Assembly (NCBI GenBank): GCA_964619785.1
Contig: CAZUGH010000002.1
Location: 11,355-75,354 of the forward strand
Length of the DNA stretch: 64,000 bases
Reading direction: 5' to 3'
Source: an uncultured Lachnospiraceae bacterium
GTDB lineage: Bacteria; Bacillota; Clostridia; Lachnospirales; Lachnospiraceae
Shown here: positions 1 to 64,000 of the stretch, piece after piece
Numbering within the stretch: the stretch's first letter is position 1
Layout: every line of letters starts with the position of its first letter
The notes under the pieces: model-generated
Databases searched by the model: none
Told to the model about the DNA's origin: nothing
What the model saw: only the letters and a program-made list of their open reading frames with translations
Position numbers and translations under genes: made by a program

Positions 1-1
1 T

Positions 2-241
2 CAGCTTTCGAAGTATGCGGATTCATATCAGACATGTGAGGCATGGAAGGACAATGCAATGCTTATGGTGGAGATGCTTTTTGATATAGCCGGTAGAACA
101 ATCATGGAAACATTTATGGCGGCAGATAATCAAGCTGTCTATGAAGCAGAAGCACAGAAGTATCAAAGGAAGATTGATTTAATCAGAAGAGGATTTTTGT
201 CATTGGGAGAAAGTGACATCCGTCATCTTGACGGTGAATAG
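2..241 (+). CDS. 3-prime end of an unidentified gene running in from the window edge
   Basis: The frame is open from nt 2 to TAG 239-241. The listed ORF 59-241 is only its Met-initiated tail. No family motif recognised. Confidence 0.35.
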   Translation, partial: QLSKYADSYQTCEAWKDNAMLMVEMLFDIAGRTIMETFMAADNQAVYEAEAQKYQRKIDLIRRGFLSLGESDIRHLDGE

Positions 242-299
242 ATATTTCCCTATAATTGACACAACGTAAACGTTTAACAACATCAGGAGGATATACAAC

Positions 300-3200
300 A
301 TGTTTTCAAAGTTTAGTGTAAGACGGCCTTATACAGTATTAGTTGCGGTTGTAATGATTATTGTATTAGGTATCGTTTCATTTTCTAAAATGCATACGGA
401 TTTGCTGCCAAACATGGAATTTCCATATGCAATCGTTATTACAACCTATCCAGGAGCAAGTCCTGAAGAGGTGGAGGCTACTGTAACTAAGCCAGTGGAA
501 CAGACGATGGCGAGTGTTAGTAATATTAAAAACGTGACATCTACATCTCGTGACAACATGTCGATGGTTATGCTTGAGTTCAATCAGGGCGCGAACATGG
601 ATTCAATCACGGTCGAGATGAGAGAGAGTCTTGATACCATCACAACAAATTGGGATGACACAATTAGCAATCCAATGATTATGAAAATTAACCCAGACAT
701 GATGCCAATTATGGTTACAGCAGTTAACTATGATGATGCAGATAGTGTTGAGGTTTCGGATAAGACAGTTGCAGACATTGTACCTGAATTAGAGAGTGTT
801 GAGGGTGTTGCATCGGTATCTACATCTGGTCAAGTGACAGAAAAGGTTGAAGTTGTTATTCGACAGGATAAGATTGATGCGATGAATCAGAAAGTTCAGG
901 ATGCGATCAATGGCAAGCTAGATGATGCAGAGAAGAAGATTAAAGACGGACAGAGTGAAATTAAGAATGGTAAGAGTACGCTTGATGATCAAAAGGAAAA
1001 AGCTGCGGATCAGATGGCTAAGGGCGAAACCAAGTTAAATACTGCTTCCACGAGTGTGGCGGATGGATTGAAAGAGATTAATAATCAGATTACAGAAGTG
1101 AAGAAGCAGCAGACGGAATTGTCTAAGACCGAGAAGCAGGTAACAGACGGCTTGGCTACCTGTGCAACACAAAAAGCAAATCTGAAGGCAACGCTTACGA
1201 CACTTGTGCAGACGCAGACGAGTCTGAATACATTGAGTTCATCTTTGGATCCTTTGTTAGCGACACAAGCTACCTTGCAGGCTCAGGTAGATGCAGGAAC
1301 TGCAACAGCAGAGATGAAGTCACAGTTGACCAGCGTAAATACGCAGATTGGTACGATTGATGCTACCTTGTCAGCGCAAGGAATGACAAGAGAGAGTTTG
1401 AAGACAAAACTTGCAGAAGTGAATGCAGGCATTACAAGTGCTCAGACTGGAATTACCACAATTGAAACACAGGAAGCTACGTTAAATGCGAATAAGACTA
1501 AGATTGATGCTGGTAAGAAGCAGATCACATCGGGTCTATCGAAGTTAAATGCAGCGAAGAGTAAGCTCGAGAAGGGCAAGACAACGACTACAAAGGCATT
1601 AGAGTCACTGAGTAAGCAGAAGATATTGGCTTCAATTCAGATGAGTGTTGCCGAGATTAAGTTGAGTAATGGCGAAACAAGTCTAAAGGATGCTGCTAAG
1701 ACTTTTAAAGAAACGAAGAAAACGACAAAAGATAGTTCAGACCTATCCAATATCATTACAGCGGATATGGTAAAAAATATTCTGACAGCGGAAGATTTTG
1801 AGATGCCAGCAGGATATATTACAGAAGGTGATGCGAAGTATCTTGTTAAGGTTGGAGATAAAGTAGAATCAACAGATCAGCTAGAGAATCTCGTAGTAGC
1901 AGATATGGACTTGGATGATTTAGATCCAATCACCTTATCGGATGTGGCAGATATTATCCATACCGATGATTCCGCAGATGTATATACATCTCTAAATGGA
2001 AGCCCTGCCGTGGCTGTTGTCATGGAGAAGCAGACAGGATATTCCACAGGTGATGTGACAGAACGACTGTTAGATAAGATGGCAGAGCTCGAGAAGACAG
2101 AAGAGGGATTCCACTATACAACACTGATGAACCAGGGTGTATATATTGATTTGGTTACTAATTCAGTTGCACAGAACTTGCTAATGGGTGGTGTCCTTGC
2201 AATCTTTATCCTGCTTCTATTCTTGAAGGATTTACGACCAACGGTTATCGTTGCCTGCTCAATTCCACTTAGTTTGGTGGCGGCAGTTGTTGCGATGTAC
2301 TTTAGTGGCGTGACGCTGAATATTATTTCCCTATCGGGTCTGGCGTTAGGTGTAGGTATGTTGGTAGATAATTCCGTCGTTGTTATCGAGAACATCTATC
2401 GACTAAGAAGAGAAGGCTATAGCGCAAGAAAAGCAGCTGTGGAAGGTGCCAAGGGCGTTGCCGGTGCCATTACGGCATCTACACTTACAACTGTTTGTGT
2501 ATTCGCTCCGATTGTATTTACCGAAGGTATTACGAGACAGCTTTTCGTCGATTTAGGATTGACATTAGCATACTCATTATTAGCTAGTTTGCTTGTGGCA
2601 TTGACACTAGTACCTGCTATGTCAGCTGGTATGTTGAAAAAAACAAGTGAGAAGAACAATAAATTATTAGATAAGATTCAGAATGTATATGCAGGCGTGC
2701 TTGCTAAGGTGCTTCGCTTCAAACCAATTGTTTTGATTGCAGCATTAGCAATTTTAGTTCTATCCGTTGTTTGGTCAGTTAGTAAGGGTACGGCATTTAT
2801 GCCAGAGATGGAAAGTACAGAGATGTCGATGACATTGACCACAGACAAAGAGACTAGCTTCGAAGATACAACGAAAGTTGCTAACCAAGTGATAGACAAT
2901 GTAAAAGGTATCGCAGATATCAAGACCATTGGAGCAATGAGTGGTGGTAGTGGTATGATGGCAAGTATGGGTGGTTCATCTTCAAGTAATAGCATATCGA
3001 TGTATGTAATCCTGAATGAGAAGAGAACGCTTTCGAATGATGAATTGAAGAAGCAGATTGAAGATAAAACGAAAGATTTGAAATGCACGTTGGATATTCA
3101 GACATCATCTATGGATATGAGTGCTCTTGGTGGTACGGGTATTACCATTAATATCAAGGGTAAGGATTTAGATAAACTCAAGAAGGTTTCGGAAGATGTC

Positions 3201-4232
3201 ATGAAACAGATTGAAGGCGTCAAAGGACTCAAGGAAATCTCAAATGGTCTTGAGGAAGGTACGGATGAATTCCGTGTTAGTGTTGATAAAGAAAAAGCAA
3301 TGCATTATACATTGACTGTTGCACAGGTGTTCCAGCAGATCAATGCAAAGGTTAAAGATGTTACAAGTGCAACAACAATCTCAACAGATACGAAGGATTA
3401 TGATGTGTTTGTTAAGAGTGAAGAGGATGAGAATTTCAGCCAGAATGATGTTAAAAACATGAAGATTGAGTATACGACGAAGGATGGCAAGAAGAAAAAG
3501 GTTAAGCTATCTAAGATTGCAACTTTTGAAAATGCTCTTTCACCAAATGCAATCACACGTGATAATCAGCAACGTCAGATGACTGTATCAGCTTCTCTTG
3601 AAGATGGTTACAACATCGGATTAGTAAGTAATGATGTTAATTCGGCAATGAAGTCATATAAAGCTCCAGACGGTTATACTGTGGAGATGGCAGGAGAAGA
3701 TGCTACAATCAACGAGTCCATGGGACAGTTGGTACTGATGTTACTCTTAGGCGTTATCTTCATGTATCTGATTATGGTTGCACAGTTCCAATCACTTCTA
3801 TCACCATTTATCATCCTGTTTACCATTCCATTGGCATTTACAGGAGGCTTCTTGGGCTTAGCTATGACAGGAAGTGAGATTAGTGTCATCGCTATGATTG
3901 GATTTGTCATGTTGTCTGGTGTCATTGTAAATAATGGTATCGTACTTGTTGATTATACAAATCAGTTACGACGTGAAGGTATGGAGAAACGAGAGGCGTT
4001 AGTAGAAGCCGGAAGAACTCGACTTCGTCCAATTCTTATGACAGCATTGACCACAATTCTTGGACTATCAACGATGGCGATGGGACTTGGAATGGGTGGA
4101 GATATGGTTCAACCAATGGCGATTGTAACAATCGGTGGTTTGATTTACGGAACCCTGTTGACACTATTTGTTGTTCCATGTATCTATGATGTATTGAATC
4201 GCAAGAAGGATATGGTAGAAAAAGAGATTTAG
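300..4232 (+). CDS. RND (AcrB/SwrC-like) efflux transporter permease with a large coiled-coil insertion
   Basis: 1310-aa ORF with AGGAGGA RBS 8 nt upstream. N-terminal TM, then two TM bundles with RND motifs (GMLVDNSVVVIENI and SGVIVNNGIVLVDY). Two large extracytoplasmic loops. Confidence 0.9.
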   Translation: MFSKFSVRRPYTVLVAVVMIIVLGIVSFSKMHTDLLPNMEFPYAIVITTYPGASPEEVEATVTKPVEQTMASVSNIKNVTSTSRDNMSMVMLEFNQGANMDSITVEMRESLDTITTNWDDTISNPMIMKINPDMMPIMVTAVNYDDADSVEVSDKTVADIVPELESVEGVASVSTSGQVTEKVEVVIRQDKIDAMNQKVQDAINGKLDDAEKKIKDGQSEIKNGKSTLDDQKEKAADQMAKGETKLNTASTSVADGLKEINNQITEVKKQQTELSKTEKQVTDGLATCATQKANLKATLTTLVQTQTSLNTLSSSLDPLLATQATLQAQVDAGTATAEMKSQLTSVNTQIGTIDATLSAQGMTRESLKTKLAEVNAGITSAQTGITTIETQEATLNANKTKIDAGKKQITSGLSKLNAAKSKLEKGKTTTTKALESLSKQKILASIQMSVAEIKLSNGETSLKDAAKTFKETKKTTKDSSDLSNIITADMVKNILTAEDFEMPAGYITEGDAKYLVKVGDKVESTDQLENLVVADMDLDDLDPITLSDVADIIHTDDSADVYTSLNGSPAVAVVMEKQTGYSTGDVTERLLDKMAELEKTEEGFHYTTLMNQGVYIDLVTNSVAQNLLMGGVLAIFILLLFLKDLRPTVIVACSIPLSLVAAVVAMYFSGVTLNIISLSGLALGVGMLVDNSVVVIENIYRLRREGYSARKAAVEGAKGVAGAITASTLTTVCVFAPIVFTEGITRQLFVDLGLTLAYSLLASLLVALTLVPAMSAGMLKKTSEKNNKLLDKIQNVYAGVLAKVLRFKPIVLIAALAILVLSVVWSVSKGTAFMPEMESTEMSMTLTTDKETSFEDTTKVANQVIDNVKGIADIKTIGAMSGGSGMMASMGGSSSSNSISMYVILNEKRTLSNDELKKQIEDKTKDLKCTLDIQTSSMDMSALGGTGITINIKGKDLDKLKKVSEDVMKQIEGVKGLKEISNGLEEGTDEFRVSVDKEKAMHYTLTVAQVFQQINAKVKDVTSATTISTDTKDYDVFVKSEEDENFSQNDVKNMKIEYTTKDGKKKKVKLSKIATFENALSPNAITRDNQQRQMTVSASLEDGYNIGLVSNDVNSAMKSYKAPDGYTVEMAGEDATINESMGQLVLMLLLGVIFMYLIMVAQFQSLLSPFIILFTIPLAFTGGFLGLAMTGSEISVIAMIGFVMLSGVIVNNGIVLVDYTNQLRREGMEKREALVEAGRTRLRPILMTALTTILGLSTMAMGLGMGGDMVQPMAIVTIGGLIYGTLLTLFVVPCIYDVLNRKKDMVEKEI

Positions 4233-4270
4233 GCTTATACTTGCATACACAACTTCAAAATGATATATTT

Positions 4271-4307
4271 ATAGCAGGCACATGAATTACTTGTGTCTGC
4301 TATTTGT
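4271..4307 (+). terminator. Intrinsic terminator after the RND gene
   Basis: 12-bp stem ATAGCAGGCACA/TGTGTCTGCTAT (one G-U) followed by TTTGT. Confidence 0.5.
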
Positions 4308-4337
4308 AACTAGAATTCTATGAATGGAGAATTGTTT

Positions 4338-5144
4338 ATGGTAGAATCACCCATTGGAGTATTTGACTCAGGAGTTGGCGGACTGACTGTGATGAAGGAA
4401 ATTATGCGTCAGCTACCAGGAGAGAGCGTTGTCTATTTTGGCGATACTGCACGTGTACCTTATGGCAGTAAATCCAAAACTACCGTTTTAAAATATAGTA
4501 AACAGATTGTACGTTTTTTGCAGGCGAAGAATGTCAAGGCTATCGTGATTGCATGTAATACAGCGAGTGCACTTGCGCTTGGTGAAATTCAGAAAGAGGT
4601 AGACATCCCTGTAATCGGCGTGGTAGAACCTGGTGCGAAGATGGCAGCAGAGACAACCCAAACAGGAAGTATCGGCATTATCGGTACGGAGAGTACGATA
4701 AAAAGTGGAATCTATAACGACTATCTACGCAAGATAAAACCAGATATTACAGTAGTTAGTAAAGCATGCCCATTATTTGTCCCATTGGTTGAAGAAGGAT
4801 TATGGGAAGATCGAATTACAGAAGATGTTGTAGGACGCTATCTCCATGAGATGAAGGAATATGATATTGATGCACTCGTATTAGGCTGCACACACTATCC
4901 ATTGCTTCGCCGGACGATTGGACGCGAGATGGGAGAAAACGTAAAACTTGTTAATCCTGCATACGAAACTGCGAAAAGCTTGAAGGCATTGCTCGAGGAA
5001 AAACAATTACTAGCACCAAGTGGAAGCATGCCAAAGTATGATTATTACGTCAGTGATGGCGTAGAGAAATTTATCGTTTTTGCTGATGAGGTACTGCCTT
5101 GTCATGTGGAGAAGACAAATGTTGTAGATATTGAGAGCTACTAG
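4338..5144 (+). CDS. murI: Glutamate racemase
   Basis: Motifs VFDSGVGGLTV, IACNTAS and LGCTHYPLL (the two catalytic Cys). ATG 4338 is better spaced from GGAG than ATG 4320. Confidence 0.9.
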   Translation: MVESPIGVFDSGVGGLTVMKEIMRQLPGESVVYFGDTARVPYGSKSKTTVLKYSKQIVRFLQAKNVKAIVIACNTASALALGEIQKEVDIPVIGVVEPGAKMAAETTQTGSIGIIGTESTIKSGIYNDYLRKIKPDITVVSKACPLFVPLVEEGLWEDRITEDVVGRYLHEMKEYDIDALVLGCTHYPLLRRTIGREMGENVKLVNPAYETAKSLKALLEEKQLLAPSGSMPKYDYYVSDGVEKFIVFADEVLPCHVEKTNVVDIESY

Positions 5145-5154
5145 AATGATTTAA

Positions 5155-5194
5155 ACACCTCCTCACATATACATAGTATGTGGGGAGGTGTTTT
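5155..5194 (+). terminator. Strong intrinsic terminator after murI
   Basis: 15-bp stem ACACCTCCTCACATA / TATGTGGGGAGGTGT, 7-nt loop, then TTTT. Its 3-prime arm contains the only SD for the next gene. Confidence 0.6.
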
Positions 5195-6022
5195 ATGTAT
5201 TGGCTTAAAAAAGTGGGATTCTTGCTGATTTGTGTAGTGCTGACCTGTTTGCTGACCAAGTTTGTGCTGGTGAAGGAGGAAGTGTCACAGATACAGGATT
5301 TCTCATCGAGAATAGAGACTTTTCGTCATTTTCAACTCGATCCTGATATGATACAAGAGATTATGGCTCATGAAAATGATTGGCAGCGCTGTCTGGCATT
5401 AAATTATCTATATGATGGTGAGCGATTAAATCGTGATGGGTTTATCTCGAAAGGTAGTTGGTTTCAGATGATGCTTCCGAATACACTGCTTGAGGACTAT
5501 CGGAAGGGGATGGAGCTTGTGTTGGCGGACGCCACCATTTTCCCAGTACCGATTGATGAGACGAGTGGATATACAATCAGTTATGAACAGTCTTGGCAGA
5601 TGCCACGTTCTTATGGTGGAAATCGAACACATGAGGGGTGTGATTTGATGCCATCGGTGAAGGAAGCGGGGTATTTTCCTGTACAGAGCGTCAGTGCGGG
5701 TACGGTGGAGAAGATTGGATGGCTAACGTTAGGAGGCAATCGTGTGGGGGTAAGGAGTCCATCGGGAACCTTTTTTTATTATGCACATCTGGATTCTTAT
5801 GCACATGGATTGAAGGTGGGAGATACGGTAGTACCGGGTCAGACGCTTGGACAGATGGGGGATAGTGGATATGGACCTGAGGGGACCGTGGGACAGTTTC
5901 CAACACATCTGCATTTTGGAATCTATATTCCATGGAAAGGGACAGATATCAGTGTGAATCCGTATTGTGTACTTAAATCAATTGAAAAAAATCGCAATTC
6001 CTTTCGCCAAAATGGTGCGTAG
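5195..6022 (+). CDS. M23/LytM family metallopeptidase, N-terminally membrane anchored
   Basis: HEGCDLM ... HLHFGIY (HxxxD and HxH of family M23). N-terminal TM LLICVVLTCLL. The GTG 5180 start lies inside the terminator stem, so ATG 5195 is preferred. Confidence 0.85.
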   Translation: MYWLKKVGFLLICVVLTCLLTKFVLVKEEVSQIQDFSSRIETFRHFQLDPDMIQEIMAHENDWQRCLALNYLYDGERLNRDGFISKGSWFQMMLPNTLLEDYRKGMELVLADATIFPVPIDETSGYTISYEQSWQMPRSYGGNRTHEGCDLMPSVKEAGYFPVQSVSAGTVEKIGWLTLGGNRVGVRSPSGTFFYYAHLDSYAHGLKVGDTVVPGQTLGQMGDSGYGPEGTVGQFPTHLHFGIYIPWKGTDISVNPYCVLKSIEKNRNSFRQNGA

Positions 6023-6067
6023 TATGTTATAATTATTAGACCAATGACAAGATGAAAGGTTAGAAGA

Positions 6068-6727
6068 ATGTTAAGTGATGTGGAAGCGGTACTTTTTGAT
6101 TTAGATGGGACATTGATTGATTCCATGTGGATGTGGAAGCAGATTGATATTGAGTATTTAGGAAGCTTTGGGATAGAACTTCCAGAGGATTTGCAGCAGT
6201 CCATTGAGGGCATGAGCTTTTCTGAGACGGCTACGTATTTTAAGAAACGATTCATGATTCCTGACTCAGAAGATGAGATGAAGGATAAGTGGAATCGTAT
6301 GGCTTGGGATAAGTACGAGCATGAGGTGCCTTTGAAACCGGGAGTTCTCTCTTTGCTTACATGGTGCAAGGAGCGCCAGATACCGATGGGAATTGGAACA
6401 AGCAATTCGATAGAACTTGTGGATGTGTGCTTGAATTCACTTGGTGTACTTGACTATTTTGATTCCATACACACCTCTTGTGAGGTGGCACAGGGTAAAC
6501 CTGCGCCAGATATTTATTTATTGGTTGCTCGTGATTTGGGTGTGTCGCCAAAGCACTGTATTGTGTTTGAAGATGTGGTCAGCGGTATACAAGCGGGTAA
6601 GGCAGCAGGCATGAAGACTTGCGCTGTATATGACAAAGGAAGCTATGACAATGAAGACAAGAAGCGAGCATTGGCAGACTATTATATAGAAGATTTCGAG
6701 GTGTTGAAAATTGAAGAAAATGAATAA
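6068..6727 (+). CDS. HAD-IA family hydrolase (beta-phosphoglucomutase-like phosphatase)
   Basis: Motif I FDLDGTLIDS, motif II GTSNS, and C-terminal FEDVVSGIQAGKAAGM. Confidence 0.85.
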   Translation: MLSDVEAVLFDLDGTLIDSMWMWKQIDIEYLGSFGIELPEDLQQSIEGMSFSETATYFKKRFMIPDSEDEMKDKWNRMAWDKYEHEVPLKPGVLSLLTWCKERQIPMGIGTSNSIELVDVCLNSLGVLDYFDSIHTSCEVAQGKPAPDIYLLVARDLGVSPKHCIVFEDVVSGIQAGKAAGMKTCAVYDKGSYDNEDKKRALADYYIEDFEVLKIEENE

Positions 6728-7277
6728 ATGCGAACATGGTTATATTAAATGGGAAAAACAGAAAAAGTTAATGGCGGTGATACTCTATGTCATCATCGGT
6801 GTTGCCATCTTTGTTACGGGTTATCTCTTGAATGATCATTCGAAGAGCAACGTATTTACTGTTGTTGCAGTTGTATTGGTGTTGCCCGCTGCGAAGCATG
6901 CTGTGGCTTTTATTATTCTTGCACCTTATCATACATTAGCAGAGGATGCCTTTCAGAATGTGATAGGGCATTTGCCACCAGAGGCGGTTGTCCTGACGGA
7001 TTATGTATTCACTTCACCAGAGAAGGTGATGGGACTTGCATATTTAATGCTCTATGAGGGGAACGCGATTGGACTCGTAGCAAATGACAAACAAGAGTTG
7101 AACTATATGAATACCTATCTTGGCAAAGGAATTCATGATTTATCGCCGAATTATCATGTGAAGATTGTGGCTGACGAGACGGATTTCTTGCGATTATGTG
7201 ACAAGGCAAATCATGTGGAGATAACGGACAAGCAGCAGGAGGCTGTCGAAGCCTGGGTTCGTTCACTGGCTGTGTAA
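6711..7277 (+). CDS. Hypothetical membrane protein (2 predicted TMs)
   Basis: ORF overlaps the HAD gene by 17 nt. Has two hydrophobic helices. No family recognised. Confidence 0.5.
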   Translation: MKKMNKCEHGYIKWEKQKKLMAVILYVIIGVAIFVTGYLLNDHSKSNVFTVVAVVLVLPAAKHAVAFIILAPYHTLAEDAFQNVIGHLPPEAVVLTDYVFTSPEKVMGLAYLMLYEGNAIGLVANDKQELNYMNTYLGKGIHDLSPNYHVKIVADETDFLRLCDKANHVEITDKQQEAVEAWVRSLAV

Positions 7278-7289
7278 TAGGAGGTATCG

Positions 7290-8252
7290 ATGGTACAACT
7301 GGAGATTACGACGGATGAGGCGGGACAGAGACTTGATAAATTTTTAAGAAAATATCTGAATCAGGCTCCTGGAAGTTTCATCTATAAGATGCTTCGCAAG
7401 AAGAATATTAAGTTAAATGGCAAGAAGGCTGACGGCTCGGAGAAGATTCAACCTGGCGACATTTTGAACTTATATTTAGCGGATGCCACCATTGCAGAGT
7501 TTCGTCAGGAAAAGGTAGTGTCAGGTGCGAATGGTCATCTAGATATCATTTATGAAGATGAGCAGATTGCTATGATTAATAAACCTGCAGGCATGCTGTC
7601 ACAGAAGGCAGATGCAGATGATATCAGCTTGGTTGAAGAGTTTCAGGCATATATGGAACGGAATGGATTGACCCAGGAGCAGAAGCGGGCATTTACCCCT
7701 GGAATCTGTAATCGCTTAGACCGTAATACGAGTGGATTAGTGGTCGCAGGCAAGACACTTCAGGGTTTGCAAAAGATGTCGGAGTTGCTTCGCGAGAGGC
7801 GTGTGGAGAAGTATTATCTCTGTATCGTGGTAGGCCATGTGAAGGAAAAACAGCATATTGATGGTTATCTTTCCAAAGAGGAGCGAACGAATCAAGTAAC
7901 GATTCATCGAGAAGATGGACCTGGTAGAACGAGAATTGAGACGGCTTACGAGCCGCTAGAGTATGGCGATGATTTTACATTATTGAAGGTTCACCTGATT
8001 ACGGGTAAGACGCATCAGATTCGTGCACATCTTAGTAGCCAGAGACATCCAATTATAGGAGATACAAAGTATGGTGATGCTCTTGTGAATCAACAGATGA
8101 AGAAAAATTTTGGATTGAAGTATCAATTACTTCATAGCTATGAGATTCATTTTCCTCAGATGGAAGAACCGTTTGAACAGTTGAGCAATCGTTGTGTTCA
8201 GGCACCTTTGCCAACGCGTTTTGTGAGGATTCGAGAAGCACTGATGAAATGA
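7290..8252 (+). CDS. RluA-family 23S rRNA pseudouridine synthase (RluD-like, with S4 domain)
   Basis: N-terminal S4-like segment, catalytic motif NRLDRNTSGLVV, and HQIRAHL. Confidence 0.9.
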   Translation: MVQLEITTDEAGQRLDKFLRKYLNQAPGSFIYKMLRKKNIKLNGKKADGSEKIQPGDILNLYLADATIAEFRQEKVVSGANGHLDIIYEDEQIAMINKPAGMLSQKADADDISLVEEFQAYMERNGLTQEQKRAFTPGICNRLDRNTSGLVVAGKTLQGLQKMSELLRERRVEKYYLCIVVGHVKEKQHIDGYLSKEERTNQVTIHREDGPGRTRIETAYEPLEYGDDFTLLKVHLITGKTHQIRAHLSSQRHPIIGDTKYGDALVNQQMKKNFGLKYQLLHSYEIHFPQMEEPFEQLSNRCVQAPLPTRFVRIREALMK

Positions 8253-8271
8253 TATGAAGAGAGGTTAGATT

Positions 8272-8805
8272 ATGGCAACATGGAATTCACGAGGATTACG
8301 TGGTTCATTTCTAGAAGAGCTAGTGAATGTGACAAATGAAAAATACAAGGTTCAGCATCTTGCATTGATTCAGAAGATTCCTACTCCGATTAAGCCGATT
8401 CAGATGGACCAACAGACGAGGCACATTACGTTGGCATATTTTGAACAAAAAAGTACGGTAGATTATATCGGAACAGTTCAGGGGATTCCTGTATGCTTTG
8501 ATGCGAAGGAATGTGCGACAGATCGTTTTCCTTTGGCGAATATTCATGAGCATCAGATGGAGTTTATGAAGGAATTCGAGTATCAAGGTGGCGTAGCATT
8601 TTACCTTGTGTATTTTAAGAATCAGGATTGTTTTTCCTATGTGCCATATCGTAAAGCAAGGGAGTTTTGGGAACGGATGCAAGCTGGCGGTAAGAAGAGT
8701 TTTCAATATGCGGAGCTTGACCCTGCCTATGAGATATCAACATATTCAGGCACATTTGTACATTATTTAGAGAAGATAGACCAAGACTTGAATGAAAGGA
8801 GTTAG
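8272..8805 (+). CDS. recU: Holliday junction resolvase RecU
   Basis: Collinear with B. subtilis RecU as recalled: NSRG...LEE, KxPTPIKPI, STVDYxG, FDAKEC, HEHQxEFM, FWER...GGKKS. Confidence 0.85.
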   Translation: MATWNSRGLRGSFLEELVNVTNEKYKVQHLALIQKIPTPIKPIQMDQQTRHITLAYFEQKSTVDYIGTVQGIPVCFDAKECATDRFPLANIHEHQMEFMKEFEYQGGVAFYLVYFKNQDCFSYVPYRKAREFWERMQAGGKKSFQYAELDPAYEISTYSGTFVHYLEKIDQDLNERS

Positions 8806-8808
8806 CAT

Positions 8809-9354
8809 ATGAAGGCAATTATGTTTTTTGCAGAAGGTTTTGAAGAAGTAGAGGCATTATCAGCAGTTGATGTACTACGTCGAGGTGGCGTAGAGGTACA
8901 GATGGTGTCGATTACAGAAGCAACAAAAGTGTGGGGCGCACACGACATTATGGTTGGGATGAATCACATTATTGAGGATGTGGATATCAGTTCAGTAGAT
9001 GCAGTGCTCTTGCCTGGTGGTATGCCTGGGACAATGCATTTGAAAGAAAGTGAGAAGGTACGCGAATTACTGATGCAGGCCAATGATGAGGGCAAGTTAA
9101 TTGGTGCTATCTGTGCTGCACCAATTGTGTTAGGTGCCTGTGGCTTGCTACAGGGAAAACGTGCGACTTGTTATCCGGGATTCGAGGAAGAATTGACCGG
9201 TGCTACGACTGTTGTAGAACCGGTTGTTATTGATGGAAACATTGTAACTAGCCGTGGCGTTGGAACGGCACTTGACTTCGGCTTAAAAATTCTTGAAATT
9301 TTAACTGATTTAAAAAATTCCGAGAAAATAGGTACAAGTATATTACATTACTAA
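8809..9354 (+). CDS. DJ-1/PfpI (ThiJ) family protein
   Basis: Nucleophile elbow GAICAAP, LPGGMPG, and about 180 aa in size. Confidence 0.85.
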   Translation: MKAIMFFAEGFEEVEALSAVDVLRRGGVEVQMVSITEATKVWGAHDIMVGMNHIIEDVDISSVDAVLLPGGMPGTMHLKESEKVRELLMQANDEGKLIGAICAAPIVLGACGLLQGKRATCYPGFEEELTGATTVVEPVVIDGNIVTSRGVGTALDFGLKILEILTDLKNSEKIGTSILHY

Positions 9355-9479
9355 GCCACAAATTACCACCATATTATTTGCAATCGCGGAGATAATAGTA
9401 TCAAGATAATTGACAGGGATTTCAAGGAAAATTTCAGTTTTTTATCTTTACTATAAATAATAGATGGAGGTAGAAAGAC

Positions 9480-9668
9480 ATGGCTAGTAATAAACAAGCA
9501 CAGGATTCACTGAACAGATTTAAAATGGAAGTTGCATCTGAACTTGGTGTCCCATTAAAGGATGGATATAATGGTGACCTTACAAGTGCACAGAATGGTT
9601 CTGTAGGCGGAGAGATGGTTCGTCAGATGATTCGTAGACAGGAAGAATCAATGTCTGGTCGTCAGTAA
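9480..9668 (+). CDS. Alpha/beta-type small acid-soluble spore protein
   Basis: 62 aa with KMEVASELGV ... GSVGGEMVRQMI SASP signatures. GGAGG RBS upstream. Confidence 0.85.
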   Translation: MASNKQAQDSLNRFKMEVASELGVPLKDGYNGDLTSAQNGSVGGEMVRQMIRRQEESMSGRQ

Positions 9669-9680
9669 CAGAGATATTTT

Positions 9681-9711
9681 GAGAGGGGCTTTTGCCCCTC
9701 CCCTCTTTTTT
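9681..9711 (+). terminator. Intrinsic terminator after the SASP gene
   Basis: GAGGGGC-TTTT-GCCCCTC hairpin followed by a T-run. Confidence 0.7.
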
Positions 9712-9778
9712 AATCTTGAAAAATAATATCTATTATGATAGTATAGATTAGATAAACGCTATTTGCATGGAGGGAAAA

Positions 9779-11128
9779 ATGAAATATTTTGGAACAGATG
9801 GTTTCCGCGGTGAAGCCAATGTAGACTTAAGAGTAGATCACGCCTACAAGGTAGGTCGTTTTTTGGGAAATTATTATAAAAAAGATGGTCACAAAGTGAA
9901 AGTGGCTATCGGCAAGGACACGAGAAGATCAAGTTATATGTTCGAGACAGCATTAGCAGCAGGACTGACTGCGAGTGGAGCAGATGTATTCCAGTTGCAT
10001 GTTACACCGACGCCAAGTGTTTCTTATGTGGTACGTACAGAAGGTTTTGATTGTGGTATCATGATTTCAGCGAGTCACAATCCATTTTATGATAATGGAA
10101 TCAAGGTGATTAATGGGGAAGGTTATAAGCTTGAACCGGAAGTCGAAGAGAAGATTGAAGCCTATATTGATGGAACGACAGAAGAGATTCCATTAGCAAA
10201 ACGTGCTGATATCGGAAGTGTTACTGATTTTTCTGTAGGACGTAATCGCTATATCGGTTATCTGATGTCATTGGCATCTCGTTCTTTTAAGAATAAGACA
10301 GTTGCTCTTGATTTGTCCAATGGATCTGCTTCAAGTGTGGCAAAAGGTGTATTTGATGCATTGGGTGCGAAGACGCTTGTTATCAATAGTGAGCCAAATG
10401 GTGTGAATATTAATAAGGATTGTGGTTCTACTCATATTGAAGTTCTGCAGAAGTTTGTAAAAGAGACAGGAGCCGATGTGGGATTTGCCTATGATGGTGA
10501 TGCCGACCGCTGCTTGGCAGTGGATGATAAAGGCGAGATTGTAGATGGTGACCATATTTTATACCTATGTGGTACATATCTTAAGGATAAAGGTGAACTG
10601 AATAATGATACCGTTGTTACAACGATTATGAGTAACATGGGATTATATAAAGCATTTGATGCAGCTGGTGTTCGCTATGAGAAGACAGCAGTTGGAGATA
10701 AGTATGTATGCGAGAACATGATGCAGAATAATCATTCTCTCGGTGGAGAACAGTCTGGGCACATCATTTTCAGTAAATATGCAGTAACAGGTGATGGTAT
10801 TCTAACATCCCTTATGATTATGGAAGTGATTCAGGAGATGAAGCGACCATTATCAGAATTGATGACAGGCCTTCACATTTATCCACAGTTATTGGTGAAT
10901 GTAAAAGTGAAAGACAAAGCAGCAGCTAGAGAAGATAAGGATGTCAAAGCGATTGCGAAAGAAGTAGAGGAAAAGCTTGGAGACGAGGGAAGACTTCTTC
11001 TTCGTGAAAGCGGAACAGAACCATTGGTTCGTGTTATGGTAGAGGCAGAGACCGATGCTATTTGCAAGACTTGTACCGATAAGGTGGTTGCTGTTTTGAG
11101 AGATAAAGGACACGTTGTTGAAGAGTGA
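9779..11128 (+). CDS. glmM: Phosphoglucosamine mutase
   Basis: MKYFGTDGFRG, phosphoserine loop SASHNPFYDNGIK, DGDADR, GGEQSGH. ATG 9779 follows GGAGGGA; 9767 is the longest ORF. Confidence 0.92.
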   Translation: MKYFGTDGFRGEANVDLRVDHAYKVGRFLGNYYKKDGHKVKVAIGKDTRRSSYMFETALAAGLTASGADVFQLHVTPTPSVSYVVRTEGFDCGIMISASHNPFYDNGIKVINGEGYKLEPEVEEKIEAYIDGTTEEIPLAKRADIGSVTDFSVGRNRYIGYLMSLASRSFKNKTVALDLSNGSASSVAKGVFDALGAKTLVINSEPNGVNINKDCGSTHIEVLQKFVKETGADVGFAYDGDADRCLAVDDKGEIVDGDHILYLCGTYLKDKGELNNDTVVTTIMSNMGLYKAFDAAGVRYEKTAVGDKYVCENMMQNNHSLGGEQSGHIIFSKYAVTGDGILTSLMIMEVIQEMKRPLSELMTGLHIYPQLLVNVKVKDKAAAREDKDVKAIAKEVEEKLGDEGRLLLRESGTEPLVRVMVEAETDAICKTCTDKVVAVLRDKGHVVEE

Positions 11129-11143
11129 TTTTGGAGGTAGCAT

Positions 11144-12283
11144 ATGAAAGGTGCTTTTTACACAGGTAAATATCGCAATGTATTTGCAGAATGTGGATAT
11201 TCCCAAGCAGAGATTGACCAGAAGTTGAAGGATTGTTTTCATACATGTTTTTATGATCCGGACGAACGTTTTTATTTTGAAGCGGATGATGATATGGGAT
11301 ATTTTGAAGACACAGGTAATCACGATGTGCGGACAGAAGGCATGTCTTATGCGATGATGATGTGTGTCCAGATGAATATGAAGGAAGAGTTTGATCGTGT
11401 CTGGAAGTGGACAAGAACTTACATGTACATGGAAGATGGCTATAATAAAGGCTACTTTGCATGGTCATGTCAGACCGATGGCAAGAAAAATGATTACGGT
11501 CCAGCACCAGATGGAGAAGAATTCTTTGCGATGTCACTGTTCTTTGCTTCCCATAGATGGGGCGATGGAGAAGGCATTTTCAATTATTCTGCTCAAGCAA
11601 GACAGATTTTACATGATTGTATACATAATGGAGTAGATCGACTAGGAGACCCAATCTGGGATCCGGACAATTACTTGATTAAGTTTATCCCATCTTGTGA
11701 TTGGAGTGATCCAAGTTACCACTGTGCACATTTCTATGAGCTGTTCGCTATGTGGGCAGAAGAAGAGGATCGTCCATTTTTTAAGAAGGCTGCGATGGCA
11801 AGTCGTGAGTATCTAAAGATGTCATGTCATCCGAAGACTGGTATGTCGGCAGAGTATGCATATTATAATGGTAAGCCTTTTGAGAAACACCGGGAACAAT
11901 TCGGTGGACGTCATGACTGGTTCTATAGTGATGCATATCGAACCGGTGCCAATATCGGTCTTGATTATGAATGGTTTGCACAGGATGATTGGAGCGTTGA
12001 GAATAATAACAAACTACAACAATTCTTCATGGATACTCATAAAGATGAGGAGTTCAAGATTTATGAGATTGATGGCAGGGTGATTGATCAGCCAGCACTT
12101 CATCCCGTGGCGATTATTGCTACGTTAGCACAATGCTCACTGTCTGCAGACGGACCATTTGCCAAAGAGTGTGTAGAACGTTTTTGGAATACCCCTCTTC
12201 GTAAAGGTGACAGAAGATACTATGACAACTGCCTGTATCTATTTGCCTTAATTGCATTGAGTGGAAATTATAGAATTTGGTAG
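11144..12283 (+). CDS. Glycoside hydrolase family 8, cytoplasmic (reducing-end xylose-releasing exo-oligoxylanase-like)
   Basis: No signal peptide. GH8-like catalytic Glu region RTEGMSYAMM. The size matches Rex8A-type enzymes. Call rests on recalled motifs only. Confidence 0.7.
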   Translation: MKGAFYTGKYRNVFAECGYSQAEIDQKLKDCFHTCFYDPDERFYFEADDDMGYFEDTGNHDVRTEGMSYAMMMCVQMNMKEEFDRVWKWTRTYMYMEDGYNKGYFAWSCQTDGKKNDYGPAPDGEEFFAMSLFFASHRWGDGEGIFNYSAQARQILHDCIHNGVDRLGDPIWDPDNYLIKFIPSCDWSDPSYHCAHFYELFAMWAEEEDRPFFKKAAMASREYLKMSCHPKTGMSAEYAYYNGKPFEKHREQFGGRHDWFYSDAYRTGANIGLDYEWFAQDDWSVENNNKLQQFFMDTHKDEEFKIYEIDGRVIDQPALHPVAIIATLAQCSLSADGPFAKECVERFWNTPLRKGDRRYYDNCLYLFALIALSGNYRIW

Positions 12284-12322
12284 TATAAGAAAAATAAAAT
12301 GGGAAAAACTCCAACCAAATGG

Positions 12323-12351
12323 TTTACATTGGCAAAAGTATATAGTATACT
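12323..12351 (+). promoter_or_regulatory. Putative sigma-A promoter of tig
   Basis: TTTACA, 17-nt spacer, TATACT, about 65 nt upstream of the tig ATG. Confidence 0.4.
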
Positions 12352-12417
12352 GTTAGTTTGGGGATACTTGCCCTTTTATATAGAAAACATAATAGTAGAA
12401 ATTTGGAGGAAAATTAA

Positions 12418-13731
12418 ATGAGTTACAAAGTTGAGAATCTTGAGAACAGTTTGGTGAAGTTGACAATCGAAGTTGGCGCAGATGAATTTGAGAAAGCAAT
12501 GGAGAAGTCATATCACAAGAATAAAGGTAAGATGGCAATTCAGGGATTCCGTAAAGGAAAAGCCCCACGTAAGATGCTTGAGAAGATGTATGGACCAGAA
12601 GTATTCTATGAGGATGCAGCGAATTTCATTATTCCTGAGGCATATGAAGAAGCAGCTAAGGATAGTAAGCTTGAGATTGTAGCTCGTCCTGACATTGATG
12701 TTACTGAGATTGGTAAGGACAAGCCTTTTGTGTTTACAGCTACCGTTGCGGTTAAACCAGAAGTTACACTTGGTGATTATAAGGGATTAGAAGTAACCAA
12801 GAAGGAAGTTAAGATTATGGCAGCTGATGTCAATGCTGAGATTGACAAGGTTCGCGAGCTGAATTCCAGAATGGTTACCGTAGAGCGTGCCATTAAGAAG
12901 AATGATATCGCAGTGATTGACTTTGAAGGTTTTGTAGATGGCGAACCATTCGAAGGCGGCAAAGCTGAGAATCATCAGTTAACAATTGGAAGTCATTCTT
13001 TCATCGATACATTCGAAGATCAGTTAGTTGGTAAGAAGACTGGTGAAGAAGTAGAAGTGAATGTAACATTCCCAGAAGAGTATCATGCTGAAGAGCTCAA
13101 AGGCAAACCAGCATTATTCAAAGTAACAATTAAAGAAGTTAAAGAAAAAGAGATGCCTAAGGCTGATGATGAGTTTGCTAGTGAAGTTTCTGAATTTGAA
13201 ACACTTAAAGAGTACAAAGCAAGCATCAAGAAGGATTTGACCGAGAAGGCTAAACAGGCTGCTAAGACGGAGAAGGAAAATGAAGTTGTAGAGAAGGCTG
13301 TTGCAAATGCGAAGATGGAGATTCCTGAACCAATGATTAACGAACAGATTAATCAGATGACACAGGAATTTGCAAGTAGACTTCAGCAGCAGGGTATCAA
13401 CTTTGAACAGTATATGCAGTTGACAGGTATGGATTCTGCTAAGTTCATCGAGCAGATGAAGCCAGAGGCAGTGAAGAGAATTCAGACAAGACTTACACTT
13501 GAAGCAATCGTTAAGGCTGAGAAGATCAAAGCAACTGCTAAGGACATTGAGAAAGAGATCGAAAATATGGCTTCTATGTACCAGATGGAAGTTGAGAAGA
13601 TTAAAGAGATTATCGGCGAAGATGAGAAAGAACAGATTGGTGCTGACATGGCAGTTCAGAAGGCTGTTGACTTCTTGATTAAGGAAGCAGTTGAAGTAGA
13701 AGCAAAAGAAGAGAAAAAAGACGAAGAGTAA
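12418..13731 (+). CDS. tig: Trigger factor
   Basis: Ribosome-binding motif QGFRKGKAP, central FKBP-type PPIase, immediately upstream of clpP-clpX. Confidence 0.92.
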   Translation: MSYKVENLENSLVKLTIEVGADEFEKAMEKSYHKNKGKMAIQGFRKGKAPRKMLEKMYGPEVFYEDAANFIIPEAYEEAAKDSKLEIVARPDIDVTEIGKDKPFVFTATVAVKPEVTLGDYKGLEVTKKEVKIMAADVNAEIDKVRELNSRMVTVERAIKKNDIAVIDFEGFVDGEPFEGGKAENHQLTIGSHSFIDTFEDQLVGKKTGEEVEVNVTFPEEYHAEELKGKPALFKVTIKEVKEKEMPKADDEFASEVSEFETLKEYKASIKKDLTEKAKQAAKTEKENEVVEKAVANAKMEIPEPMINEQINQMTQEFASRLQQQGINFEQYMQLTGMDSAKFIEQMKPEAVKRIQTRLTLEAIVKAEKIKATAKDIEKEIENMASMYQMEVEKIKEIIGEDEKEQIGADMAVQKAVDFLIKEAVEVEAKEEKKDEE

Positions 13732-13798
13732 TCATATAAGAGTATAATTGGAGAAGGACTTTTTCGTAAGTCCTTCTTTAAGAAATGGAGGGAATAAC

Positions 13799-14386
13799 AT
13801 GGCATTAGTACCTTACGTCATTGAACAGACAAGTCGCGGAGGCGAGCGTTCATATGACATTTATTCACGTTTATTAAAGGAGAGAATTATTTTCCTAGGA
13901 GAAGAAGTGTCTGACGCTTCTGCTAGTGTAATTGTTGCACAGTTACTTTTCCTTGAGTCTGAGGATCCGAATAAGGATATCAGCTTATACATCAACAGCC
14001 CTGGTGGTTCTGTAACAGCAGGTATGGCTATCTATGACACAATGAATTATATCAAGTGTGATGTTTCTACAATTTGTATTGGTATGGCAGCTAGTATGGG
14101 AGCATTTTTGCTTTCTAGTGGTGCGAAAGGGAAACGTTTTGCATTACCAAATGCTGAAGTTATGATTCATCAGCCATCTGGTGGAGCAAAAGGACAGGCA
14201 ACAGAGATTCAGATTGTGGCAGAAGAGATTTTGAAGACAAAGAAAAAGTTAAATGAGATTTTGGCTGCTAATACAGGCAAGCCAGTTGATGTAATCGCAC
14301 AGGATACAGAGCGCGACAACTACTTAACAGCAGAAGAAGCCAAGGAATATGGCTTAATTGATGAAGTTATGATAAATCGTAAATAA
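13799..14386 (+). CDS. clpP: ATP-dependent Clp protease proteolytic subunit
   Basis: [26 protein letters not shown]-terminus, GMAASMGA (Ser), MIHQP (His). GGAGGGA RBS before ATG 13799. Confidence 0.95.
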
Positions 14387-14422
14387 GTTTTGTGGAGGGA
14401 AAATCTCGCCTAAGGCGAGTGA

Positions 14423-15712
14423 ATGAATATGGCAAATCGAAATGATGATGAAGTATTGCGATGCTCATTTTGTGGTAAAACAGAGGATCAGGTTCGCAAA
14501 TTAGTGGCAGGCCCGAAAGGGGTATTCATCTGTGATGAATGTGTTGACATCTGCAGCGAGATTATTGATGAATCTGTACAGAGTGAGTATGGTAGCGATG
14601 CAGAAGAGATTGAGATTAATCTTCTAAAGCCAAAAGAAATTAAAGAATTTCTCGACGAGTATGTAATCGGTCAGGATGAAGCAAAGCGTGCTTTGGCTGT
14701 ATCTGTTTACAATCATTATAAGAGAATTATGTCAGGTGCAGATTTGGGCGATGTTGAGATTCAAAAGAGTAACATCATTATGGTCGGACCGACTGGTTCT
14801 GGTAAGACGTACTTAGCGCAGACACTTGCTAAACTGTTGAATGTACCATTTGCAATTGCAGATGCTACGACACTGACAGAGGCAGGTTATGTAGGTGAGG
14901 ATGTTGAGAATATTTTATTGAAGATTATTCAGGCAGCAGATTATGATATAGATCGTGCAGAGCATGGCATTATCTATATTGATGAGATTGATAAAATTAC
15001 GAAGAAGTCCGAGAATGCTTCGATTACAAGAGATGTGTCTGGCGAAGGTGTTCAACAGGCATTACTTAAGATTCTAGAAGGAACTGAGGCTAGTGTGCCA
15101 CCACAAGGTGGAAGAAAGCATCCTCAGCAAGAATTTTTCCATATTGATACGACAAATATTTTGTTTATCTGTGGTGGAGCTTTTGATGGTCTTGATAAGA
15201 TTATTAGTTCGCGTATCGGTAAAAAGTCAATTGGATTTAATGCAGAACTAGCAGATACAGAGAAGTATGATATTGGGGAACTGTTTAAGCAGGTTTTACC
15301 TCAAGATTTTGTGAAATATGGTATTATTCCAGAGTTCGTAGGACGTGTTCCTGTTGCAGTGGGACTTGACCTATTAGATGAGGAGGCGCTTTCTCGTATT
15401 TTGAAGGAGCCTAAAAATTCTATTGTGAAGCAGTATCAGAAGCTGTTTGAGCTAGATGGTGTTCGTCTGTCATTTACAGATGATGCAGTTCTAGCAATTG
15501 CTCATCAGTCATTTGAACGTAAGACGGGTGCTAGAGGTCTTCGTTCGATTATGGAGATGGCGATGATGGATTACATGTATGAACTTCCATCGGATGAGAC
15601 AGTGAAAGAGTGCGTCATTACCGAGGATGTTATTCTAGGTAAAGGAAAACCAGAGTATACCTTGTATGAAGATATTAAAAAGCCAAAGAAGATAAAAGGC
15701 GAAAGTGCATAG
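14423..15712 (+). CDS. clpX: ATP-dependent Clp protease ATP-binding subunit ClpX
   Basis: Zinc ribbon CSFCGK...CDEC, Walker A GPTGSGKT, Walker [10 protein letters not shown]. Confidence 0.95.
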
Positions 15713-15741
15713 AATTAAATGATACGGATTGTTCCGTGAGC

Positions 15742-15774
15742 GGCGCGAGTGCAAGACAGGACTCGCGCCTTTTC
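15742..15774 (+). terminator. Intrinsic terminator after clpX
   Basis: 9-bp GC-rich stem GGCGCGAGT / ACTCGCGCC, 10-nt loop, then TTTT. It lies inside the 5-prime extension of the listed lon ORF. Confidence 0.6.
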
Positions 15775-15801
15775 CAAATCAATAATGAAACGAAGGAGGA
15801 G

Positions 15802-18144
15802 ATTCAGATAGAGAGTCAGATTAAGACATTGCCAATTATTGCTCTACGAGGCATGACAGTGTTACCTGGTATGCTGATACATTTTGATATAAGTCGGGAA
15901 ATGACTTTGGCAGCAGTGAATGAAGCCATGGCAGGAGATCGATATGTATTTGTTACCAGCCAGAAGGATCCCGATATGGAGAAGCCTTCTTACTATGATT
16001 TGTTAGAAGTGGGAGTCATTGCGAAGATTAAGCAGATTGTGAAGTTGCAAGATAATATGATGCGTATTATGATTTCATCTAAGGTACGAGGAACGATGAT
16101 TTCTATGTCTCAGACAAGTCCATTTTTGCTTGGGGATATCACACCTTATGAGCCTACTTCGGAGCAGGTGCGAGATGAACTTGACGAGATGGATATGAAG
16201 GAGCGAGAAGCCGCTCTTCGTTATGTGAAGGAACTCTATGCATCTTATATGGTAGAGAATCCGAAAGCAGGAAAATCGGTCTATGATCGAATTCAGAAGG
16301 AAACAGACTTAGGAAGATTATTAGACTTAGTAGGAATGCATCTTCCGATAACGATGGAACGCAGGCAGGATTTGTTAGAGTGCTTTTCAATTCCTAAGAG
16401 ATATGAGGTACTGAGTAAGCTTCTTGCCAACGAAATACAGATTGCAAAGATTAAGGAAGAATATAAGTCGCGCGTCAAGGAAGAGGTTGAGAAGAACCAG
16501 AAGGATTATTTCTTGCGTGAGCAAATGAAAGTGATTCGAGACGAACTAGGTGATACACAGAGTCCGGAGGAGGATCATGATAAATACCTAGCGAAATTAA
16601 ATCAGCTTGAATGTAGTCAGGATGTATATGACAAGATTAAAGAAGAGATTCAGAGACTGAATTCATTAGGAACGAGTTCTTCGGAGTATAATGTGGCAAG
16701 GGGCTATGTGGAGACTTTATTAGACCTTCCATGGAATCATATGAGCCAGGATAATCAGAATCTGAGTAATGCAAAATATATATTAGACGAGGATCATTAT
16801 GGTCTTGAAAAAGTGAAGGAACGTATTCTTGAATTCCTGGCAGTTAGGACGTTGACAGGAAAGGGTGAGAGCCCAATCGTATGTCTTGTTGGTCCACCGG
16901 GTACAGGTAAAACTTCGATAGCGCGTTCCATAGCACGTGCGCTTGAGAAGGAATATGTTCGTATCTGTCTCGGAGGTGTGCGTGACGAGGCGGAGATTCG
17001 TGGACATCGTCGTACTTATGTGGGTGCGATGCCAGGAAGGCTGATTGCCGGTATTAAGAAGGCGAAAGTGAAGAACCCATTGATTCTACTTGATGAGATT
17101 GATAAGGTAAGTAACGATTATAAGGGCGACACATCATCTGCCTTGTTAGAAGTACTTGACCCGGAGCAGAATCGAAATTTTATTGATCATTATGTGGAAT
17201 TACCAGTGGATTTATCGGAAGTATTATTCCTATGTACGGCAAACTCGGTTGAGACAATTCCAAGACCGTTACTTGATCGTATGGAGATGATTGAACTTTC
17301 AGGCTATACAGAGAACGAAAAATATCATATCGGAAAGCAATATCTGATACCAAAGCAGTTAGAACGTAACGGGCTCAGTGCGAAAGAAGTATCCATTCAT
17401 GCAAGTGCGCTTCGACGTATGATTTCTGCTTATACTAGAGAAGCTGGCGTACGAGGTTTAGAACGTCAAGTGGGTAAAATCTGTCGTAAGGCAGCAAAGC
17501 AAGTGGTTGATGGCGAGACAGAGAAGATTAAAGTAACGACTAAGAATCTAGAAGAATATCTAGGCAAAGAAAAATATAGCATTAATCTAAAGAATGAAAA
17601 AGATGAGGTCGGTGTCGTTCGTGGTTTGGCGTGGACTAGCGTCGGGGGCGATACGCTTGAGATTGAAGTTAATATTCTATCGGGTGATGGCAAATTAGAA
17701 TTGACAGGACAGCTTGGTGATGTCATGAAGGAATCTGCGCAAATCGCATTAACTTATGTGAGAAGCTTAGAGAACAAACATGGTAGAGATGGTGAGTATT
17801 TCTCCAAACATGATATACATCTTCATGTGCCTGAGGGAGCTGTGCCAAAAGATGGCCCATCTGCTGGTGTGACGATGGCGACAGCAATATATTCTGCCGT
17901 TACTGGTAAACGTGTCCGTCGAGATGTGGCGATGACAGGAGAAATCACATTGCGTGGTCGTGTATTACCGATTGGTGGATTAAAGGAAAAATTACTGGCT
18001 GCCAAGATTGCAGGAATGAAGGATATCTTTGTCCCAATCAAGAATCAGCCAGATGTAGAGGAACTTGACCAAGAGATTACAGAAGGATTAAAGATTCATT
18101 ATGTAACTCATGCAGACCAGATTTTTACGGAAGTCATGGAGTAA
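15802..18144 (+). CDS. lon: Lon protease (LonA); start codon uncertain
   Basis: LPIIALRGMTVLPGM N-domain, Walker A GPPGTGKTS, LLDEIDK, protease Ser PKDGPSAGVTM. The longest ORF starts at GTG 15736 but contains the clpX terminator. AAGGAGGAG sits at 15793-15801. In-frame candidates are ATT 15802, ATA 15808 and TTG 15829. Confidence 0.88.
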   Translation: MQIESQIKTLPIIALRGMTVLPGMLIHFDISREMTLAAVNEAMAGDRYVFVTSQKDPDMEKPSYYDLLEVGVIAKIKQIVKLQDNMMRIMISSKVRGTMISMSQTSPFLLGDITPYEPTSEQVRDELDEMDMKEREAALRYVKELYASYMVENPKAGKSVYDRIQKETDLGRLLDLVGMHLPITMERRQDLLECFSIPKRYEVLSKLLANEIQIAKIKEEYKSRVKEEVEKNQKDYFLREQMKVIRDELGDTQSPEEDHDKYLAKLNQLECSQDVYDKIKEEIQRLNSLGTSSSEYNVARGYVETLLDLPWNHMSQDNQNLSNAKYILDEDHYGLEKVKERILEFLAVRTLTGKGESPIVCLVGPPGTGKTSIARSIARALEKEYVRICLGGVRDEAEIRGHRRTYVGAMPGRLIAGIKKAKVKNPLILLDEIDKVSNDYKGDTSSALLEVLDPEQNRNFIDHYVELPVDLSEVLFLCTANSVETIPRPLLDRMEMIELSGYTENEKYHIGKQYLIPKQLERNGLSAKEVSIHASALRRMISAYTREAGVRGLERQVGKICRKAAKQVVDGETEKIKVTTKNLEEYLGKEKYSINLKNEKDEVGVVRGLAWTSVGGDTLEIEVNILSGDGKLELTGQLGDVMKESAQIALTYVRSLENKHGRDGEYFSKHDIHLHVPEGAVPKDGPSAGVTMATAIYSAVTGKRVRRDVAMTGEITLRGRVLPIGGLKEKLLAAKIAGMKDIFVPIKNQPDVEELDQEITEGLKIHYVTHADQIFTEVME

Positions 18145-18154
18145 GGAGGAACTT

Positions 18155-18751
18155 GTGGTAATCAAATCATTAGAATTGGAAACGGTATGTGGAATCACAA
18201 GTACCCTTCCGGTTAACGACAAAATCGAATTGGCCTTTTGGGGCCGTTCCAATGTAGGTAAATCATCACTGATTAATACATTGATGAACCGCAAATCATT
18301 TGCCCGTATCTCATCACAGCCAGGTAAGACTCAGACCATCAATTACTATAATGTAAATGATGCTTGTTATCTGGTGGATTTGCCTGGTTATGGTTATGCG
18401 AAGGCATCCAAGGAAGTAGCAGAAAAATGGATGGTTATGATACGTAAGTACCTAAAAACTTCACAGGCACTTCGTGTTGTATTTCAGTTGGTTGATATTC
18501 GTCATGAGCCATCGAAGAAGGATGTTGAAGTCTATCACTTGTTGACAAAATTGGGCTTTAATCCGCTTATTATTGCCACGAAGTCAGATAAGGTAAGTCG
18601 CAATGAGAAGAATAAAAATCTCGCGTTGATTCGCAAGACATTGGGCCTGGTTGAGGATACTCCAATTATCCCATTCTCTGCGGTGAGCAAAGATGGCAAA
18701 GATGAGATTTGGGAATATGTAGATTATTTTGTCCAGGAACTTGGACTGTAG
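18155..18751 (+). CDS. engB: Ribosome biogenesis GTPase EngB/YsxC/YihA
   Basis: G1 GRSNVGKSSLIN, G3 DLPGYG, G4 TKSDK. GTG 18155 lies 6 nt after AAGGAGGA, just past the lon stop. Confidence 0.9.
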   Translation: MVIKSLELETVCGITSTLPVNDKIELAFWGRSNVGKSSLINTLMNRKSFARISSQPGKTQTINYYNVNDACYLVDLPGYGYAKASKEVAEKWMVMIRKYLKTSQALRVVFQLVDIRHEPSKKDVEVYHLLTKLGFNPLIIATKSDKVSRNEKNKNLALIRKTLGLVEDTPIIPFSAVSKDGKDEIWEYVDYFVQELGL

Positions 18752-18767
18752 AAAGGATGATACAATT

Positions 18768-19937
18768 ATGATAATTAAGCCAAAATCAAGAGGATTTATA
18801 TGTACAACAGCACATCCAACAGGATGTGAAGAGAGTGTTCGCAGACAGATTCAGTACGTAGAAGGTAAGGGAGCAATGAAGGGACCAAAGAAGGTTCTTG
18901 TTCTCGGTTCTTCGACTGGTTATGGACTGTCATCGCGTATTAGTGCCGCGTTTGGCTGTGGCGCAGATACATTAGGCGTTATGTTTGAAAAGGAGCCATC
19001 GGAGCGTCGTACGGCAACAGCAGGTTATTACAATACGAAGGCATTTGAGAAGTTTGCTAAGGAAAAAGGTCTGTATGCCAAGACAGTAAACGGCGATGCA
19101 TTTTCCCAGGAAATCAAAGACGAAGTAATCAAGATGATTAAAGAGGATATGGGTCAGGTAGACATGGTCGTATATAGTCTGGCTGCACCTAGAAGAACGG
19201 TTGCTGATGGAACAACATATTCTTCAGTACTTAAAACGATTGGCGACGAATTTGTAAATAAGAATATCGATTTATCAAAACGTGAAGTGACACAGGCCGC
19301 TATCCCACCAGCTACGGAGCAGGAGATTGCAGATACGGTCAAGGTCATGGGTGGTGAAGACTGGAGTGATTGGCTAAAAGCACTTGTAGCAGCTGATGCA
19401 ATCGCAGATGGCGCAATTACATTTGCATATTCCTACATTGGTTCAGAACTTACTTTCCCAATTTATCGTGATGGCTCAATTGGTCAAGCGAAGAAAGACC
19501 TTTATAAGACAGCAGATGATATCACAGCTACCTATAAGGACAAAGGGATTCGAGGCTTTGTATCCATCAATAAGGCTCTTGTAACACAGGCAAGTGCAGC
19601 AATTCCGGTTGTCCCACTCTATGTGACGATTCTGTATAAAATTATGAAAAAGCAGGGATTGCATGAAGGTTGTATCGAGCAGATTGACCGTTTGTTCCGT
19701 GATAAGCTACCAGCAGGACCAGAAGTTGACGAAGAAGGGCTCATTCGAATTGATGACTATGAGTTGCGTCCGGAGGTTCAGAAGGAAGTTATGGAAGTCT
19801 GGGATAAGATTTCCACAGAAAATATCGAAGAATATGCTGATATCGATGGATATTGGGAAGACTTCTTCCATATGTTTGGCTTTAACTATGATAATGTAGA
19901 TTACGAAGAAGATTTTGATTTATTGGCAACTAAATAA
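18768..19937 (+). CDS. fabV: Trans-2-enoyl-CoA / enoyl-ACP reductase (FabV/Ter family)
   Basis: The N-terminus MIIKPKSRGFICTTAHPTGC is diagnostic of FabV/Ter. GSSTGYGL dinucleotide loop. About 390 aa. Confidence 0.85.
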   Translation: MIIKPKSRGFICTTAHPTGCEESVRRQIQYVEGKGAMKGPKKVLVLGSSTGYGLSSRISAAFGCGADTLGVMFEKEPSERRTATAGYYNTKAFEKFAKEKGLYAKTVNGDAFSQEIKDEVIKMIKEDMGQVDMVVYSLAAPRRTVADGTTYSSVLKTIGDEFVNKNIDLSKREVTQAAIPPATEQEIADTVKVMGGEDWSDWLKALVAADAIADGAITFAYSYIGSELTFPIYRDGSIGQAKKDLYKTADDITATYKDKGIRGFVSINKALVTQASAAIPVVPLYVTILYKIMKKQGLHEGCIEQIDRLFRDKLPAGPEVDEEGLIRIDDYELRPEVQKEVMEVWDKISTENIEEYADIDGYWEDFFHMFGFNYDNVDYEEDFDLLATK

Positions 19938-19945
19938 TTGTTTTA

Positions 19946-19978
19946 TTAAAAAGGAGACCTCTCTAAGGTCTCCTTTTT
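19946..19978. terminator. Bidirectional intrinsic terminator between convergent genes
   Basis: AAGGAGACC-TCTCTAA-GGTCTCCTT hairpin flanked by an A-run and a T-run. Confidence 0.7.
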
Positions 19979-19984
19979 GGTGGC

Positions 19985-20500
19985 TTACAATAGTTCTCTT
20001 GCAAGATATTCGTAGATACCTTGTTGCTTTTCTTGAAAATGATTACATATTCCGATGGCCTCGTCTTCGGTTGTTGCACTGAGACTCACAGTTAATAGGG
20101 GAATTCCATTATCGTGGATGGAACACGTAGCTAGATATTCGCCGGTTTCTAGACGTTTATAGTCTGTCACTGTTGCCATCTCATCAAGGATGGAAAAGCG
20201 ATTTTCTTCTAGATAAGATATGATTTCGGTACGAATATCATTTGATAATTGTCCATAGAATAAACTGAGTGTCTCTTTGCCCGCATCGGTCAATGTGTAA
20301 TAGGTACTTTTGTATGTGGTCTTTGGCAGAATCAATTCAGCTTCTGTCAATTCCGAGAAAGCTTTCTGAATATTGAAATAATTCGTATAGCCTTTGTCCA
20401 AAATGTAATCTGAGATAATCTGATTTGTTAAAGGTGTGGAGACCTTTTCTAACATGAAGAGAATAATTAATTTATATAGTGTGTCTGGCTCGTTTGTCAT
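19985..20500 (-). CDS. DUF4364-like winged-helix protein
   Basis: TLYKLIILFMLEK...PLTN N-terminal wHTH pattern. The ATG overlaps the upstream stop (ATGA at 20497-20500). Confidence 0.65.
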   Translation of the reverse strand: MTNEPDTLYKLIILFMLEKVSTPLTNQIISDYILDKGYTNYFNIQKAFSELTEAELILPKTTYKSTYYTLTDAGKETLSLFYGQLSNDIRTEIISYLEENRFSILDEMATVTDYKRLETGEYLATCSIHDNGIPLLTVSLSATTEDEAIGICNHFQEKQQGIYEYLARELL

Positions 20501-21438
20501 AAGAATTCTCCTTTCTCTTTCCCTTGCCATAAATCCTCACGCTTCATAATTTGATGAAGATGATTCAATACGGCTCGCTTTTTACTACTCCAGGTTGGTG
20601 CCAATAAAAGTGATTTGGGACCATCTCCTGTGAGGCGATGGATTACGATATGTCCCGGTAAATGGGTTAAGGCATCGGTAATCCAGTGGAGATACTCGTC
20701 CTCTGATAATACATGAAGCATGTCAGTATCTAGGTACTTTGCTAAATCAGTACCTTTTAATATATGCAATAGTTGAAGCTTTATGCCATCAATTGGCATG
20801 TCGGCTAGATAATCAATGGTAGCCATCCAGTCATCATAGGTTTCCCCAGGGAGACCTGCGATAACATGAACAACAACTTCAATATTAATGGCTTTCAAAT
20901 CCCTTACAGCCTGTTCGAAAACGGGAAGTGTATATCCCCTTCGGATAAATTGAGCAGTTGACTCATGAATCGTTTGCAAACCAAGTTCAACAATGACAGG
21001 CTTTATCTGATTGCATTCGTCTAGAAGCTCTAACACATCTGGTGGCAGACAATCTGGTCTAGTTGCAATGGATAGCATAACAATCTTCTTGTGTGCAAGA
21101 GCCTCGAGGAAAATGGGCCTCAGCACATCTACTGGTGCGTATGTGTTGGTAAAGGATTGAAAATAAGCAATGAACTTATCTCCAACAGACTTTCTAGAAG
21201 AGAGTCCTTGAATGCCCAAATCAATCTGAGCAGTAATGCTGTCGCAGATAGGAGCGGCAAAGTCACCTGAACCACTGCCACTACAGAAGATACATCCCCT
21301 AGTCCCTAATGTACCGTCCCGATTGGGACAGGTCATATGGGACTCGAGAGAAATTTTATATACTTTTTCACCAAATCGTTGTTTGCATTCATAATCTAGC
21401 GAATGGTAGGGCTTATCACCCCAGTGTTTCGTTTTCAT
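20497..21438 (-). CDS. Radical SAM protein, TIGR01212 (YtqA-like) family
   Basis: CPNRDGTLGTRGCIFC cluster motif near the N-terminus. About 310 aa. Confidence 0.85.
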   Translation of the reverse strand: MKTKHWGDKPYHSLDYECKQRFGEKVYKISLESHMTCPNRDGTLGTRGCIFCSGSGSGDFAAPICDSITAQIDLGIQGLSSRKSVGDKFIAYFQSFTNTYAPVDVLRPIFLEALAHKKIVMLSIATRPDCLPPDVLELLDECNQIKPVIVELGLQTIHESTAQFIRRGYTLPVFEQAVRDLKAINIEVVVHVIAGLPGETYDDWMATIDYLADMPIDGIKLQLLHILKGTDLAKYLDTDMLHVLSEDEYLHWITDALTHLPGHIVIHRLTGDGPKSLLLAPTWSSKKRAVLNHLHQIMKREDLWQGKEKGEFL

Positions 21439-22589
21439 TATTTAATATGTGCCTTGACTGCACTGCTAACCACGTCAGCAACTTGTGGATTGAATGCTTC
21501 AGGCATAATGTTGTCTTCGTTAAGTTCCTCATCTGGAACGAGAGAAGCGATGGCAAGAGCTGCCGCTAACTTCATATCTTCTGTGATTGCTGTTGCACGT
21601 CCTTCTAATGCACCCTTGAAGATACCAGGGAAGGCAACGACATTATTTACCTGGTTAGGGAAATCTGAACGACCAGTTCCGACAACTTTAGCACCGGCTG
21701 CTTTCGCAACATCTGGCATAATCTCTGGAACTGGATTGGCCATTGCAAAGAGGATTCCGTCACGATTCATGGAAGAAACCATCTCAGGAGTTACGATATT
21801 AGGAGCGGATACCCCAACGAAGATGTCGGCACCAACAAAGGCATCAGCTAGTGTACCTTCTTTGCCTTCTAGATTTGTTACTTCCATCATCTCTTTCTGC
21901 ATCCAGTTCAAGTCTTTGGATTTCTTCGATAAGATACCGGACTTGTCACACAGATTGAGTGTCTTAAAACCATAGCGAAGCAGCAATTTTGAAATTGCGA
22001 TACCGGCAGAACCAGCACCATTGACTACAATCTTGCAATCTTCTTTCTTCTTATCAACAACCTTGAGAGCATTGATGATACCAGAGAGAACGACGATGGC
22101 TGTTCCGTGCTGGTCATCGTGAAATACAGGAATATCTAATAGTTCTTTTAAACGTTCCTCAATTTCAAAACAACGAGGAGCAGAGATGTCTTCGAGATTG
22201 ATTCCACCAAAAGCAGGTGCAATATTGACAACCGTTTTGATGATTTCTTCTGTATCCTGTGTATCTAAGCAGATAGGAAACGCATTGACGTCACCAAATT
22301 CCTTAAATAGTACTGCCTTTCCTTCCATAACGGGCATCGCAGCTTCTGGTCCGATGTTGCCTAGTCCAAGAACAGCACTTCCGTCTGAAACAACAGCGAC
22401 TGTGTTAGACTTGATTGTATATCGATAGGCAGCTTCCTTGTCTTTTGCAATTACCTTACAAGGTTCTGCAACCCCAGGAGTATAGGCGATTGCCAAGTCT
22501 TCCCGGGATTTTACTGAACATTTAGGGGTTGTATTAATCTTACCATTCCATTCTTCATGGAGTTTCAAAGCTTTTTCATTAAGTGTCAT
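21438..22589 (-). CDS. NAD(P)-dependent malic enzyme (short form)
   Basis: LAIAYTPGVA, NGSAVLGLGNIG-like motif, and NGAGSAGIAI Rossmann loop. 383 aa. Confidence 0.9.
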   Translation of the reverse strand: MTLNEKALKLHEEWNGKINTTPKCSVKSREDLAIAYTPGVAEPCKVIAKDKEAAYRYTIKSNTVAVVSDGSAVLGLGNIGPEAAMPVMEGKAVLFKEFGDVNAFPICLDTQDTEEIIKTVVNIAPAFGGINLEDISAPRCFEIEERLKELLDIPVFHDDQHGTAIVVLSGIINALKVVDKKKEDCKIVVNGAGSAGIAISKLLLRYGFKTLNLCDKSGILSKKSKDLNWMQKEMMEVTNLEGKEGTLADAFVGADIFVGVSAPNIVTPEMVSSMNRDGILFAMANPVPEIMPDVAKAAGAKVVGTGRSDFPNQVNNVVAFPGIFKGALEGRATAITEDMKLAAALAIASLVPDEELNEDNIMPEAFNPQVADVVSSAVKAHIK

Positions 22590-22672
22590 GATTCCATTCC
22601 TTCCATATATATGTTGTTACCCATATAATAACACGTTAGCCAGAGATTGACAACGGCGAAAAAATTGTTACA

Positions 22673-23932
22673 ATGGTAATACAGAATAAGAAAGGGTTGG
22701 AAAATATGACATTAGAACAAGCGAAGGTGAAACTTGCCAGTCAGAATCAAGAACATGTCTTGAAGTATTATGACCAGCTGAGTCGTGAGCAGCAGGCAGA
22801 GCTTCTTCTGCAGATTGATGCACTTGATTTAGGATTGTTAGACCTGGTTAAAGATGGAGCCAAAGAAGTGGCAAAGGGAAAACTAGAACCATTAGGTGCG
22901 GTGACCCTAGACAAGATTGCGAAGAATCGAGAGCAGTATGAAGCAATCGGACAGGAAGCAATTCGTTCAGGTAAGGTGGGTGCAGTTCTTCTTGCTGGTG
23001 GGCAGGGAACAAGATTGGGACTCGACAAGCCAAAGGGAATGCTAAACGTAGGAGAGAAAAAGGAACTATATTTATTTCAGCAACTTGTGCGTAATCTGAT
23101 GGATGTTGTGGATCAGACAGGAGCCTGGGTTCCACTCTTCGTTATGACGAGCGAGAAGAATAATGAGGATACAGTCAATTTCTTCCAGGAAAATGATTGT
23201 TTCGGCTATCAAAAGGACAAGGTATTCTTCTTTGTTCAGGAGATGGCAGCAGCGACTGATTATCAGGGTAATTATTATTTAGAGGAAAAGCATCGACTAG
23301 CGACATCGCCAAACGGTAATGGCGGCTGGTTCTCTTCCTTAGCGAAAGCTGGATTGCTCGAACAGATTCATAAGCTTGGGGTTGAATGGCTGAATGTATT
23401 TGCTGTGGACAATGTACTCCAGCGAATTGCGGACCCTGTTTTTGTGGGTGCGACGATTGATGCCGGATGCATCTGTGGCTCTAAGGTTGTTGCAAAAGCA
23501 GACCCGAATGAACGCGTGGGTGTTATGTGTCTTGAAGATGGGAAACCATCTATTGTTGAGTATTATGAGATGACAGATGAGATAATTCATTCGAGAGATG
23601 CACAGGGAACACTTTTGTATAATTATGGCGTTATTCTTAATTATCTGTTCCATGTAGAGAATCTTGAGAAGGTAATGAATGAGAATATGCCTGTTCATAT
23701 TGTTGAGAAGAAGATTCCTTACATCAATGAAGATGGGGAACTCGTGAAGCCAGAAGAGGCGAATGGTTACAAGTTTGAGACACTTGTACTTGATATGATT
23801 CGCATGATGGATAATTGCCTTCCGTTTGAGGTGGAACGCAATCGCGAATTTGCACCGATTAAGAATCGTACAGGTGTGGATTCTCTAGAGAGTGCAAGAT
23901 TACTTATGAAGGAAAATGGAATCGAGATATAG
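22673..23932 (+). CDS. UDP-sugar pyrophosphorylase, UDPGP/UAP1 (eukaryotic-type) family
   Basis: LLAGGQGTRLG nucleotide loop, NGNGG, VDNVL. Alternative start at ATG 22706. Confidence 0.8.
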   Translation: MVIQNKKGLENMTLEQAKVKLASQNQEHVLKYYDQLSREQQAELLLQIDALDLGLLDLVKDGAKEVAKGKLEPLGAVTLDKIAKNREQYEAIGQEAIRSGKVGAVLLAGGQGTRLGLDKPKGMLNVGEKKELYLFQQLVRNLMDVVDQTGAWVPLFVMTSEKNNEDTVNFFQENDCFGYQKDKVFFFVQEMAAATDYQGNYYLEEKHRLATSPNGNGGWFSSLAKAGLLEQIHKLGVEWLNVFAVDNVLQRIADPVFVGATIDAGCICGSKVVAKADPNERVGVMCLEDGKPSIVEYYEMTDEIIHSRDAQGTLLYNYGVILNYLFHVENLEKVMNENMPVHIVEKKIPYINEDGELVKPEEANGYKFETLVLDMIRMMDNCLPFEVERNREFAPIKNRTGVDSLESARLLMKENGIEI

Positions 23933-24124
23933 CATGTTTGCCAGGGTTTGACACAATCAGACTCTGGCTTACTATATTTTTATAAGAAGTGGTGTACAAA
24001 TATAATGAAATGATGTATAATAAAATCTACATAATTCAGAATTCATAAGAATTTTCTTTATCAATCTGATCGATATACTCCCAAATAGGAACAACTTCAT
24101 GAAGAAAGAAAGGATAGGTGTTAC

Positions 24125-25483
24125 ATGGATTTAGCATCCAAATCATTAAAAGAATTAAAAGATATGGCAAAAGAACTGGGGATTCGTAATGTGTCTACAC
24201 TACGTAAGCCAGACCTTGTGGATATTCTAACAAGAGCAAATAAGATGACAGAACATAACAAGGTTGAGAAGAGGGAAGAACCAAGGAGAACAAACGAAGA
24301 GTCGAAGCGAACGAATGATCCGACAGAACTTGGTGCTACGGAGATGAAGCAGCTAGATAGTGGAATCATGAAGAGTGGAATTTTGGAGGTTATGCCAGAA
24401 GGATACGGATTTATTCGCTGTGACAACTTTTTACCAGGAGAGAATGACGTCTATGTTGCTCCATCGTTAATTCGCAAGATGGATCTCAGAACAGGTGACA
24501 TCATTCAGGGGAATACGAGAGTGAAGACACAGAATGAGAAGTTTAGTGCACTTTTATATATTAAGACAATAAACGGACATAAGGTAGATGAACTACGACA
24601 TCGTAAGAAGTTTGAAGATTTGACTCCTATTTTCCCAAATGAACGAATTCATTTAGAGACACCTGGAGCAGGTATTTCGATGCGTATGCTTGATTTGATT
24701 TCTCCAATTGGTAAGGGACAACGTGGTATGATTGTATCCCAGCCTAAGACTGGTAAGACAACATTGCTCAAGCAAGTAGCGAAGGCAGTGACGAAGAATT
24801 ATCCGGATATGTATCTCATTGTCTTGTTGATTGATGAGAGACCTGAGGAAGTTACAGATATCAAGGAGTCTATCGAAGGCAAGCATGTAGATGTTATTTA
24901 TTCGACCTTTGATGAGTTGCCTGAGAATCATAAGCGTGTATCTGAGATGGTTATTGAGAGAGCGAAGAGACTTGTGGAGATGGGCGAAGATGTTGTAATT
25001 CTGTTAGATAGTATCACACGTTTGGCTCGTGCTTATAACTTGACGGTTCAACCAAGTGGCCGTACATTATCGGGCGGTCTTGATCCTGCGGCACTTCATA
25101 TGCCAAAGAGATTTTTTGGTGCAGCGAGAAACATGCGTGAAGGTGGAAGCCTAACCGTTCTTGCCACAGCTCTTGTTGATACAGGAAGTCGTATGGACGA
25201 TGTTGTATTTGAGGAATTTAAGGGAACTGGTAACATGGAACTTGTGCTTGACCGTCATTTATCAGAGAAGAGAATTTTCCCTGCGATTGACATTCAGAAG
25301 TCCAGTACAAGAAGAGAAGATTTGTTGTTAGACGCAAGAGAACAGGAAGCCGTATATATTATGCGTAAAGCTCTTGGCGGCTCGCGTTCAGATGATTCGT
25401 TAGAACAGATTACTAATTTGTTTAAGAAAACCAAGAATAACGATGAATTTATTGACATGGTAAAAAAGATTCGGTTGAATTAA
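24125..25483 (+). CDS. rho: Transcription termination factor Rho
   Basis: SAP-like N-terminus, EGYGFIR RNA-binding motif, Walker [19 protein letters not shown]-terminal SSTRRE. Confidence 0.95.
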
Positions 25484-25491
25484 AAAAAGCC

Positions 25492-25520
25492 TTGCATTTT
25501 TTAAAGTGTCATGCTACAAT
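25492..25520 (+). promoter_or_regulatory. Putative sigma-A promoter of rpmE
   Basis: TTGCAT, 17-nt spacer, TACAAT. Confidence 0.45.
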
Positions 25521-25602
25521 TATAAAGCCTTTTTGAGCAAAGATATGACGAATTTTGTCATGAAGTCATAGAATAAAAATAAGTAGTGAGGTGAATTAGA
25601 TC

Positions 25603-25812
25603 ATGAGAGAAGGAATCCATCCAGAATATTACCAGGCCAAGGTAACTTGCAACTGTGGTAATGAATTCGTAACAGGTTCAACCAATGAGGATATCCACGT
25701 TGAAGTTTGTTCCAAGTGCCATCCTTTCTATACAGGACAGCAGAAAGCTATTTCTGCTCGTGGAGCGATTGATAAGTTTAATCGTAAGTACGGTTTAAGC
25801 CAGGACAACTAA
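25603..25812 (+). CDS. rpmE: 50S ribosomal protein L31 (Zn-ribbon type A)
   Basis: [13 protein letters not shown] ... [10 protein letters not shown]. Confidence 0.95.
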
Positions 25813-25891
25813 GAAGACGTACACATAATAGGTTGAGATGTTGAGTCTCAGCCTATTTTTGCATTAATTAAGATTTTTTAGGAGGATGTAC

Positions 25892-27040
25892 ATGAGATCA
25901 TCTGAAATCGGAGGCCAGGCTGTCATCGAAGGGGTAATGATGAAGAACAAGGATCAGTACGCAGTTGCTGTCCGCAAGCCCGATCACCAAATTGAGATTA
26001 AGAAAAGTGAATACAAGAGTCTGAAAGACAAGAGCAAGATATGTTCTTTTCCTATTATTAGAGGTATCGTTGCATTTGTTGAATCCCTGAAACTGGGTAT
26101 GCAGACATTAACATATTCAGCAAGCTTTTTAGAGGAAGAAGAGGAAGCTGCTAAAAAGGAAAAGACCGAAGAAGAGCTTAAGAAGCAAGAAGCCAAGGAA
26201 AATGTTTTGATGGGGCTTACGGTGATGCTTGCCGTTGTCATTGCGATTGCAATCTTTGTTATGCTTCCTTTCTTTGTATCAGAAGCGCTTCGTAAAGTGA
26301 TTCCATCGATTCAACTTCGAGGATTAATCGAAGGTGTTATTCGTGTGGGATTATTTATTGGTTATGTGAAAGCAATTTCGCTGATGCAAGATATTAAGCG
26401 AGTATTTATGTATCATGGAGCAGAACATAAGACGATTAACTGTGTAGAGAATGGACTTGACTTGACGGTCGAGAATGTTCGAGGACAGTCGAAGTGTCAC
26501 AAGAGATGTGGAACTAGTTTTCTGTTAATCGTTATGTTGATTAGTATTTTATTTTTCTTGTTTATTGTAGTAGACAATATGTGGCTTCGTATGGTATTGC
26601 GATTGGTTTTGATTCCGATTGTTGCTGGAGTTGCTTATGAGTTTATCCGCTTGGCTGGAAGAAGTGATAATAAAGTTGTCAATATTTTGAGTAAACCAGG
26701 TCTATGGCTTCAGGGACTTACAACAAGTGAGCCAGATGATGACATGATAGAAGTTGCGATTGCATCTGTAGATGCTGTCTTTGATTGGAAGACCTATGTG
26801 GAAAAAGTCAGAGAAGAAGCTGCGGCCACTCCAGAAGAAGAGGACGAGACAGTAGAAGAGCCTGAGACACCAGAGGAGACTGAGACGCCAGAAGAAGAGA
26901 TGGCGGCAACAGAGGAGTCTACAGAAGTAGAAGATGATTTAGAGATAGTGGGTCTAGAAGAGACCGAAGAAGAGGATGAGATACTAAAGGCACTCGATTA
27001 TGTGTTCACAACACCAGATGATGCCAAGGATAAGGATTGA
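25892..27040 (+). CDS. DUF1385 (YqhQ-like) membrane protein with an acidic C-terminal tail
   Basis: GGQAVIEGVMM, YHGAEHK. Sits in the conserved position upstream of prmC-prfA. ATG 25892 is 6 nt after GGAGG. Confidence 0.8.
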   Translation: MRSSEIGGQAVIEGVMMKNKDQYAVAVRKPDHQIEIKKSEYKSLKDKSKICSFPIIRGIVAFVESLKLGMQTLTYSASFLEEEEEAAKKEKTEEELKKQEAKENVLMGLTVMLAVVIAIAIFVMLPFFVSEALRKVIPSIQLRGLIEGVIRVGLFIGYVKAISLMQDIKRVFMYHGAEHKTINCVENGLDLTVENVRGQSKCHKRCGTSFLLIVMLISILFFLFIVVDNMWLRMVLRLVLIPIVAGVAYEFIRLAGRSDNKVVNILSKPGLWLQGLTTSEPDDDMIEVAIASVDAVFDWKTYVEKVREEAAATPEEEDETVEEPETPEETETPEEEMAATEESTEVEDDLEIVGLEETEEEDEILKALDYVFTTPDDAKDKD

Positions 27041-27046
27041 TTCTCT

Positions 27047-27883
27047 ATGAGATTACGTGAATTATTAGAAGAAGGTACCAAGCAGTTATTATCACACCAA
27101 GTACCGGATGCTAAGATAGATGCCAGTCTGCTATTGTTTTATATATGTGGTATGGATCGAAGTGCTTATTTTATGAAACAAGATGAAGAGGCGACGCCAG
27201 ATGAAATTTGTAGGTATCGACAGCTGATTGAACAAAGATGTCAGCGCATCCCGTTGCAACATCTGACAGGTGAAGCAGAGTTTATGGGGTTGTCTTTTGA
27301 AGTAAATAAGCATGTACTAATTCCAAGACAAGATACAGAGTGTCTTGTGGAGGAAGTGTTGCAAGTATGCAAAGATAGGACTGTGCTTGATCTGTGTACT
27401 GGTTCAGGATGCATAGCAATTAGTATTGCAGCATTGGGAACACCTTCACAGGTGAGTGCAGTGGATGTCTCTCGGGCAGCCTTGCAAGTGGCTGAGAGGA
27501 ATATAGTGAAGAATCAAGTTCAGGTAGAACTGATTGAGAGTGATTTATTTGCAAATTGCCCAGGAAGATTTGACATCCTGGTGTCGAATCCGCCTTATAT
27601 TGAGACGGAGGTTATCGATACCCTAATGCCAGAGGTGAGAGAACACGAACCGATGATGGCACTGGATGGAAGTCCCGATGGGCTTTTCTTCTATCGTAAG
27701 ATTATCTATGAGGCGAGAGAGCATTTGCAAGAGGATGGGCACATTTTCCTAGAGATTGGATATAATCAAGGAGAGGCAGTGTGTGACCTATTAAGAGAAC
27801 AAGGTTTTGAACAAATTGAGTGTAAGAAGGATTTGGGCGGTCTCGATCGAATCGTGATGGCTCGAGTCAGGAAAGGACAGTAG
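27047..27883 (+). CDS. prmC: Release-factor glutamine N5-methyltransferase
   Basis: GTGSGCI SAM loop and NPPY motif. Confidence 0.9.
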
Positions 27884-27885
27884 TT

Positions 27886-28959
27886 ATGTTTGATAAATTA
27901 GAGGATCTACTCCTTCGATATCAGGAGGTTTTAGCTGAACTTAGTGAACAAGGAGTGTTAGATGATCAGGATCGCTATCGGAGATTGATGAAGGAACAGA
28001 CAGATCTTGAACCAATCGTAGAAAAGTACAAAGAGTATAAAGAGAAAAAAGCGGGTATCGAAGATAGTCTGGCAATGCTTGAAGAAGAGACAGATGAAGA
28101 GATGCGTGAGATGGCGAAGGAAGAGTTAAATGATTGCAAAGCCAGCATTGAAGTGATTGAAAAAGATTTGCAGATTCTGCTTCTTCCCAAAGATCCTAAT
28201 GATGACAAGAATGTTATTGTTGAGATTCGAGCAGGTGCAGGTGGCGATGAGGCAGCCTTGTTTGCCGCTGATTTGTATCGTATGTATGCAAAGTATGCAG
28301 AGACTCAGCATTGGAAAGTTGATATGATGAGTGCCAATGAAAATGGAATCGGTGGTTTCAAGGAAGTTGTATTCATGATTAATGGACTTGGTGCTTATTC
28401 CAAGTTAAAATATGAGAGTGGGGTACACCGTGTACAACGTATTCCTGCTACTGAGTCCGGTGGAAGAATTCATACCTCTACAGCGACTGTGGCAATTATG
28501 CCAGAAGCAGAAGAGGTTGATGTACAGCTTGATATGAATGATTGTCGTTTTGATGTATTCCGTGCATCTGGTAATGGTGGACAGTGTGTCAATACAACAG
28601 ATTCGGCGGTACGATTGACACATATTCCAACCGGAATCGTTGTTTCATGTCAGGATGAGAAATCTCAGCTTAAGAATAAAGATAAAGCGTTGAAGGTTCT
28701 GCGCTCTCGTTTATACGACTTAGAATGTGCGAAAGCGCATGATGCAGAGGCAGAGGCAAGACGAAGTCAGATTGGTACGGGTGATCGTTCCGAGAAGATT
28801 CGTACTTATAATTATCCACAGGGACGTGTGACAGATCATCGAATCAAGTTGACACTTCATCGTCTCGATGCGATTATTAATGGAGATATTGAAGAAATTA
28901 TCGACAGTTTGATTGCTGCGGATCAGGCAGCTAAGCTGAGTAATATGCAGGAGGCATAG
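27886..28959 (+). CDS. prfA: Peptide chain release factor 1
   Basis: PAT tripeptide (RIPATES) and GGQ ([10 protein letters not shown]). Confidence 0.95.
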
Positions 28960-28963
28960 GGAG

Positions 28964-30334
28964 ATGCTACTGAAAAAGACGCGTTCTTTAACGACAACGC
29001 AGATAATCATGTTTGGTTTCTTAGGGGCGATTGTGCTAGGGACAATTTTACTATCGCTACCAATTGCTAGTAGCAATGGCGAGGCAACGCCTTTGATTGA
29101 CGCTTTATTTACATCAACCACTTCAGTATGTGTAACGGGATTGGTCGTCGTACCTACATTAACTCATTGGAGTATGTTTGGTCAGGGCGTCATTATGCTG
29201 TTAATTCAGGTGGGTGGACTAGGTGTTATCACATTTACTACGTTAGTACTTTTGTTTATGGGTAAACAGATTAGTTTGAAAGAACGTCTCTTGATACAGG
29301 ACGCTTATAATCTAGATAGTGTTCGAGGTGTTGTAAGACTTACCATTCGGATTGTGAAAGGAACACTACGAGTAGAGGGCGTCGGTGCTGTATTGTATGC
29401 AATTGTGTACATTCCAGCGTATGGTGTTGGACCGGGTATATGGAAGAGCATTTTCAATTCGGTTTCTGCATTTTGTAATGCCGGAATGGATTTGATTGGC
29501 GATTACAGCTTACAACCATTTCAGGGAAATATAATCATCAATGTTACAACGATGGCACTTATTATCCTTGGTGGTTTGGGATTCCCTGTGTGGTGGAACA
29601 TATTAGATGTATTGAAAAAACGAAAGAAGTGCTATATGGGATGGCGCGATGCTGCTCATCATTTCACACTTCATACGAAAATTGTTGTTTCTGTAACGGT
29701 AATATTAATTCTCATCGGGGCAATACTAGTATTTGGATTGGAGTTTAGTAATCCAGCAACTCTTGGCAAGTTATCTATGTTTGACAAGGTTCAAGCATCG
29801 TTCTTCCAGTCTGTGACGACGAGAACGGCAGGATTTTTCACCATTCCACAGGAAAGTCTACGTAATGCTACGGCATTGATTTGCGTCATATTGATGTTTA
29901 TTGGTGGTTCTCCATCAGGAACAGCGGGTGGTGTGAAGACGACTACATTGGGAATCATTCTGTTAGCAGTATATTCGATTACAAGAGGGCGCAAGGATAC
30001 AGAGGCATTTGGACGCAAGATTTCCACATCACTTGTGAAGAAAGCGATGGCGGTATTTACATTAAGTATTAGTGTAATGTTTATATCAATTATTATATTG
30101 ACAATTGTGCAACCAGGAGACTTCTTGGATTTATTATATGAGAGTAGTTCTGCAATTGGTACGGTAGGACTTTCAAGAGCTTTTACAGGAAACTTGAATG
30201 TTTTCGGAAAAATAGTTATAATATGTACTATGTACGCTGGACGAGTTGGACCGATTTCATTAGCATTGTTCTTTAACTCACGTAAATACGTGAATGCTAG
30301 AAGTTTTCCAACGGAGAATATAAGAGTCGGATAA
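28964..30334 (+). CDS. trkH: TrkH/KtrB-family potassium uptake membrane subunit
   Basis: Polytopic protein of about 456 aa with repeated pore-loop G motifs (VTGL, NAGM, TRTAGF, GTVGLS). Confidence 0.9.
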   Translation: MLLKKTRSLTTTQIIMFGFLGAIVLGTILLSLPIASSNGEATPLIDALFTSTTSVCVTGLVVVPTLTHWSMFGQGVIMLLIQVGGLGVITFTTLVLLFMGKQISLKERLLIQDAYNLDSVRGVVRLTIRIVKGTLRVEGVGAVLYAIVYIPAYGVGPGIWKSIFNSVSAFCNAGMDLIGDYSLQPFQGNIIINVTTMALIILGGLGFPVWWNILDVLKKRKKCYMGWRDAAHHFTLHTKIVVSVTVILILIGAILVFGLEFSNPATLGKLSMFDKVQASFFQSVTTRTAGFFTIPQESLRNATALICVILMFIGGSPSGTAGGVKTTTLGIILLAVYSITRGRKDTEAFGRKISTSLVKKAMAVFTLSISVMFISIIILTIVQPGDFLDLLYESSSAIGTVGLSRAFTGNLNVFGKIVIICTMYAGRVGPISLALFFNSRKYVNARSFPTENIRVG

Positions 30335-30363
30335 TGACATATTAGAATGGAGATTAGGGATTC

Positions 30364-31017
30364 ATGAAAAAGAAAGAGTTTGCTGTTATTGGTTTAGGTC
30401 GTTTTGGCAAGACGGTTGCAACTTCATTGGCAAGTTCGGGAGCGCAGGTATTGGTTTTAGACCAGGATGAGAATGCACTTCAGGAAGTATCAGATGCTGT
30501 GACTCATACGATTCGTGGCGAAGCTACAAGTGCAAGTACAATTAATCAGCTCGGTTTAGGTAATTATGATGCTGCTGTTATTGCTATGAGTAGTAATCTA
30601 GAATCCAATGTTATGGCGACTATCCTTGTAAAAGAAGCTGGAGTTCCTTTTATCGTTGTCAAAGCGAAGACGGAATTAGAGGGACGTGTGCTGAAGAAGG
30701 TTGGAGCAGACAAGGTTATCTATCCAGAGAAAGAGACTGGTATGAGACTTGCAAACCATCTGATGCATGATAATTATTTTGAAGCAGTAGAATTGTCAGA
30801 GGAATATAGTATTGTTGATGTAGATATTCCGCAGGACTGGATTGGCAAGAGTTTGAAGACATTGAATATTCGTGCAAAATATGGAGTTAATGTTATCGGT
30901 GTTAAGGGTTCTAGTGAGTTAAATATTAACCCGGCACCAGATGATGTGTTGAAGGAAGATGACGTTTTGATTATGTTAGGACGTAACAATCTTCTCAATA
31001 AATTTACAGGCAGGTAG
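30364..31017 (+). CDS. trkA: TrkA/KtrA potassium uptake peripheral subunit (RCK domain)
   Basis: VIGLGRFG Rossmann loop plus a C-terminal TrkA_C region. Confidence 0.9.
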   Translation: MKKKEFAVIGLGRFGKTVATSLASSGAQVLVLDQDENALQEVSDAVTHTIRGEATSASTINQLGLGNYDAAVIAMSSNLESNVMATILVKEAGVPFIVVKAKTELEGRVLKKVGADKVIYPEKETGMRLANHLMHDNYFEAVELSEEYSIVDVDIPQDWIGKSLKTLNIRAKYGVNVIGVKGSSELNINPAPDDVLKEDDVLIMLGRNNLLNKFTGR

Positions 31018-31022
31018 AAGGA

Positions 31023-31802
31023 TTGATTGAGAGTTCAAGTAATCAACAAATCAAATATCTATTACATGTGAAAAAGAATGGACGCTTCCGCAGGAAAGAG
31101 CAGATTTTCCTCGTAGAAGGTTGGAAGATGGTTGAAGAAGCACTTGGACATGGTTTGGTACAGAGACTATATGTTTCTGAACAACACCAGATGGAGGCAC
31201 AGAATCGTTTTGGTGATGTGACTACGAAGGTGGAGGTCTTGTCGGAAAAGGTGTTTGCAGAGGTATCAGATACCATGACACCACAGGGAGTACTTGCAAC
31301 CGTGAAGATGCCAGAATATCATCTTCAGGACTATCTTAAGAAAGAGAATATTAGCTTTTTATGCCTGGAGGATATAAATGATCCTGGCAATCTTGGAACG
31401 ATGATGCGTACAGCAGAAGGAGCTGGTATGACCGGTGTGATTATGAGTAAAGGCACCGTTGATATATTTAATCCGAAAGTTGTACGAAGCACGATGGGCT
31501 CTCTTTTTCGTGTTCCGTTTTTTTATACGGAAGATTTTTGTGAGGCAATGAATTGTCTTCAAGATGCGAACGTCACTTTATATGCAGCACATCTAAAAGG
31601 AAGTACTGCATACATGCAAGAAAAGTATGAAGGTAATACTGGGATTATGATTGGCAATGAAGCGAATGGTTTATCGGAGGCGGCAACGTCGAAGGCAGAT
31701 TGTCTGGTTCGAATTCCGATGGATGGTCAGTTAGAATCTCTGAATGCGGCAGTTTCTGCTGCTATATTGATGTATGAGGTAAGGCGTAACAGACGGTCAT
31801 AG
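31023..31802 (+). CDS. TrmH/SpoU-family RNA 2-prime-O-methyltransferase
   Basis: DPGNLGTMMRTA, GNEANGLS, LNAAVSAAI SPOUT motifs. TTG start. Confidence 0.85.
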   Translation: MIESSSNQQIKYLLHVKKNGRFRRKEQIFLVEGWKMVEEALGHGLVQRLYVSEQHQMEAQNRFGDVTTKVEVLSEKVFAEVSDTMTPQGVLATVKMPEYHLQDYLKKENISFLCLEDINDPGNLGTMMRTAEGAGMTGVIMSKGTVDIFNPKVVRSTMGSLFRVPFFYTEDFCEAMNCLQDANVTLYAAHLKGSTAYMQEKYEGNTGIMIGNEANGLSEAATSKADCLVRIPMDGQLESLNAAVSAAILMYEVRRNRRS

Positions 31803-31820
31803 TGTCAGAAGGGAGGACAT

Positions 31821-32273
31821 ATGGTTACAATAGGAACAGTTCAGGTTAGTGCGGTAGTAATATGGTTGGTTCTTTTTGCTTTGTTCTTGATTTGTGAATT
31901 GGCTACCATGGGACTTACGACTGTATGGTTTGCTGGTGGCTCACTTGGTGGAATGGTAGTAGCGATTTGTGGAGGAGATATTCCGCTACAGATTGTCGTG
32001 GCTATTGTTGTATCAATTGTATTACTTGTTGCATTGAGACCATTTGCACGAAGATACCTTGATAAGGGTCGTGTGATGACCAATGTGGACAGCTTGATTG
32101 GTCAGGTGGCAAAGGTTACAAAAGAGATAGACAATCTTAACAATCAGGGACAGGTGGTCATTAAAGGAATGGAGTGGACTGCAAGAAGTGTCGAGGATAA
32201 AGTGATTGAGGTTGGAACAATGGTAACTGTTGAAGAGATATCCGGTGTGAAGGTTATTGTCCGGGCAAACTAG
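31821..32273 (+). CDS. NfeD-family membrane protein
   Basis: Three N-terminal TMs plus a C-terminal OB-like domain. Immediately upstream of the SPFH gene. Confidence 0.75.
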   Translation: MVTIGTVQVSAVVIWLVLFALFLICELATMGLTTVWFAGGSLGGMVVAICGGDIPLQIVVAIVVSIVLLVALRPFARRYLDKGRVMTNVDSLIGQVAKVTKEIDNLNNQGQVVIKGMEWTARSVEDKVIEVGTMVTVEEISGVKVIVRAN

Positions 32274-32284
32274 GAGGTAGAGAA

Positions 32285-33205
32285 ATGGAAGGATTTGTTG
32301 CAATTATTGTTATCGTAGTTATCGTGTTGATTATCGTTTCGTCCTGTGTAAAAATCGTACCACAGGCACAGGCTCTTGTTGTAGAGCGTTTGGGTGGATA
32401 TCACTCAACATGGAATGTTGGTCTTCATTTTAAATTACCAATCATTGATCGTGTTGCATGTCGTGTGGCATTGAAGGAACAGGTTGTTGATTTTGCTCCA
32501 CAGCCCGTTATCACAAAGGATAATGTTACCATGAGAATTGATACCGTTGTATTTTTCCAGATTACTGATCCTAAGCTTTACGCTTATGGTGTTGAGAATC
32601 CGTTGATGGCAATTGAGAATCTGACAGCGACTACTCTTCGTAATATTATTGGTGATCTTGAATTGGATCAGACACTGACATCTCGTGAGACAATTAATAC
32701 GAAGATGCGTTCTTCTCTTGATATTGCTACTGACCCATGGGGAATTAAGGTAAATCGTGTTGAGTTAAAGAACATTATTCCACCAAGTGAGATTCAGGAT
32801 GCGATGGAGAAACAGATGAAGGCAGAGCGTGAACGTCGTGAATCCATTCTTCGTGCAGAAGGTGAGAAGAGATCTACAATTCTTGTAGCTGAAGGTAAAA
32901 AGGAATCTGCAATCTTAGAGGCAGAGGGTGAGAAAGCATCGGCAATTCTTCATGCGGAAGCGGTAAAAGAAGCTACAATTCGTGAAGCAGAAGGTAAAGC
33001 AGAAGCTATTGAGGCAATTCAGAAGGCGAATGCAGAAGGTATCCGTTTCTTGAATGAATCCGCACCTAGCCAACAGGTTATTGCAATTAAGAGTTTAGAG
33101 GCATTTGAAAAGGCAGCAGATGGTCAGGCAACTAAGATTATTATTCCATCCGAGATTCAAGGAATGGCTGGACTTGCTAAGTCCGTTGCCGAGGTTATGA
33201 AATAA
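32285..33205 (+). CDS. SPFH/band-7 (stomatin-like) protein
   Basis: N-terminal TM, SPFH core (TKDNV...TRD), EAEG/AEGE-rich coiled C-terminus. Confidence 0.9.
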
Positions 33206-33222
33206 TAAGGAGATGTTTACAA

Positions 33223-34221
33223 ATGAATTTGACAGGCAAGAATTTTCTAACATTAAAAGACTTCACGCCAGCAGAGATTGAATATATGCTGGATTTGGCA
33301 GCTTACCTGAAGGAAAAAAAGAAAAAAGGCGAGGCTGTGGACCATTTTCACGGCAAGAATATTGCTTTGATTTTTGAAAAGACAAGTACTAGAACACGTT
33401 GTTCTTTTGAAGTGGCTGCCTATGATCTAGGTATGGGTGTGACGTATCTTGACCCATCAGGATCTCAGATTGGTAAGAAAGAGAGCATTGCCGACACAGC
33501 ACAGGTATTAGGACGTATGTATGATGGGATTGAATATCGTGGATATGGCCAGGAAATTGTAGAAGATTTGGCAAAGTATGCCGGTGTTCCTGTGTGGAAT
33601 GGTCTTACGAATGAATATCATCCAACACAGATGTTAGCAGATATGCTGACGATTCGTGAGCATTTTGGCAAGCTGAAGGGAATCAATTTTGTATATATGG
33701 GAGATGCCAGATATAACATGGGTAATTCCCTGATGATTGCTTGTGCAAAGCTGGGACTAAACTTTACAGCTTGCGCTCCTGAGAAGTATTTTCCAAATAA
33801 AGAGTTGGTGGAAGAATGTCAAGGTTATGCAAAGGAATCTGGTGCAACGATCACACTAACTACAGATGTAGAATCAGGAACCAAGGGCGCAGATGTCGTT
33901 TATACGGATGTCTGGGTGTCAATGGGTGAGCCTACTGAGGTTTGGGATGAGAGAATTCATGACCTGCTCCCATATCAGGTAAACAAAAATGTAATGGACA
34001 ACGCAGGAAGTCAAGCAGTATTCATGCATTGTCTTCCATCCTTCCATGACTTAAACACAGGAATTGGGAAGGATGTATATGAAAAATATGGTCTGAAGGA
34101 ATTAGAAGTAACAGATGAAGTGTTCCAAAAGAATGCTCAGATTGTATTTGATGAAGCTGAGAATCGTATGCATACCATCAAAGCAGTGATGGTAGCGACA
34201 TTAGGAGATTGGAGGGAATAG
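33223..34221 (+). CDS. argF: Ornithine carbamoyltransferase
   Basis: [24 protein letters not shown]. Confidence 0.92.
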
Positions 34222-35595
34222 ATGAGCAGCAAACATCTCGATACGGAATGCAACAGAGAGTGGCTACAAAAGATGGCAGCTGTGTGTGAACAGAATAGTA
34301 CTATTGATTCGAGTTTGTATACAAAATATGAAGTAAAAAGAGGTCTGAGAGATTTGAGTGGTCAAGGAGTTTTGACCGGCTTGACAGAGATTTCGGAGAT
34401 TCGTTCTTACACCATCGTAGATAGAGATTTGATTCCATGTGAAGGCAAGCTCTACTATCAAGGAGTGGACGTTGAGGAAATCGTTGACGGATTTTTACAT
34501 GAAAAACGTTTTGGATTCGAAGAGGTTGTCTACTTGCTTCTTTTTGGAAGTCTTCCTACCGAGACGCAGTTAGAGGAATTGAAGGCGTTACTGAGTCAGT
34601 ATCGTGCCAGCCTTCCACCAGCCTTTGTGCGTGATATCATTATGAAAGCACCAAGTGTGGACTTAATGAATACACTGGCAAGGAGTGTTCTTACCTTGTA
34701 TTCTTATGATAAGAAAGCGGATGACACAAGTTTGGACAACGTATTGCGTCAATGCCTACAGCTGATTGCTTTGTTCCCAATGTTTTTAGTATATGGCTAT
34801 CAGGCATCTAGTTATTTTCATGATGGCGCTGGATTTTTTATCCACCCACCAAAACCGGAGTATTCAACAGCGGAGAATATTCTTCACATGTTACGTCCGG
34901 ATAGTGTATTTATACCACTAGAGGCCAAGATTTTGGATATTGCACTTGTACTACATGCAGAACATGGCGGTGGTAATAATTCTACATTTACCAATCATGT
35001 TGTGACATCTTCGGGTACGGATACATATTCAGCGGTATCTGCATCACTTGGTTCACTAAAGGGACCAAGACATGGTGGAGCCAATGTGAAAGTATCACTT
35101 ATGTTTGAGGATATGAAAAAGCACATCAAGGATTGGACCAATGAAGATGAAGTTCGTCAGTATCTAGTTGATTTGGTAGAGAAGAAAGCATTTGACCATT
35201 CGGGATTGATTTATGGAATGGGTCATGCGGTGTATTCCATCTCGGATCCGAGAGCGAATACATTTAAGAAGTTCGTTCAGAGTCTGTCCAAGGAAAAGGG
35301 ACGGATGGAAGAGTTTGATTTATATACGATGGTAGAACGAATAGCACCTGAGGTTATCGCAAAGGAACGACAGATATATAAAGGCGTTAGTGCTAATATC
35401 GATTTTTATAGTGGTTTTGTTTACAATATGCTAGAGCTTCCCAACGAATTATATACTCCGCTTTTTGCAATGGGACGTATCACAGGTTGGAGTGCACATC
35501 GCTTAGAGGAGTTGATTAATGCAGGTAAGATTATTCGTCCTGCATACAAAGCCGTTAGTAAACATAAACCATATGTACCAATGGACGAGAGATAA
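34222..35595 (+). CDS. Citrate (or 2-methylcitrate) synthase
   Basis: HAEHGGGN, GMGHAVY, DFYSG catalytic-region motifs. The start abuts the argF stop. Confidence 0.88.
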   Translation: MSSKHLDTECNREWLQKMAAVCEQNSTIDSSLYTKYEVKRGLRDLSGQGVLTGLTEISEIRSYTIVDRDLIPCEGKLYYQGVDVEEIVDGFLHEKRFGFEEVVYLLLFGSLPTETQLEELKALLSQYRASLPPAFVRDIIMKAPSVDLMNTLARSVLTLYSYDKKADDTSLDNVLRQCLQLIALFPMFLVYGYQASSYFHDGAGFFIHPPKPEYSTAENILHMLRPDSVFIPLEAKILDIALVLHAEHGGGNNSTFTNHVVTSSGTDTYSAVSASLGSLKGPRHGGANVKVSLMFEDMKKHIKDWTNEDEVRQYLVDLVEKKAFDHSGLIYGMGHAVYSISDPRANTFKKFVQSLSKEKGRMEEFDLYTMVERIAPEVIAKERQIYKGVSANIDFYSGFVYNMLELPNELYTPLFAMGRITGWSAHRLEELINAGKIIRPAYKAVSKHKPYVPMDER

Positions 35596-35615
35596 GCAAC
35601 GATTACGGAGGATGT

Positions 35616-35945
35616 ATGAACCAAGAACAAATTCTCTGCGGAAGCAGTTCATATGAAGAAAAATTTTATTTAAATCCAAGATTCGCCAATCTGCCAGAAT
35701 CGATCCGTGAAGAGCTACAGATTATGTGTGTAAGTTTGACCGCGGAGGTTGGTGGAATCTTCACAATCGAGTTTGAGGAAAATGGTGAGCTTTTTCTGTC
35801 GACATTTGCGACAGAAGGAGATTTGCTTTACGATGAGATTGGTGCTCACTTAAAGGTGAAGCAACTACAATATGATAAGTCTGAGTTGTTAGAAGGACTT
35901 GAGATGTATTATCAATCATTTTACCTAGACAAGGGGGATAAATAA
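35616..35945 (+). CDS. Hypothetical protein
   Basis: 109-aa ORF with GGAGGA RBS. Its stop overlaps the coaX start. No motif recognised. Confidence 0.5.
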
Positions 35946-36727
35946 TGCTTCTTGTAATAGATGTAGGAAATACCAACCTGACCTTTGGTGTGTTTAAAGA
36001 ACAGGTGATTATGACCAGGTTTCGATTAACAACCGCGATTCCACGTACTTCGGATGAGTTTGGTGTGTATATACTGGATTTACTAGAACATCAGGGAATC
36101 ACAGGGGAGCAGATTGAGCATGTTATCATTGCCTCTGTTGTTCCGCAGGTGATGTATTCGTTAAGTAATGGTGTTCGCAAATATCTCAAGCGAGAACCAT
36201 TGATTGTGGGTATTGGTACTAAGACAGGTATTCGTATCTGTACTGGTAATCCGACTGAGATTGGTGCAGACCGTATTGTAGATGCGGTAGGAGGTCTTGA
36301 TCTTTATGGAGGACCACTGATTGTTGTTGATTTTGGAACAGCGACGACATATGACTTGATTGGTGAGGATGGTTCTTTCTTAGCAGGAATAACGAGTCCT
36401 GGTATTAAGCTATCTGCCAATGCGCTTTGGAATGGTACAGCTAAATTGCCAAAGATTGAGATTGAGAAACCTGATTCCATCTTGGCGAAGAATACGGTAA
36501 CTAGTATGCAAGCTGGTTTGTTCTATGGAGCACTAGGACAGACAGAATACATTATCAAGCAGATACGTAAGGAATCTGGGTTTGACAATCTCAAGGTGGT
36601 TGCAACTGGCGGATTGGGAAGATTGATTTCTGAAAATACAGGCAGCATTGATATTTATGATTCGGATTTGACGCTTCAGGGGCTGCGACTTATTTTTGAA
36701 AAAACGATTGGAATGAAAAAACGATGA
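35945..36727 (+). CDS. coaX: Type III pantothenate kinase
   Basis: [21 protein letters not shown]. Confidence 0.9.
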
Positions 36728-37692
36728 AATTAACAATAGGTAATGTCACATTAGATAATCCGGTGATATTAGCACCAATGGCAGGAGTAACCGACCTGCC
36801 ATTTCGTCTGCTTTGCAAAGAGCAGGGAGCTGGTTTGATTACCACAGAGATGGTTAGTGCAAAAGGGATTTTTTATAATAGCAAAAACACGAAGAAGATT
36901 ATGGAGATTCGGGAAAATGAACGCCCAGCTGCATTACAACTTTTTGGCTCAGATCCCAAGATTATGAGTGAGATGGCGAAACAAATTGAGAATCATAACT
37001 TTGATATTCTTGATATTAATATGGGCTGCCCAGTACCCAAAGTGGTAAACAATGGTGAGGGGTCGGCATTGTTGAAAAATATCCCATTGGCTTACGAGAT
37101 TATGAAAGCTGTTGTGGATGCTATTGATAAGCCAGTTACCGTTAAGTTTCGTAAGGGCTTTTTGGATGGAGAAACACAGGCACTTGAGTTAGCAAAGGCG
37201 GCAGAAGAGGCTGGCGTGGCAGCAGTTGCTGTTCATGGAAGGACGAGAGAGCAATATTATAGTGGAGAAGCGGATTGGAAAATTATCCGCCAGGTGAAGG
37301 AATTAGTAAAAATACCAGTGATTGGTAATGGAGACATTTTTCACGCAGAAGACGCAAAGCGGATGATGGACGAGACTGGTTGTGATGGTGTGATGGTGGC
37401 GAGAGGAGCAAAAGGAAATCCCTGGATTTTCCATGAGATACTTACCTACCTTGAAACTGGCGTGGTGCCAGCAAAACCATCTATGCAAGAAGTGGTTGAT
37501 ACCATATTACGACATGGTCAGATGCAGATTGAGTGGAATGGTGAGCTCGCAGCCATGCGAGAAATGCGAAAACATGTAGCATGGTACACAAGCGGATACC
37601 CTCATTCGGCGGCTTTACGAGGCAAAATTAACGAAATTGAGAAAATTGACGACTTACGCGAACTTTTATTTGAACATTTATGTAAAGTATAG
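36724..37692 (+). CDS. dusB: tRNA-dihydrouridine synthase
   Basis: [20 protein letters not shown]. 4-nt overlap with coaX. Confidence 0.9.
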
Positions 37693-37748
37693 TAAAATGG
37701 TAAAAAGGTTTATGCCTAAAGAAGAATAAACGAGAGAGGTGCAAAGTA

Positions 37749-38834
37749 ATGAGTAGTAAACTTAGAGTTGGTATCCTTGGCGGTACCGGAATGGTAGGAC
37801 AGCGTTTTATTTCTCTTCTTGAGAATCACCCATGGTTTGAAGTAGTTGCTATCGCAGCTAGTCCAAGAAGTGCAGGGAAGACCTATGAAGATGCCGTTGG
37901 CGGACGTTGGAAGATGCAGACACCAATGCCAGAGGCGGTAAAGAAGATTGAAGTTATGAATGTCAACGAAGTTGAAGCAGTAAGCAGCAAAGTTGATTTT
38001 GTATTTAGTGCGGTTGATATGACCAAGGATGAGATTAAGGCCATTGAAGAAGCATATGCCAAGACAGAGACACCAGTTGTATCCAACAACAGTGCACACC
38101 GTTGGACACCTGATGTACCTATGGTAGTACCTGAATTGAATCCAGAGCACCTTGAAGTTATTGAGCATCAGAAGAAGCGTTTGGGAACAACGAGAGGATT
38201 TATTGCTGTTAAGCCAAATTGCTCCATTCAGAGTTACACACCAGCATTGACTGCTTGGAAGAAATTTGAACCAGAAGTTGTCGTTGCTACAACCTATCAG
38301 GCAATTTCAGGAGCAGGCAAGACATTTAAGGAGTGGCCTGAGATGGAACATAATATCATTCCATATATCGGCGGCGAAGAAGAGAAGAGTGAGAAAGAGC
38401 CTCTTCGTATCTGGGGTAAAGTTGAAGACGGTGTTATCGTTCCGGCAACAACTCCACTGATTACAAGTCAGTGTATCCGTGTTCCTGTTTTAGATGGACA
38501 TACAGCAGCTGTCTTCGTTAATTTCAAGAAGAAACCAACCAAGGAAGAATTGATTCAGGCATTGGTTGAGTATAAGGGTGCTGCTCAAGAATTAGAGTTA
38601 CCAAGTGCGCCAAAGCAGTTCATTCAGTATCTTGAAGATGACAATCGCCCACAGGTATCATTAGATGTAAACTATGAAAATGGTATGGGTGTTTCCGTAG
38701 GTCGTCTGAGAGAAGACTCATATTTTGATTGGAAGTTTGTTGGACTTTCTCACAATACAGTACGTGGTGCTGCAGGTGGTGGAGTTTTGAGTGCAGAGCT
38801 TCTGAAAGCAAAAGGATATATCACAGCGAAGTAA
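37749..38834 (+). CDS. asd: Aspartate-semialdehyde dehydrogenase
   Basis: GGTGMVGQ, active-site KPNCSIQ, SHNTVRGAAG. Confidence 0.92.
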   Translation: MSSKLRVGILGGTGMVGQRFISLLENHPWFEVVAIAASPRSAGKTYEDAVGGRWKMQTPMPEAVKKIEVMNVNEVEAVSSKVDFVFSAVDMTKDEIKAIEEAYAKTETPVVSNNSAHRWTPDVPMVVPELNPEHLEVIEHQKKRLGTTRGFIAVKPNCSIQSYTPALTAWKKFEPEVVVATTYQAISGAGKTFKEWPEMEHNIIPYIGGEEEKSEKEPLRIWGKVEDGVIVPATTPLITSQCIRVPVLDGHTAAVFVNFKKKPTKEELIQALVEYKGAAQELELPSAPKQFIQYLEDDNRPQVSLDVNYENGMGVSVGRLREDSYFDWKFVGLSHNTVRGAAGGGVLSAELLKAKGYITAK

Positions 38835-38859
38835 TATGTACGACGTTTGAGGGGGTGTC

Positions 38860-39318
38860 ATGGTGAAGAGATTTAAGGTATTAGTCAAGGGAATTGTTCA
38901 ACATGAGAATCAGTTTCTAGTGGTCGAACGCTGGTATGATGATCGCATTTTTGACCCATATCAGTGGGAATTTGTTGATGGTGAATTAGAATTTGGAGAG
39001 GTGCCGGATAAGGCAGTTCTTCGAGTAATTCAAGAAAAGACCGGACTTACCGTAGCAATCGATGACATACTCTATACATGGGGATTCACCGCTGGAGAGA
39101 TTTGTACGTTAGGCATTGCATATCAATGCGTGTCGGCGACGGATGAAGTGACTCTAGCGGAGGATTACCGTGATTATAAATGGGTCACGCGTGATGAGAT
39201 GAGTGACTATATTACGAATAAAGCAGTGCTTGAAGATATTGACCGAGCAGGATTGACAAGAGATTTTGATCTCGAAGATTTTGGAAAGGTGGATATTTTT
39301 ATTGAACATTTGGATTAA
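38860..39318 (+). CDS. NUDIX-family hydrolase (Nudix box partly degenerate)
   Basis: The sequence is GELEFGEVPDKAVLRVIQEKTGL, against the consensus GX5EX7REUXEEXGU. Confidence 0.7.
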   Translation: MVKRFKVLVKGIVQHENQFLVVERWYDDRIFDPYQWEFVDGELEFGEVPDKAVLRVIQEKTGLTVAIDDILYTWGFTAGEICTLGIAYQCVSATDEVTLAEDYRDYKWVTRDEMSDYITNKAVLEDIDRAGLTRDFDLEDFGKVDIFIEHLD

Positions 39319-40606
39319 AAATGGACATTTACTGGACCCAGGAACCAACCGTGATGGTATGTTTGACATCTTTATTAAAGATGGCAAAGTAGCAGCTGTT
39401 GGTTCTTTTCCAAGTAAATACGTAAGTGAAGAAGAATTACAGGAAAGTCAGCAAGTAGATGCTACAGGCAAATATGTTATGCCAGGCTTCATTGATTTGC
39501 ATGTACATTATCGTGAACCAGGGTTTGAGTACAAGGAGACGATTGCCACAGGAACAAAAGCAGCAGTTCGTGGAGGGTTTACAGGGACATGCCCGATGCC
39601 AAATACTAAGCCTAGTACAGATTGTCCACAGATGATTGATAAGGTTCTTACGATTGCTAGTCGCGAAGGTCTCTGTAAAGTGTATCCAGTCGGTGCCGTA
39701 ACAATCGGTCAGATGGGTCAAGAGATGACGGATATTGAAGGTATGGTTCACGCGGGTGCCAAGGCAATTAGTGAGGATGGTAAGTCAGTTATGGATGCTG
39801 GTCTATATCGACGCGCGATGGAAGAAGCAGCTCGAATGGATATTCCGGTTATGGCTCACTGTGAGGATAAAAACCTTGTTGGAAAAGGTGCTCTAAACGC
39901 AGGAGATAAAGCACAGGAACTTGGTGTTGCAGGGATTACCAATGCGGTTGAAGATGTCATCGTTGCGCGTGATATTTTATTAGCAAAAGAGACTGGTGCT
40001 AGACTTCACCTTTGTCACTGCTCAACGAAAGATAGCGTTGAGATGATTCGTCTTGCCAAGGCAGAAGGTGTGTGTGTAAGCGGTGAAGTATGTCCACATC
40101 ATTTTGCTATGACAGAACAAGACATCCCTGGGGATGATGCCAACTATAAGATGAATCCACCACTGAGAAGCGCAGCGGATGTTCAGGCGTTGAAGGAAGG
40201 CCTACGCGATGGTGTGATGGATGTGATTTCAACGGACCATGCACCACACAGCGAGGAAGAAAAGCAAAGACCAATTGCGGAAGCGCCATTTGGTATTGTT
40301 GGTTTAGAGACTGCATTTTGTCTGACGGTGACACATCTTGTATTAGAGGGCTATTTGACACCGATGCAGATGGTTGAGAAGATGAGTACCAATCCAGCTA
40401 GAATTCTCGGTGTAGAAGGTGGAACTCTTCGAGAGGGGTCAGTAGCAGATTTGGTAATTGCGGACATGAATGAGAGATATCAGATTAATCCAAATGAGTT
40501 TGTTTCAAAGGGAAAAAACACACCATTTTCTGGACATGAAGCCGTAGGACGAGTTGAGAAGACGATGGTGAATGGACAGTTTGTCTATGAAATGGAGACA
40601 GTATAA
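39302..40606 (+). CDS. pyrC: Dihydroorotase
   Basis: DLHVHYREPG (HxH), AISEDG, HLCH, STDHAPH. TTG 39302 follows GGAAAGGTGGA. The listed ATG 39266 would overlap the NUDIX gene by 53 nt. Confidence 0.9.
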   Translation: MNIWIKNGHLLDPGTNRDGMFDIFIKDGKVAAVGSFPSKYVSEEELQESQQVDATGKYVMPGFIDLHVHYREPGFEYKETIATGTKAAVRGGFTGTCPMPNTKPSTDCPQMIDKVLTIASREGLCKVYPVGAVTIGQMGQEMTDIEGMVHAGAKAISEDGKSVMDAGLYRRAMEEAARMDIPVMAHCEDKNLVGKGALNAGDKAQELGVAGITNAVEDVIVARDILLAKETGARLHLCHCSTKDSVEMIRLAKAEGVCVSGEVCPHHFAMTEQDIPGDDANYKMNPPLRSAADVQALKEGLRDGVMDVISTDHAPHSEEEKQRPIAEAPFGIVGLETAFCLTVTHLVLEGYLTPMQMVEKMSTNPARILGVEGGTLREGSVADLVIADMNERYQINPNEFVSKGKNTPFSGHEAVGRVEKTMVNGQFVYEMETV

Positions 40607-40631
40607 GAGCATACCAGAAAAGGAGATCAAG

Positions 40632-41549
40632 ATGATTAATAAATTAGTAGAGAAAATCAAGAAGTTAGAGGCACCTATTGTTGTTGGACTAGATCCAATG
40701 TTGAGTTATGTCCCAGACTACATTTTAAATAAGGCAATTGAAGAAAAGGGCGAATCATTAGAAGCTGCTGCAGAAGCAATCTGGCAGTTTAATAAGGGAA
40801 TCGTTGATGCCACTTGTGATTTGATTCCAGCTGTGAAACCGCAGATTGCGATGTATGAGCAGTTTGGTGTTCCTGGAATGATGGCGTTTAAGAAGACAGT
40901 AGATTATTGCCATGAGAAAGATTTAGTCGTTATCGGAGATGTGAAACGTGGCGATATCGGTTCGACATCTACAGCCTATGCGGTTGGACATTTAGGACAG
41001 GTTCAAGTAGGAAGTAAGAAGTTTTACGGTTTCGATGAAGACTTCGCTACGGTTAATCCATACCTAGGCTCTGATGGTGTGAAACCATTTATTGAAGTAT
41101 GTAGGGAGGAAAACAAGGGATTATTTATTTTGGTGAAAACTTCCAATCCATCGAGCGGTGAATTCCAGGATCAAGAGATGAATGGACGTGCACTATATGA
41201 AGTTGTAGGTGAACGTGTCGCTGAATGGGGAACCACTCATATGGGGGATTCATATAGTTACATAGGAGCTGTGGTAGGAGCCACATATCCTGAACAAGCA
41301 AGGGTTCTTCGGTCAATTATGCCAAAAACTTATATACTAGTGCCTGGTTATGGTGCACAGGGTGGAACAGCGAAAGATCTGAAACCATTTTTCAATGAAG
41401 ATGGACTTGGTGCAATTGTTAATTCTTCTCGTGGTATTATCGCAGCTTATAAACAGGATAAGTATAGTAAGTTTGGACCTGAGAATTATGCAGATGCTTC
41501 ACGTCAGGCAGTGCTTGATATGAAGGCAGACATTCAAACTATTTTTTAG
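40632..41549 (+). CDS. pyrF: Orotidine 5-prime-phosphate decarboxylase (long type 2)
   Basis: VVGLDP, GDVKRGDIGST. ATG 40632 follows AAAGGAGA. Confidence 0.9.
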   Translation: MINKLVEKIKKLEAPIVVGLDPMLSYVPDYILNKAIEEKGESLEAAAEAIWQFNKGIVDATCDLIPAVKPQIAMYEQFGVPGMMAFKKTVDYCHEKDLVVIGDVKRGDIGSTSTAYAVGHLGQVQVGSKKFYGFDEDFATVNPYLGSDGVKPFIEVCREENKGLFILVKTSNPSSGEFQDQEMNGRALYEVVGERVAEWGTTHMGDSYSYIGAVVGATYPEQARVLRSIMPKTYILVPGYGAQGGTAKDLKPFFNEDGLGAIVNSSRGIIAAYKQDKYSKFGPENYADASRQAVLDMKADIQTIF

Positions 41550-41564
41550 AAAGCGAGAGTAGAG

Positions 41565-42482
41565 ATGAAAAAGAGAATTAGTGCAGTTGTATTAGTATTA
41601 GCAATGGTTGTATCCTGTATGACAGGATGTGGAAAAAAGGATGCATTACAGGCAGCAGTTGAAACCGCACAGAGTGCGAAGAACATGGATGCCACACTAA
41701 AGATGGATATGTCAATGAAGATGAGTGTCGCTGGTCAAGAACAGACGTTAGATATGAATATGGATGGCGATATGACAATTTTCACGGACCCACTAAAATA
41801 CAAAATGAATATGTCGATGAAGATGGCAGGACAAGATACAAAGATGGAAAGTTATATGGCAAAAGAAGGCGAAAACTATATGACTTATACCAATTCTGGT
41901 ACGACATGGAGCAAGGTAAAAGTTGCTAGTGCAGATGAGATGGATAAGGTAAAAGCACAGAGTGATGCTTACAATGTTGCAAGTTTTGTTAAGAATAAAG
42001 AAGACTTGAAACCAGGTGAAGATGCTACTGAGAACGATAAGACTTATAAAACTTATACAGCAGTGATGACGAAAGAAATGATGAAAGAAGCAATGGAGAG
42101 TTCAATGGGAAATTCATTGGACAGCTTAAGTTCTCTGACAGGCGGTAAGCTTGACAAAGATAAATTAGATAGCATTCTTGATAGTATAAAAGATGTTACC
42201 TACACAATTTGGGTCGATGAAGAAGAAGCTGTTATCTATCGTGTGAAGTATTCTATGGCAGAGATGATGGATTCCTTGATGAGCCAGTTATTTGCATCAA
42301 TGGCATCTGGTTCTGATGCGGATGGTATGACAGCCGAGCAAAAGAAAGTAATGAAGAGCCTAAAGATTGAGATTGGTAAATGTGATATTGATATCGTTTA
42401 CAAGAACTACAATGAAGCAACTGATTTTGAAATTCCAGCAGAAGCACTTGCTGCTAAAGAGACTACTTCAGCAACAGAGTAA
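41565..42482 (+). CDS. Met-rich lipoprotein of unknown function (LolA/LppX-like size class)
   Basis: Signal peptide with lipobox VSCMTG-C. About 10 percent Met, with clustered MxM motifs. Confidence 0.7.
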   Translation: MKKRISAVVLVLAMVVSCMTGCGKKDALQAAVETAQSAKNMDATLKMDMSMKMSVAGQEQTLDMNMDGDMTIFTDPLKYKMNMSMKMAGQDTKMESYMAKEGENYMTYTNSGTTWSKVKVASADEMDKVKAQSDAYNVASFVKNKEDLKPGEDATENDKTYKTYTAVMTKEMMKEAMESSMGNSLDSLSSLTGGKLDKDKLDSILDSIKDVTYTIWVDEEEAVIYRVKYSMAEMMDSLMSQLFASMASGSDADGMTAEQKKVMKSLKIEIGKCDIDIVYKNYNEATDFEIPAEALAAKETTSATE

Positions 42483-42508
42483 TATTTTCCTAGAGAGGAT
42501 GAATCACC

Positions 42509-43276
42509 ATGGCGAAAAAACAAATGATGGCGCATATCACAGCGATGACAAAAGTGACAACAGATATTTATAGTATGTGGCTCCGTGTCGAGGGTATCGC
42601 TTCTGAAGCAGTACCAGGACAGTTTATTTCCCTGTATTGCAACAATGAAGATCGATTGTTACCGAGACCAATTAGTATCTGTGAGATTAATCGTGAAGAA
42701 GAATTATTACGACTTGTTTTTCGAGTTGTTGGTAAGGGAACAGAGGAATTCTCACATTTACAACCAGGAGACACAATCAAGGTGCTAGGACCACTTGGCA
42801 ATGGTTTTCCATTGCAAGAGGGTAAGGCAATCCTGATTGGTGGCGGAATTGGAATTCCACCTATGTTACAGCTTGCTAAGGAATTGCCAGGCGACGTAAC
42901 CGTGGTGCTTGGCTATCGTGATGATGATTTGTTTTTAAAAGAGGATTTTGAACCTTATGCTAACGTTGTTATCTCTACTGAAGATGGCAGCGTTGGTACA
43001 AAGGGTAATGTTATTGATGCAATTCAAGAAGAAAAGCTCGAAGGATCCGTGGTCTACTCCTGTGGTCCAACACCAATGCTACGTGGTGTGAAGGCATATG
43101 GAGAGAAAAATGGCATACCGACTTATCTATCTATGGAAGAGAAGATGGCTTGTGGAATTGGGGCATGTCTTGCCTGTACTTGCCAGTCTACAGATGTAGA
43201 TGACCATTCTAAGGTCCATAATAAGAGAATCTGTAAAGATGGCCCAGTATTTTTATCTACGGAGGTGACACTATGA
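42509..43276 (+). CDS. pyrK: Dihydroorotate dehydrogenase B electron-transfer subunit
   Basis: RPISI FAD motif, GGGIGIPP, C-terminal 2Fe-2S Cys cluster CGIGACLACTC. Confidence 0.9.
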   Translation: MAKKQMMAHITAMTKVTTDIYSMWLRVEGIASEAVPGQFISLYCNNEDRLLPRPISICEINREEELLRLVFRVVGKGTEEFSHLQPGDTIKVLGPLGNGFPLQEGKAILIGGGIGIPPMLQLAKELPGDVTVVLGYRDDDLFLKEDFEPYANVVISTEDGSVGTKGNVIDAIQEEKLEGSVVYSCGPTPMLRGVKAYGEKNGIPTYLSMEEKMACGIGACLACTCQSTDVDDHSKVHNKRICKDGPVFLSTEVTL

Positions 43277-44181
43277 GTAAACTTTTGCAGACAGAATTTG
43301 CTGGTGTGAGTTTTGATAATCCGGTAACGACAGCTTCGGGCACATTTGGCTCAGGGCTTGAGTATGAAGATTTTGTTGATTTGACAAAATTAGGTGCTGT
43401 AACTACCAAGGGTGTTGCAAATGTACCATGGCCAGGTAATAAAACGCCACGAATTGCAGAGACACACAGTGGAATGCTCAATGCGATTGGATTGCAAAAC
43501 CCAGGTATTGATACCTTTATTCACCGTGATTTGGCTTACTTGAATCAGATTGGTGCCAGAGTGATTGTGAATGTGTGTGGTCATTCTACGGAGGAGTACC
43601 TTGAGGTGGTAGAACGGCTGGCAGAAGAGAAAGTGGATTTACTTGAAATCAATATCTCATGCCCGAATGTAAAAGAAGGCGGCATTGCCTTTGGACAAAA
43701 GCCAGAGATGGCAGAGGAGATTACGAAAGCTGTGAAAAAGGTTGCGAAGCAGCCAATCATTATGAAGCTCAGTCCGAATGTGACAGATATTACCGAGATG
43801 GCCAAAGCAGTTGAAGCTGGTGGTGCAGATGCGGTATCGTTAATTAACACATTGACCGGTATGAAGATTGATGTGAAACGACGTGCTTTTGCGATTGCTA
43901 ACCAAACAGGTGGTATGAGTGGACCTTGCGTGAGACCAGTTGCAATACGAATGGTTTATCAGGTCGCACAGGCTGTACAGATTCCAATCCTTGGTATGGG
44001 TGGCATTGAGAATACAGAAGATGCATTGGAATTTATGATGGCAGGTGCATCGATGGTTGCCGTAGGAACAGCCAATTTCTTTAATCCGATGGCAACAAGT
44101 GAGATTATCGATGGCTTAGAAGAGTATGCAAAACAAGAGAAACTTACTAATATACATGACATTGTTGGTTGTGTGAGATAA
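43273..44181 (+). CDS. pyrD: Dihydroorotate dehydrogenase B catalytic subunit (class 1B)
   Basis: NISCPNV active-site Cys, GLQNPG, GGMSG, GGI. 4-nt overlap with pyrK. Confidence 0.93.
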   Translation: MSKLLQTEFAGVSFDNPVTTASGTFGSGLEYEDFVDLTKLGAVTTKGVANVPWPGNKTPRIAETHSGMLNAIGLQNPGIDTFIHRDLAYLNQIGARVIVNVCGHSTEEYLEVVERLAEEKVDLLEINISCPNVKEGGIAFGQKPEMAEEITKAVKKVAKQPIIMKLSPNVTDITEMAKAVEAGGADAVSLINTLTGMKIDVKRRAFAIANQTGGMSGPCVRPVAIRMVYQVAQAVQIPILGMGGIENTEDALEFMMAGASMVAVGTANFFNPMATSEIIDGLEEYAKQEKLTNIHDIVGCVR

Positions 44182-44202
44182 GAAAACAGGGGGAATGAAT
44201 TT

Positions 44203-44877
44203 ATGGAGAGTTATAAGCAGGAATTTATCGAGTTTATGGTAGATTCAAAAGTTTTGAAGTTTGGTGATTTTACATTAAAGAGTGGTAGAAAATCTCCATT
44301 TTTTATGAATGCTGGTTTATATGTGACAGGTGCACAGCTTCGTAAGCTAGGTGCATATTATGCCAAAGCAATCTATAACAAATACGGTGATGATTTTGAT
44401 GTGTTATTTGGACCTGCCTATAAAGGTATTCCGCTGAGTGTCGCAACAACAATGGCATTTGATGAATTATATGGTAAGGAAATTCGTTACTGTTCGAATC
44501 GTAAAGAGGTAAAAGATCATGGTGATACCGGTATTTTATTAGGTAGTCCAATCTATGATGGCGATAAGGTTGTTGTAATCGAGGATGTAACTACTTCCGG
44601 CAAGTCAATGGAAGAGACGATTCCTATTGTGCGTGCCCAGGCAGATGTTGAGATTGTTGGCTTGATGGTTTCTTTAAATCGTATGGAACGAGGCAAAGGT
44701 AATCAAGGCGCGCTAGATGAAATTAAGGATCTTTATGGATTCGAGACCAATGCGATTGTAAGTATGGCTGAGGTAGTTGAGCATCTTTATAACAAGCCTT
44801 ATAAAGGACAGGTTATTATTGATGATGAGCTAAAGAATCGCATTGATGCTTATTATAATGAGTATGGTGTGAAATAA
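44203..44877 (+). CDS. pyrE: Orotate phosphoribosyltransferase
   Basis: PRPP motif VVVIEDVTTSGKS, GPAYKGIPL. Confidence 0.93.
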   Translation: MESYKQEFIEFMVDSKVLKFGDFTLKSGRKSPFFMNAGLYVTGAQLRKLGAYYAKAIYNKYGDDFDVLFGPAYKGIPLSVATTMAFDELYGKEIRYCSNRKEVKDHGDTGILLGSPIYDGDKVVVIEDVTTSGKSMEETIPIVRAQADVEIVGLMVSLNRMERGKGNQGALDEIKDLYGFETNAIVSMAEVVEHLYNKPYKGQVIIDDELKNRIDAYYNEYGVK

Positions 44878-44991
44878 AATACATTTATTTACAGAGGTGA
44901 ATGGAGGGTTTCTAGGCATCTCTGTTTTTTTGCGTCAAAATTTCGTAAGATGTGACAAAATCAGACATGTGGTTTTGTAAATGTTTGCTAA

Positions 44992-45020
44992 TTTACACCG
45001 GGTAAAAAGGGTGTTAAGAT
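44992..45020 (+). promoter_or_regulatory. Putative promoter of the Tad-like cluster
   Basis: TTTACA, 17-nt spacer, TAAGAT with an extended TG, about 30 nt upstream of ATG 45051. Confidence 0.3.
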
Positions 45021-45050
45021 AGAGCCATTCCACTTGAAAGGAGGGGCTGT

Positions 45051-45836
45051 ATGAAGATAGCCTTTTGGAGTAATTCAAGAGGAAGGAATGGGGTTACTAG
45101 CAATTTGGTGTGTATTAGTGTTTTGCTTGGTCTGCTTAAGCAGCAGAGGGCAGTATTACTTGAGAATCATTGTCATATGAATAATTTGGCTAGTGCATTT
45201 TCGGCACAATTAGAAGCTAGAGAACTATTATGTGAAACAAGTCCACTGATTGGAAAGGATGAGTGGAATCATATTCTACAAGTGGTTGGTCGAGGCTCTC
45301 TCGGACAGTCTACCATTTCTTTACTTGAAAACAATCTATTATATATCCCAGGGACTAGGAGCCTTCAGGAAGAGACCATATCAGAATGGATGCAGAAGCG
45401 GTTAGTATCCGTATTGTCTTTGATGGAGGAGTATGTAGAGAAGATATATATTGATACGGCATCAAGTCACTATGAGAGTTCTCAGATTATCTTACAAGAA
45501 GCAGATTGTGTTGTTGTGAACTTGTCTCAGAACCCACTCGTATTACAACATTTCTTTCGCAATTTTTCACAGGTTCAGAAGAAAGCATTTTATCTAATCG
45601 GCAATTACAGTGCTGATTCTATTTTCACAAAAGAACATATATGCCATAAGTATGGTATTTCAAAAAATCAACTTGGGGTTATCCCCTATCATGTACCATT
45701 CTCAGACTCGCTGGCAGAGGGCCGGCTGATTTCTTTCCTACAGGACAACTTGTATTGTAGGGAAACCAATGTAAATTATAACTTTATTCAGGAGGTTGTC
45801 GAGACTGCACAGAAGTTTCAATGTAGCTTAAATTAA
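45051..45836 (+). CDS. ParA/MinD-fold protein with degenerate P-loop (TadZ/CpaE-like, no receiver domain)
   Basis: MinD-like order of elements: KIAFWSN-SRGRNGVTS (in place of KGGVGKTT), VLLEN, IYIDTAS, ADCVVVNLSQNP, YLIGNY, LGVIPY..S..EG. The Walker A Lys is absent. Confidence 0.5.
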   Translation: MKIAFWSNSRGRNGVTSNLVCISVLLGLLKQQRAVLLENHCHMNNLASAFSAQLEARELLCETSPLIGKDEWNHILQVVGRGSLGQSTISLLENNLLYIPGTRSLQEETISEWMQKRLVSVLSLMEEYVEKIYIDTASSHYESSQIILQEADCVVVNLSQNPLVLQHFFRNFSQVQKKAFYLIGNYSADSIFTKEHICHKYGISKNQLGVIPYHVPFSDSLAEGRLISFLQDNLYCRETNVNYNFIQEVVETAQKFQCSLN

Positions 45837-45849
45837 TAGGGAGGTAGCT

Positions 45850-48798
45850 ATGAGAAGAATTCATATAGCTTTTATTTTCGCACTCTTTTTTATTATGCTG
45901 CTGCCCGGGAATCTTGCTAAAGCAGTAGATGTAAATAGTTACTCTTCGTTGAAAAAGGAGTTAGAGAAGAGTGGGAGTGCAACGGTAAATGTTACGGAGA
46001 AGATATTAATTAAGGGTGTTATTCATGTTAGGGGTACGAAGACTCTCAATGGCATGAACAATAATCTAAATCGTGATGCCACAACGGGAAAGCAGTATTA
46101 TGGTGTGTTGTTTCAGGTTGGTAAAGCGGGCGCCTACACAGGTCATCTGACAGTTAAGAATGCTGTAATTAGTGGGAATGGACAAGCAGCTTCCATGTCA
46201 GCTGGGGTTGATGGAAGATTGATTCGGGTTGTAGAGCCAGGTTCTTCCTTGGTGTTGACGGATGGTGCTGTTCTTAAGAATAATTTTAATTCGGATCGAA
46301 TAATGGATGGCGGTGGTGGAGTCACGGTACTGAATGGATGCACTGCCGAGATGAGAGGCAGTAGTCAGATTATTTCGAATCGTTCTAAGACAGGTGGTGC
46401 GGCCATTCGTGTCGAAGCCGGAGGTTCGTTTACACTGACAAACGGGTTGATTCAAGGAAACCAAGTGAATCAGTATCAGCTTGATGATATATATGGTGGG
46501 CTTGGAGGTGCCATTCACAATTTTGGTTATGTTGAGATTAAGAAAGGTGAGATTCTTGGGAATGTCGCTAACGGAGATGGTGTCAATGGTGGTCTCGGTG
46601 GTGGAATCTATAATCAAGGTGAACTTGTGATTGCGTCAGGTACGATACAAGGGAATCTGGCATCTTTAGGTGGCGGAGCTATTTATTCAAGTGGAAGTAG
46701 AAGCCTTACGCAAATAAAAGAAGGAAGTATTGTGAAAAATACTTGTGGAGATTGCGGTGGTGGCTTATTTATTAATAATGGTGGACGATTGCTTTTTGAA
46801 GGTGGTGAGATAGGTGGCAACCAGGCAGGAACGGGTGGCGGTGTGTATCTCAGTAAACAAGAGACACGAATGGAGATGAAAGGTGGATGGATTCATGGCA
46901 ATGTAGCAAGTAAGTCAACGAATCTAACAGGTGGTGGCCTTCGTGTCAATGGTGCTACAGCAGAGATTAGTGGTGGTGTGTTTGGAATCAATCGCCAGAA
47001 TAGAAAAAGCGATAATTTATGCCCGAACACAGGAAAACCGAATTATTCAAGTCTGATATATAATAGTGGCATTGTTCGTGCAACTGGTGGCAATCTATAT
47101 AGTAGTGCAGTTGGAGCAAGGGCAATTGTTAATATGGGTGAGATGGAACTAAAATTTAAACGAAATTGTGGTATTCATGGAGAGGGTGAGGTAGCAGTTC
47201 TTAATTATGCAACACTCATGTATGGGTCTATATCAGGTTCAGCACCATTAATTGATGGAAGTTTCAAAATTGGAGTCGAGAATAATCAGCAAATGGTCAT
47301 GAGACAAGGAAATATAAGCGCGAGCATAGATGGAATTAAGAATCATGGTGATCTTGAGATATATGGTGGCGCTTCTCATGGAAGACGCGGTGTCAACGCA
47401 TTGGCTGGTAGTTTGGTACTAGGTGGAAAAGTGACGATTCCATCGATTTATCTTGCGAGTGGTCAGATTGTCCACGTTGCAGGAGGAGTAGATATTAACG
47501 GGGGTTTACTTTGCCCAGACGATTATTATGAGGGTAGAGTACTTGTTCGTTCGGATATCGAAGACGCTGATTTCAACATGAAGCAGTTTCGGTTAGAACC
47601 TAAGAATCCTTATCGCATGCAAAGTGCAGGTAAAAAACTATATATTACGGTTATTCGATATATTGTGGAATTTGATAGTAATGGTGGAAAGGGCTACACA
47701 GATTCGATTGTTTCGATAGCAGGAATGCCAATTACGATGCCAAAGTGTGGATTTACTCGAAATGGCTGTGTATTCCTTGGATGGTCAAAGGTGAGGTTTT
47801 CGAAACCGGTCTTGAGTGAGAAACCAGATTATAAGGAAAAAGAGATTGTACCATCATTAGCAGATGAGAAGACAGTCATAACATTGTATGCTGTATGGGG
47901 GTCTGTTCCTACATTTAAACCAGTATATTCGGATGTGGAATTCTATCAGGGTGAATATGTTGATGAGAAGATTTTAAAGAGTCTTGTAACGGTTTATGAT
48001 GAGCTAGATGGAGATATCAGTCAAAGTGTACGAATTGAAAAGATTATATATCGAGGGGCGATTGCGTATTATCCGATTCATCTTGACACAGCAGCAAAAT
48101 ACATTGGCACAATTCAGATTCATTATAAATGTAAGAATCAAAGTGGAAGAAATACAGACTACTATTTATCGGTAAGATTGAAAGAGAATCAACCGCCTAG
48201 TATAAAAGGAAAAGATCGTTATTACTTTTTGGATGAACTAAAAGAGATGACGATTGATGAGGTGGTAGACGAACTAACTACAACTGTAGAATTTCGGGAT
48301 GACGTAGAATCTAAAGATGAATTAATGAAAGATTATTATATCAATAAGATTGATATTCCGATTGATCGAACAGGAAATCATACAGTATATATTAACGTGC
48401 GAGACCAATATGGACATCGTTTCTATATGAAACCAAATGAAAAGAAGAGGTATGGCTCAGGGAAAACAAGTGATTGTCTCTTTTTATTCCATATCATTGC
48501 TAATACACAAAATCATGATGAGTTCGCTGGGTATGTACGATTTATATCTAGTGCTCATATAGATACGCTTAGTCAATCTTCCAAATGGAGAGGTACTCAA
48601 TTAAGCCAACGAATCAAAACGTATTTTGAGAGAGAAACAGTGGGTGGTAATTGTGCTTCGATTTGGTGTTTTGATAAAACACAGATTGATGCAGTACAAG
48701 CGTTGAATGAAAGTGGTGAGGATCTGTTTGGAGAAGAGGCTAATCTGAATTTTCTCCAACGGTTTCACCCAATAATTCGAAAGGAGGATGAAGAATGA
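45850..48798 (+). CDS. Secreted 982-aa beta-helix / Listeria-Bacteroides repeat / Ig-like multidomain protein (candidate adhesin)
   Basis: Signal peptide ...PGNLAKA-VD. Eight tandem Gly-rich turns (GGxGGAI/GGGIY ... G.I.GN.A). VEFDSNGG...GFTRNGCVFLGWS...TLYAVW repeat. Two D..DGDIS-type Ig-like modules. No LPXTG motif and no C-terminal TM. Confidence 0.7.
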   Translation: MRRIHIAFIFALFFIMLLPGNLAKAVDVNSYSSLKKELEKSGSATVNVTEKILIKGVIHVRGTKTLNGMNNNLNRDATTGKQYYGVLFQVGKAGAYTGHLTVKNAVISGNGQAASMSAGVDGRLIRVVEPGSSLVLTDGAVLKNNFNSDRIMDGGGGVTVLNGCTAEMRGSSQIISNRSKTGGAAIRVEAGGSFTLTNGLIQGNQVNQYQLDDIYGGLGGAIHNFGYVEIKKGEILGNVANGDGVNGGLGGGIYNQGELVIASGTIQGNLASLGGGAIYSSGSRSLTQIKEGSIVKNTCGDCGGGLFINNGGRLLFEGGEIGGNQAGTGGGVYLSKQETRMEMKGGWIHGNVASKSTNLTGGGLRVNGATAEISGGVFGINRQNRKSDNLCPNTGKPNYSSLIYNSGIVRATGGNLYSSAVGARAIVNMGEMELKFKRNCGIHGEGEVAVLNYATLMYGSISGSAPLIDGSFKIGVENNQQMVMRQGNISASIDGIKNHGDLEIYGGASHGRRGVNALAGSLVLGGKVTIPSIYLASGQIVHVAGGVDINGGLLCPDDYYEGRVLVRSDIEDADFNMKQFRLEPKNPYRMQSAGKKLYITVIRYIVEFDSNGGKGYTDSIVSIAGMPITMPKCGFTRNGCVFLGWSKVRFSKPVLSEKPDYKEKEIVPSLADEKTVITLYAVWGSVPTFKPVYSDVEFYQGEYVDEKILKSLVTVYDELDGDISQSVRIEKIIYRGAIAYYPIHLDTAAKYIGTIQIHYKCKNQSGRNTDYYLSVRLKENQPPSIKGKDRYYFLDELKEMTIDEVVDELTTTVEFRDDVESKDELMKDYYINKIDIPIDRTGNHTVYINVRDQYGHRFYMKPNEKKRYGSGKTSDCLFLFHIIANTQNHDEFAGYVRFISSAHIDTLSQSSKWRGTQLSQRIKTYFERETVGGNCASIWCFDKTQIDAVQALNESGEDLFGEEANLNFLQRFHPIIRKEDEE

Positions 48799-48977
48799 CA
48801 GAGTTTCTTCAAGAGTATGGCAAGATTATTGTTGCTGTTCTGGTTATCTTAGCTTTGGTTGCGATTGTTGTATTATTCCGTACACCGATGTCTAATATGT
48901 TTGCCAATCTATTCAACAATTTCTTTTCTTCAGTAGGTTCAAGTGCTGGTTTGCCTGCACCAACCTTTAATCCATAA
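48795..48977 (+). CDS. Flp-like (type IVb/Tad) pilin candidate, leaderless; probable major subunit
   Basis: 60 aa starting MTEFLQEYGKIIVAVLVILALVAIVVLF. AAGGAGGA RBS. The ATG overlaps the upstream stop (ATGA). In-frame TGA 2 codons upstream. Confidence 0.55.
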   Translation: MTEFLQEYGKIIVAVLVILALVAIVVLFRTPMSNMFANLFNNFFSSVGSSAGLPAPTFNP

Positions 48978-48988
48978 GGAATTATTTT

Positions 48989-49016
48989 GCCGGGTGGATT
49001 TACCCATCCGGCCTTT
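48989..49016 (+). terminator. Hairpin after the pilin gene (possible partial terminator/attenuator)
   Basis: GCCGGGTGG-ATTTAC-CCATCCGGC (one G-U) followed by CTTT. Confidence 0.35.
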
Positions 49017-49061
49017 GAAAAAGAATACACAAGTGTGATATACACCTTAGATGGAGGACAT

Positions 49062-50126
49062 ATGAGTGATTTTCATAAAAAGTATTTATTAAATCGGGAA
49101 GATTACGGTTTGCTATATAACTATGTAGTAGATGATAATGTGACAGATATTAATTGGAATGGGAGGCAGCTGTGGATTGATGACTTGAGTAAAGGCAGAT
49201 ATCTGGCACCTGAAGTATTAGAGCCTGTATTTGTTGAGCGGTTATCTACTTTGATTTCGAATGTAGTTAGTGTCCCATATAATCGCATGAGTCCAGTTCT
49301 TGAAGCAGAGACAGAAGAGTTGAGAATTAGTATTGTGCATGGAAGTGTGGCACATTCTGGTGCAACGATTTCATTGCGTAAGATTCCTGCTGTTCGACGA
49401 ATGACGAGTGAGGATATGATTCACTCTGGATATTGCGATAAAGAGGTTCGAAACTTCCTAGTGAATTGCATTCGTGCACACTTTAATATTGCGATATGTG
49501 GCATGCCAGGTGCTGGCAAGACGGAACTTCTCAAGTTCTTGACACAATATATACCGGATACAGAACGAGTGATTACCATTGAAGACACACTAGAAATACA
49601 TTATCAGAAGATTAATCCTAACAAGGATTGTGTAGAGATGAAGGTCGCGGAGCAATTCACCTACACAGATGCAATTAAGGCGTGTCTGCGACAGCTTCCC
49701 AAGTGGATTATTCTATCAGAAGCACGCTCAACAGAGGTACGATATTTATTGGAGTGCTTTAGCACAGGTACATATGGAATGACGACGTTGCATACGGATG
49801 ATGTTCGGAATATCCCGGATCGGATAAAGAACATGGCTGGTGGTGAGATGGATGCCACACGTATTGTGAATGATACATATCGTTTTATTAATGTGGGGAT
49901 TTTAGTGAAAAGTATTGTTGAAAAGGATGGAAGAATTACAAGAAGGATTGAACAGATTGGTGTGTTTGACCGCTTCGGAGCAGATTTGATGCATGTGGTG
50001 AACCAGGTAAAGATGATTGTAGATAATGGAACCATTGTTGGTCGAGATATTGACCATAACATAGAGAGACGATTTCATGAGATGGGGATAGATAATCCGT
50101 TTGTGAGGGAGGGATTTGTTGGATAA
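49062..50126 (+). CDS. CpaF/TadA/VirB11-family type IV filament secretion ATPase
   Basis: Walker A CGMPGAGKTELL, Asp box RVITIEDTLEI, Walker B-like WIILSEARSTE, His box GMTTLHTDD. ATG 49062 is 4 nt after GGAGGA. Confidence 0.85.
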   Translation: MSDFHKKYLLNREDYGLLYNYVVDDNVTDINWNGRQLWIDDLSKGRYLAPEVLEPVFVERLSTLISNVVSVPYNRMSPVLEAETEELRISIVHGSVAHSGATISLRKIPAVRRMTSEDMIHSGYCDKEVRNFLVNCIRAHFNIAICGMPGAGKTELLKFLTQYIPDTERVITIEDTLEIHYQKINPNKDCVEMKVAEQFTYTDAIKACLRQLPKWIILSEARSTEVRYLLECFSTGTYGMTTLHTDDVRNIPDRIKNMAGGEMDATRIVNDTYRFINVGILVKSIVEKDGRITRRIEQIGVFDRFGADLMHVVNQVKMIVDNGTIVGRDIDHNIERRFHEMGIDNPFVREGFVG

Positions 50127-51435
50127 TCAATGGAGAGGTCGAATAATACGCTTTGGCATTACCGTTATTGGTGTATTGTTGGTGATGATGATTTATGAAT
50201 TGTGGTGGTGGTGTGGTCTGGGATTGGGGGTTATAGCTCTTTTTGCTGTACCACGAATGAATTATTATCGTAGAAAATCACGCGAGGAAGAGCAAGTATA
50301 TCACCAGGTGACAACATATATGGAACAACTTCTGTGTTCATATAAGAGAACAGGACAGATATTGCCTTCCTTACAGGATTGTGTGAGTATTTTTCAAGAT
50401 GATGATATGAAACAGACGATACTTAAGACAATACATGTTATGAGGACTGGAGAAGGTGTTGAGGATGGAGATATTACCAAGTCTGCTTTTGAGATTATGG
50501 AGAGAGCATATCCGAGTCGGCGTATGAAGATGATTCATAGCTTTATTTGTCAGGCAGAAGCCACTGGTGGTGAGCGAGAAGATGCATTAGATATTTTGTT
50601 AGAGGAGATTCAGCTTTGGAGACAAAGGACACAACTTTATCAGAAGAAAAAGTCATTTATTCGTATTGATACTATGATTGCCGTGGGACTCTCTGCATTG
50701 ATGTGTTATATCTCAAAGCTTTTGACGCCATCCGAATTGGGTATTCGATTACCTGAAACAATGTTATATCAGATTGCTACATCAGTTGTTTTAGGGGCAT
50801 TTGTAGGCACCATTGTATTGGTGTGGAAGAAGCTTACGGGAAGCTGGTTAGATTCAGATGAGATGGTAACGGAGAAACAAGAGCAGAGTATGGATAAGCA
50901 GTATGATATCTTGAAAGGGCATATTGAGACAAAGTCTAGAATTAAGCACAACTTGGCATTGAGAATTTGTCGACGTGAGGTTGAGAAAATATATCCTTAC
51001 TGGCTTTTATCCGTTACATTACAGATGCAGACAGAGAGTGTTTATTCGGCAATTGAAAAATCCTGTCATTCCATAGCAGGAATTTTTAAACGGGAAGTAG
51101 GAGTGTTATTAGAGGAGATATATCAGGAGCCATCTGCTTTACAACCGTACCTAAATTTTTTTCAGGAGTTATCCATACCAGAGGTACAGACAGGAATGAA
51201 AATACTTTACTCTGTTTGTCAAAACGGTTATGAGGATTCGAGAAGACAGTTGGACTTTTTGATTTCAAACAATAACCAGTGCATGGATCGTAGTCAATCT
51301 CATCATTATGAAAACCAAGTGGCGGGCCTATCAATGCTGAAGCATATGCCAATGATGATTGCATGCGTCAAGTTGTTAGCTGATTTGGTGAATTTGCTAG
51401 CACTTACCATGGGAATGTTTCAACAGATTGTTTGA
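50116..51435 (+). CDS. Polytopic membrane protein, candidate fused TadB/TadC (GspF-like) platform
   Basis: 11-nt overlap with the ATPase gene. Topology is 2 TM, then about 130 aa soluble, 2 TM, about 170 aa soluble, and a C-terminal TM. No sequence motif recognised; call rests on position and architecture. Confidence 0.45.
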   Translation: MLDNQWRGRIIRFGITVIGVLLVMMIYELWWWCGLGLGVIALFAVPRMNYYRRKSREEEQVYHQVTTYMEQLLCSYKRTGQILPSLQDCVSIFQDDDMKQTILKTIHVMRTGEGVEDGDITKSAFEIMERAYPSRRMKMIHSFICQAEATGGEREDALDILLEEIQLWRQRTQLYQKKKSFIRIDTMIAVGLSALMCYISKLLTPSELGIRLPETMLYQIATSVVLGAFVGTIVLVWKKLTGSWLDSDEMVTEKQEQSMDKQYDILKGHIETKSRIKHNLALRICRREVEKIYPYWLLSVTLQMQTESVYSAIEKSCHSIAGIFKREVGVLLEEIYQEPSALQPYLNFFQELSIPEVQTGMKILYSVCQNGYEDSRRQLDFLISNNNQCMDRSQSHHYENQVAGLSMLKHMPMMIACVKLLADLVNLLALTMGMFQQIV

Positions 51436-51463
51436 GCAACAAAATGCTCGGAAATGAGGGAGT

Positions 51464-51574
51464 ATGGAAGAATTTATAGAAGAATATGGTGAAATGTTAA
51501 TTATGACATTGATGGGCTCTGGAATGTTAGCCATTTTTATGGGACTAGCAAAGATGATTGGAGAAATGTTTTGA
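51464..51574 (+). CDS. 36-aa Flp-like mini-pilin candidate (not in the ORF track)
   Basis: Sequence MEEFIEEYGEMLIMTLMGSGMLAIFMGLAKMIGEMF. GAGGGAG RBS. In-frame TGA 3 codons upstream. Confidence 0.5.
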   Translation: MEEFIEEYGEMLIMTLMGSGMLAIFMGLAKMIGEMF

Positions 51575-51589
51575 CAGGGAGGATAGATT

Positions 51590-51739
51590 GTGAGTGAATG
51601 GATTGCAGAGTATGGACGTTTGATTATCATGGCGTTAATTGGAATTTTAATTATGTCGGTCATTATATTTATGTGGCAATATCTGGGATTTTTCATGAAT
51701 GCTTTGGGTGATTCACTGATGGGAGGGAATGCTTTGTGA
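51590..51739 (+). CDS. 49-aa Flp-like pilin candidate (not in the ORF track)
   Basis: GTG start 6 nt after AGGGAGGA. Sequence (M)SEWIAEYGRLIIMALIGILIMSVIIFMWQYLGFFMNALGDSLMGGNAL. The stop overlaps the next start (GTGA). Confidence 0.5.
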   Translation: MSEWIAEYGRLIIMALIGILIMSVIIFMWQYLGFFMNALGDSLMGGNAL

Positions 51740-52188
51740 GTACGTTGATTCGACAATATGGACTTGTTATGATGGCAGTACTGATTGGGATTTTTCTTAT
51801 TTGTGGCGTATATCAAACGTTTCAAAATGAATGGGAGAAGACAGGTGTGATTGCAGATGGTAAACAAATGGAATTCGAGGGAAGGGCATCAACTGGCGGA
51901 GGGTATCCGATACTTAAAACACAAGATTGTCAAGTAAAGGTTGGTGACGTATTGGATGTGAGAGATTTAGCTCATGCCGCTGATGTAGATGGAAAAGATT
52001 TGAGCAAAGAGATTACCTATAAAGAGATTTCAGGTAATCTTCTTGGTAAAGATGGTAAGTCTTACTTGATTGATACGACAAAAGAGGGTGTATCGTGGCT
52101 TCAATTTCAAGTAAAAGGAAAGAGTGGTCTAGTTACTTGTAAGGAAGCTATCGTTATCGTGGATTGGAGGAAGAGTAAACAACTATGA
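51736..52188 (+). CDS. Pilin-like N-terminus fused to an Ig-like domain (candidate minor pilin)
   Basis: (M)STLIRQYGLVMMAVLIGIFLICG N-terminus. The C-terminal part has VGDVLDVRDL..AADVDGKDLSKEITY, resembling the modules in the 982-aa protein. Confidence 0.5.
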   Translation: MSTLIRQYGLVMMAVLIGIFLICGVYQTFQNEWEKTGVIADGKQMEFEGRASTGGGYPILKTQDCQVKVGDVLDVRDLAHAADVDGKDLSKEITYKEISGNLLGKDGKSYLIDTTKEGVSWLQFQVKGKSGLVTCKEAIVIVDWRKSKQL

Positions 52189-52511
52189 GAATGATGATTG
52201 AGCATTTTATTACTTTTTTTCTACTGTTAGTATTTGTTTGGATTGGTGTTATGTATGTCATGCAAAACCTGTCCTATTCTAGTGCAAGACAATACCATAG
52301 TGGAGTTGTTAATCAAATTGAGGATAGCAATTTTTCAGAAGATATCATCGCGGAATGCAAGGATAAGGCAGAAAAGGTTGGATATGATTTAAATATTGAA
52401 CGATATTACAATGGGACTAATCAGGATGCTATGGTGACACTTTCTTTTATTTATGAGATTCCCATACTTCATACACAAAAGACTTATTCAATACAAGGCT
52501 ATGCTAGATAG
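52185..52511 (+). CDS. Pseudopilin-like small protein
   Basis: MRMMIEHFITFFLLLVFVWIGVMYV N-terminus is a degenerate version of the shared motif. ATGA overlap with the upstream gene. Confidence 0.4.
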   Translation: MRMMIEHFITFFLLLVFVWIGVMYVMQNLSYSSARQYHSGVVNQIEDSNFSEDIIAECKDKAEKVGYDLNIERYYNGTNQDAMVTLSFIYEIPILHTQKTYSIQGYAR

Positions 52512-52526
52512 GAATGGAGGAAGTTT

Positions 52527-52907
52527 ATGAAAAGTATAATGATATCATTTATTTGTGTACTTTGCTTACTCTTTACCGTTCAAGCACATTCCGATATAAC
52601 GAGCTACTCGGTTCGAAAGGGAGAACTACAGGATGCACTAGGAGTTGCGATGAGTCAGACAATGAGAGAGTGTATGGTTCAGGGAAGTTATGGCATTGTA
52701 GATGAGAAAACTTTTACAGCAGCATTTTTACGAAGTTTATTGAGTAAAGTGAATTCAGATGGGGAAATAACAGTGAAGATTGTGACGTTAGATATGGAAG
52801 AAGGATTTTTAGATGTGGAAGTGATTCAGAAATATCAAGATTATATCGGTAAAGAGCGAGAACTCAAACTGAGAAGAACTGTGATATTAGAAGAACCGAC
52901 CCTATAA
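52527..52907 (+). CDS. N-terminally anchored or secreted small protein, last gene of the cluster
   Basis: GGAGGA RBS. Hydrophobic N-terminus MKSIMISFICVLCLLFTVQAHS. Preferred over the overlapping ORF 52514-52705. Confidence 0.4.
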   Translation: MKSIMISFICVLCLLFTVQAHSDITSYSVRKGELQDALGVAMSQTMRECMVQGSYGIVDEKTFTAAFLRSLLSKVNSDGEITVKIVTLDMEEGFLDVEVIQKYQDYIGKERELKLRRTVILEEPTL

Positions 52908-52917
52908 GAGTCGGTTC
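52893..52917. terminator. Hairpin between convergent genes
   Basis: GAACCGAC-CCTATAAGA-GTCGGTTC. It overlaps the + gene stop. No clear T-run. Confidence 0.3.
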
Positions 52918-52922
52918 TAGTA

Positions 52923-54233
52923 TTAGTCTTCTTGAGAATCAGATGATTCTGTCAATGGTGGGTTCACATGAATCTGAATTTTGTCAATTCGGTTATTGTG
53001 TACCTCGAGAACAGTATAGATTGCATATTCGTCCTCTGTTCTCTCGCCGGCTTCTGGGAAGTGGGCAAGTAGATTGATGACATGACCAGCAATGGAATCA
53101 TAGTCATCAGATGTAATCGGTAGATGAAGATTTTCTTCGATATCATCTAGGCTAGTAGAGCCCAGAACGATATATTCATTATCTGCGATGATTTGAATAT
53201 CATCTTCTTCATCCTCATCATATTCGTCTCGGATATCGCCTACGATTTCTTCAAGTAAGTCTTCCATAGTAATGAGACCTGCCAAGGCACCATACTCATC
53301 CAAAACAATTGTCATTGAGATGAATTCTTTACGCATCTCGATGAAAAGTTCAGAAGTGTTTTTGTATTCATAAGTAAAATGTGCTTCTCGCACCAAACTC
53401 ATTAAATCAAAGCTCTCACGGTCGCCTTGATAGAATACAAAGTCTTTTAGATTTATTATACCTACGATATTGTCAATACTTTCGTAATAAACAGGCATTC
53501 GTGCAAATTTGTTATCTGTAAACTGTGCCAATAGTTCTTCATATGAAATATCCGTACTCACCATCTCGATGTCCATACGAGGGATCATAACATCTTTAGC
53601 AAGTGAATCGCCAAAATCAACAATATTGGTAATCATCTGACGTTCTTCACTTTCGATGACACCTTCTTCGTGGCTAACATCTACAAAGGTTCTAAGCTCG
53701 TCCTCGGTGATGGTGGCCTTCTCAGACATATCAACGCGTAGCAGACGAAGTATCAGATTGGATAATCCACTTACTAACCATACAATAGGTGTTAATATCT
53801 TTGTTATAAACAAGATCACGCTTGCATACATGAGCGACATTTTTTCGGCATTCATAGTGGCAAATGATTTTGGCGTAATTTCACCAAAAATCAAAATCAG
53901 GAATGTGAGGATTCCAGTAGCAATTCCAGCACCTAGACTGGCATTCTGACTGAGTCCCATACGTTCACAGATGGAAAATGCATAGGCTGTAGAAATTGAA
54001 GAAGCGGATAAGTTCACTACGTTATTACAAATCAATATAGTGCTTAACATCTTATGAGGTTCTTCAATAAGCTTTAATACAGTAGCAGCACGTTTCACTT
54101 TCTCTTCATCTAGGGCTCTCATACGTAATTTATTTACTGTAGTAAGAGCTGTTTCAGCAGAAGAGAAAAAGGCGGATAAGGTAATTAAAACAATAATTAC
54201 AATAATATTCACCGCATCACTCGGGTCCAACAA
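52923..54233 (-). CDS. CNNM/HlyC/CorC-family transporter (DUF21-CBS-CorC_HlyC)
   Basis: Four N-terminal TMs with GEITPK, a CBS pair, and a C-terminal CorC_HlyC region. Confidence 0.9.
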   Translation of the reverse strand: MLDPSDAVNIIVIIVLITLSAFFSSAETALTTVNKLRMRALDEEKVKRAATVLKLIEEPHKMLSTILICNNVVNLSASSISTAYAFSICERMGLSQNASLGAGIATGILTFLILIFGEITPKSFATMNAEKMSLMYASVILFITKILTPIVWLVSGLSNLILRLLRVDMSEKATITEDELRTFVDVSHEEGVIESEERQMITNIVDFGDSLAKDVMIPRMDIEMVSTDISYEELLAQFTDNKFARMPVYYESIDNIVGIINLKDFVFYQGDRESFDLMSLVREAHFTYEYKNTSELFIEMRKEFISMTIVLDEYGALAGLITMEDLLEEIVGDIRDEYDEDEEDDIQIIADNEYIVLGSTSLDDIEENLHLPITSDDYDSIAGHVINLLAHFPEAGERTEDEYAIYTVLEVHNNRIDKIQIHVNPPLTESSDSQED

Positions 54234-54304
54234 TAATCATCTCCAATTTTTATTTTATCTATCATATTGTACAATACATGATTTTATGTGTCAAGAAAGC
54301 GCGT

Positions 54305-55924
54305 TTAGCTCAGAGCCTGACGCTTTCTAGCCATATCATCGTTATCTAAGTATTCATCATAGGTTGTAATCTTATCAATCATTCCATTCGGAGTCAATTC
54401 AATGATTCGATTGGCGATTGTCTGAATAAACTGATGATCCTGGGAGGTAAACATAATAGCTCCAGGGAATTTAATTAATCCATTATTCACAGATGTGATG
54501 GCTTCCATATCAAGGTGGTTGGTAGGCTCATCGAGCATCAGTACATTAGCACCAAGCATCATCATCTTTGATAACATAACACGGACTTTTTCTCCTCCAG
54601 AGAGCACATTGACTTTCTTTAAACCGTCATCTCCAGCAAATAACATACGTCCTAGGAAACCACGAACATAAGTGGCATCTTTCTCTGGTGAGTATGGCAT
54701 GAGCCAATCAACGATGGTATCGTTACTACTAAAGTCCTTGGTATTGTCTTTTGGAAAATATGCCTGAGTAGTTGTGATACCCCATTTGTAATCCCCCTCG
54801 TCTGGCTCCATCTCGCCAGATAAAATCTGAAAGAGTGTAGTAGCAGCGATTCCATAAGAACCAACAAAAGCAATCTTATCTTCACGGCCTACAATAAAGG
54901 ATACATTATCGAGAACCTTTTCACCGTCAATTGTCTTAGACAAGTTGGTAACAGTGAGAACTTCATTTCCGATTTCTCGCTCTGGTTTGAAATCCACGTA
55001 TGGATACTTACGACTAGATGGTCGTATATTATCTAGTTCGATTTTTTCGAGAGCACGTTTTCTAGAGGTAGCCTGTTTTGATTTTGATGCATTCGCACTA
55101 AATCTCTGAATAAAGTCTTGTAACTCTTTGATTTTTTCTTCTTTTTTCTTATTGGCTTCTTTCATTTGCTTTACAATCAATTGACTTGATTCATACCAGA
55201 AATCATAGTTACCAGCATAGAGCTGCATCTTGGCATAATCAATATCTACGGTATGGGTACATACCTTGTTCAAAAAATATCTGTCATGGCTGACTACGAT
55301 AACAGTATTATCAAAATTGATTAAGAACTCCTCTAACCAACGAATTGCATCCAAGTCAAGATGGTTGGTAGGCTCATCGAGAAGAAGAATATCTGGATTA
55401 CCAAATAATGCTCTAGCTAAGAGAACTTTGATTTTCTCACTACCAGATAACTCACTCATTTTTTTGTAATGAAGCTCGGTGTCGATGCTCAATCCATTTA
55501 ATAGGGTAGCAGCATCGGATTCGGCTTCCCATCCGTTCATCGTAGCAAACTCACCTTCAAGTTCACTCGCGCGAATACCATCTTCTTCTGTGAAATCTTC
55601 TTTTGCATAGATGGCATCCTTTTCTTTCATGATTTCATATAATCTTTTGTTACCCATGATAACAGTATCTAGAACAGGGAATTCATCATACTTAAAGTGA
55701 TCCTGCTCCAATACAGAGAGACGTTCGCCCGGTGTGATAATAATATCACCAGTGGTGCTCTCTAATTCACCAGATAAGAGCTTTAGGAATGTGGACTTAC
55801 CAGCACCATTGGCGCCGATGATACCATAACAGTTTCCCTGGGTAAATTTAATGCTTACTTCTTCAAAAAGCGCCTTTTTACCAAAGCGCAATGAGACGTT
55901 ACTAACTTGAATCATGTTGTGCAT
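54305..55924 (-). CDS. ABC-F family ATPase (YbiT/YdiF-like)
   Basis: Two cassettes without TMs. NBD1 has GANGAGKST, LSGSEK and LLLDEPTNHLD. The linker has RFSANASKSKQATSR. NBD2 has LSGGEK and LMLDEPTNHLD, but its Walker A reads GSYGIAATT. Confidence 0.9.
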   Translation of the reverse strand: MHNMIQVSNVSLRFGKKALFEEVSIKFTQGNCYGIIGANGAGKSTFLKLLSGELESTTGDIIITPGERLSVLEQDHFKYDEFPVLDTVIMGNKRLYEIMKEKDAIYAKEDFTEEDGIRASELEGEFATMNGWEAESDAATLLNGLSIDTELHYKKMSELSGSEKIKVLLARALFGNPDILLLDEPTNHLDLDAIRWLEEFLINFDNTVIVVSHDRYFLNKVCTHTVDIDYAKMQLYAGNYDFWYESSQLIVKQMKEANKKKEEKIKELQDFIQRFSANASKSKQATSRKRALEKIELDNIRPSSRKYPYVDFKPEREIGNEVLTVTNLSKTIDGEKVLDNVSFIVGREDKIAFVGSYGIAATTLFQILSGEMEPDEGDYKWGITTTQAYFPKDNTKDFSSNDTIVDWLMPYSPEKDATYVRGFLGRMLFAGDDGLKKVNVLSGGEKVRVMLSKMMMLGANVLMLDEPTNHLDMEAITSVNNGLIKFPGAIMFTSQDHQFIQTIANRIIELTPNGMIDKITTYDEYLDNDDMARKRQALS

Positions 55925-56067
55925 CCTTTCTTATTAAAAATACATAGCAACTCTATTTTACTAAATATTAGGTATTTTGCAAGGATTTTTCAAATAAATA
56001 TTGTTACTAATGTAGTTTTTCGTTATAATGGTAGTACAATAGTCTAAGAAAGAGATGAGGATACCAT

Positions 56068-57852
56068 ATGAATATACAGCAGGGAGAGCCATTACCACTG
56101 GGTGTCACCGTATCTAAAGATGGAAACTATGTTCAGATTACCGTTTGGGCTAAAGATGAGAAAAAGTGTGAATTGCGTTTATATCAACAGGGGAAGAAGG
56201 CTCGCGTGTTTGCAATGTCCTCAATGGAACAACAAGGCGCGAAGGATATTTTTTCGCTACGATTTGTTGGTGAGCACATTACGGAGGAACTAGCTGACTG
56301 TGAATATATGATAAAAGCAGGTGGTGTTGAATTCATCGATCCTTATGCAAGGCGTATCAGTGGGAGAGATACATTTGGTCAGAAGGGGAAAGCACGAGGC
56401 GCATTTTCCTTTGATACGTTTGATTGGAGTGATGAAAAGCGTCCCGAGCTTGATTTCTCAGAGATGATTCTCTATCAATGCCATGTGAGAGGATTTACAA
56501 AGCACTCCTCATCAGGTGTCAGCGCACCGGGAACCTATCAGGGAGTTATTGATAAAATCCCATATTTGAAGGATTTAGGGGTTAACACGTTGCTATTTTT
56601 ACCATTGTATGATTTTAACGAGGTGGGTGAACGTGGTGATGGTAAGAAGATAGTAAATTATTGGGGATATACAAAAGATGCGTATTATTTTGCTCCCAAG
56701 AGTTCATATGGTACAGGACGAGAAAAACCTGGTATAGAATATAAGAAGATGATCAAGGCATTGCATCAGCAGGGGATGAACATACTGATGGATATTCATT
56801 TTCAAGATAAGTCACAATCGTTTATCCTCGATTGCTTGCGATATTATGTGATGGAATACCATGTTGATGGTTTCTTGGTGAACCAAGATGTCGTGTCTGC
56901 GCAATTAGTTATGAATGATCCCATTCTTCGTAATGTAAAATTGCTAGGGACGGGTTGGCCGGATTTGTGTGAGGGAAATCACAAGCCTAGATTGGCTACT
57001 TTTAATGATGGTTTCATGATTGACGCGAGACGTTATCTTAAGAGTGATGAAGGGATGACGGGAAACTTTTATCAGAGATTTAAGAATCAAGGTGGCAATC
57101 AGGCAGTCATTAATTATCTGACACAGAAAAATGGATTTACATTAAAGGATTTAGTTTCCTATGATGTGAAGCATAATGAAATAAACGGTGAGAAAAACCA
57201 AGATGGAACAGAGTATAATTATAGTTGGAATTGTGGAGTTGAAGGCGTTACTAGGAAGAAATCAGTCTTGCTTATGCGTAAGCAGCAGATGAAGAATGGA
57301 CTTGCTTTCTTATTACTTAGCATGGGGACACCAATGCTTTTGGCAGGCGATGAATTTGCAAATACTCAGAAAGGTAATAACAATGCATATTGCCAGGATA
57401 ATGTGACGACGTGGCTGGATTGGGATTTGCTCGAGAAGAACCAGGATGTCTACAATTACGTCAAGAAACTGATTGAGTTTCGCGTAAAATGCAGAGTTTA
57501 CGATGGTAGAACGTTTACTGGGATGGATGGTAAAGGAGCAGGGGCTCCGGATATTTCATGCCATGGTATCGAACCTTGGATGAATGAATTTGTGAATTAC
57601 AGTAGAGAGTTAGGAATCATGTTTTATAAAACGTATATTGATAGTACTAGTTCTATTTATATTGCGATCAATATGCATTGGGAATCACATGAGTTCTTTT
57701 TGCCTGTGGTGGACCACGGAAATTCATGGAAAGTGCTGATGGATACGAGTGGTAAGAATAAGGCTTTTAATAGTAAGTATCAAAAGTATGTAATGGACCC
57801 AAGAACCGTTGCTGTTTTTGAAGAAGTTCCTGGGTCAAAGAAGCCAGATTAA
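56068..57852 (+). CDS. GH13 glycogen-debranching-enzyme (GlgX) homologue, predicted catalytically inactive
   Basis: Collinear with GlgX (NYWGY, HVDGF, NGFTLKDLVSYDVKHNE.NGE.N.DG, GTPMLLAGDE, GNNNAYCQDN), but the catalytic residues are substituted. Confidence 0.85.
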   Translation: MNIQQGEPLPLGVTVSKDGNYVQITVWAKDEKKCELRLYQQGKKARVFAMSSMEQQGAKDIFSLRFVGEHITEELADCEYMIKAGGVEFIDPYARRISGRDTFGQKGKARGAFSFDTFDWSDEKRPELDFSEMILYQCHVRGFTKHSSSGVSAPGTYQGVIDKIPYLKDLGVNTLLFLPLYDFNEVGERGDGKKIVNYWGYTKDAYYFAPKSSYGTGREKPGIEYKKMIKALHQQGMNILMDIHFQDKSQSFILDCLRYYVMEYHVDGFLVNQDVVSAQLVMNDPILRNVKLLGTGWPDLCEGNHKPRLATFNDGFMIDARRYLKSDEGMTGNFYQRFKNQGGNQAVINYLTQKNGFTLKDLVSYDVKHNEINGEKNQDGTEYNYSWNCGVEGVTRKKSVLLMRKQQMKNGLAFLLLSMGTPMLLAGDEFANTQKGNNNAYCQDNVTTWLDWDLLEKNQDVYNYVKKLIEFRVKCRVYDGRTFTGMDGKGAGAPDISCHGIEPWMNEFVNYSRELGIMFYKTYIDSTSSIYIAINMHWESHEFFLPVVDHGNSWKVLMDTSGKNKAFNSKYQKYVMDPRTVAVFEEVPGSKKPD

Positions 57853-58037
57853 AGATCGTGGTTTTCTACGATTGGATCGATAAGATCTAGCTCACACAGA
57901 TGATTGTCTGTGAAATGTGTACAGGTGGTACATGACACTTCGCTATCTCCTGATTTGTTACTGCAGGAGCATCCAGATTTGGTGTCATAAGCACTACATT
58001 TTTCTGCAATATTTTTGTAGGTTTCCTGATTTAGCAT
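57849..58037 (-). CDS. Small Cys-rich protein of unknown function
   Basis: 62 aa with six Cys (C-x8-C-x-C-x10-C-x2-C-x8-C) and a GGAGA RBS. Convergent with the GH13 gene and overlapping it by 4 nt. Confidence 0.45.
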   Translation of the reverse strand: MLNQETYKNIAEKCSAYDTKSGCSCSNKSGDSEVSCTTCTHFTDNHLCELDLIDPIVENHDL

Positions 58038-58113
58038 AGATTGGTCTCCTTTCCATTGGAATCAAGATTAGTATGCGTCAGAAGAAAAAAATTATACAAG
58101 CGATGGAGGCAAA

Positions 58114-58557
58114 ATGGTTTCTTTAGAGATAGAAGATGTGAAAGAATTTATGGGACAGTTGTTTCATAGTGATTCAATGTTTGATACCTTTGATGTTCAT
58201 GATATTAAAGTACAGACTTTATATCTTACGACGATATCTGGACGTGTCAATACAAAATGGCTGGATACAGAGGAAGAGGCGGGAGAATTTGTACATTGGT
58301 CTGATGTAAGACCAATTGTTTTTCAATTGATTAAAGGAAAGAAAACGCCACAGTCTATGGTTCTGAATTTTACAAAAATATTGGAGGCTGGTAATCGTGG
58401 TGCATTACAAGTGCGATATGAAGAGAACGGTTTGCGTCTAATAACGGGGTATAGTATGGCTGAATTTTCTTTGGATAAAACGAAAGAACAAGATTGGGAC
58501 CAGCAGTGTATGCAATATCTTGTAAGCAAGGAAATTTCATATACGAAAATTAGTTAA
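58114..58557 (+). CDS. Hypothetical protein
   Basis: 147-aa ORF with GGAGG RBS. No motif recognised. Confidence 0.5.
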   Translation: MVSLEIEDVKEFMGQLFHSDSMFDTFDVHDIKVQTLYLTTISGRVNTKWLDTEEEAGEFVHWSDVRPIVFQLIKGKKTPQSMVLNFTKILEAGNRGALQVRYEENGLRLITGYSMAEFSLDKTKEQDWDQQCMQYLVSKEISYTKIS

Positions 58558-58569
58558 ACACGAACTTTG

Positions 58570-58596
58570 TTAGCACTCAATCAAAATGAGTGCTAA
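58570..58596 (+). promoter_or_regulatory. CIRCE operator (HrcA binding site)
   Basis: Perfect match to the consensus TTAGCACTC-N9-GAGTGCTAA. Confidence 0.85.
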
Positions 58597-58603
58597 TTTT
58601 CTA

Positions 58604-58632
58604 TTGACATCTTGATTTCTCTGTATTATGAT
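58604..58632 (+). promoter_or_regulatory. Putative sigma-A promoter of htpG
   Basis: TTGACA, 17-nt spacer, TATGAT, about 44 nt upstream of ATG 58676. Confidence 0.5.
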
Positions 58633-58675
58633 ATCCATTATAAAAGAAAAACATAAGAATTGGAGTGAATGAAAG

Positions 58676-60715
58676 ATGACAAAAGAACAGGGTAGCTTAA
58701 GTATTGAGTCGGAAAATATGTTCCCCATTATTAAAAAGTGGTTGTATTCGGACCATGATATTTTCATTCGTGAGTTAGTATCCAATGGTTGTGACGCTAT
58801 CACGAAGTTGAAAAAGTTAGAGGTCATGGGTGAGTACACAATGCCAGATGACTATCAGCCAAGTATTCAGGTATATGTGAATTCGACGGATAAAACCATT
58901 CAGTTTGTCGATAATGGTATCGGAATGACAGCAGATGAAGTGAAAGAGTATATCAATAATGTAGCTTTTTCTGGTGCAACAGATTTCTTGGAGAAATACA
59001 AGGATAAAGCAAGTGAAGAGCAGATTATTGGTCACTTTGGTTTGGGATTCTATTCTGCATTCATGGTGGCTGACAAAGTGACGATTGAGACGAAGTCATA
59101 TCGAGATGGTTCTGAAGCAGTTCGCTGGGAATCTGAAGGTGGTATCGAATTTGAGATGGAGCCATGCGAGAAGGATACGATTGGTTCTACGATGACATTA
59201 TATCTCAATGAGGACAGCTATGAATTTTGCAATGATTATCGTGTTCGCGAAGTTCTTGAAAAGTATTGTTCCTTCATGCCAGTTGAGATTTTCCTGACGA
59301 AGACAGATGGAGAACCTGAGACTGAGACAGTGAACGAGGAAGAACTATTAGATACCGATGAGGTTATCGAGAAGTTTGATGAGAAGATTCCTGCGAAAGA
59401 GAAGACTGAGACACAGGAAGCAGAGCCTGAGAAGACAATTAAGAAGGCAAAGATTAAGAAGCGTCCGGTATCGTTGAGTGATACGACACCACTTTGGACC
59501 AAGCATCCAAATGATTGTACAGAGGATGAGTACAAGGATTTCTACCGCAAGGTATTCCATGATTACAAGGAACCATTATTCTGGATTCATTTGAATATGG
59601 ATTACCCATTTAATTTGAAAGGTATCCTGTATTTCCCTAAATTGAATACAGAGTACGACAACCTAGAAGGTACGATTAAGCTTTACAATAATCAGGTATT
59701 TATCGCAGACAATATTAAAGAAGTAATTCCAGAGTTTTTGATGTTATTAAAAGGTGTGATTGATTGCCCGGATTTGCCATTGAATGTATCTCGTAGTGCT
59801 TTGCAAAATGATGGATTTGTTAAGAAAATTTCGGATTATATTACGAAGAAGATAGCTGATAAATTGACAGGAATGTGCAAGACAGATCGTGAGAACTTTG
59901 AGAAGTATTGGGATGATATCAGTCCATTTATCAAGTTTGGTTGCCTCAAGGACGACAAGTTCAAGGAAAAAGTAGAAGATTATATCCTATATAAAGACTT
60001 AAATGATAAATACATGACCTTGCAGGAATATCTTGATGCAGAAGGAGTTCCTGAGGTTGAGGTAGTTGATGCGGGCGATGAAGAGAAGGATGACGAAGCA
60101 GAGAAACCTAAGACAACAGTTTACTATGTAACGGACCTTCAACAGCAGAGTCAATATATCAACATGTTTAAGGAAGAGGGCAAGGATGCCTTCATCATGA
60201 CGCATAACATTGACCAGCCATTTATCAATGCAGTAGAGCAGAGCAAGGAAAATGTTCAGTTCCTTCGTATTGATGCTGAATTGACAGATGACTTTAAGGA
60301 AACGGTTGCTGAGGATGAATTGAAGGAAGAGACAGAGACTTTAACGGATATGTTCAAGAAGGCACTTGGTAAGGACAACTTAGAGGTTAAGGTCGAAAAA
60401 TTAAAAAATGAAAAGGTTTCTTCTATGATTACGATGTCGGAACAGACCAGAAGAATGCAGGATATGATGAAAATGTATGCTGCGAATGGAATGGGATTTG
60501 GCATGGACATGGAAGGACAGGGAGAGACCCTGATTCTGAATGCGAACAACGACTTGGTTCAGTTTGTATTTGAACACAAGAAGAGCAAGAAGATTCCAAT
60601 GATTTGTCAGCAGCTGTACGATTTAGCTAAGCTATCAAATCAGCCATTATCACCAGAGGCAATGAGCAAATTCATTGAACGAAGCAATGAGATTATGATG
60701 CTTCTAACAAAATAA
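58676..60715 (+). CDS. htpG: Molecular chaperone HtpG (Hsp90)
   Basis: RELVSNGCDA, GHFGLGFYSAF, LNVSR. 679 aa. Confidence 0.95.
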   Translation: MTKEQGSLSIESENMFPIIKKWLYSDHDIFIRELVSNGCDAITKLKKLEVMGEYTMPDDYQPSIQVYVNSTDKTIQFVDNGIGMTADEVKEYINNVAFSGATDFLEKYKDKASEEQIIGHFGLGFYSAFMVADKVTIETKSYRDGSEAVRWESEGGIEFEMEPCEKDTIGSTMTLYLNEDSYEFCNDYRVREVLEKYCSFMPVEIFLTKTDGEPETETVNEEELLDTDEVIEKFDEKIPAKEKTETQEAEPEKTIKKAKIKKRPVSLSDTTPLWTKHPNDCTEDEYKDFYRKVFHDYKEPLFWIHLNMDYPFNLKGILYFPKLNTEYDNLEGTIKLYNNQVFIADNIKEVIPEFLMLLKGVIDCPDLPLNVSRSALQNDGFVKKISDYITKKIADKLTGMCKTDRENFEKYWDDISPFIKFGCLKDDKFKEKVEDYILYKDLNDKYMTLQEYLDAEGVPEVEVVDAGDEEKDDEAEKPKTTVYYVTDLQQQSQYINMFKEEGKDAFIMTHNIDQPFINAVEQSKENVQFLRIDAELTDDFKETVAEDELKEETETLTDMFKKALGKDNLEVKVEKLKNEKVSSMITMSEQTRRMQDMMKMYAANGMGFGMDMEGQGETLILNANNDLVQFVFEHKKSKKIPMICQQLYDLAKLSNQPLSPEAMSKFIERSNEIMMLLTK

Positions 60716-60721
60716 AATAAT

Positions 60722-60767
60722 AAAAAACACGCCGTGACTATGAGAGTAGTGATGGCGTGTTTTTTTC
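60722..60767. terminator. Bidirectional intrinsic terminator
   Basis: A-run, then ACACGCC ... GGCGTGT stem, then a T7 run. Lies between convergent genes. Confidence 0.7.
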
Positions 60768-61054
60768 TAGATTAGTGCCGAGATGAGCATAACAGCAATG
60801 ACGACGGCTACAAGTACATAGATAATCGAGGACAATTTTCTTGTTGGGAAAAGTCTGACTGCGTTGACGAGTAACAAAAGTGCTAGAAGCGCCATAGCAA
60901 TACAGTTCATAAGATATTCGTTGCCAATTCCGCATAGACCTAGAATCGCTACAATTAAAACAAGAACAGAAACAAGTGTCTGAACAATCAGGATGATTCG
61001 TTCACGTAAGGACATTTCTAAAAATGCAGATTTCAGTGTGGTTTTTTCGTTCAT
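60767..61054 (-). CDS. Small membrane protein (3 predicted TMs)
   Basis: 95-aa hydrophobic ORF with GGGA-type RBS. No family recognised. Confidence 0.45.
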   Translation of the reverse strand: MNEKTTLKSAFLEMSLRERIILIVQTLVSVLVLIVAILGLCGIGNEYLMNCIAMALLALLLLVNAVRLFPTRKLSSIIYVLVAVVIAVMLISALI

Positions 61055-61206
61055 GGTATCCCTCTTCTTTCACAGTTAATTAGTATCTTCAGTATAGCCT
61101 ATTTAGAAGGAAAAGAAAAGTATGTGTTTATTGACAGGATGGCATATACAATGTATGATAAATATATAGGTAAAACTATAATAACAAATCAGATTGGATA
61201 AATAGT

Positions 61207-62043
61207 ATGGCATATAAAATAATAGCAGATAGTTGCATGGAACTTACAGATGATATGAGGAAAAGTGGTGTTTTCACTAATGTTCCTCTACAGTTGCATA
61301 TTGGCGATGAGACAATTATTGATGATGAGACGTTTGATCAGATTTCTTTTTTAGAAAAGATGAATGGCTCACCAGAATGTCCAAAGTCATCTTGCCCTGC
61401 ACCAGAAGCTTTTGAACAGACTTTTGAAGGTGCAGATGAGATTTTTGTTGTATCGATATCTTCACAGCTTAGTGGAACATATAATAGTGCAAAGCTTGCT
61501 ATGATGGATTATCAGGATCAGCATCCCGAAGTGAAGATTCATGTAATTGACTCAAAGTCGGCTTCTTGCGGTGAAACTTTGATTGGAAGGAAGATTCAAG
61601 AGCTGAAGAGTAACGGGCTTTCGTTTGAGACGGTAGTTGATAAGATTGAAGAATATCGTGATCAGATTGACACGAAGTTTGTATTAGAATCGTTAGATAA
61701 CCTTCATAAGAATGGTCGATTGACAGGAATGACTGCTCTGATTTGTCATGCATTGAATATTAAGCCTGTGATGTGTGCCACACCAGAGGGAACGATTGAT
61801 AAGTTGAGTCAGGCACGTGGCATGAAGAATGCACTGAATAAGATGGTAGCGAGTATGGCTGAAGATGTTGGCAATGCAAAAGAGAAGATACTAGCGATTT
61901 CTCATTGTAATAATGCAGAACGTGCACGCTATGTCAAAGAACAGGTTGAGAAAGTAATCAACTTCCGCGAGATTCTGATTCTTGAGCAGAGAGGTCTCAG
62001 TACACTCTATGCAAATGAGGGTGGAATTATCGTTGCGTATTAA
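61207..62043 (+). CDS. DegV-family fatty-acid-binding protein
   Basis: IIADSCMEL N-terminus, SSQLSGTYNSA, and about 280 aa. Confidence 0.88.
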   Translation: MAYKIIADSCMELTDDMRKSGVFTNVPLQLHIGDETIIDDETFDQISFLEKMNGSPECPKSSCPAPEAFEQTFEGADEIFVVSISSQLSGTYNSAKLAMMDYQDQHPEVKIHVIDSKSASCGETLIGRKIQELKSNGLSFETVVDKIEEYRDQIDTKFVLESLDNLHKNGRLTGMTALICHALNIKPVMCATPEGTIDKLSQARGMKNALNKMVASMAEDVGNAKEKILAISHCNNAERARYVKEQVEKVINFREILILEQRGLSTLYANEGGIIVAY

Positions 62044-62095
62044 TATAAGAAAATGCTTTACAAACTGAGATTCATTGGATATAATAATAACCGAT

Positions 62096-62168
62096 GCTGG
62101 AATAACTCAGTTGGTAGAGTAGCTCATTCGTAATGAGCAAGCCGTGGGTTCGAGTCCCATTTCCAGCT
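62096..62168 (+). tRNA. tRNA-Thr (anticodon CGU)
   Basis: Cloverleaf read by eye: acceptor GCTGGAA/TTCCAGC, D arm ACTC-AGTTGGTA-GAGT, anticodon arm GCTCA-TTCGTAA-TGAGC, T arm GTGGG-TTCGAGT-CCCAT. CCA is not encoded. Confidence 0.85.
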
Positions 62169-62182
62169 TTATAGAATATGAG

Positions 62183-62210
62183 AAACTGGCCCCTAAGGTC
62201 AGTTTTTTTT
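62183..62210 (+). terminator. Intrinsic terminator after the tRNA
   Basis: AAACTGGCC-CCTAA-GGTCAGTTT hairpin followed by a T8 run. Confidence 0.65.
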
Positions 62211-62227
62211 CGGAGGAGAGAAAAAAT

Positions 62228-62710
62228 ATGTCATTAATAATCAAGCATGGTGATATCACGAAGATGAAGGTGGATGCCATTGTAAATGCAGCAAACACAA
62301 AGTTGAAACGGGGAAGTGGTGTGTGTGGAGCAATCTTTGCGGTAGCAGGTGCTGCAGAACTGCAAGCAGAGTGTGACAAGTTCAAGGGCTGTCCGATGGG
62401 ATACGCCGTAATTACGAAAGGGTATCAGTTGCCAGCACCATATATTATTCACACCGTTGGCCCTGTGTGGCAAGGCGGCATGATGGGCGAGGAATTCTTG
62501 CTGAGAAGCTGTTATCAGAAGTCACTTGAACTGGCGGACCAATATGGCATGAGTTCGATTGCATTTCCCTTGATTTCAACAGGGATTTTTGCTTACCCAA
62601 TGGAGGAAGCTAAAAAGATTGCAGAAGATACGATTCGTGAATTTTGCAAGACACACAATATCGATGTGTATCTGATGATATATAAGGAAGGGGAAGCGGA
62701 TGAAGATTAG
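62228..62710 (+). CDS. Macro-domain protein (ADP-ribose binding/hydrolase)
   Basis: GDITKMKVDAIVNAANTKLKRGSGVCGAI, and SIAFPLISTGIFAYP. ATG 62228 follows GGAGGAGAG. The listed upstream extension overlaps the tRNA. Confidence 0.85.
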   Translation: MSLIIKHGDITKMKVDAIVNAANTKLKRGSGVCGAIFAVAGAAELQAECDKFKGCPMGYAVITKGYQLPAPYIIHTVGPVWQGGMMGEEFLLRSCYQKSLELADQYGMSSIAFPLISTGIFAYPMEEAKKIAEDTIREFCKTHNIDVYLMIYKEGEADED

Positions 62711-63221
62711 TAAATATAATAAGAAGCAACAGCAAGAAGTGAATGATTTGGTTCGTGAATCCTTTGGCATAGAGGAGGGTGATCATGTTGTAGCCTTAAT
62801 TCAAGAGATTCGTGAGGGAAAATACTATCTGCCAGAATATGATTTGGTTGCAACAGAAGGAAATGAAGTGATTGGCCATTGCATGATATCAATATTACCA
62901 TTTGAAGATTGTCAGGAAGAGATGCTACTTTTGTCACCCGTTGCTGTGAAGAAAAGCTGGCAAAATAAGAGCATGGGAACTAAGATGGTGAGAGAAGCAT
63001 TAAAGAAGGTTAAGAATAAAAAATATTTAGGAATTATCGTAGAGGGTGATCCTCATTATTATCATAGATTTGGTTTTACTACATCTGTAGAATTCGGAAT
63101 TTTCGCAAATGAAGCCATCCAGATGCCAAGTGAAGAATGCCTGATGGCAATGGAACTTGTGGATGGCGGGCTAGATGGCTTCTTTGGTGAAGTTGATTTT
63201 TCGATTTATACAACCTTATAA
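62700..63221 (+). CDS. GNAT-family N-acetyltransferase
   Basis: LLSPVAVKKSWQNKSMGTKMV acetyl-CoA loop (Q/RxxGxG/A-like). 173 aa. Confidence 0.8.
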   Translation: MKISKYNKKQQQEVNDLVRESFGIEEGDHVVALIQEIREGKYYLPEYDLVATEGNEVIGHCMISILPFEDCQEEMLLLSPVAVKKSWQNKSMGTKMVREALKKVKNKKYLGIIVEGDPHYYHRFGFTTSVEFGIFANEAIQMPSEECLMAMELVDGGLDGFFGEVDFSIYTTL

Positions 63222-64000
63222 CAAGGCCTTGCATTCTTCAATACTAAAGACATGCTTTGCATTACAAAAATGACAATTCATCTCGATGGGTTCTCCATCG
63301 TCGACGATATCCTGGATATCCTTTTTACTGATTCGACTAAGAGCTTTATACATGCGTTCCTTAGAACAATTACAGTGAAACTGGGTATCTAGTTTATCGT
63401 TAATGTGATAATCGGTATCTGCAAATATTTTTCCCATAATATCTTCAGGAGTAAATCCTTGATCGAGAAGAGAAGTGATAGGTGGAAAATTGTTCAGTTT
63501 CTGTTCAAGTGCTGAGATGGTTTCCTCTGTGGCAAATGGCATCAGCTGAATGATATAACCACCGGCTTGACGAACTGTGTTGTTCTTTTCCATTAATACA
63601 CCAAGACTGACAGAGGTCGGAATCTGCTCGCTAGAAGCAAAATAGAATGTTAAATCCTCTGCAATCTCACCAGAAACAAGATGGGTCTGACCACTGTAGG
63701 GCTCTTTCATTCCAATATCTTTGATGACTGTCAATACACCGAGATCTACTGCTTTACCAACATCGAGTTTGCCTTTATCGCTTGCAGGGAGATGTACAAC
63801 TGGATTATTGGCGAATCCCTTGACATTACCAACAGCATCTGCGGTAACAGTCAAGCCCTCAACAGGACCGTTGCATTGAATCTGTAGTGTGATGAGGTCA
63901 GTATCATTTTTACACATATAACCCATCATCGCGCCGGCGGTCAACAAACGCCCTAAAGCGGCAGTGATAACGGGACTTGTACCATGAGCAGCACGTGCGG
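63216..64000 (-). CDS. hslO: Hsp33 redox-regulated chaperone (5-prime end beyond the window)
   Basis: C-terminal zinc centre CNCSKER ... CHFCN. The frame stays open to nt 64000, so the listed Met 63947 is internal. Confidence 0.9.
   Translation of the reverse strand, partial: ARAAHGTSPVITAALGRLLTAGAMMGYMCKNDTDLITLQIQCNGPVEGLTVTADAVGNVKGFANNPVVHLPASDKGKLDVGKAVDLGVLTVIKDIGMKEPYSGQTHLVSGEIAEDLTFYFASSEQIPTSVSLGVLMEKNNTVRQAGGYIIQLMPFATEETISALEQKLNNFPPITSLLDQGFTPEDIMGKIFADTDYHINDKLDTQFHCNCSKERMYKALSRISKKDIQDIVDDGEPIEMNCHFCNAKHVFSIEECKALL

Follow-up and report, generated by a model that had tools for sequence, protein, structure and literature searches.

The window examined here is the whole 64-kb stretch of Lachnospiraceae DNA that was analyzed. 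An ORF reading of it places ten co-directional, closely packed genes at positions 45051-52907, between the pyrE terminator on the 5' side and a convergent CNNM gene on the 3' side (Table 1). A sequence-only reading of the same DNA had counted eleven genes; its coordinates and operon call proved correct, and the count is ten (g01-g10). The four gene overlaps that it listed are all found in the sequence (ATGA at 48795, 11 nt at 50116, GTGA at 51736 and ATGA at 52185). The pyrE terminator that it placed upstream is also real: a hairpin at 44891-44925, with the arms ACAGAGGUG and CAUCUCUGU, is followed by U7 and has a minimum free energy of -20.9 kcal/mol (z -3.06 against shuffles). A GGAGG Shine-Dalgarno sequence precedes g01 (45040-45046), and the CNNM stop lies 15 nt from that of g10. 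With a promoter-like site of their own upstream, the ten genes constitute a single, tightly coupled unit. Nucleotide composition is not anomalous, the GC content being 0.36-0.445 within the locus against 0.37-0.44 for its flanks, and the neighbors in the window are housekeeping genes (pyr genes, CNNM, ABC-F, Lon, Rho, trigger factor).

Table 1. Features of the ten-gene locus and its 5' boundary, with positions in the window.
Feature	Position	Strand	Size (aa)	Description	Basis
pyrE terminator	44891..44932	+		intrinsic terminator of the upstream pyr operon; 5' limit of the locus	
Promoter-like site	44992..45020	+		TTTACA-17 nt-TAAGAT with TG	consensus match only (scan and sequence)
g01	45051..45836	+	261	ParA/MinD-fold protein in TadZ/CpaE position	AF2 model and Foldseek
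g02	45850..48798	+	982	Sec-signal beta-helix/InlB-repeat surface protein, presumed adhesin	Pfam across orthologues
g03	48795..48977	+	60	class A mini-pilin-like: MTEFLQEYG, hydrophobic helix, amphipathic tail	weak Flp profiles
g04	49062..50126	+	354	ATPase of the CpaF/VirB11/FlaI superfamily	Pfam T2SSE 1.2e-25
g05	50116..51435	+	439	single-chain, two-module polytopic platform, PilC/GspF/TadB+TadC-like	model, Foldseek, profiles
g06	51464..51574	+	36	class B mini-protein: MEEFIEEYG, then one hydrophobic helix	motif
g07	51590..51739	+	49	class C mini-pilin-like: MSEWIAEYG...MGG	motif
g08	51736..52188	+	150	pilin-like: MSTLIRQYG, hydrophobic helix, C-terminal domain of ~110 aa	motif
g09	52185..52511	+	108	N-terminal hydrophobic helix, small alpha/beta domain, invariant GYAR at end	alignment A4
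g10	52527..52907	+	126	N-terminal membrane anchor, conserved helix-plus-strand domain (AAFLQ...VRR)	alignment A5

Gene order and protein sequences are kept in at least 35 Lachnospiraceae loci, and the genes are therefore genuine rather than chance ORFs. The flanks of these loci are identical in kind, with pyrE upstream and CNNM and ABC-F downstream. Since about 35 species share this gene order and these flanks, the locus is a chromosomal operon that has been vertically inherited. As the sequence-only reading had noted for this cluster, there is no prepilin peptidase, secretin or recognizable TadE in the locus; these and CpaB are missing from every locus searched (38 for the peptidase).

The motor of the system is encoded by g04. 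All four motifs by which it had been recognized (GMPGAGKT, ITIEDTLE, IILSEARSTE, TTLHTD) are present in the translation, and its closest PDB sequence match is CpaF (8rkd, 1.7e-20), from which it differs in lacking the N-terminal extension. It has more than 1900 homologues and is 63-75% identical across Lachnospiraceae. All NCBIfam equivalogs, that of CpaF included, score far under their cut-offs; the top-scoring model, VirB11, reaches 111 bits (cut-off 250), and its match spans the P-loop core only. In a neighbor-joining tree with few references and no archaeal ATPases, g04 is sister to the “VirB11-like” ATPases of pLS20/pXO2-type Bacillus plasmids in only 73 of 100 replicates, and in 0 of the 100 does it group with canonical CpaF. 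The earlier assignment to the CpaF/TadA/VirB11 group thus holds for the superfamily and fails for the canonical CpaF/TadA clade. On this sequence evidence, the closest relatives of the motor appear to be in the “VirB11-like” module of Bacillus conjugative plasmids.

The platform and scaffold proteins are recognizable mainly by fold. The AF2 model of g05 is all-helical (pLDDT 93.2); its best Foldseek match in the PDB is PilC in 3jc8 (prob 0.99, E 0.02), with low TM scores (global 0.28/0.36). Pfam T2SSF matches occur in five of 29 orthologues (best 3.4e-4), and one homologue, P0413, clears the T2SSF threshold. Profile comparison with hhalign relates the N-terminal half to canonical TadB (P 1.5e-4) and the C-terminal half to plasmid protein p39 (P 1.8e-4); no sequence repeat is detectable between the halves. 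This evidence bears out the view that one polytopic protein takes the place of TadB and TadC. Whereas Tad systems use a TadB/TadC heterodimer, g05 is a single polypeptide with two modules, and among 864 representatives at E<=1e-3 all of the top 150 are single-chain. Gene callers place the g05 start at 50119 (438 aa).

For g01, the suggestion of a ParA/MinD fold with a destroyed P-loop is confirmed. The AF2 model (pLDDT 83.6) has 203 PDB matches at E<=1e-3, led by ParA 3ea0 (E 3.8e-10, TM 0.70/0.76), with BcsQ, MinD, FlhG, FleN and Soj also among the top matches. Its P-loop is degenerate (WSNSRGRNGVTS): among orthologues only G11 is invariant and the lysine is not conserved. Ten of 28 orthologues give weak Pfam matches to CbiA/BcsQ/AAA_31, and comparison with a canonical clostridial TadZ gives an hhalign P of 0.015 over 148 colinear columns. 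The protein has no receiver-like N-domain.

The large protein g02 is co-encoded in every locus. A secreted beta-helix/Ig protein had been proposed at this position, and the signal peptide, beta-helix and InlB repeats are all confirmed. Its N-terminus (MRRIHIAFIFALFFIMLLPGNLAKA/VDV) is a Sec signal peptide. Behind it lie an N-terminal right-handed beta-helix rich in Gly and Asn, repeats of the InlB/Listeria-Bacteroides type and a C-terminal domain that is conserved. Pfam domains in 27 orthologues include Pectate_lyase_5 (adhesive) in 12, Flg_new in nine and Beta_helix in four. The protein ranges between 459 and 1017 aa among species, with conserved blocks at the N- and C-terminal ends. It has neither an LPXTG motif nor a lipobox nor a C-terminal anchor, and shows no similarity to TIE adhesins. 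Gene position is the one link between this protein and the filament.

Four small proteins (g03, g06, g07, g08) share the N-terminus M-x-E-F-[IL]-x-E-Y-G followed by a hydrophobic helix. Five had been proposed to carry a Flp-like N-terminus, a generous count given that g09 has only the degenerate M-x-x-x-I-E-H-F; the resemblance itself is upheld by the shared motif and by weak profile matches of g03 (Flp1_like E 1.1e-4, Flp_Fap E 0.087, both under curated cut-offs). Encoded directly upstream of the ATPase gene, g03 is a candidate major subunit. Its orthologues are 59-78% identical at 12 loci and class A homologues also occur in the distant loci L036-L038, although the class is missing from about two-thirds of orthologous loci. 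Class B, represented by g06, is the sole small-protein class found in essentially every locus. Its small size (29-41 aa) and high hydrophobicity rule it out as the exposed subunit of a long pilus. Together with the patchy occurrence of class A, this means that a long pilus is not guaranteed.

An in-frame stop lies one codon upstream of both g03, which is preceded by GGAGG, and g07, which starts with GTG. The motif is kept in 55 ORFs, with an upstream in-frame stop at a median distance of 10 codons; most have a Shine-Dalgarno sequence and most lack an alternative start. A G/XXXXEY prepilin leader was looked for in the small proteins and not found. Their N-termini have no basic leader, and are either leaderless or bear an acidic leader of nine residues. 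Because the subunits lack a basic class III leader and none of the loci has a peptidase gene, maturation would either be independent of a peptidase or depend on an enzyme from elsewhere in the genome that cleaves the acidic leader. Together, the acidic N-termini and the K/R residue after the helix could favor an N-out topology, the opposite of that of pilins.

It is quite possible, if somewhat short of an even chance, that the small proteins are ordinary prepilins cut after Gly-9 by a TadV-/PilD-type peptidase encoded elsewhere, such that the locus encodes a diverged canonical Tad pilus with the usual maturation. M-T-E-F-L-Q-E-Y-G is similar to R-F-L-K-D-E-S-G, the conserved stretch that ends classical Flp leaders, and the Flp1_like alignment of g03 (12-46 to profile 11-46) sets G9 at G(-1), in agreement with MAFFT. 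HMMER, however, sets E7-Y8-G9 of the class A protein of L036 on mature E5-Y6-G7 of Flp_Fap (E 0.004). Gly-9 is invariant in classes A and C and in most g08 orthologues, but many class B orthologues carry I, T, A, S or M at this position, with [EQ]-[YF] unchanged throughout. Cleavage here would remove a putative leader that is acidic, and that contains no basic residue in the window's proteins, and would leave a mature protein without Glu5. While peptidases are frequently common to several systems (PMC6668835), a canonical clostridial Tad locus carries one and 0 of the 38 present loci do.

The last three genes are called pilin-like because of architecture only. Searches turned up neither a Pfam nor a PDB relative for g08, and no family or PDB match for g09 and g10; no relation of the three to TadE/F, to p36/p40 of pLS20 or to any PDB chain was detectable. 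Both g09, a candidate minor subunit, and g10 are conserved in alignments (26 sequences at 30-54% identity and 24 sequences, respectively).

We consider it likely, though well short of certain, that this vertically inherited chromosomal operon encodes a minimal type IV filament (TFF) machine, one from a deep and previously unclassified branch related to Tad/Flp pili. Judging from the protein families, a hexameric g04 ATPase would dock on the cytoplasmic helical domains of g05, which would replace the TadB/TadC heterodimer. As its P-loop lysine is not conserved, g01 may be a TadZ-like scaffold or localization factor rather than a working ATPase. The platform would lift g03, g06 and g07 from the membrane into a thin filament or short pseudopilus, with g08-g10, N-terminally anchored and bearing small globular domains, as putative minor, priming or tip subunits. 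In the most speculative step, the anchorless, Sec-exported g02 would be held at the surface by the filament and serve as an adhesin; it could dock there as PilY1 does on minor pilins.

A short pseudopilus may instead act as a piston, as in type II secretion, pushing or releasing g02 and perhaps other substrates through the thick wall with no long adhesive pilus. We regard this as unlikely. It would suit the constant presence of an anchorless, Sec-exported g02, the many loci without a class A major-pilin candidate, in which just a ~34 aa protein and g08-g10 are left, much like a minor pseudopilin set, and the absence of a retraction ATPase or second motor. No monoderm Tad-like system is known to work in this way, however, and the adhesive-annotated domains of g02 (Pectate_lyase_5, InlB repeats) are more in keeping with an adhesin that stays on the surface than with an enzyme that is released. 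In addition, the adhesin beside the homologous plasmid module acts at the donor cell surface (PMC8092201).

Conjugation is a far less probable role. If the locus were part or a remnant of a type IV secretion system, with g04 as a VirB11-type ATPase for DNA transfer, the top NCBIfam model, the best annotated relatives in pLS20-/pXO2-type conjugation operons and faint g03 matches to conjugation-system membrane proteins (NCBIfam) would be explained. The sequence-only reading had named kinship to conjugative VirB11 proteins, with VirB4, VirD4 or relaxase genes nearby, as evidence against a filament. Kinship to the plasmid “VirB11-like” ATPases was found; VirB4, VirD4, VirB6, relaxase and cell-wall hydrolase genes were not found in the 64-kb window or the conserved flanks. 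Grouping with proteobacterial VirB11/TrbB occurred in 0 of 100 replicates, the VirB11 model matches the P-loop core only, and the locus occupies the same chromosomal site in about 35 species with a GC content like that of its flanks. Moreover, possession of a T2SSF-type platform characterizes type IV filament systems; type IV secretion systems have none. A DNA-uptake (competence) pseudopilus of the ComG kind, or one comparable to the Flp-dependent pili used for transformation in Micrococcus, is similarly improbable: the order of ATPase, platform and five small N-terminally hydrophobic proteins is like comGA-GG, and transformation can reportedly be driven by Flp-type pili (PMC4322843), but the ComGA model scores only 53 bits against a cut-off of 300, the locus and flanks encode no ComEA, ComEC or ComFA, the N-methylation-type prepilin motif (KGFTLxE) is absent, and a giant adhesin-like protein is embedded in the operon.

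At its core, the sequence-only reading saw a minimal, very divergent Tad/Flp-like filament operon in a monoderm, its locus free of peptidase and secretin genes. This core holds, and the interpretation as a whole is partly supported. A minimal, divergent TFF operon stands; the G/XXXXEY leader, TadE/F and a CpaF equivalog score are lacking. As several defining Tad features are missing, the evidence supports a system that works like Tad and does not establish that it is one. It had also been asked whether the gene set was already characterized in a relative. A comparable Tad-like locus of gut Clostridia (TANB77) has been published, with a fused TadC-TadB platform and many small pilin-like proteins with one transmembrane helix (PMC11680825). 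Two points are new: the sister relationship of the ATPase to plasmid “VirB11-like” ATPases and the pilin N-termini without a basic leader.

Returning to the minimal filament machine, the pLS20/pXO2 plasmids carry a parallel module in the same gene order: TIE adhesin, p36, “VirB11-like” p37 and p38-p42. The TIE adhesin of pLS20 also has no anchor, and its manner of attachment has been called an open question (PMC8092201). The same logic probably applies to this homologous module.

The ten plus-strand genes at 45051-52907 (g01-g10) are best explained as encoding a type IV filament machine, since they combine an ATPase of the CpaF/VirB11 superfamily (g04), a probable T2SSF-type platform (g05), a ParA-like partner (g01) and tiny Flp-like subunits, function being inferred throughout. 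The sequence-only reading had described a minimal, divergent Tad/Flp-like cluster. Its observations are confirmed, namely the operon, the four ATPase motifs and the gene overlaps at 48795, 50116, 51736 and 52185, all of them present exactly as described. Its interpretation holds in part: a type IV filament machine is upheld, but that it is a true Tad system has not been established, because the ATPase falls outside the CpaF clade, a single gene encodes the platform, a G/XXXXEY prepilin is missing, and TadV, TadE/F and CpaB were not detected.

Both borders proposed for the operon, the pyrE terminator (a hairpin with a U-run) and a convergent CNNM gene on the minus strand, were recovered. The clean intrinsic terminator ends the pyr genes and thereby fixes the operon boundary. 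We count ten genes instead of the eleven first proposed; an additional 63-aa ORF (52514-52705), which overlaps g10 in another frame, was left out of the count.

Features of the operon and its immediate surroundings in window coordinates
Feature	Position	Strand	Description
Dihydroorotase gene	39266-40606		upstream, near the pyr genes
pyr genes	42509-44877		pyrK-like electron-transfer subunit, pyrD, pyrE; directly upstream of the operon
Intrinsic terminator after pyrE	44891-44925		hairpin followed by U-run; dG -20.9, z -3.06
Promoter-like site	44992-45020		5' of g01; a strong Shine-Dalgarno sequence also precedes g01
g01	45051-45836	+	261-aa ParA/MinD-fold protein
g02	45850-48798	+	982-aa surface protein
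g03	48795-48977	+	60-aa small protein, class A
g04	49062-50126	+	354-aa ATPase
g05	50116-51435	+	439-aa polytopic platform
g06	51464-51574	+	36-aa small protein, class B
g07	51590-51739	+	49-aa small protein, class C
g08	51736-52188	+	150-aa protein
g09	52185-52511	+	108-aa protein
g10	52527-52907	+	126-aa protein
CNNM gene	52923-54233	-	convergent with g10

The operon is a conserved chromosomal unit. Scanning one genome per species with the g04 ATPase identified 38 related loci in Lachnospiraceae, and the full gene order recurs in L001-L035. The flanks of these loci are mostly the same where the contig is long enough, with pyrD/pyrE upstream and CNNM and ABC-F genes downstream. Across the species concerned, the ATPases share 63-75% identity, whereas identity among the remaining proteins is only 25-55%. 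Wherever contig coverage allows, every one of these loci has a core of g01, g02, g04, g05, a 29-41-aa g06-like protein, g08, g09 and g10. Within L001-L035, g03 and g07 are restricted to the subclade of the window; g03-like proteins are also present in the distant loci L036-L038. In L036 and L037, the large surface protein is located at the operon end, and no ParA-like gene was found among the ORFs checked. The L036 locus (Faecalimonas) also differs in its left flank, where a Gp49-like (HigB-type toxin) gene lies with a small partner ORF (5848-6507); outside the window's clade, the module thus does not keep to one place in the genome. Lachnospiraceae, butyrate producers that are dominant among gut commensals, have surface organelles that are to our knowledge almost unstudied. 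The operon is widespread and annotated almost wholly as 'hypothetical'. Its carriers include an isolate, Lachnospiraceae bacterium C7 (FOPE01).

The ATPase g04 contains a T2SSE domain (Pfam, 1.2e-25), and its homologues number more than 1900. Among solved structures it comes closest to CpaF (1.7e-20; 77 bits), afGspE (73 bits), FlaI (68 bits) and VirB11, with scores that are all similar. It falls far under the cut-offs of all curated NCBIfam equivalogs, including those for the TadA family (TIGR03819; 106.5 bits against a cut-off of 373), VirB11 (TIGR02788; 110.9 against 249.95, matching residues 124-277 only) and ComGA (NF041000; 52.8 against 300). When 72,556 plasmids were searched by tblastn, the best matches were Bacillales conjugative plasmids rather than Tad loci. 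A pLS20-family 'VirB11-like ATPase' ranked first (135 bits, 2e-32), pXO2-like plasmids were also among the best matches, and canonical Clostridial CpaF trailed at 108 bits. In a neighbor-joining tree of few taxa (22 sequences, none archaeal; 317 columns, 100 bootstraps), the Lachnospiraceae ATPases are monophyletic (100/100) and sister to the pLS20/pXO2 plasmid ATPases (73/100). Grouping of g04 with canonical CpaF was recovered in 0/100 bootstraps, as was grouping with proteobacterial VirB11/TrbB. The initial placement of g04 in the CpaF/TadA/VirB11 group is thus sound for the superfamily but not for the CpaF clade. Clustering with conjugative VirB11 proteins beside VirB4, VirD4 or relaxase genes, which the sequence-only reading had named as evidence against itself, was observed by half at most: the sister group, from conjugative plasmids, is annotated 'VirB11-like', but VirB11/TrbB proper stands apart and none of these genes was found in the conserved flanks or among the window's ten largest other ORFs. 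Four close g04 homologues (P0002, P0085, P0112, P0119) have a precomputed match to the recent Pfam family PF27713 besides T2SSE.

The platform protein g05 has no Pfam match of its own. T2SSF matches below the cut-off occur in 5/29 orthologues (best 3.4e-4), and one distant homologue, P0413, passes the Pfam T2SSF threshold (25.4 versus 25.2 bits). The AF2 model, based on 54 sequences (pLDDT 93.2), is all-helical, with membrane helices between two cytoplasmic helical modules. Among PDB structures it is closest to PilC of the T4aP machine model 3jc8 (probability 0.99); the TM-scores, only 0.28/0.36, are low because this entry is itself a model. By hhalign, the N-terminal half matches canonical Clostridial TadB (P 1.5e-4) and the C-terminal half matches p39 of the pLS20/pXO2 plasmids (P 1.8e-4); the N-terminal half also gives a weak, colinear alignment with p38. 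Canonical TadC was not matched, hhalign of the two halves revealed no internal repeat, and the g05 profile retrieved nothing useful from PDB sequences. Word-indexed homology searches with the g05 and g01 profiles returned the same unannotated families only. The g05 family comprises 864 representatives at E<=1e-3, the best 150 of which are all single-chain, and 399 50%-identity clusters at E<=1e-30. This is compatible with the original proposal that one 439-aa polytopic protein stands in the place of TadB plus TadC. Some homologues are longer (P0338, P0342, P0357, P0421, P0443; some 670-890 aa), mostly through 250-340 extra N-terminal residues without a Pfam match; P0421 instead carries approximately 360 extra C-terminal residues. 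These proteins may be fusions with another system component.

Sequence comparison was less informative than structure for g01. The protein has no Pfam match, 10/28 orthologues weakly match CbiA, BcsQ or AAA_31, and a search of all PDB chains with its profile (E<=10) turned up neither a ParA/MinD-type chain nor TadZ. An alignment with E. coli MinD covered the P-loop region alone without significance and is superseded by the fold search. The AF2 model (pLDDT 83.6) resembles ParA, BcsQ, MinD, FlhG, FleN and Soj, with E-values down to 3.8e-10 and TM-scores of about 0.7. In the P-loop (AFWSNxRG[KR][SN]xVTSNLA) only Gly is invariant and Lys is not conserved. The fold match spans the whole 261-aa chain, so that there is no receiver-like domain. 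The ParA/MinD fold, destroyed P-loop and missing receiver domain that had been read from the sequence are all corroborated.

The operon shares several features with canonical Tad/Flp systems (type IVc), such as Caulobacter Cpa, Aggregatibacter Tad and the Clostridial locus L044 on the Alkaliphilus plasmid pB6464. These are the ATPase superfamily, with CpaF as best solved match, a probable T2SSF-type platform, a ParA/MinD-fold accessory protein encoded first (as TadZ/CpaE), and very small pilin-like subunits in which E-Y-G precedes a hydrophobic helix. A secretin is absent, as it is from other Tad systems of monoderms. In contrast to canonical Tad, g04 lacks the N-terminal extension of CpaF (354 versus 450-500 aa) as well as its clade membership, a fused platform gene replaces tadB and tadC, g01 is without the receiver-like N-domain of TadZ/CpaE, and the locus yielded neither a G/XXXXEY leader nor TadV, CpaB/RcpC or TadE/F/G. 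The motors of archaeal type IV pili and archaella likewise have a single-gene platform (FlaJ/TadC-like), and g04 matches afGspE and FlaI nearly as well as CpaF; however, the locus contains no archaeal accessory genes. Archaeal subunits carry class III signal peptides that are cut by PibD, FlaK or EppA.

A catalogue of Clostridial Tad systems has been published (PMC6668835). The Tad-like locus of TANB77, a clade of uncultured gut Clostridia, encodes TadZ/CpaE-like proteins, a TadA-like ATPase, a single fused TadC-TadB platform, a run of small one-TMH pilin-like proteins recognizable by structure alone, and a large protein at the end (PMC11680825). Compared by description only, it differs from the Lachnospiraceae operon in having CpaB, two ParA-like genes, a 640-aa ATPase with a TM helix, a 693-aa platform with 8 TMH, and pilin-like proteins of 143-237 aa instead of 36-60 aa (PMC11680825).

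The plasmids carrying the sister ATPases contain what looks like an unrecognized Tad-like module within their conjugation operons. It was located in L042 (pBatNRS213, pLS20 family; 5528-12446), L052 (3387-10447) and L043 (pXO2-like; 3319-12539), and consists of an adhesin without an anchor, an ATPase of the CpaF/VirB11 family, one protein each with DUF5411 and DUF4320, a pair of polytopic proteins (about 250-280 aa) and duplicated single-helix proteins of 47-50 aa. Described by architecture, the plasmid neighborhoods hold small TM proteins and an N-anchored protein of 120 aa besides the surface protein, the ATPase, the polytopic pair and the single-helix proteins. The large signal-peptide surface protein is the TIE adhesin in pLS20 and a 1415-aa protein in the pXO2-like plasmid. 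In pLS20, the module corresponds to genes 34-42 (TIE adhesin, p36, p37 ATPase, p38, p39, p40, p41/42), and pXO2/pAW63-type plasmids were likewise compared. As in the Lachnospiraceae operon, an anchorless large surface protein with a signal peptide, small TM proteins, the ATPase, the polytopic platform protein or proteins and tiny single-helix proteins follow in turn; the C-terminal half of g05 matches p39 and the N-terminal half, weakly, p38, and neither module has a peptidase gene. The two also differ in several respects. The plasmid module is located inside a T4SS operon with VirD4, VirB4, VirB6 and other components, whereas the Lachnospiraceae locus is chromosomal with housekeeping flanks. 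Its platform consists of two genes (268 + 243 aa) rather than one 439-aa chain, it has no ParA-like gene, its small proteins lack the EYG motif, and p36 and p40 (DUF5411, DUF4320) show no detectable relationship with g08-g10. The adhesins are unrelated, with thioester/CnaB domains in the plasmids and beta-helix/InlB repeats in g02. The pLS20 literature lists p37 as a putative T4SS VirB11 and p36 and p38-41 as unknown (PMC8557374). In the literature searched we found no paper on the Lachnospiraceae locus, on leaderless Flp pilins or on a pilus role for pLS20 genes 36-42. A further plasmid locus, L045 (4968-11953; pXO1-like, Bacillus paranthracis), carries annotations for CpaB, an AAA ATPase, a protein of the CpaF/VirB11 family and two hypothetical proteins. 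It contains three tandem, nearly identical 67-aa genes, whose products bear a long leader (…NEDSQLSSENG|MLIALAV) and lack Glu5, followed by a gene for a 181-aa polytopic protein that could be a candidate peptidase.

The subunits themselves are atypical. The N-terminal motif M-x-[ED]-[FLW]-[IL]-x-[EQ]-[YF]-G, with a hydrophobic helix after it, is shared by g03, g06, g07, g08 and 51 further small ORFs in related loci. Their upstream in-frame stop codons lie at a median distance of 10 codons (1-2 for g03, g06 and g07; 8 for g08), alternative upstream starts are mostly absent, and a GGAGG-like site precedes most of them. These well-defined start codons make a conventional basic class III leader impossible. 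A G/XXXXEY site with a basic leader was not found: E-Y-G occupies residues 7-9, the position equivalent to +1 has only two residues ahead of it, and residue 2 is not Gly. Scores against the Pfam profiles Flp_Fap and Flp1_like are below the cut-offs, and the N_methyl prepilin motif has no match.

Two readings of these proteins are about equally likely, and either is atypical: a 9-residue leader cut after Gly-9, or subunits without a leader. The two Flp profiles disagree on register. After calibration with Caulobacter PilA, which places G(-1) of Flp_Fap at position 7 and E5-Y6-G7 at positions 12-14, E7-Y8-G9 of the L036 class A protein falls on mature E5-Y6-G7 (E 0.004), which supports the leaderless reading. 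The alignment of g03 with Flp1_like instead places G9 at G(-1), in agreement with MAFFT, and supports a 9-residue leader that is acidic and followed by no Glu5. The FLQEYG of this putative g03 leader resembles the FLKDESG of classical Flp leaders. Its acidity argues against cleavage, as does the variation in class B orthologues, where position 9 is often I, T, A, S or M yet E/Q-[YF] is invariant. Peptidase distribution points the same way. No TadV/CpaA (A24) peptidase was found in the operon, in the 35 orthologous loci with 8-kb flanks, in L036-L038 (0/38 loci) or among the window's ten largest other ORFs, whereas Flp, the A24 peptidase and TadE lie side by side in the canonical Clostridial Tad locus L044. 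The absence of a prepilin peptidase and of TadE from the locus had been anticipated. For g08-g10, TadE (PF07811) gave no match at E<=1, hhalign with canonical Clostridial TadE was not significant, and comparisons with pLS20 p36 and p40 and with each other found nothing. Both g09 and g10 are well conserved, small and N-terminally hydrophobic; they have no detectable relatives, and their profiles returned nothing useful from PDB sequences. If the subunits mature without a prepilin peptidase, they would be an exception to what is taken to hold for every type IV filament.

The surface protein g02 carries a classical signal peptide but lacks an LPXTG motif, a lipobox and a C-terminal anchor. Its orthologues match Pectate_lyase_5 ('adhesive domain'; 12/27), Flg_new (9/27) and Beta_helix (4/27) in Pfam. 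Length varies more than two-fold between species (459-1017 aa), while an N-terminal beta-helix and C-terminal blocks are kept. In g02 the conserved C-terminal domain spans about residues 790-982. In L001-L035, short forms (459-674 aa) tend to occur without g03 and long forms (854-1017 aa) with it. Neither TIE of pLS20 nor the large surface protein of pXO2 is matched by g02. TIE was shown to lack a sorting signal, a lipobox and a wall-binding module, and its attachment was explicitly left open (PMC8092201). The pairing with an anchorless exported giant protein, both here and in the plasmid module, suggests that the role of the filament is to present that protein; in the Lachnospiraceae operon, it would present the Sec-exported, adhesin-like g02. 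The machine may instead operate in a secretion-like mode with a short pseudopilus, as many loci have no class A subunit and the class B protein, which is universal, is extremely short.

It is possible, though we consider it rather unlikely, that the operon and the pLS20/pXO2 module together form a distinct, unnamed branch of Firmicutes type IV filaments, with peptidase-free, leaderless subunits of about 30-60 aa that hold an anchorless Sec-exported adhesin. Were this true, it would explain the attachment of TIE in pLS20, and the 'VirB11' of Gram-positive conjugative plasmids would be a pilus motor. The apparent kinship with the unexplained plasmid 'VirB11-like' module and the atypical, possibly peptidase-independent subunits make the operon of real interest. 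This kinship provides a genetically tractable test bed (B. subtilis), and bears on Gram-positive conjugation through the role of the 'extra' VirB11-like ATPase and the display of the anchorless TIE adhesin.

A conjugative role of the chromosomal locus itself is very unlikely: its ATPase is sister to those of conjugative plasmids, but no VirB4, VirD4 or relaxase was found in the 64-kb window (ten largest other ORFs scanned) or the conserved flanks. Those ten ORFs are all housekeeping (AcrB-type pump, Lon, HtpG, Rho, trigger factor, citrate synthase, TrkH, GlmM, dihydroorotase, amylase). The neighbors identified, all of them housekeeping genes, give no sign of a prophage or defense system. The GC content of the operon (0.36-0.445) is the same as that of the flanks and hence bears no compositional trace of recent transfer; together with the conserved synteny, this led us to reject a horizontally acquired island. 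At the downstream border, the stop codons of g10 and the CNNM gene are 15 nt apart (52907-52923) with no terminator-like hairpin between them, so the two transcripts may overlap.

Follow-up and report, generated by a model that had tools for sequence, protein, structure and literature searches.

Possibly unprocessed Flp-like subunits in a divergent Tad-like locus of a gut Lachnospiraceae bacterium

Can a Tad-type filament be built from subunits that are never cut by a prepilin peptidase? The question is raised by an uncultured Lachnospiraceae bacterium of the gut. A 64-kb stretch of its DNA, analysed as a whole (the window), contains a gene cluster in which several small proteins open with an Flp-like E-Y-G motif without the usual leader. 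To our knowledge, a prepilin peptidase is thought necessary for all Tad-type pilus machines; if the subunits are unprocessed, the filament may be assembled without this enzyme. We give about an even chance to the reading that this cluster encodes a filament of a divergent Tad/Flp type (type IVc-like) whose subunits keep their N-terminus. The features are as follows.

45051..45836, plus strand: opening gene of the cluster, conserved, 261 aa, syntenic in loci L001-L035
45850..48798, plus strand: giant secreted protein, 982 aa, with an N-terminal Sec-type signal and Gly-rich beta-helix-like repeats
48795..48977, plus strand: pil1, 60 aa, Flp-like candidate major subunit, MTEFLQEYGKIIVAVLVILALVAIVVLFR...
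48989..49012, plus strand: GC-rich 9-bp hairpin without a U tract, directly 3' of the pil1 stop
49062..50126, plus strand: secretion ATPase of the CpaF/TadA/VirB11 class, 354 aa
50119..51435, plus strand: polytopic membrane protein, 438 aa, fused TadB/TadC (PilC/T2SSF)-like platform
51464..51574, plus strand: pil2, 36 aa, putative minor subunit with a very acidic N-terminus, MEEFIEEYGEMLIMTLMGSGMLAIFMGL...
51590..51739, plus strand: pil3, 49 aa, putative minor subunit, GTG start, MSEWIAEYGRLIIMALIGILIMSVIIF...
51736..52188, plus strand: pil4, 150 aa, GTG start, N-terminus MSTLIRQYG and a beta-rich Ig-like extracellular domain
52185..52511, plus strand: bitopic membrane protein, 108 aa, MRMMIEHF..., without demonstrable paralogy to pil1-4
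52527..52907, plus strand: last gene of the cluster, bitopic or secreted protein, 126 aa, MKSIMISFICVLCLLF..., syntenic in nearly all loci

The machine genes and their neighbours

The E-Y-G genes adjoin those of an ATPase of the CpaF/TadA class and of a platform that resembles fused TadB/C, so the machine is a divergent Tad-like one. The ATPase matched Pfam T2SSE with E=1.4e-25, and its nearest solved structures are CpaF 8rkd/9e24 (E=2e-20). Its reading frame is open from 48987; the 354-aa start is an ATG with GGAGG and was also chosen by the gene callers. The platform had no match in a Pfam search and was modelled by AF2 as an all-helical protein (pLDDT 89.7). The best Foldseek match of this model was chain Ca of 3jc8, a type IVa pilus machine model (probability 0.99, E=0.023, TM 0.28-0.36), which we take to be PilC. 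With hhalign, the N-terminal half (residues 17-164) matched a T2SSF-family TadB (probability 83%, E=8.7e-6), and no TadB/C-type match was found for the C-terminal half.

The gene order is kept in 38 syntenic Lachnospiraceae loci, where the ATPase is 48-75% identical to the window copy, and also in more distant loci. A giant surface protein lies next to the machine in every locus type, the distant loci included. In the window, the 982-aa protein contains a weak Listeria-Bacteroides repeat (Pfam Flg_new, E=1.7e-4, sub-threshold) and is a candidate tip adhesin or cargo; the TGA stop of its gene (48796-48798) overlaps the ATG of pil1 (ATGA). The 261-aa product of the first gene had no Pfam match in the window copy. 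Weak CbiA/ParA matches were obtained for 4 of 15 orthologues (best E=0.016), and hhalign against a true ParA from a related locus matched the P-loop region alone, below significance. It is possibly a degenerate ParA/MinD-type (TadZ/CpaE-like) protein.

Start codons and family of the small proteins

The open reading frames at 48795, 51464, 51590 and 51736 begin with M-x5-[E/Q]7-Y8-G9, followed by about 19 hydrophobic residues. In-frame stops lie 2-9 codons 5' of the four starts (TGA at 48789, TGA at 51455, TAG at 51584 and TGA at 51709), and the respective Shine-Dalgarno sequences are AAAGGAGG, GAGGGAG, GGGAGG and GGGAGGG. The start of pil4 overlaps the end of pil3 (GTGA). The first-pass annotation of this DNA had reported five such frames, and all five were found with the starts and translations that it described, as were the four upstream stops; its claim of a good ribosome-binding site was borne out for the four frames with the motif. 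pil2 was missed by the gene callers and barely exceeds one transmembrane helix in length. In pil4, M1, Y8, G9 and P58 are invariant among 22 orthologues, and a single-sequence AF2 model predicts a helix at residues 2-36 (pLDDT 63-85 by block), the remainder of the model being unreliable.

For each of the four genes, the orthologues in the 38 syntenic loci show the same register. A search of a library of 1.84 billion proteins (E<=1e-3) gave 76 clusters at 50% identity that show it too, with nearly all alignments beginning at residue 1. The register is therefore shared far beyond chance. The proteins form a large unannotated family with 134 distinct N-termini, in which position 9 is Gly and position 8 Tyr or Trp in 100%, and position 7 Glu in 90%. 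The conserved Met is the exact start in 161 of 175 database proteins. Across relatives, the Shine-Dalgarno sites and the stops 5' of the start are conserved, and the rare N-terminal extensions are not. These comparisons show that the starts are genuine and have been conserved. They might have been artefacts, as the annotation had considered, if relatives carried a normal leader with its Gly; none of the relatives examined does, and the starts stand. No other part of the protein is as well conserved as the nonapeptide, whose length does not vary. In some members of the family the C-terminus bears LRR or Ig-like modules, so a C-out topology fits.

The fifth frame, at 52185, was also taken for a paralogue, and here the proposed family shrinks to the four proteins that share the motif. 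In the 108-aa family, which has no Y-G, [E/S]-[H/Q]-F is retained around positions 6-8 and the C-terminal G-Y-x-R is invariant; the family showed no detectable relation to pil1-4 or TadE and no solved relative. Its start overlaps the preceding gene (ATGA), and GGAGG is found only at a distance, 15 nt upstream. Family searches with the 126-aa protein gave no match. Neither the 108-aa protein (in the locus type of the window) nor the 126-aa protein has a Gly or Ala ahead of its hydrophobic helix.

Like the Flp pilins (Caulobacter crescentus PilA 8u1k, Aggregatibacter Flp1, Flp_Fap PF04964), the proteins are very small (here 36-60 aa) and nearly one long helix, in which E-Y-G is followed by some 19 hydrophobic residues; they are encoded beside a CpaF/TadA ATPase and a TadB/C-like platform and have several minor paralogues. 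Unlike them, they have no leader of 10-25 residues, no canonical -1 Gly and no Thr2, the motif lies two residues farther from the N-terminus with polar or charged instead of hydrophobic residues before E-Y, the locus has no TadV and the Pfam scores stay below threshold. With Flp1_like (PF16982, 'putative flagellin, Flp1-like'), pil1 scored 22 bits over residues 12-46 at a cut-off of 33.5. Among 61 diverse family members, 33 matched Flp1_like, all below the gathering score (best 32 vs 33.5 bits), and 3 matched Flp_Fap. The Flp1_like matches cover profile positions of about 11-48, the helix and the following segment, in one register. Because the first 10 positions never align, the N-terminal motif is specific to the M-x5-EYG family.

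The family profile and mature Caulobacter PilA (8u1k) were aligned over residues 7-46 and 5-42, respectively, EYG on EYG, with a non-significant E=0.19, and a similar alignment to 8u2b gave E=0.85, also not significant. In the Tad pilus structure (PMC10710030), the conserved residues of the Flp motif are Tyr6 and Gly7. E7-Y8-G9 would thus be the Flp motif E5-Y6-G7 moved by two residues, as far as a profile score below significance can suggest. The relatedness to Flp assumed at first is supported: the sub-threshold matches, the PilA alignment and the Tad-like neighbours speak for it, and all Pfam and PDB scores are below significance.

Fate of the N-terminus

Residue 2, the canonical -1 position, is K, T, Q or E and not G or A. 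The statement that a cleavage-site glycine is missing is correct for this position and overlooked G9, itself a possible -1 glycine. G9 is the sole invariant residue; it occurs in each of the 134 N-termini and in every orthologue of pil1, pil3 and pil4. Residues 1-9 are hydrophilic with 2-3 charges, in contrast to the four hydrophobic residues that begin mature Flp pilins, and 18-21 uncharged residues follow G9.

The charge of this region is tightly kept. Residues 1-10 sum to -1 in 69 of 77 unique N-termini (90%); the variance of this net charge is 0.165 vs 1.73 in column shuffles, a value reached by 0 of 2000 shuffles when kinship is ignored. K or R at position 10 goes together with a net charge of -2 in residues 1-9 (13 of 18 vs 0 of 43, Fisher p=1.3e-9, phylogeny ignored). 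The compensating changes span G9, and since the charge at position 10 covaries with residues 2-7, residues 1-10 behave as a unit. The EYG-on-Flp alignment, the charge rule across G9 and the T, I or S found at position 9 of minor subunits favour a retained N-terminus. The nature of residue 2, the Pro at position 10 of some variants, the lack of Gly or Ala ahead of the helices of the 108-aa and 126-aa proteins and the absence of a linked A24 gene point the same way.

We hold it to be an evenly balanced proposition, drawn from sequence comparison, that these proteins are leaderless, unprocessed Flp-like subunits of a Tad-like filament. Its parts would be the ATPase, the platform, the abundant 60-aa pil1, three minor subunits (pil2-4, one of them Ig-like), the two bitopic proteins and the giant Sec-secreted protein. 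The subunits are translated from the conserved Met without a canonical prepilin leader and would be inserted N-in/C-out, left uncut by an A24 prepilin peptidase and polymerised with their N-terminal decapeptide. Held at -1, the decapeptide would be neutral together with its free alpha-amine, which equals the bookkeeping of amine plus Glu5 in ordinary mature pilins.

A smaller but real chance is given to MxxFLxEYG being a short class III leader of 9 residues, with G9 at -1, and an A24 peptidase (PilD/ComC/TadV type) encoded elsewhere in the genome cutting G9|X10. The product would be a mature pilin of about 50 aa without Glu5, and Glu5 is absent in many archaeal pilins. Class III signal peptides have a hydrophilic leader ending in Gly or Ala, then 20-25 hydrophobic residues, with Glu5 'often but not always' present (PMC10191384), and the hydrophilic, acidic nonapeptide could be such a leader because it ends in the invariant G9, exactly at the junction to the uncharged stretch, where A24 peptidases cut. 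Its E-x-G ending also recalls canonical Flp leaders ([D/E]-E-x-G), such as ...FIKEEKG|QTMVEW of an Alkaliphilus Flp. However, the covariation runs across this bond, position 10 is Pro in 24 of 134 N-termini (18%) and Lys in 30% of the variants, and pil2 orthologues of a second locus type have A, T, I or S in place of G9. The leader would be net acidic, contrary to the positive-inside rule, and, unlike most leaders, the most conserved and length-fixed part of its protein; the profile alignment, at its non-significant score, prefers EYG as Flp E5-Y6-G7.

The peptidase itself was searched for by motif and tblastn. No A24 gene was found in the whole 64-kb window or in about 50 related loci (~0.7 Mb), and the positive control was recovered, which extends the earlier report of none in the cluster. 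In contrast, tadV is present in most Gram-positive tad loci (PMC3244431). The missing gene is weak evidence, since a peptidase gene can lie at another site in the genome and serve more than one system: none of the MSH pilus loci has its own, and borrowing from another system is assumed (PMC6668835).

It is unlikely that the small proteins are no filament subunits at all, being instead uncleaved single-pass components whose acidic cytoplasmic tail docks on the ATPase or platform of a Tad-derived machine that exports the giant surface protein or anchors it, in the manner of a short pseudopilus or of a secretion system without a piston. This would fit the giant Sec-secreted protein beside the machine in every locus type, here translationally coupled to pil1, the small size of pil2, and one locus type in which pil1 and pil3 are missing, with just a pil2-like protein of 34 aa and a protein of 143 aa left. 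On the other hand, type IV filaments are as a rule laid out in this way, with an abundant small subunit and several minor ones, of which one has an adhesin-like domain; the Flp-like similarity continues beyond the helix, and the members with LRR or Ig-like modules resemble modular pilins.

Very improbable is the earlier suggestion that a non-A24 protease removes two residues to give the canonical E5-Y6 end: the arithmetic holds (E7 minus 2 is E5) and Met aminopeptidase would take Met1 in the roughly 25% of the family that have T, S, A or G as residue 2, but residues 2 (K/T/Q/E) and 3 (E/A/D/S) are variable and thus offer no conserved cleavage motif, they count in the charge rule, and family searches found no protease-like gene in the cluster.

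Related systems and the pil1 hairpin

Gram-positive tad-like loci without a recognisable prepilin, the 'no Flp' groups of Imam et al. 2011, are clostridial, including Lachnospiraceae, as is this locus; a PilFind motif search gave no protein with a prepilin signal there, and their tad genes are no more than remote relatives of the other tad genes (PMC3244431). They are reported with tadV and rcpC, neither of which is present in the locus of the window, and M-x5-EYG proteins are absent from their descriptions (PMC3244431). The pilus cluster of TANB77 gut Clostridia is alike by description in its ParA-like proteins, CpaF-like ATPase, fused TadC/TadB-like platform recognisable by structure alone and row of single-TM 'pilin-like' proteins, with no peptidase in the paper's table of cluster proteins (PMC11680825). 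It belongs to another clade, its pilin-like proteins have 143-621 aa, and they were described without an N-terminal motif analysis (PMC11680825). MSH pili share a type IV filament locus without its own prepilin peptidase, but their pilins have ordinary cleavable leaders and presumably use the peptidase of another system (PMC6668835).

The region around the hairpin behind pil1 (48970-49065) folds with -25.9 kcal/mol (z=-2.98), and the hairpin was not called by terminator prediction. It may be a transcript stabiliser or attenuator that raises the expression of pil1 relative to the downstream genes.

The gene cluster and its machine

Ten co-oriented genes, tightly packed or overlapping, lie on the + strand from 45051 to 52907 of the window. 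The four small genes with the shared N-terminal motif are named pil1 to pil4, and most of the other products are named by their length:

First of the ten genes, + strand: 261-aa protein
45850-48798, + strand: 982-aa protein with a Sec-type signal
Start 48795, + strand: pil1, 60 aa
Between pil1 and the 438-aa gene, + strand: secretion ATPase
Between the ATPase gene and pil2, + strand: 438-aa polytopic membrane protein
51464-51574, + strand: pil2, 36 aa
Start 51590, + strand: pil3
Start 51736, + strand: pil4, 150 aa
52185-52511, + strand: 108-aa protein
Start 52527, + strand: 126-aa protein

ATGA or GTGA overlaps were found at the junctions 982-aa/pil1 (an ATGA in which the stop codon of the 982-aa gene overlaps the pil1 start), pil3/pil4 and pil4/108-aa, which suggests translational coupling at these points. 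The cluster is flanked by ordinary chromosomal genes, upstream for pyrimidine biosynthesis and downstream for one CNNM/CorC and one ABC-F protein, and this context argues against a mobile-element origin. The upstream genes (39266-44877) encode dihydroorotase, OMP decarboxylase, both dihydroorotate dehydrogenase subunits and a phosphoribosyltransferase, and are interrupted by a DUF6612 gene. Right after the pil1 stop codon, at 48989-49012, a 9-bp GC-rich hairpin (GCCGGGUGG...CCAUCCGGC) without a U tract was observed. The intergenic region that holds it has a fold z of -2.98, and the hairpin may stabilise or attenuate the transcript, setting the ratio of pilin to machine.

The ATPase belongs to the T2SSE family (Pfam, E=1.4e-25). 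Among solved structures its best relative was CpaF, the Tad motor (E=2e-20), and archaeal GspE/FlaI and VirB11 came next. An ATPase of the CpaF/TadA type, as expected of a Tad machine, is present. The 438-aa membrane protein matched no Pfam family (T2SSF included) and no NCBIfam family, all its homologues carry the annotation 'hypothetical' and a search of the PDB with its sequence gave no match. An AlphaFold model computed from an alignment of 34 homologues was all-helical with a pLDDT of 89.7. Its top PDB match in Foldseek was chain Ca of 3jc8, a type IVa pilus machine model, with a probability of 0.99 but an E of 0.023 and a TM of about 0.3; we take this chain to be PilC. With hhalign, residues 17-164 were aligned, at a probability of 83% and E=8.7e-6, to the T2SSF domain of an established TadB from a tad locus of Alkaliphilus, and the C-terminal half gave no match to TadC. 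We read the protein as a fused TadB/C-like platform, of which the C-terminal half is unconfirmed.

The identity of the 261-aa gene as ParA/TadZ was tested by BLAST, by hhalign and with a profile against the PDB, each time with a negative result, and weak Pfam matches were obtained with some orthologues only (CbiA with 4/15, BcsQ with 2/15 and AAA_31 with 1/15). At most, the protein is a degenerate relative of ParA/TadZ. In a distant locus, its position is occupied by a bona fide ParA, and the distant clusters contain ParA, a pilin, a T2SSE ATPase, a 459-507-aa membrane protein without a Pfam match, small proteins and a giant surface protein. The cluster in the window is very probably a locus for a Tad-like type IV filament.

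Every version of the cluster encodes a giant surface protein of 600-1800 aa that is Sec-secreted and in some cases has weak Flg_new matches. It might serve as an adhesin at the tip or be a machine substrate. Examples from the window and from two related loci are:

Window, 45850-48798, + strand: giant surface protein
L042, 5270-9370: giant surface protein
L050, 14487-20003: giant surface protein

The N-terminal motif and its likeness to Flp pilins

The coordinates, start codons and Shine-Dalgarno sites proposed in the first-pass annotation were confirmed, together with the in-frame upstream stops at 48789, 51455, 51584 and 51709. pil1, pil2, pil3 and pil4 have M-x5-[E/Q]7-Y8-G9 in common, and after it a stretch of about 19 hydrophobic residues. 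When one genome per species was scanned for synteny, 38 loci with identical gene order were found, all in Lachnospiraceae and related MAGs and with an ATPase identity of 48-75%. The orthologues of all four pil genes kept the register of the motif, including those of the most distant loci (L036-L038). A GGAGG-like site was nearly always located 5-10 nt before the conserved start, and in most cases there was no other in-frame start between this start and the preceding stop. Where the ORF could be extended, the extension was not conserved.

A profile of the pil1 homologues was then searched against 1.84 billion representative proteins. It recovered 76 clusters at E<=1e-3, nearly all of which aligned profile position 1 to residue 1, and a second profile search added many further family members. 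The pooled proteins start exactly at the motif Met in 161 of 175 cases. The 134 distinct N-termini have M1, F or I at position 4, L, F or I at position 5, E7 in 90% (Q in 7%), Y8 in 95% (W in the remainder) and G9 in 100%, and position 10 is occupied by K (30%), L (21%), P (18%) or G (8%). Neither the pooled profile searches nor the syntenic loci revealed a relative with a conventional G-containing leader, and the possibility that the starts are artefacts, raised in the first-pass annotation, is therefore not borne out.

In related loci pil2 (51464-51574) and its Shine-Dalgarno site are conserved. Three public assemblies carry the locus of the window (L046-L048), and the gene calls of all three omit pil2. 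A second type of locus (L002, L005, L011, L013, L016-L019, L022 and L024-L035) is without pil1 and pil3, has a shorter giant protein (about 600 aa) and retains only a 34-39-aa pil2-like protein and a 143-aa pil4-like protein. This pil2-like protein keeps the motif register, often with A, T, I or S in place of G9 and with a C-terminal GG.

The ORF at 52185 had been counted as a fifth paralogue and has to be taken out, since its family of 108-aa proteins has no Y-G and no link to pil1-4 was found. This family shows [E/S]-[H/Q]-F near positions 6-8, an invariant Cys58 and an invariant C-terminal G-Y-[A/S/V]-R, and the 108-aa protein matched no known family. Its identity as TadE was rejected, as hhalign against a TadE protein and the PDB search were both negative. 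The 108-aa and 126-aa proteins are both unmatched by the Pfam TadE family and lack a Gly/Ala before the hydrophobic helix; TadE/TadF pseudopilins with the same type of leader were not found at this locus.

Every similarity of the family to known pilins lies under the curated thresholds. pil1 scored 22.0 bits with Flp1_like (PF16982, gathering score 33.5) and 13.1 bits with Flp_Fap (PF04964, gathering score 32.2), and the top family member reached 32.0 bits of the 33.5 for Flp1_like. This model was matched by 33 of 61 diverse members (best E=2e-8) at profile positions of about 11-48, and its first ten positions were never aligned. In the PDB, the family profile aligned with its residues 7-46 to residues 5-42 of 8u1k, the mature Caulobacter Tad pilin, and picked a second Flp pilin, 8u2b, at E=0.85. 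Tyr6 and the helix-breaking Gly7 are hallmark Flp-motif residues of the solved Tad pilus, where Tyr6 lies beneath the first residue of the subunit that follows (PMC10710030). The Flp definition counts E-Y-G as 5-7 from the mature end, with Gly7 opening the hydrophobic helix, and here E-Y-G occupies residues 7-9 of the protein as translated. By homology, at sub-threshold similarity, E7-Y8-G9 may be read as the Flp motif shifted by two residues from the N-terminus. This shift, already proposed in the first pass, agrees with the 8u1k alignment, which places E7-Y8-G9 on E5-Y6-G7, but at E=0.19.

Of the subunits, pil1-3 are small (36-60 aa) and helix-only, with no globular domain, and family members mostly have 50-80 aa. 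Some members carry C-terminal LRR, Ig-like or Ca-binding-like modules, which fit modular pilins with an N-in/C-out orientation. An Ig-like domain is present in pil4, for which a single-sequence AF2 model was poor (pLDDT 47), with the N-terminal helix alone usable.

A Sec-type signal peptide was considered after the family profile had matched chain 1A of 8cw4 (TraM, MTTLFKKYGP...) at E=0.72, and was rejected for its acidic n-region, the absent AxA site and a resemblance to TraM at chance level. TraM is the conjugative, VirB2-type pilin of pKM101. The 8cw4 signal peptide starts with MTTLFKKYGPAVV..., with Y8-G9 in the register of the family, probably by chance.

Retention or cleavage of the N-terminus

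The N-terminus may be kept, or MxxFLxEYG may be a leader that is cut after G9, a second reading that the first pass had overlooked. The net charge of residues 1-10 was exactly -1 in 69 of 77 unique N-terminal dodecamers. The charged positions shift among residues 2, 3, 6, 7 and 10 and the changes compensate, as exemplified by MKAFLEEYGL, MTEFLQEYGK, MQDILKEYGP, MEDFIKQWGP and MENFFDQYGK. The variance of this charge was 0.165, compared to 1.73 in column shuffles (0/2000 reached 0.165), and K/R10 went along with a net charge of -2 in residues 1-9 (13/18 versus 0/43 otherwise, Fisher p=1.3e-9); both figures ignore phylogeny, and the compensations were seen in many different sequence contexts. The covariation argues that the residues on either side of the putative cut would act as one unit. 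With the free alpha-amine counted, residues 1-10 would be neutral, which by analogy equals the amine plus Glu5 rule of ordinary mature pilins.

An A24 peptidase was sought with a regular expression for the active-site motif GxGDx[K/R] and with tblastn, for which an A24 protein of Alkaliphilus was the query. Apart from the positive control nothing was recovered, and none was found in the 64-kb window or in about 50 related loci (about 0.7 Mb), which extends the first-pass observation that the cluster has no such gene. Most Gram-positive tad loci contain tadV (PMC3244431), which is absent here.

That MxxFLxEYG is a short class III leader ending at G9 is rather unlikely, though several features speak for it. 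Class III signal peptides, in the sense of IPR012902, have a hydrophilic leader ending in Gly/Ala, followed by 20-25 mainly hydrophobic residues, often with Glu5 (PMC10191384). The nonapeptide is hydrophilic with 2-3 charges, ends in G9, the sole invariant residue, and is followed by 18-21 uncharged residues, which conforms to the class III rule if the nonapeptide is taken as the leader. Canonical Flp leaders likewise end in [D/E]-E-x-G, such as MMNILKDFIKEEKG followed by QTMVEW in Alkaliphilus, and the absent peptidase gene is little proof because all MSH loci are without one (PMC6668835). Residue 2, homologous to the Flp -1 position, is K, T, Q or E and not the Gly/Ala of a leader end. Against a cut after G9 stand, in addition to the missing A24 gene and the charges that covary across it, the Pro at position 10 in 18% of the variants, the T, I and S at position 9 of pil2-like proteins, which are outside the Gly/Ala rule for -1, and the fixed length of the nonapeptide, which is conserved better than the rest of the protein. 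The 108-aa and 126-aa neighbours, without Gly/Ala before the helix, also speak against it.

Charge, covariation, the residues at positions 9 and 10 and linkage jointly favour a retained N-terminus, to which we give about an even chance. A non-filament role of the small proteins is improbable, and any other trimming of the N-terminus is hardly to be expected.

Known systems and a proposed assembly

The removal of the leader by an A24 peptidase is generally regarded as universal and defining for type IV filaments, whether pili, pseudopili of type II secretion, competence pili or archaella. Literature searches for leaderless pilins, peptidase-independent pili and PF16982/Flp1-like gave no relevant paper, none was found that describes the family or its M-x5-EYG motif, and neither Pfam nor NCBIfam models the family. 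Clostridial tad-like loci without a recognisable prepilin were noted in 2011 by Imam et al. (PMC3244431), but these carry tadV, in contrast to the cluster in the window. For the TANB77 clade, a 2024 study (PMC11680825) reported a gut-Clostridia cluster in which single-TM 'pilin-like' proteins accompany a fused platform of the TadC/B-like kind, and the protein table of that paper names no peptidase. The window cluster is similar in its gut-Clostridia origin and its putative fused platform. The unusual part is the N-terminal architecture, more than the machine: among bacterial type IV filaments a truly leaderless pilin would be uncommon, and so would an acidic leader with a constant length of 9 residues on a pilin that lacks Glu5 once mature.

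We tentatively propose, at somewhat less than even chances, that these are Flp-derived, leaderless pilins of gut Clostridia with Met1 kept in the polymer, and the first peptidase-free system in the type IV filament superfamily. The family would be widespread, and in place of the universal arrangement of 'new N-terminus plus Glu5' it would use the charge-balanced decapeptide (net -1 together with the free amine). The subunits would be inserted N-in/C-out and keep the amphipathic decapeptide, with F4, L5 and Y8 as the hydrophobic face and K2/E6 or E7/K10 pairs on the opposite face. Pulling out and stacking the subunits would fall to the CpaF-like ATPase together with the TadB/C-like platform, pil2-4 could act as filament primers or tip, and the 982-aa beta-helix protein is a candidate for the tip adhesin or for cargo. 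The GC-rich hairpin may lift the level of pil1 above that of the downstream genes.

If true, a family that skips leader cleavage would offer a natural way to test how membrane extraction and assembly depend on the leader, the new N-terminus and Glu5; a family with an acidic leader of constant 9-residue length and a mature pilin free of Glu5 would serve as well. Since motif searches of the PilFind type miss the subunits, as do Pfam and NCBIfam, and gene calling omits one of them, the Tad-like adhesion machines of the abundant gut Lachnospiraceae are probably under-counted.

Follow-up and report, generated by a model that had tools for sequence, protein, structure and literature searches.

The cluster and its 982-aa secreted protein

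A compact cluster of Tad-like genes lies on the forward strand of the window, the 64-kb stretch of DNA that was analyzed (Table 1). Across the related loci it is flanked by pyrE upstream and CNNM downstream. A promoter-like site in the 173 nt that separate pyrE from the cluster is possibly the cluster promoter; such sites do not occur in the region above the level of shuffled sequences. Within the operon, the gene for the 982-aa protein has a ribosome-binding site, GGGAGG, 13 nt past the stop codon of the upstream 261-aa gene. Its own stop codon overlaps the start codon of a 60-aa Flp-like gene in the ATGA at 48795-48798, as the first-pass annotation had read. Internal terminator-like sites were not found between the 982-aa gene and those that follow it, nor were any Rfam elements detected. 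Because a 99%-identical copy is present in an independent MAG, together with dozens of orthologs, a chance ORF was ruled out.

Table 1. Genes of the cluster and domains of the 982-aa protein, in window coordinates
Feature	Position	Strand	Basis or remark
Promoter-like site TTTACA-17-TAAGAT, TG-extended	44992..45020	+	consensus match
261-aa cytoplasmic protein (Z261)	45051..45836	+	orthologs in 34 loci
982-aa beta-helix/Flg_new/Ig-like secreted protein	45850..48798	+	ATG start
Sec-type signal peptide, aa 1-25	45850..45924	+	predicted cleavage after LAKA
Right-handed parallel beta-helix, aa ~26-570 (~545 aa)	45925..47559	+	AlphaFold2 secondary structure, pLDDT
Eight PMP-like Gly-rich coils GGxGGAI...G.I.GN.A, aa 153-385	46306..47004	+	sequence reading; invariant G/N columns
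Flg_new/InlB B-repeat (Listeria-Bacteroides repeat) domain, aa 603-685	47656..47904	+	Pfam
Ig-like module 1, DUF5011-type, YDELDGDIS, aa 688-778	47911..48183	+	model, Foldseek
Ig-like module 2 with helical insert, aa 784-883	48199..48498	+	model, Foldseek
C-terminal four-helix module, family-specific, aa ~901-975	48550..48774	+	model, ortholog alignment
60-aa leaderless Flp-like pilin (MTEFLQEYG...)	48795..48977	+	PF16982 Flp1_like 22 bits, below cutoff
TadA/CpaF-like secretion ATPase	49062..50126	+	PF00437 T2SSE, 90 bits
439-aa polytopic membrane protein	50116..51435	+	four TM-like segments
36-aa leaderless Flp-like peptide (MEEFIEEYG...)	51464..51574	+	homolog also in short-form loci
49-aa leaderless Flp-like peptide (MSEWIAEYG...)	51590..51739	+	
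p150, 150-aa modular pilin-like protein	51736..52188	+	Flp-like N-terminus MSTLIRQYG and DUF5011-type Ig domain
p108, 108-aa pseudopilin-like protein	52185..52511	+	N-terminal hydrophobic helix from initiator Met
p126, 126-aa pseudopilin-like or secreted small protein	52527..52907	+	last gene of cluster

The Sec signal, the PMP-like right-handed beta-helix, the Listeria-Bacteroides repeat and the Ig-like modules, all proposed in the first-pass annotation from the letters alone, were upheld. The signal peptide consists of MRR, a hydrophobic stretch and the site LAKA/VD, and forms a helix at aa 2-16 in the AlphaFold2 model. It is the sole hydrophobic segment of the protein. The orthologs carry Sec-type n-h-c signals with AxA sites at the same place, variable in length and sequence. 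The protein has no conventional anchor. In agreement with the earlier reading, a motif and hydrophobicity scan found no LPXTG-like motif, no hydrophobic segment beyond aa 1-28 and no C-terminal TM, and neither the Pfam scan nor Foldseek detected a known wall-binding domain.

The AlphaFold2 prediction, a check suggested in advance, gave a regular beta-helix at aa ~25-570 with three strands per turn and high confidence (mean pLDDT 84.3; helix mostly >90). Eight Gly-rich units were counted where about eight had been expected, starting at aa 153, 183, 217, 248, 274, 303, 329 and 361. The 982-aa protein of the window gave no hit to PF02415, PF13229 or PF20585 and passed none of their thresholds. 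On aa 604-648, PF09479 reached 22.1 bits against a cutoff of 27 with the full-length protein as query, and 28.2 bits with that segment in isolation.

The two Ig modules are modeled as tandem beta-sandwiches with pLDDT >90, and Foldseek matched them to Ig/cadherin-like modules of Moritella chitinase, InlK, SraP and Rib with E values down to 1e-7. Both had been called with a D..DGDIS signature; the two modules stand, but the exact signature is present in module 1 only. Module 1 gave a tblastn match to a DUF5011-annotated gene and is homologous to the Ig domain of p150 (hhalign probability 94.7%, E 5.8e-8). The features of DUF5011 (PF16403) present in the protein are the Ig-like beta-sandwich fold and an A.D..DGD-type motif. 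Module 2 contains the invariant residues R790, F793 and E796 and the motif RDQxGxRFYM...RYGxGK. The C-terminal four-helix module, with GYVRF and the invariant residues W939, P959-F960, N965 and F968, was predicted with moderate confidence (pLDDT 52-88 per 10-residue block) and had no known fold match in Foldseek.

Among the other genes, the ATPase had its best PDB matches to CpaF (8rkd/9e24, E 2e-20), followed by archaeal GspE, FlaI and VirB11, and reached no NCBIfam equivalog cutoff. The start codon ATG 49062 fits the N-termini of its orthologs; the mechanical ORF starts at TTG 48987. The 439-aa membrane protein is probably a TadB/TadC-type platform, judging from T2SSF (PF00482) matches in 5 of 22 orthologs (best E 3.4e-4); the window protein itself had none. 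Z261, whose gene is always immediately upstream of the beta-helix gene, had been called TadZ-like. This is tentative: weak CbiA/ParA matches were obtained for 5 of 24 orthologs (CbiA 5/24, best E 0.016; BcsQ 2/24; AAA_31 1/24), but a PDB profile search was empty and the protein of the window had no Pfam or NCBIfam match. Its sequence is possibly that of a MinD/ParA/TadZ-like pseudo-ATPase with the degenerate P-loop SNSRGRNGVTS.

Conservation with the machine and variation among orthologs

All 34 related Lachnospiraceae genome loci for which upstream sequence was available, with ATPases 63-75% identical, have an ortholog of the 982-aa gene placed after the Z261 gene and before the Flp/ATPase genes. 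A near-identical MAG locus shows this gene order too, as do those metagenome loci whose flanks are long enough. The first-pass annotation had taken the protein for a partner of the Tad machine and not a bystander, and had named its absence from orthologous clusters as the observation that would speak against this; no such cluster was found among the 34. Since nearly all same-position orthologs come from one family with conserved flanks, the co-occurrence is in part inherited synteny.

The proposed adhesin-pilin gene pair was recovered in 12 long-form loci but is not general. In 22 of the 34 loci the ortholog is shorter and the ATPase gene comes directly after it, often with overlapping stop and start codons, and only a ~34-40-aa Flp-like peptide and the pseudopilin-like genes are kept. 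Because these 22 loci have no 60-aa Flp gene, the link is with the machine and not with the 60-aa pilin, the putative major pilin of the first-pass annotation. Overlaps of stop and next start were seen in the window and one further locus (with the Flp gene) and in at least 8 short-form loci (with the ATPase gene); the gap was ≤10 nt in 9 more.

The partnership was further borne out in three distant Tad-like clusters (L045, L048 and L050), each with its own gene order and an ATPase of only 42-46% identity. They encode giant secreted proteins whose Flg_new-Ig-Ig(-C-terminal) cassette is 23-25% identical (E 1e-12 to 1e-18). Clusters with ATPases 48-49% identical end in a 614/631-aa Flg_new_2 protein. 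The more distant clusters L039 and L040 have no homologous helix. Two relatives that carry the cassette, L044 on a 9-kb contig adjoining an integrase and L047, have no Tad-like genes nearby.

The 982-aa protein was compared with 31 aligned orthologs (n = 32). The beta-helix core (aa 26-330), Ig module 2 and the C-terminal four-helix module are present in all 32, the extra coils (aa 331-600) in 13, the Flg_new region in 15 and Ig module 1 in 21. The giant proteins vary greatly in domain content and in size, from 470 to 1600 aa. The best-conserved large region is the N-terminal helix core (49% mean pairwise identity over aa 153-330). The invariant residues of the helix are nearly all Gly and Asn at structural turn/ladder positions, and invariant residues are concentrated in Ig module 2 and the C-terminal module. 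At E ≤ 0.01, the orthologs matched Pectate_lyase_5 (PF20585, 11/32), Beta_helix (PF13229, 5/32), Chlam_PMP (PF02415, 2/32) and PF09479 (14/32, best E 8.9e-9), and PF16403 was found in 1 of 32 and in the L048 counterpart of p150. The C-terminal 293 aa (Ig modules 1 and 2 plus the four-helix module) had only 46 relatives among 1.84 billion representatives. This evolutionary pattern resembles that of a ligand-binding surface protein whose docking end is kept constant.

Comparison with known adhesins and accessory proteins

PilC/PilY1 and the predicted MshQ are large Sec-exported non-pilins that are encoded with minor pilins and dock on type IV tip complexes, PilC/PilY1 through its C-terminus on the minor-pilin complex (PMC13533445). 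The 982-aa protein is similar in its length of ~1000 aa, its Sec signal in place of a pilin N-terminus, its operon with minor/pseudopilin genes and its combination of a variable outward part with a conserved C-terminal part. It differs in that its model contains no beta-propeller, no sequence or fold similarity was found, and the host machine is Tad-like, with leaderless pilins, in a monoderm. The conserved element here is the four-helix module; because the extreme C-terminus varies among orthologs (last ~10 residues, in length and sequence), a PilY1-style terminal beta-strand is not evident.

The large minor pilins TadG, CpaL and KilN, for which tip functionalization by a variable distal domain has been proposed (PMC12075869, PMC13533445), are likewise large modular proteins from Tad-type clusters. 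They have a pilin-like N-terminal helix and a prepilin-peptidase site, both absent from the 982-aa protein, which also contains no vWA or KilN-like domain. A TadG/CpaL-type N-terminus was considered for it and rejected, as the orthologs carry variable Sec signals with no conserved register. Because of this N-terminus the 982-aa protein is closer to the PilY1/PilC-type accessories than to TadG/CpaL.

With the chlamydial Pmp and "choice-of-anchor Q" proteins (PF02415, PF13229, PF20585) it shares GGAI-type Gly-rich coils and a predicted beta-helix, but it has no autotransporter barrel and no T9SS, SLH or LPXTG sorting domain. The nearest relatives outside the family carry PF02415, PF13229 and PF20585-type domains, and the closest of them (29% over 39%) lies outside any Tad locus. 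The Flg_new repeat and the tandem Ig-like sandwiches resemble those of InlK, the SraP binding region and Rib-domain adhesins. These are LPXTG/sortase- or GW-anchored and encoded outside pilus-assembly operons, unlike the 982-aa protein.

Candidate roles and the leaderless Flp-like subunits

Because the gene is conserved and operon-embedded in an uncharacterized Tad-like cluster of gut Lachnospiraceae, a dedicated adhesin is the most likely interpretation, not a chance neighbor. We see about an even chance that the protein is a dedicated non-pilin surface partner, likely an adhesin, of a Tad-like (type IVc-like) filament machine specific to Lachnospiraceae. The filament itself is predicted, the cluster being known here from its genes. 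The folds point to an adhesin (PMP-like helix, PF20585, InlB B-repeat, InlK/SraP/Rib-like modules), and the Ig domain common to p150 and the 982-aa protein and the very few relatives of its C-terminal 293 aa argue for a dedicated partnership with the machine. Tad pili carry customized tips (PMC12075869).

In the mechanism that we infer for adhesive function, filament attachment and docking, the gene would share a transcript with the machine genes, often with coupled translation, and the protein would be exported by Sec via its cleavable signal peptide. Outside the membrane, the filament or a priming complex (p150, p108, p126 and the Flp peptides) would capture it through the parts that never vary, Ig module 2 and the C-terminal four-helix module. 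The stalk, a long beta-helix with the optional extra coils, Flg_new and Ig module 1, would then be shown to ligands. The cassette relatives with no Tad-like genes nearby count against this mechanism, and an uncleaved signal peptide alone could hold the protein on the membrane. Lachnospiraceae rank among the dominant commensals of the gut, and to our knowledge almost nothing is known of the machinery by which they attach; a compact Tad-like cluster that always includes a giant adhesin candidate offers a concrete, testable module. The variable middle of the candidate (extra coils, InlB repeat, Ig module) could determine its specificity for host, mucus or fiber, and its invariant C-terminal module could serve as the handle for docking. 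If the filament does carry the protein, the occurrence of non-pilin tip adhesins would widen from type IVa pili to include Tad-type pili, and monoderms as well.

The same gene could encode an independent surface adhesin that is merely co-transcribed, held by an uncleaved signal anchor or by C-terminal wall binding and making no contact with a filament; its conserved position would then reflect vertical inheritance and co-regulation of colonization factors. The pyrE/CNNM synteny across loci implies such inheritance, the two cassette relatives at sites with no visible Tad-like genes fit it, and the Sec signal implies export independent of the machine. However, the cassette recurs in rearranged clusters with distant ATPases, overlaps with machine genes are frequent, the C-terminal 293 aa have very few relatives in public data, and no known wall-binding domain was found, so we regard this explanation as unlikely. 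Type II secretion systems are relatives of type IV filaments and expel folded proteins that were exported by Sec. A secretion substrate is conceivable, the machine acting as a T2SS-type pseudopilus that pushes or releases the giant through the thick Gram-positive wall, with the C-terminal module as recognition signal. The linkage to the machine fits a substrate as it does an adhesin, as does the lack of a wall or membrane anchor, and the short-form loci with their ~34-40-aa peptide and pseudopilin-like genes suit a short pseudopilus better than a long fiber. Yet a monoderm has no outer membrane and Sec export alone is normally enough, T2SS substrates are usually several and encoded outside the machine operon, and the PMP-like helix, InlB repeat and Ig modules are typical of cell-attached adhesins; a substrate is distinctly unlikely.

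A non-adhesive component of the machine was also considered, one that helps the filament through the wall or capsule, for example as a polysaccharide-binding or -cleaving helix or an extracellular collar, and would functionally stand in for the RcpC/secretin-side proteins missing from monoderm clusters. Pectate lyases and other glycan-active enzymes also fold as a right-handed beta-helix (compare the Pectate_lyase_5 matches), the N-terminal core of the helix is the best-conserved large region, and the gene always lies beside the Z261 gene at the operon head. Such a role is very unlikely, as the invariant helix residues are structural and include no conserved acidic pair for catalysis, PF20585 itself is described as an adhesive domain, the swing in size and domain content is unusual for a fixed structural part, and the clusters L039 and L040 have no homologous helix.

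The canonical Tad (Flp) locus has the order flp-tadV-rcpCAB-tadZABCDEFG. In common with it and with Gram-positive tad loci catalogued earlier, the cluster in the window has a CpaF-like ATPase, small Flp-like subunits with EY(G), pseudopilin-like genes, probably a TadB/C platform and possibly a TadZ-like gene; it differs in the giant secreted protein as a constant member and in its Flp-like genes. The three small Flp-like ORFs start M-x-E-F/W-L/I-x-E-Y-G, with EYG 6 residues after the initiator Met. They have no Flp leader and no G/XXXXEY cleavage site, and in-frame stops 2-3 codons upstream of all three make a leader peptide impossible. The prepilin peptidase motif G[GAMS]GD[VIALFM]K was absent, by motif test only, from all six frames of the window and of 50 related loci; a peptidase gene may lie elsewhere in the genome. 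Gram-positive tad-like loci with no recognizable prepilin motifs were noted earlier (PMC3244431). Leaderless pilins would challenge the rule that subunits of type IV filaments require both a class III signal peptide and a peptidase of their own. It is a rather doubtful possibility that the cluster belongs to a class of type IV filament systems of gut Clostridia that has yet to be described, built from leaderless, peptidase-independent Flp subunits and loaded with a Sec-exported beta-helix/Ig giant via a novel C-terminal helical module. If true, a non-pilin adhesin of a Tad-type pilus would be seen here for the first time, and in a monoderm, with PilY1-like logic and an unrelated fold. The orthologs of the 60-aa Flp-like pilin are 59-78% identical in the 12 long-form genome loci and 100% identical in the near-identical MAG locus.

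Position of the 982-aa gene in related clusters

The open reading frame of the 982-aa protein, called in the first-pass annotation, was confirmed as real. It belongs to a compact, same-strand cluster flanked by a pyr operon (pyrE end at 44877) and a convergent CNNM gene. The 982-aa gene follows a GGGAGG ribosome-binding site, 13 nt past the stop of the upstream 261-aa gene (Z261). The reported overlap with the downstream 60-aa Flp-like ORF (Flp60) was also found, the TGA of the 982-aa gene and the ATG of Flp60 sharing the sequence ATGA at 48795-48798; an AGGAGG site lies upstream of the Flp60 start. In the pyrimidine operon, pyrF is separated from pyrK by an inserted lipoprotein-like gene of the DUF6612 type (41565-42482; 305 aa), whose signal peptide has a Cys lipobox (...MTGCGKK).

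Genes in cluster order (window nucleotides), followed by the parts of the 982-aa protein in the AlphaFold2 model (amino acids)
Feature	Position	Description
Z261	45051-45836	first gene of the cluster
982-aa gene	45850-48798 (+)	3' of Z261
Flp60	48795-48977	directly 3' of the 982-aa gene
ATPase	49062-50126	3' of Flp60
439-aa protein		3' of the ATPase; four TM segments
36-aa ORF	51464-51574	Flp-like
49-aa ORF	51590-51739	Flp-like
p150	51736-52188	150 aa; N-terminal hydrophobic helix
p108		108 aa; N-terminal hydrophobic helix
p126		126 aa; N-terminal hydrophobic helix
Signal helix	N-terminus	
Beta-helix	~25-570	regular, three-stranded, right-handed
Flg_new domain	603-685	beta-rich
Two beta-sandwiches	688-778, 784-883	Ig modules 1 and 2
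C-terminal module	~901-975	four helices

Related clusters were surveyed with the ATPase as probe and one genome per GTDB species, which yielded 38 Lachnospiraceae loci with ATPase identities of 48-75%. According to the first-pass annotation, a complete lack of the protein in orthologous clusters would refute the partnership; the survey showed the opposite. An ortholog was present in 34 of 34 loci with an ATPase at least 63% identical and with upstream sequence, and in all of them it has the Z261 ortholog on one side and the Flp/ATPase genes on the other. The same position is occupied in a near-identical MAG locus (L001), and among five metagenome loci retrieved via a C-terminal motif, those with enough flank showed the same order.

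Long forms of 865-1030 aa (12 genome loci, the window and the near-identical MAG) are homologous over their full length and are followed by a Flp gene of 60-68 aa. Short forms of 470-700 aa (22 loci) retain the N-terminal helix together with Ig module 2 and the C-terminal module; here the ATPase comes directly next without the 60-aa Flp gene, and a single Flp-like ORF of ~34-40 aa after the platform gene is the only one in the locus. The junction overlaps the Flp gene in the window and in the related locus L003 and the ATPase gene in at least eight short-form loci, and the gap is ≤10 nt in nine more. The survey shows a dedicated genetic partnership between the 982-aa protein and the Tad-like machine. 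The earlier proposal of a filament partner holds in part: the protein is genuinely tied to the machine, but not to the 60-aa pilin in particular.

Constant and variable parts of the 982-aa protein

The AlphaFold2 model, built with 37 family sequences as input, had a mean pLDDT of 84.3 and a pTM of 0.63. A separate model of amino acids 686-982 reached a pLDDT of 88.8, with both sandwiches above 90 and the helical end at 52-88. In Foldseek searches against the PDB, the sandwiches matched tandem Ig/cadherin-like modules, namely those of Moritella chitinase (E 1e-7) and InlK, the binding region of SraP, Rib domains and Big_3, and the C-terminal helical module had no match. With the full model the Ig modules alone were matched and no informative beta-helix match was obtained; neither the whole protein nor the N-terminal helix profile had a sequence relative with a solved structure.

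The only domain recognized by Pfam in the 982-aa protein was the Listeria-Bacteroides repeat (Flg_new, amino acids 604-648), with a score of 22.1 bits when the whole protein was scanned and 28.2 bits for the segment alone, against a cutoff of 27. A Pfam scan over 32 orthologs backed the domain calls of the first reading, with matches to Flg_new in 14, Pectate_lyase_5 ("putative pectate lyase-like adhesive domain") in 11, Beta_helix in 5, Chlam_PMP in 2 and Bact_surface_Ig-like in 1. The eight Gly-rich units were likewise recovered, starting at amino acids 153, 183, 217, 248, 274, 303, 329 and 361. An antisense 139-aa ORF within this repeat region (46198-46617, minus strand) has no independent support and probably arises from the composition of the repeats.

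Amino acids 1-28 are the sole hydrophobic segment. As previously stated, the protein has neither an LPXTG-like motif nor a C-terminal TM segment, and its segments gave no Pfam match to SLH, choline-binding, GW or LysM domains even at E ≤ 10; a conventional wall anchor was ruled out on these grounds.

In the alignment of 32 orthologs the signal peptide shows no conservation, and no ortholog lacks the helix core (amino acids 26-330), Ig module 2 or the C-terminal module. Three parts are optional: the extra coils occur in 13/32, Flg_new in 15/32 and Ig module 1 in 21/32. Invariant residues other than glycine cluster at R790, F793 and E796, at W939, P959-F960, N965 and F968, and in the motifs RDQxGxRFYM...RYGxGK and GYVRF. 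Judged from the alignment, this is how a surface protein would be expected to vary if one end were kept constant for docking and the part it presents diversified. A modular minor pilin had been considered because the N-terminal MRRIHIAF resembles MRMMIEHF of p108 and MKSIMISF of p126; this idea was rejected, since across the orthologs the N-terminus is a variable Sec signal and keeps no fixed register.

Components of the Tad-like machine

Among solved structures, the ATPase is closest to the CpaF motors of Tad pili, followed by archaeal GspE, FlaI and VirB11. Its mechanical ORF begins at TTG 48987. The N-termini of orthologs (MNDFQKK...) and the L001 gene call point to ATG 49062 as the true start, so that Flp60 and the ATPase gene are separated by an 84-nt spacer. 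The 439-aa protein is probably the platform protein, as suggested by T2SSF matches in 5 of 22 orthologs; the platform profile found no sequence relative among solved structures. For Z261, the label "TadZ-like" is based on weak CbiA/ParA matches in 5 of 24 orthologs and has no PDB support: the Z261 profile had no relative among solved structures, and the protein falls in no Pfam, NCBIfam or PDB family. The P-loop-like N-terminus (SNSRGRNGVTS; family consensus SNxRGKSCVTSN) is without the Walker lysine, and 32 residues are invariant over the 24 orthologs. A pseudo-ATPase with the MinD/ParA fold is one possible identity for Z261, which is missing from the more distant clusters L038-L040, L045, L048 and L050.

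All Flp-like genes of the cluster family begin M-x-E/D-hydrophobic-x-x-E/Q-Y/F-G. The three short ORFs of the window (60, 36 and 49 aa) begin at MxE[FW][LI]xEYG and have in-frame stops 2-3 codons upstream, which makes a class III leader peptide impossible. The leaderless pattern was found in all related clusters (L003-L023, L045, L048, L050), with distant examples such as MDFSLKQALG... and MKDILGDYG.... In L001 the 49-aa ORF is called as a gene and the 36-aa ORF is not. The prepilin peptidase (Peptidase_A24) motif G[GAMS]GD[VIALFM]K was not found in six-frame translations of the window and 50 related loci (L001-L050), which fits peptidase-independent pilins. Gram-positive tad-like loci without recognizable prepilin motifs were noted in earlier surveys (PMC3244431). 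In L050, an Rce1-like CPBP intramembrane protease gene (6887-7558) lies among the pilin-like genes. The p150 start shares bases with the stop of the 49-aa ORF (GTGA), and p150 joins a Flp-type N-terminus (MSTLIRQYG) to an Ig domain of the DUF5011 type, whose homolog in the 982-aa protein is Ig module 1 (hhalign 94.7%, E 5.8e-8).

An Rfam scan of window positions 44000-54000 gave no match, and promoter and terminator scans of the cluster region gave counts not above shuffles. Horizontal acquisition of the window cluster was rejected on the basis of a G+C content similar to the flanks, no phage matches and one weak plasmid match.

Origin of the association and possible roles

The co-occurrence is partly inherited synteny, because many loci have pyrE upstream. 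Selection is argued for by the few C-terminal relatives, the Flg_new-Ig-Ig cassette in rearranged clusters and an InlB-type repeat protein in L039 and L040. For the C-terminal 293 aa, exhaustive HMMER searching of 1.84 billion representative proteins (E ≤ 1e-3) returned 46 relatives and no more. A word-index homolog search with this segment was empty, but this reflects the search method, as P0001 went unfound despite 99% identity; a profile search with the family alignment A2 returned mostly generic beta-helix proteins. Some of the C-terminal relatives are proteins of 1170-1597 aa with the cassette (23-25% identity, E 1e-12 to 1e-18), which lie in Tad-like clusters with an ATPase 42-46% identical and a different gene order. 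In L045 and L050 the genes run from the ATPase through platform, small peptides, pseudopilins and Flp to the giant protein; in L048 the giant protein comes first, followed by two small genes, Flp, ATPase, a split platform gene and the rest. In L039 and L040 (ATPase 48-49% identical), the last gene encodes an unrelated secreted protein of 614 or 631 aa that also has an InlB-type repeat. As counter-examples, the cassette proteins of L044 (a 9-kb contig) and L047 have no Tad-like genes in view.

An independent adhesin, merely co-transcribed with the cluster, appears unlikely. In the likeliest mechanism, to which we give about even odds, the 982-aa protein would be exported by Sec and captured on the filament or its pseudopilin priming complex via Ig module 2 and the C-terminal module, the beta-helix then acting as an adhesive stalk. 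The logic would be like that of PilC/PilY1 and the predicted MshQ, Sec-exported non-pilin proteins that are encoded with minor pilins and dock by the C-terminus (PMC13533445). However, the folds differ, and the extreme C-terminus of the 982-aa family is not conserved; a PilY1-style conserved terminal beta-strand was looked for and not seen in this variable end. The protein is not a large pilin of the TadG/CpaL/KilN type (PMC12075869), because its N-terminus is not pilin-like. That it is instead the cargo of a pseudopilus-type exporter is slightly less probable than an independent adhesin, and a wall-passage or structural factor is the least probable of these roles. With Sec export and capture as the preferred mechanism, the cluster would encode a type IV filament with a candidate non-pilin accessory adhesin. 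A literature search found no paper describing the Lachnospiraceae cluster or its giant protein.

The contexts of the distant relatives hint that the system also travels horizontally. The distant clusters or giant adhesin-like proteins of L045, L047 and L050 lie amid genes of the sort usually carried by mobile elements or by large replicons resembling phages or plasmids, including DNA polymerase A, DNA ligase, RecU, Fic and sortase, together with a 2919-aa RNA-polymerase-like fusion protein with SpaA domains.
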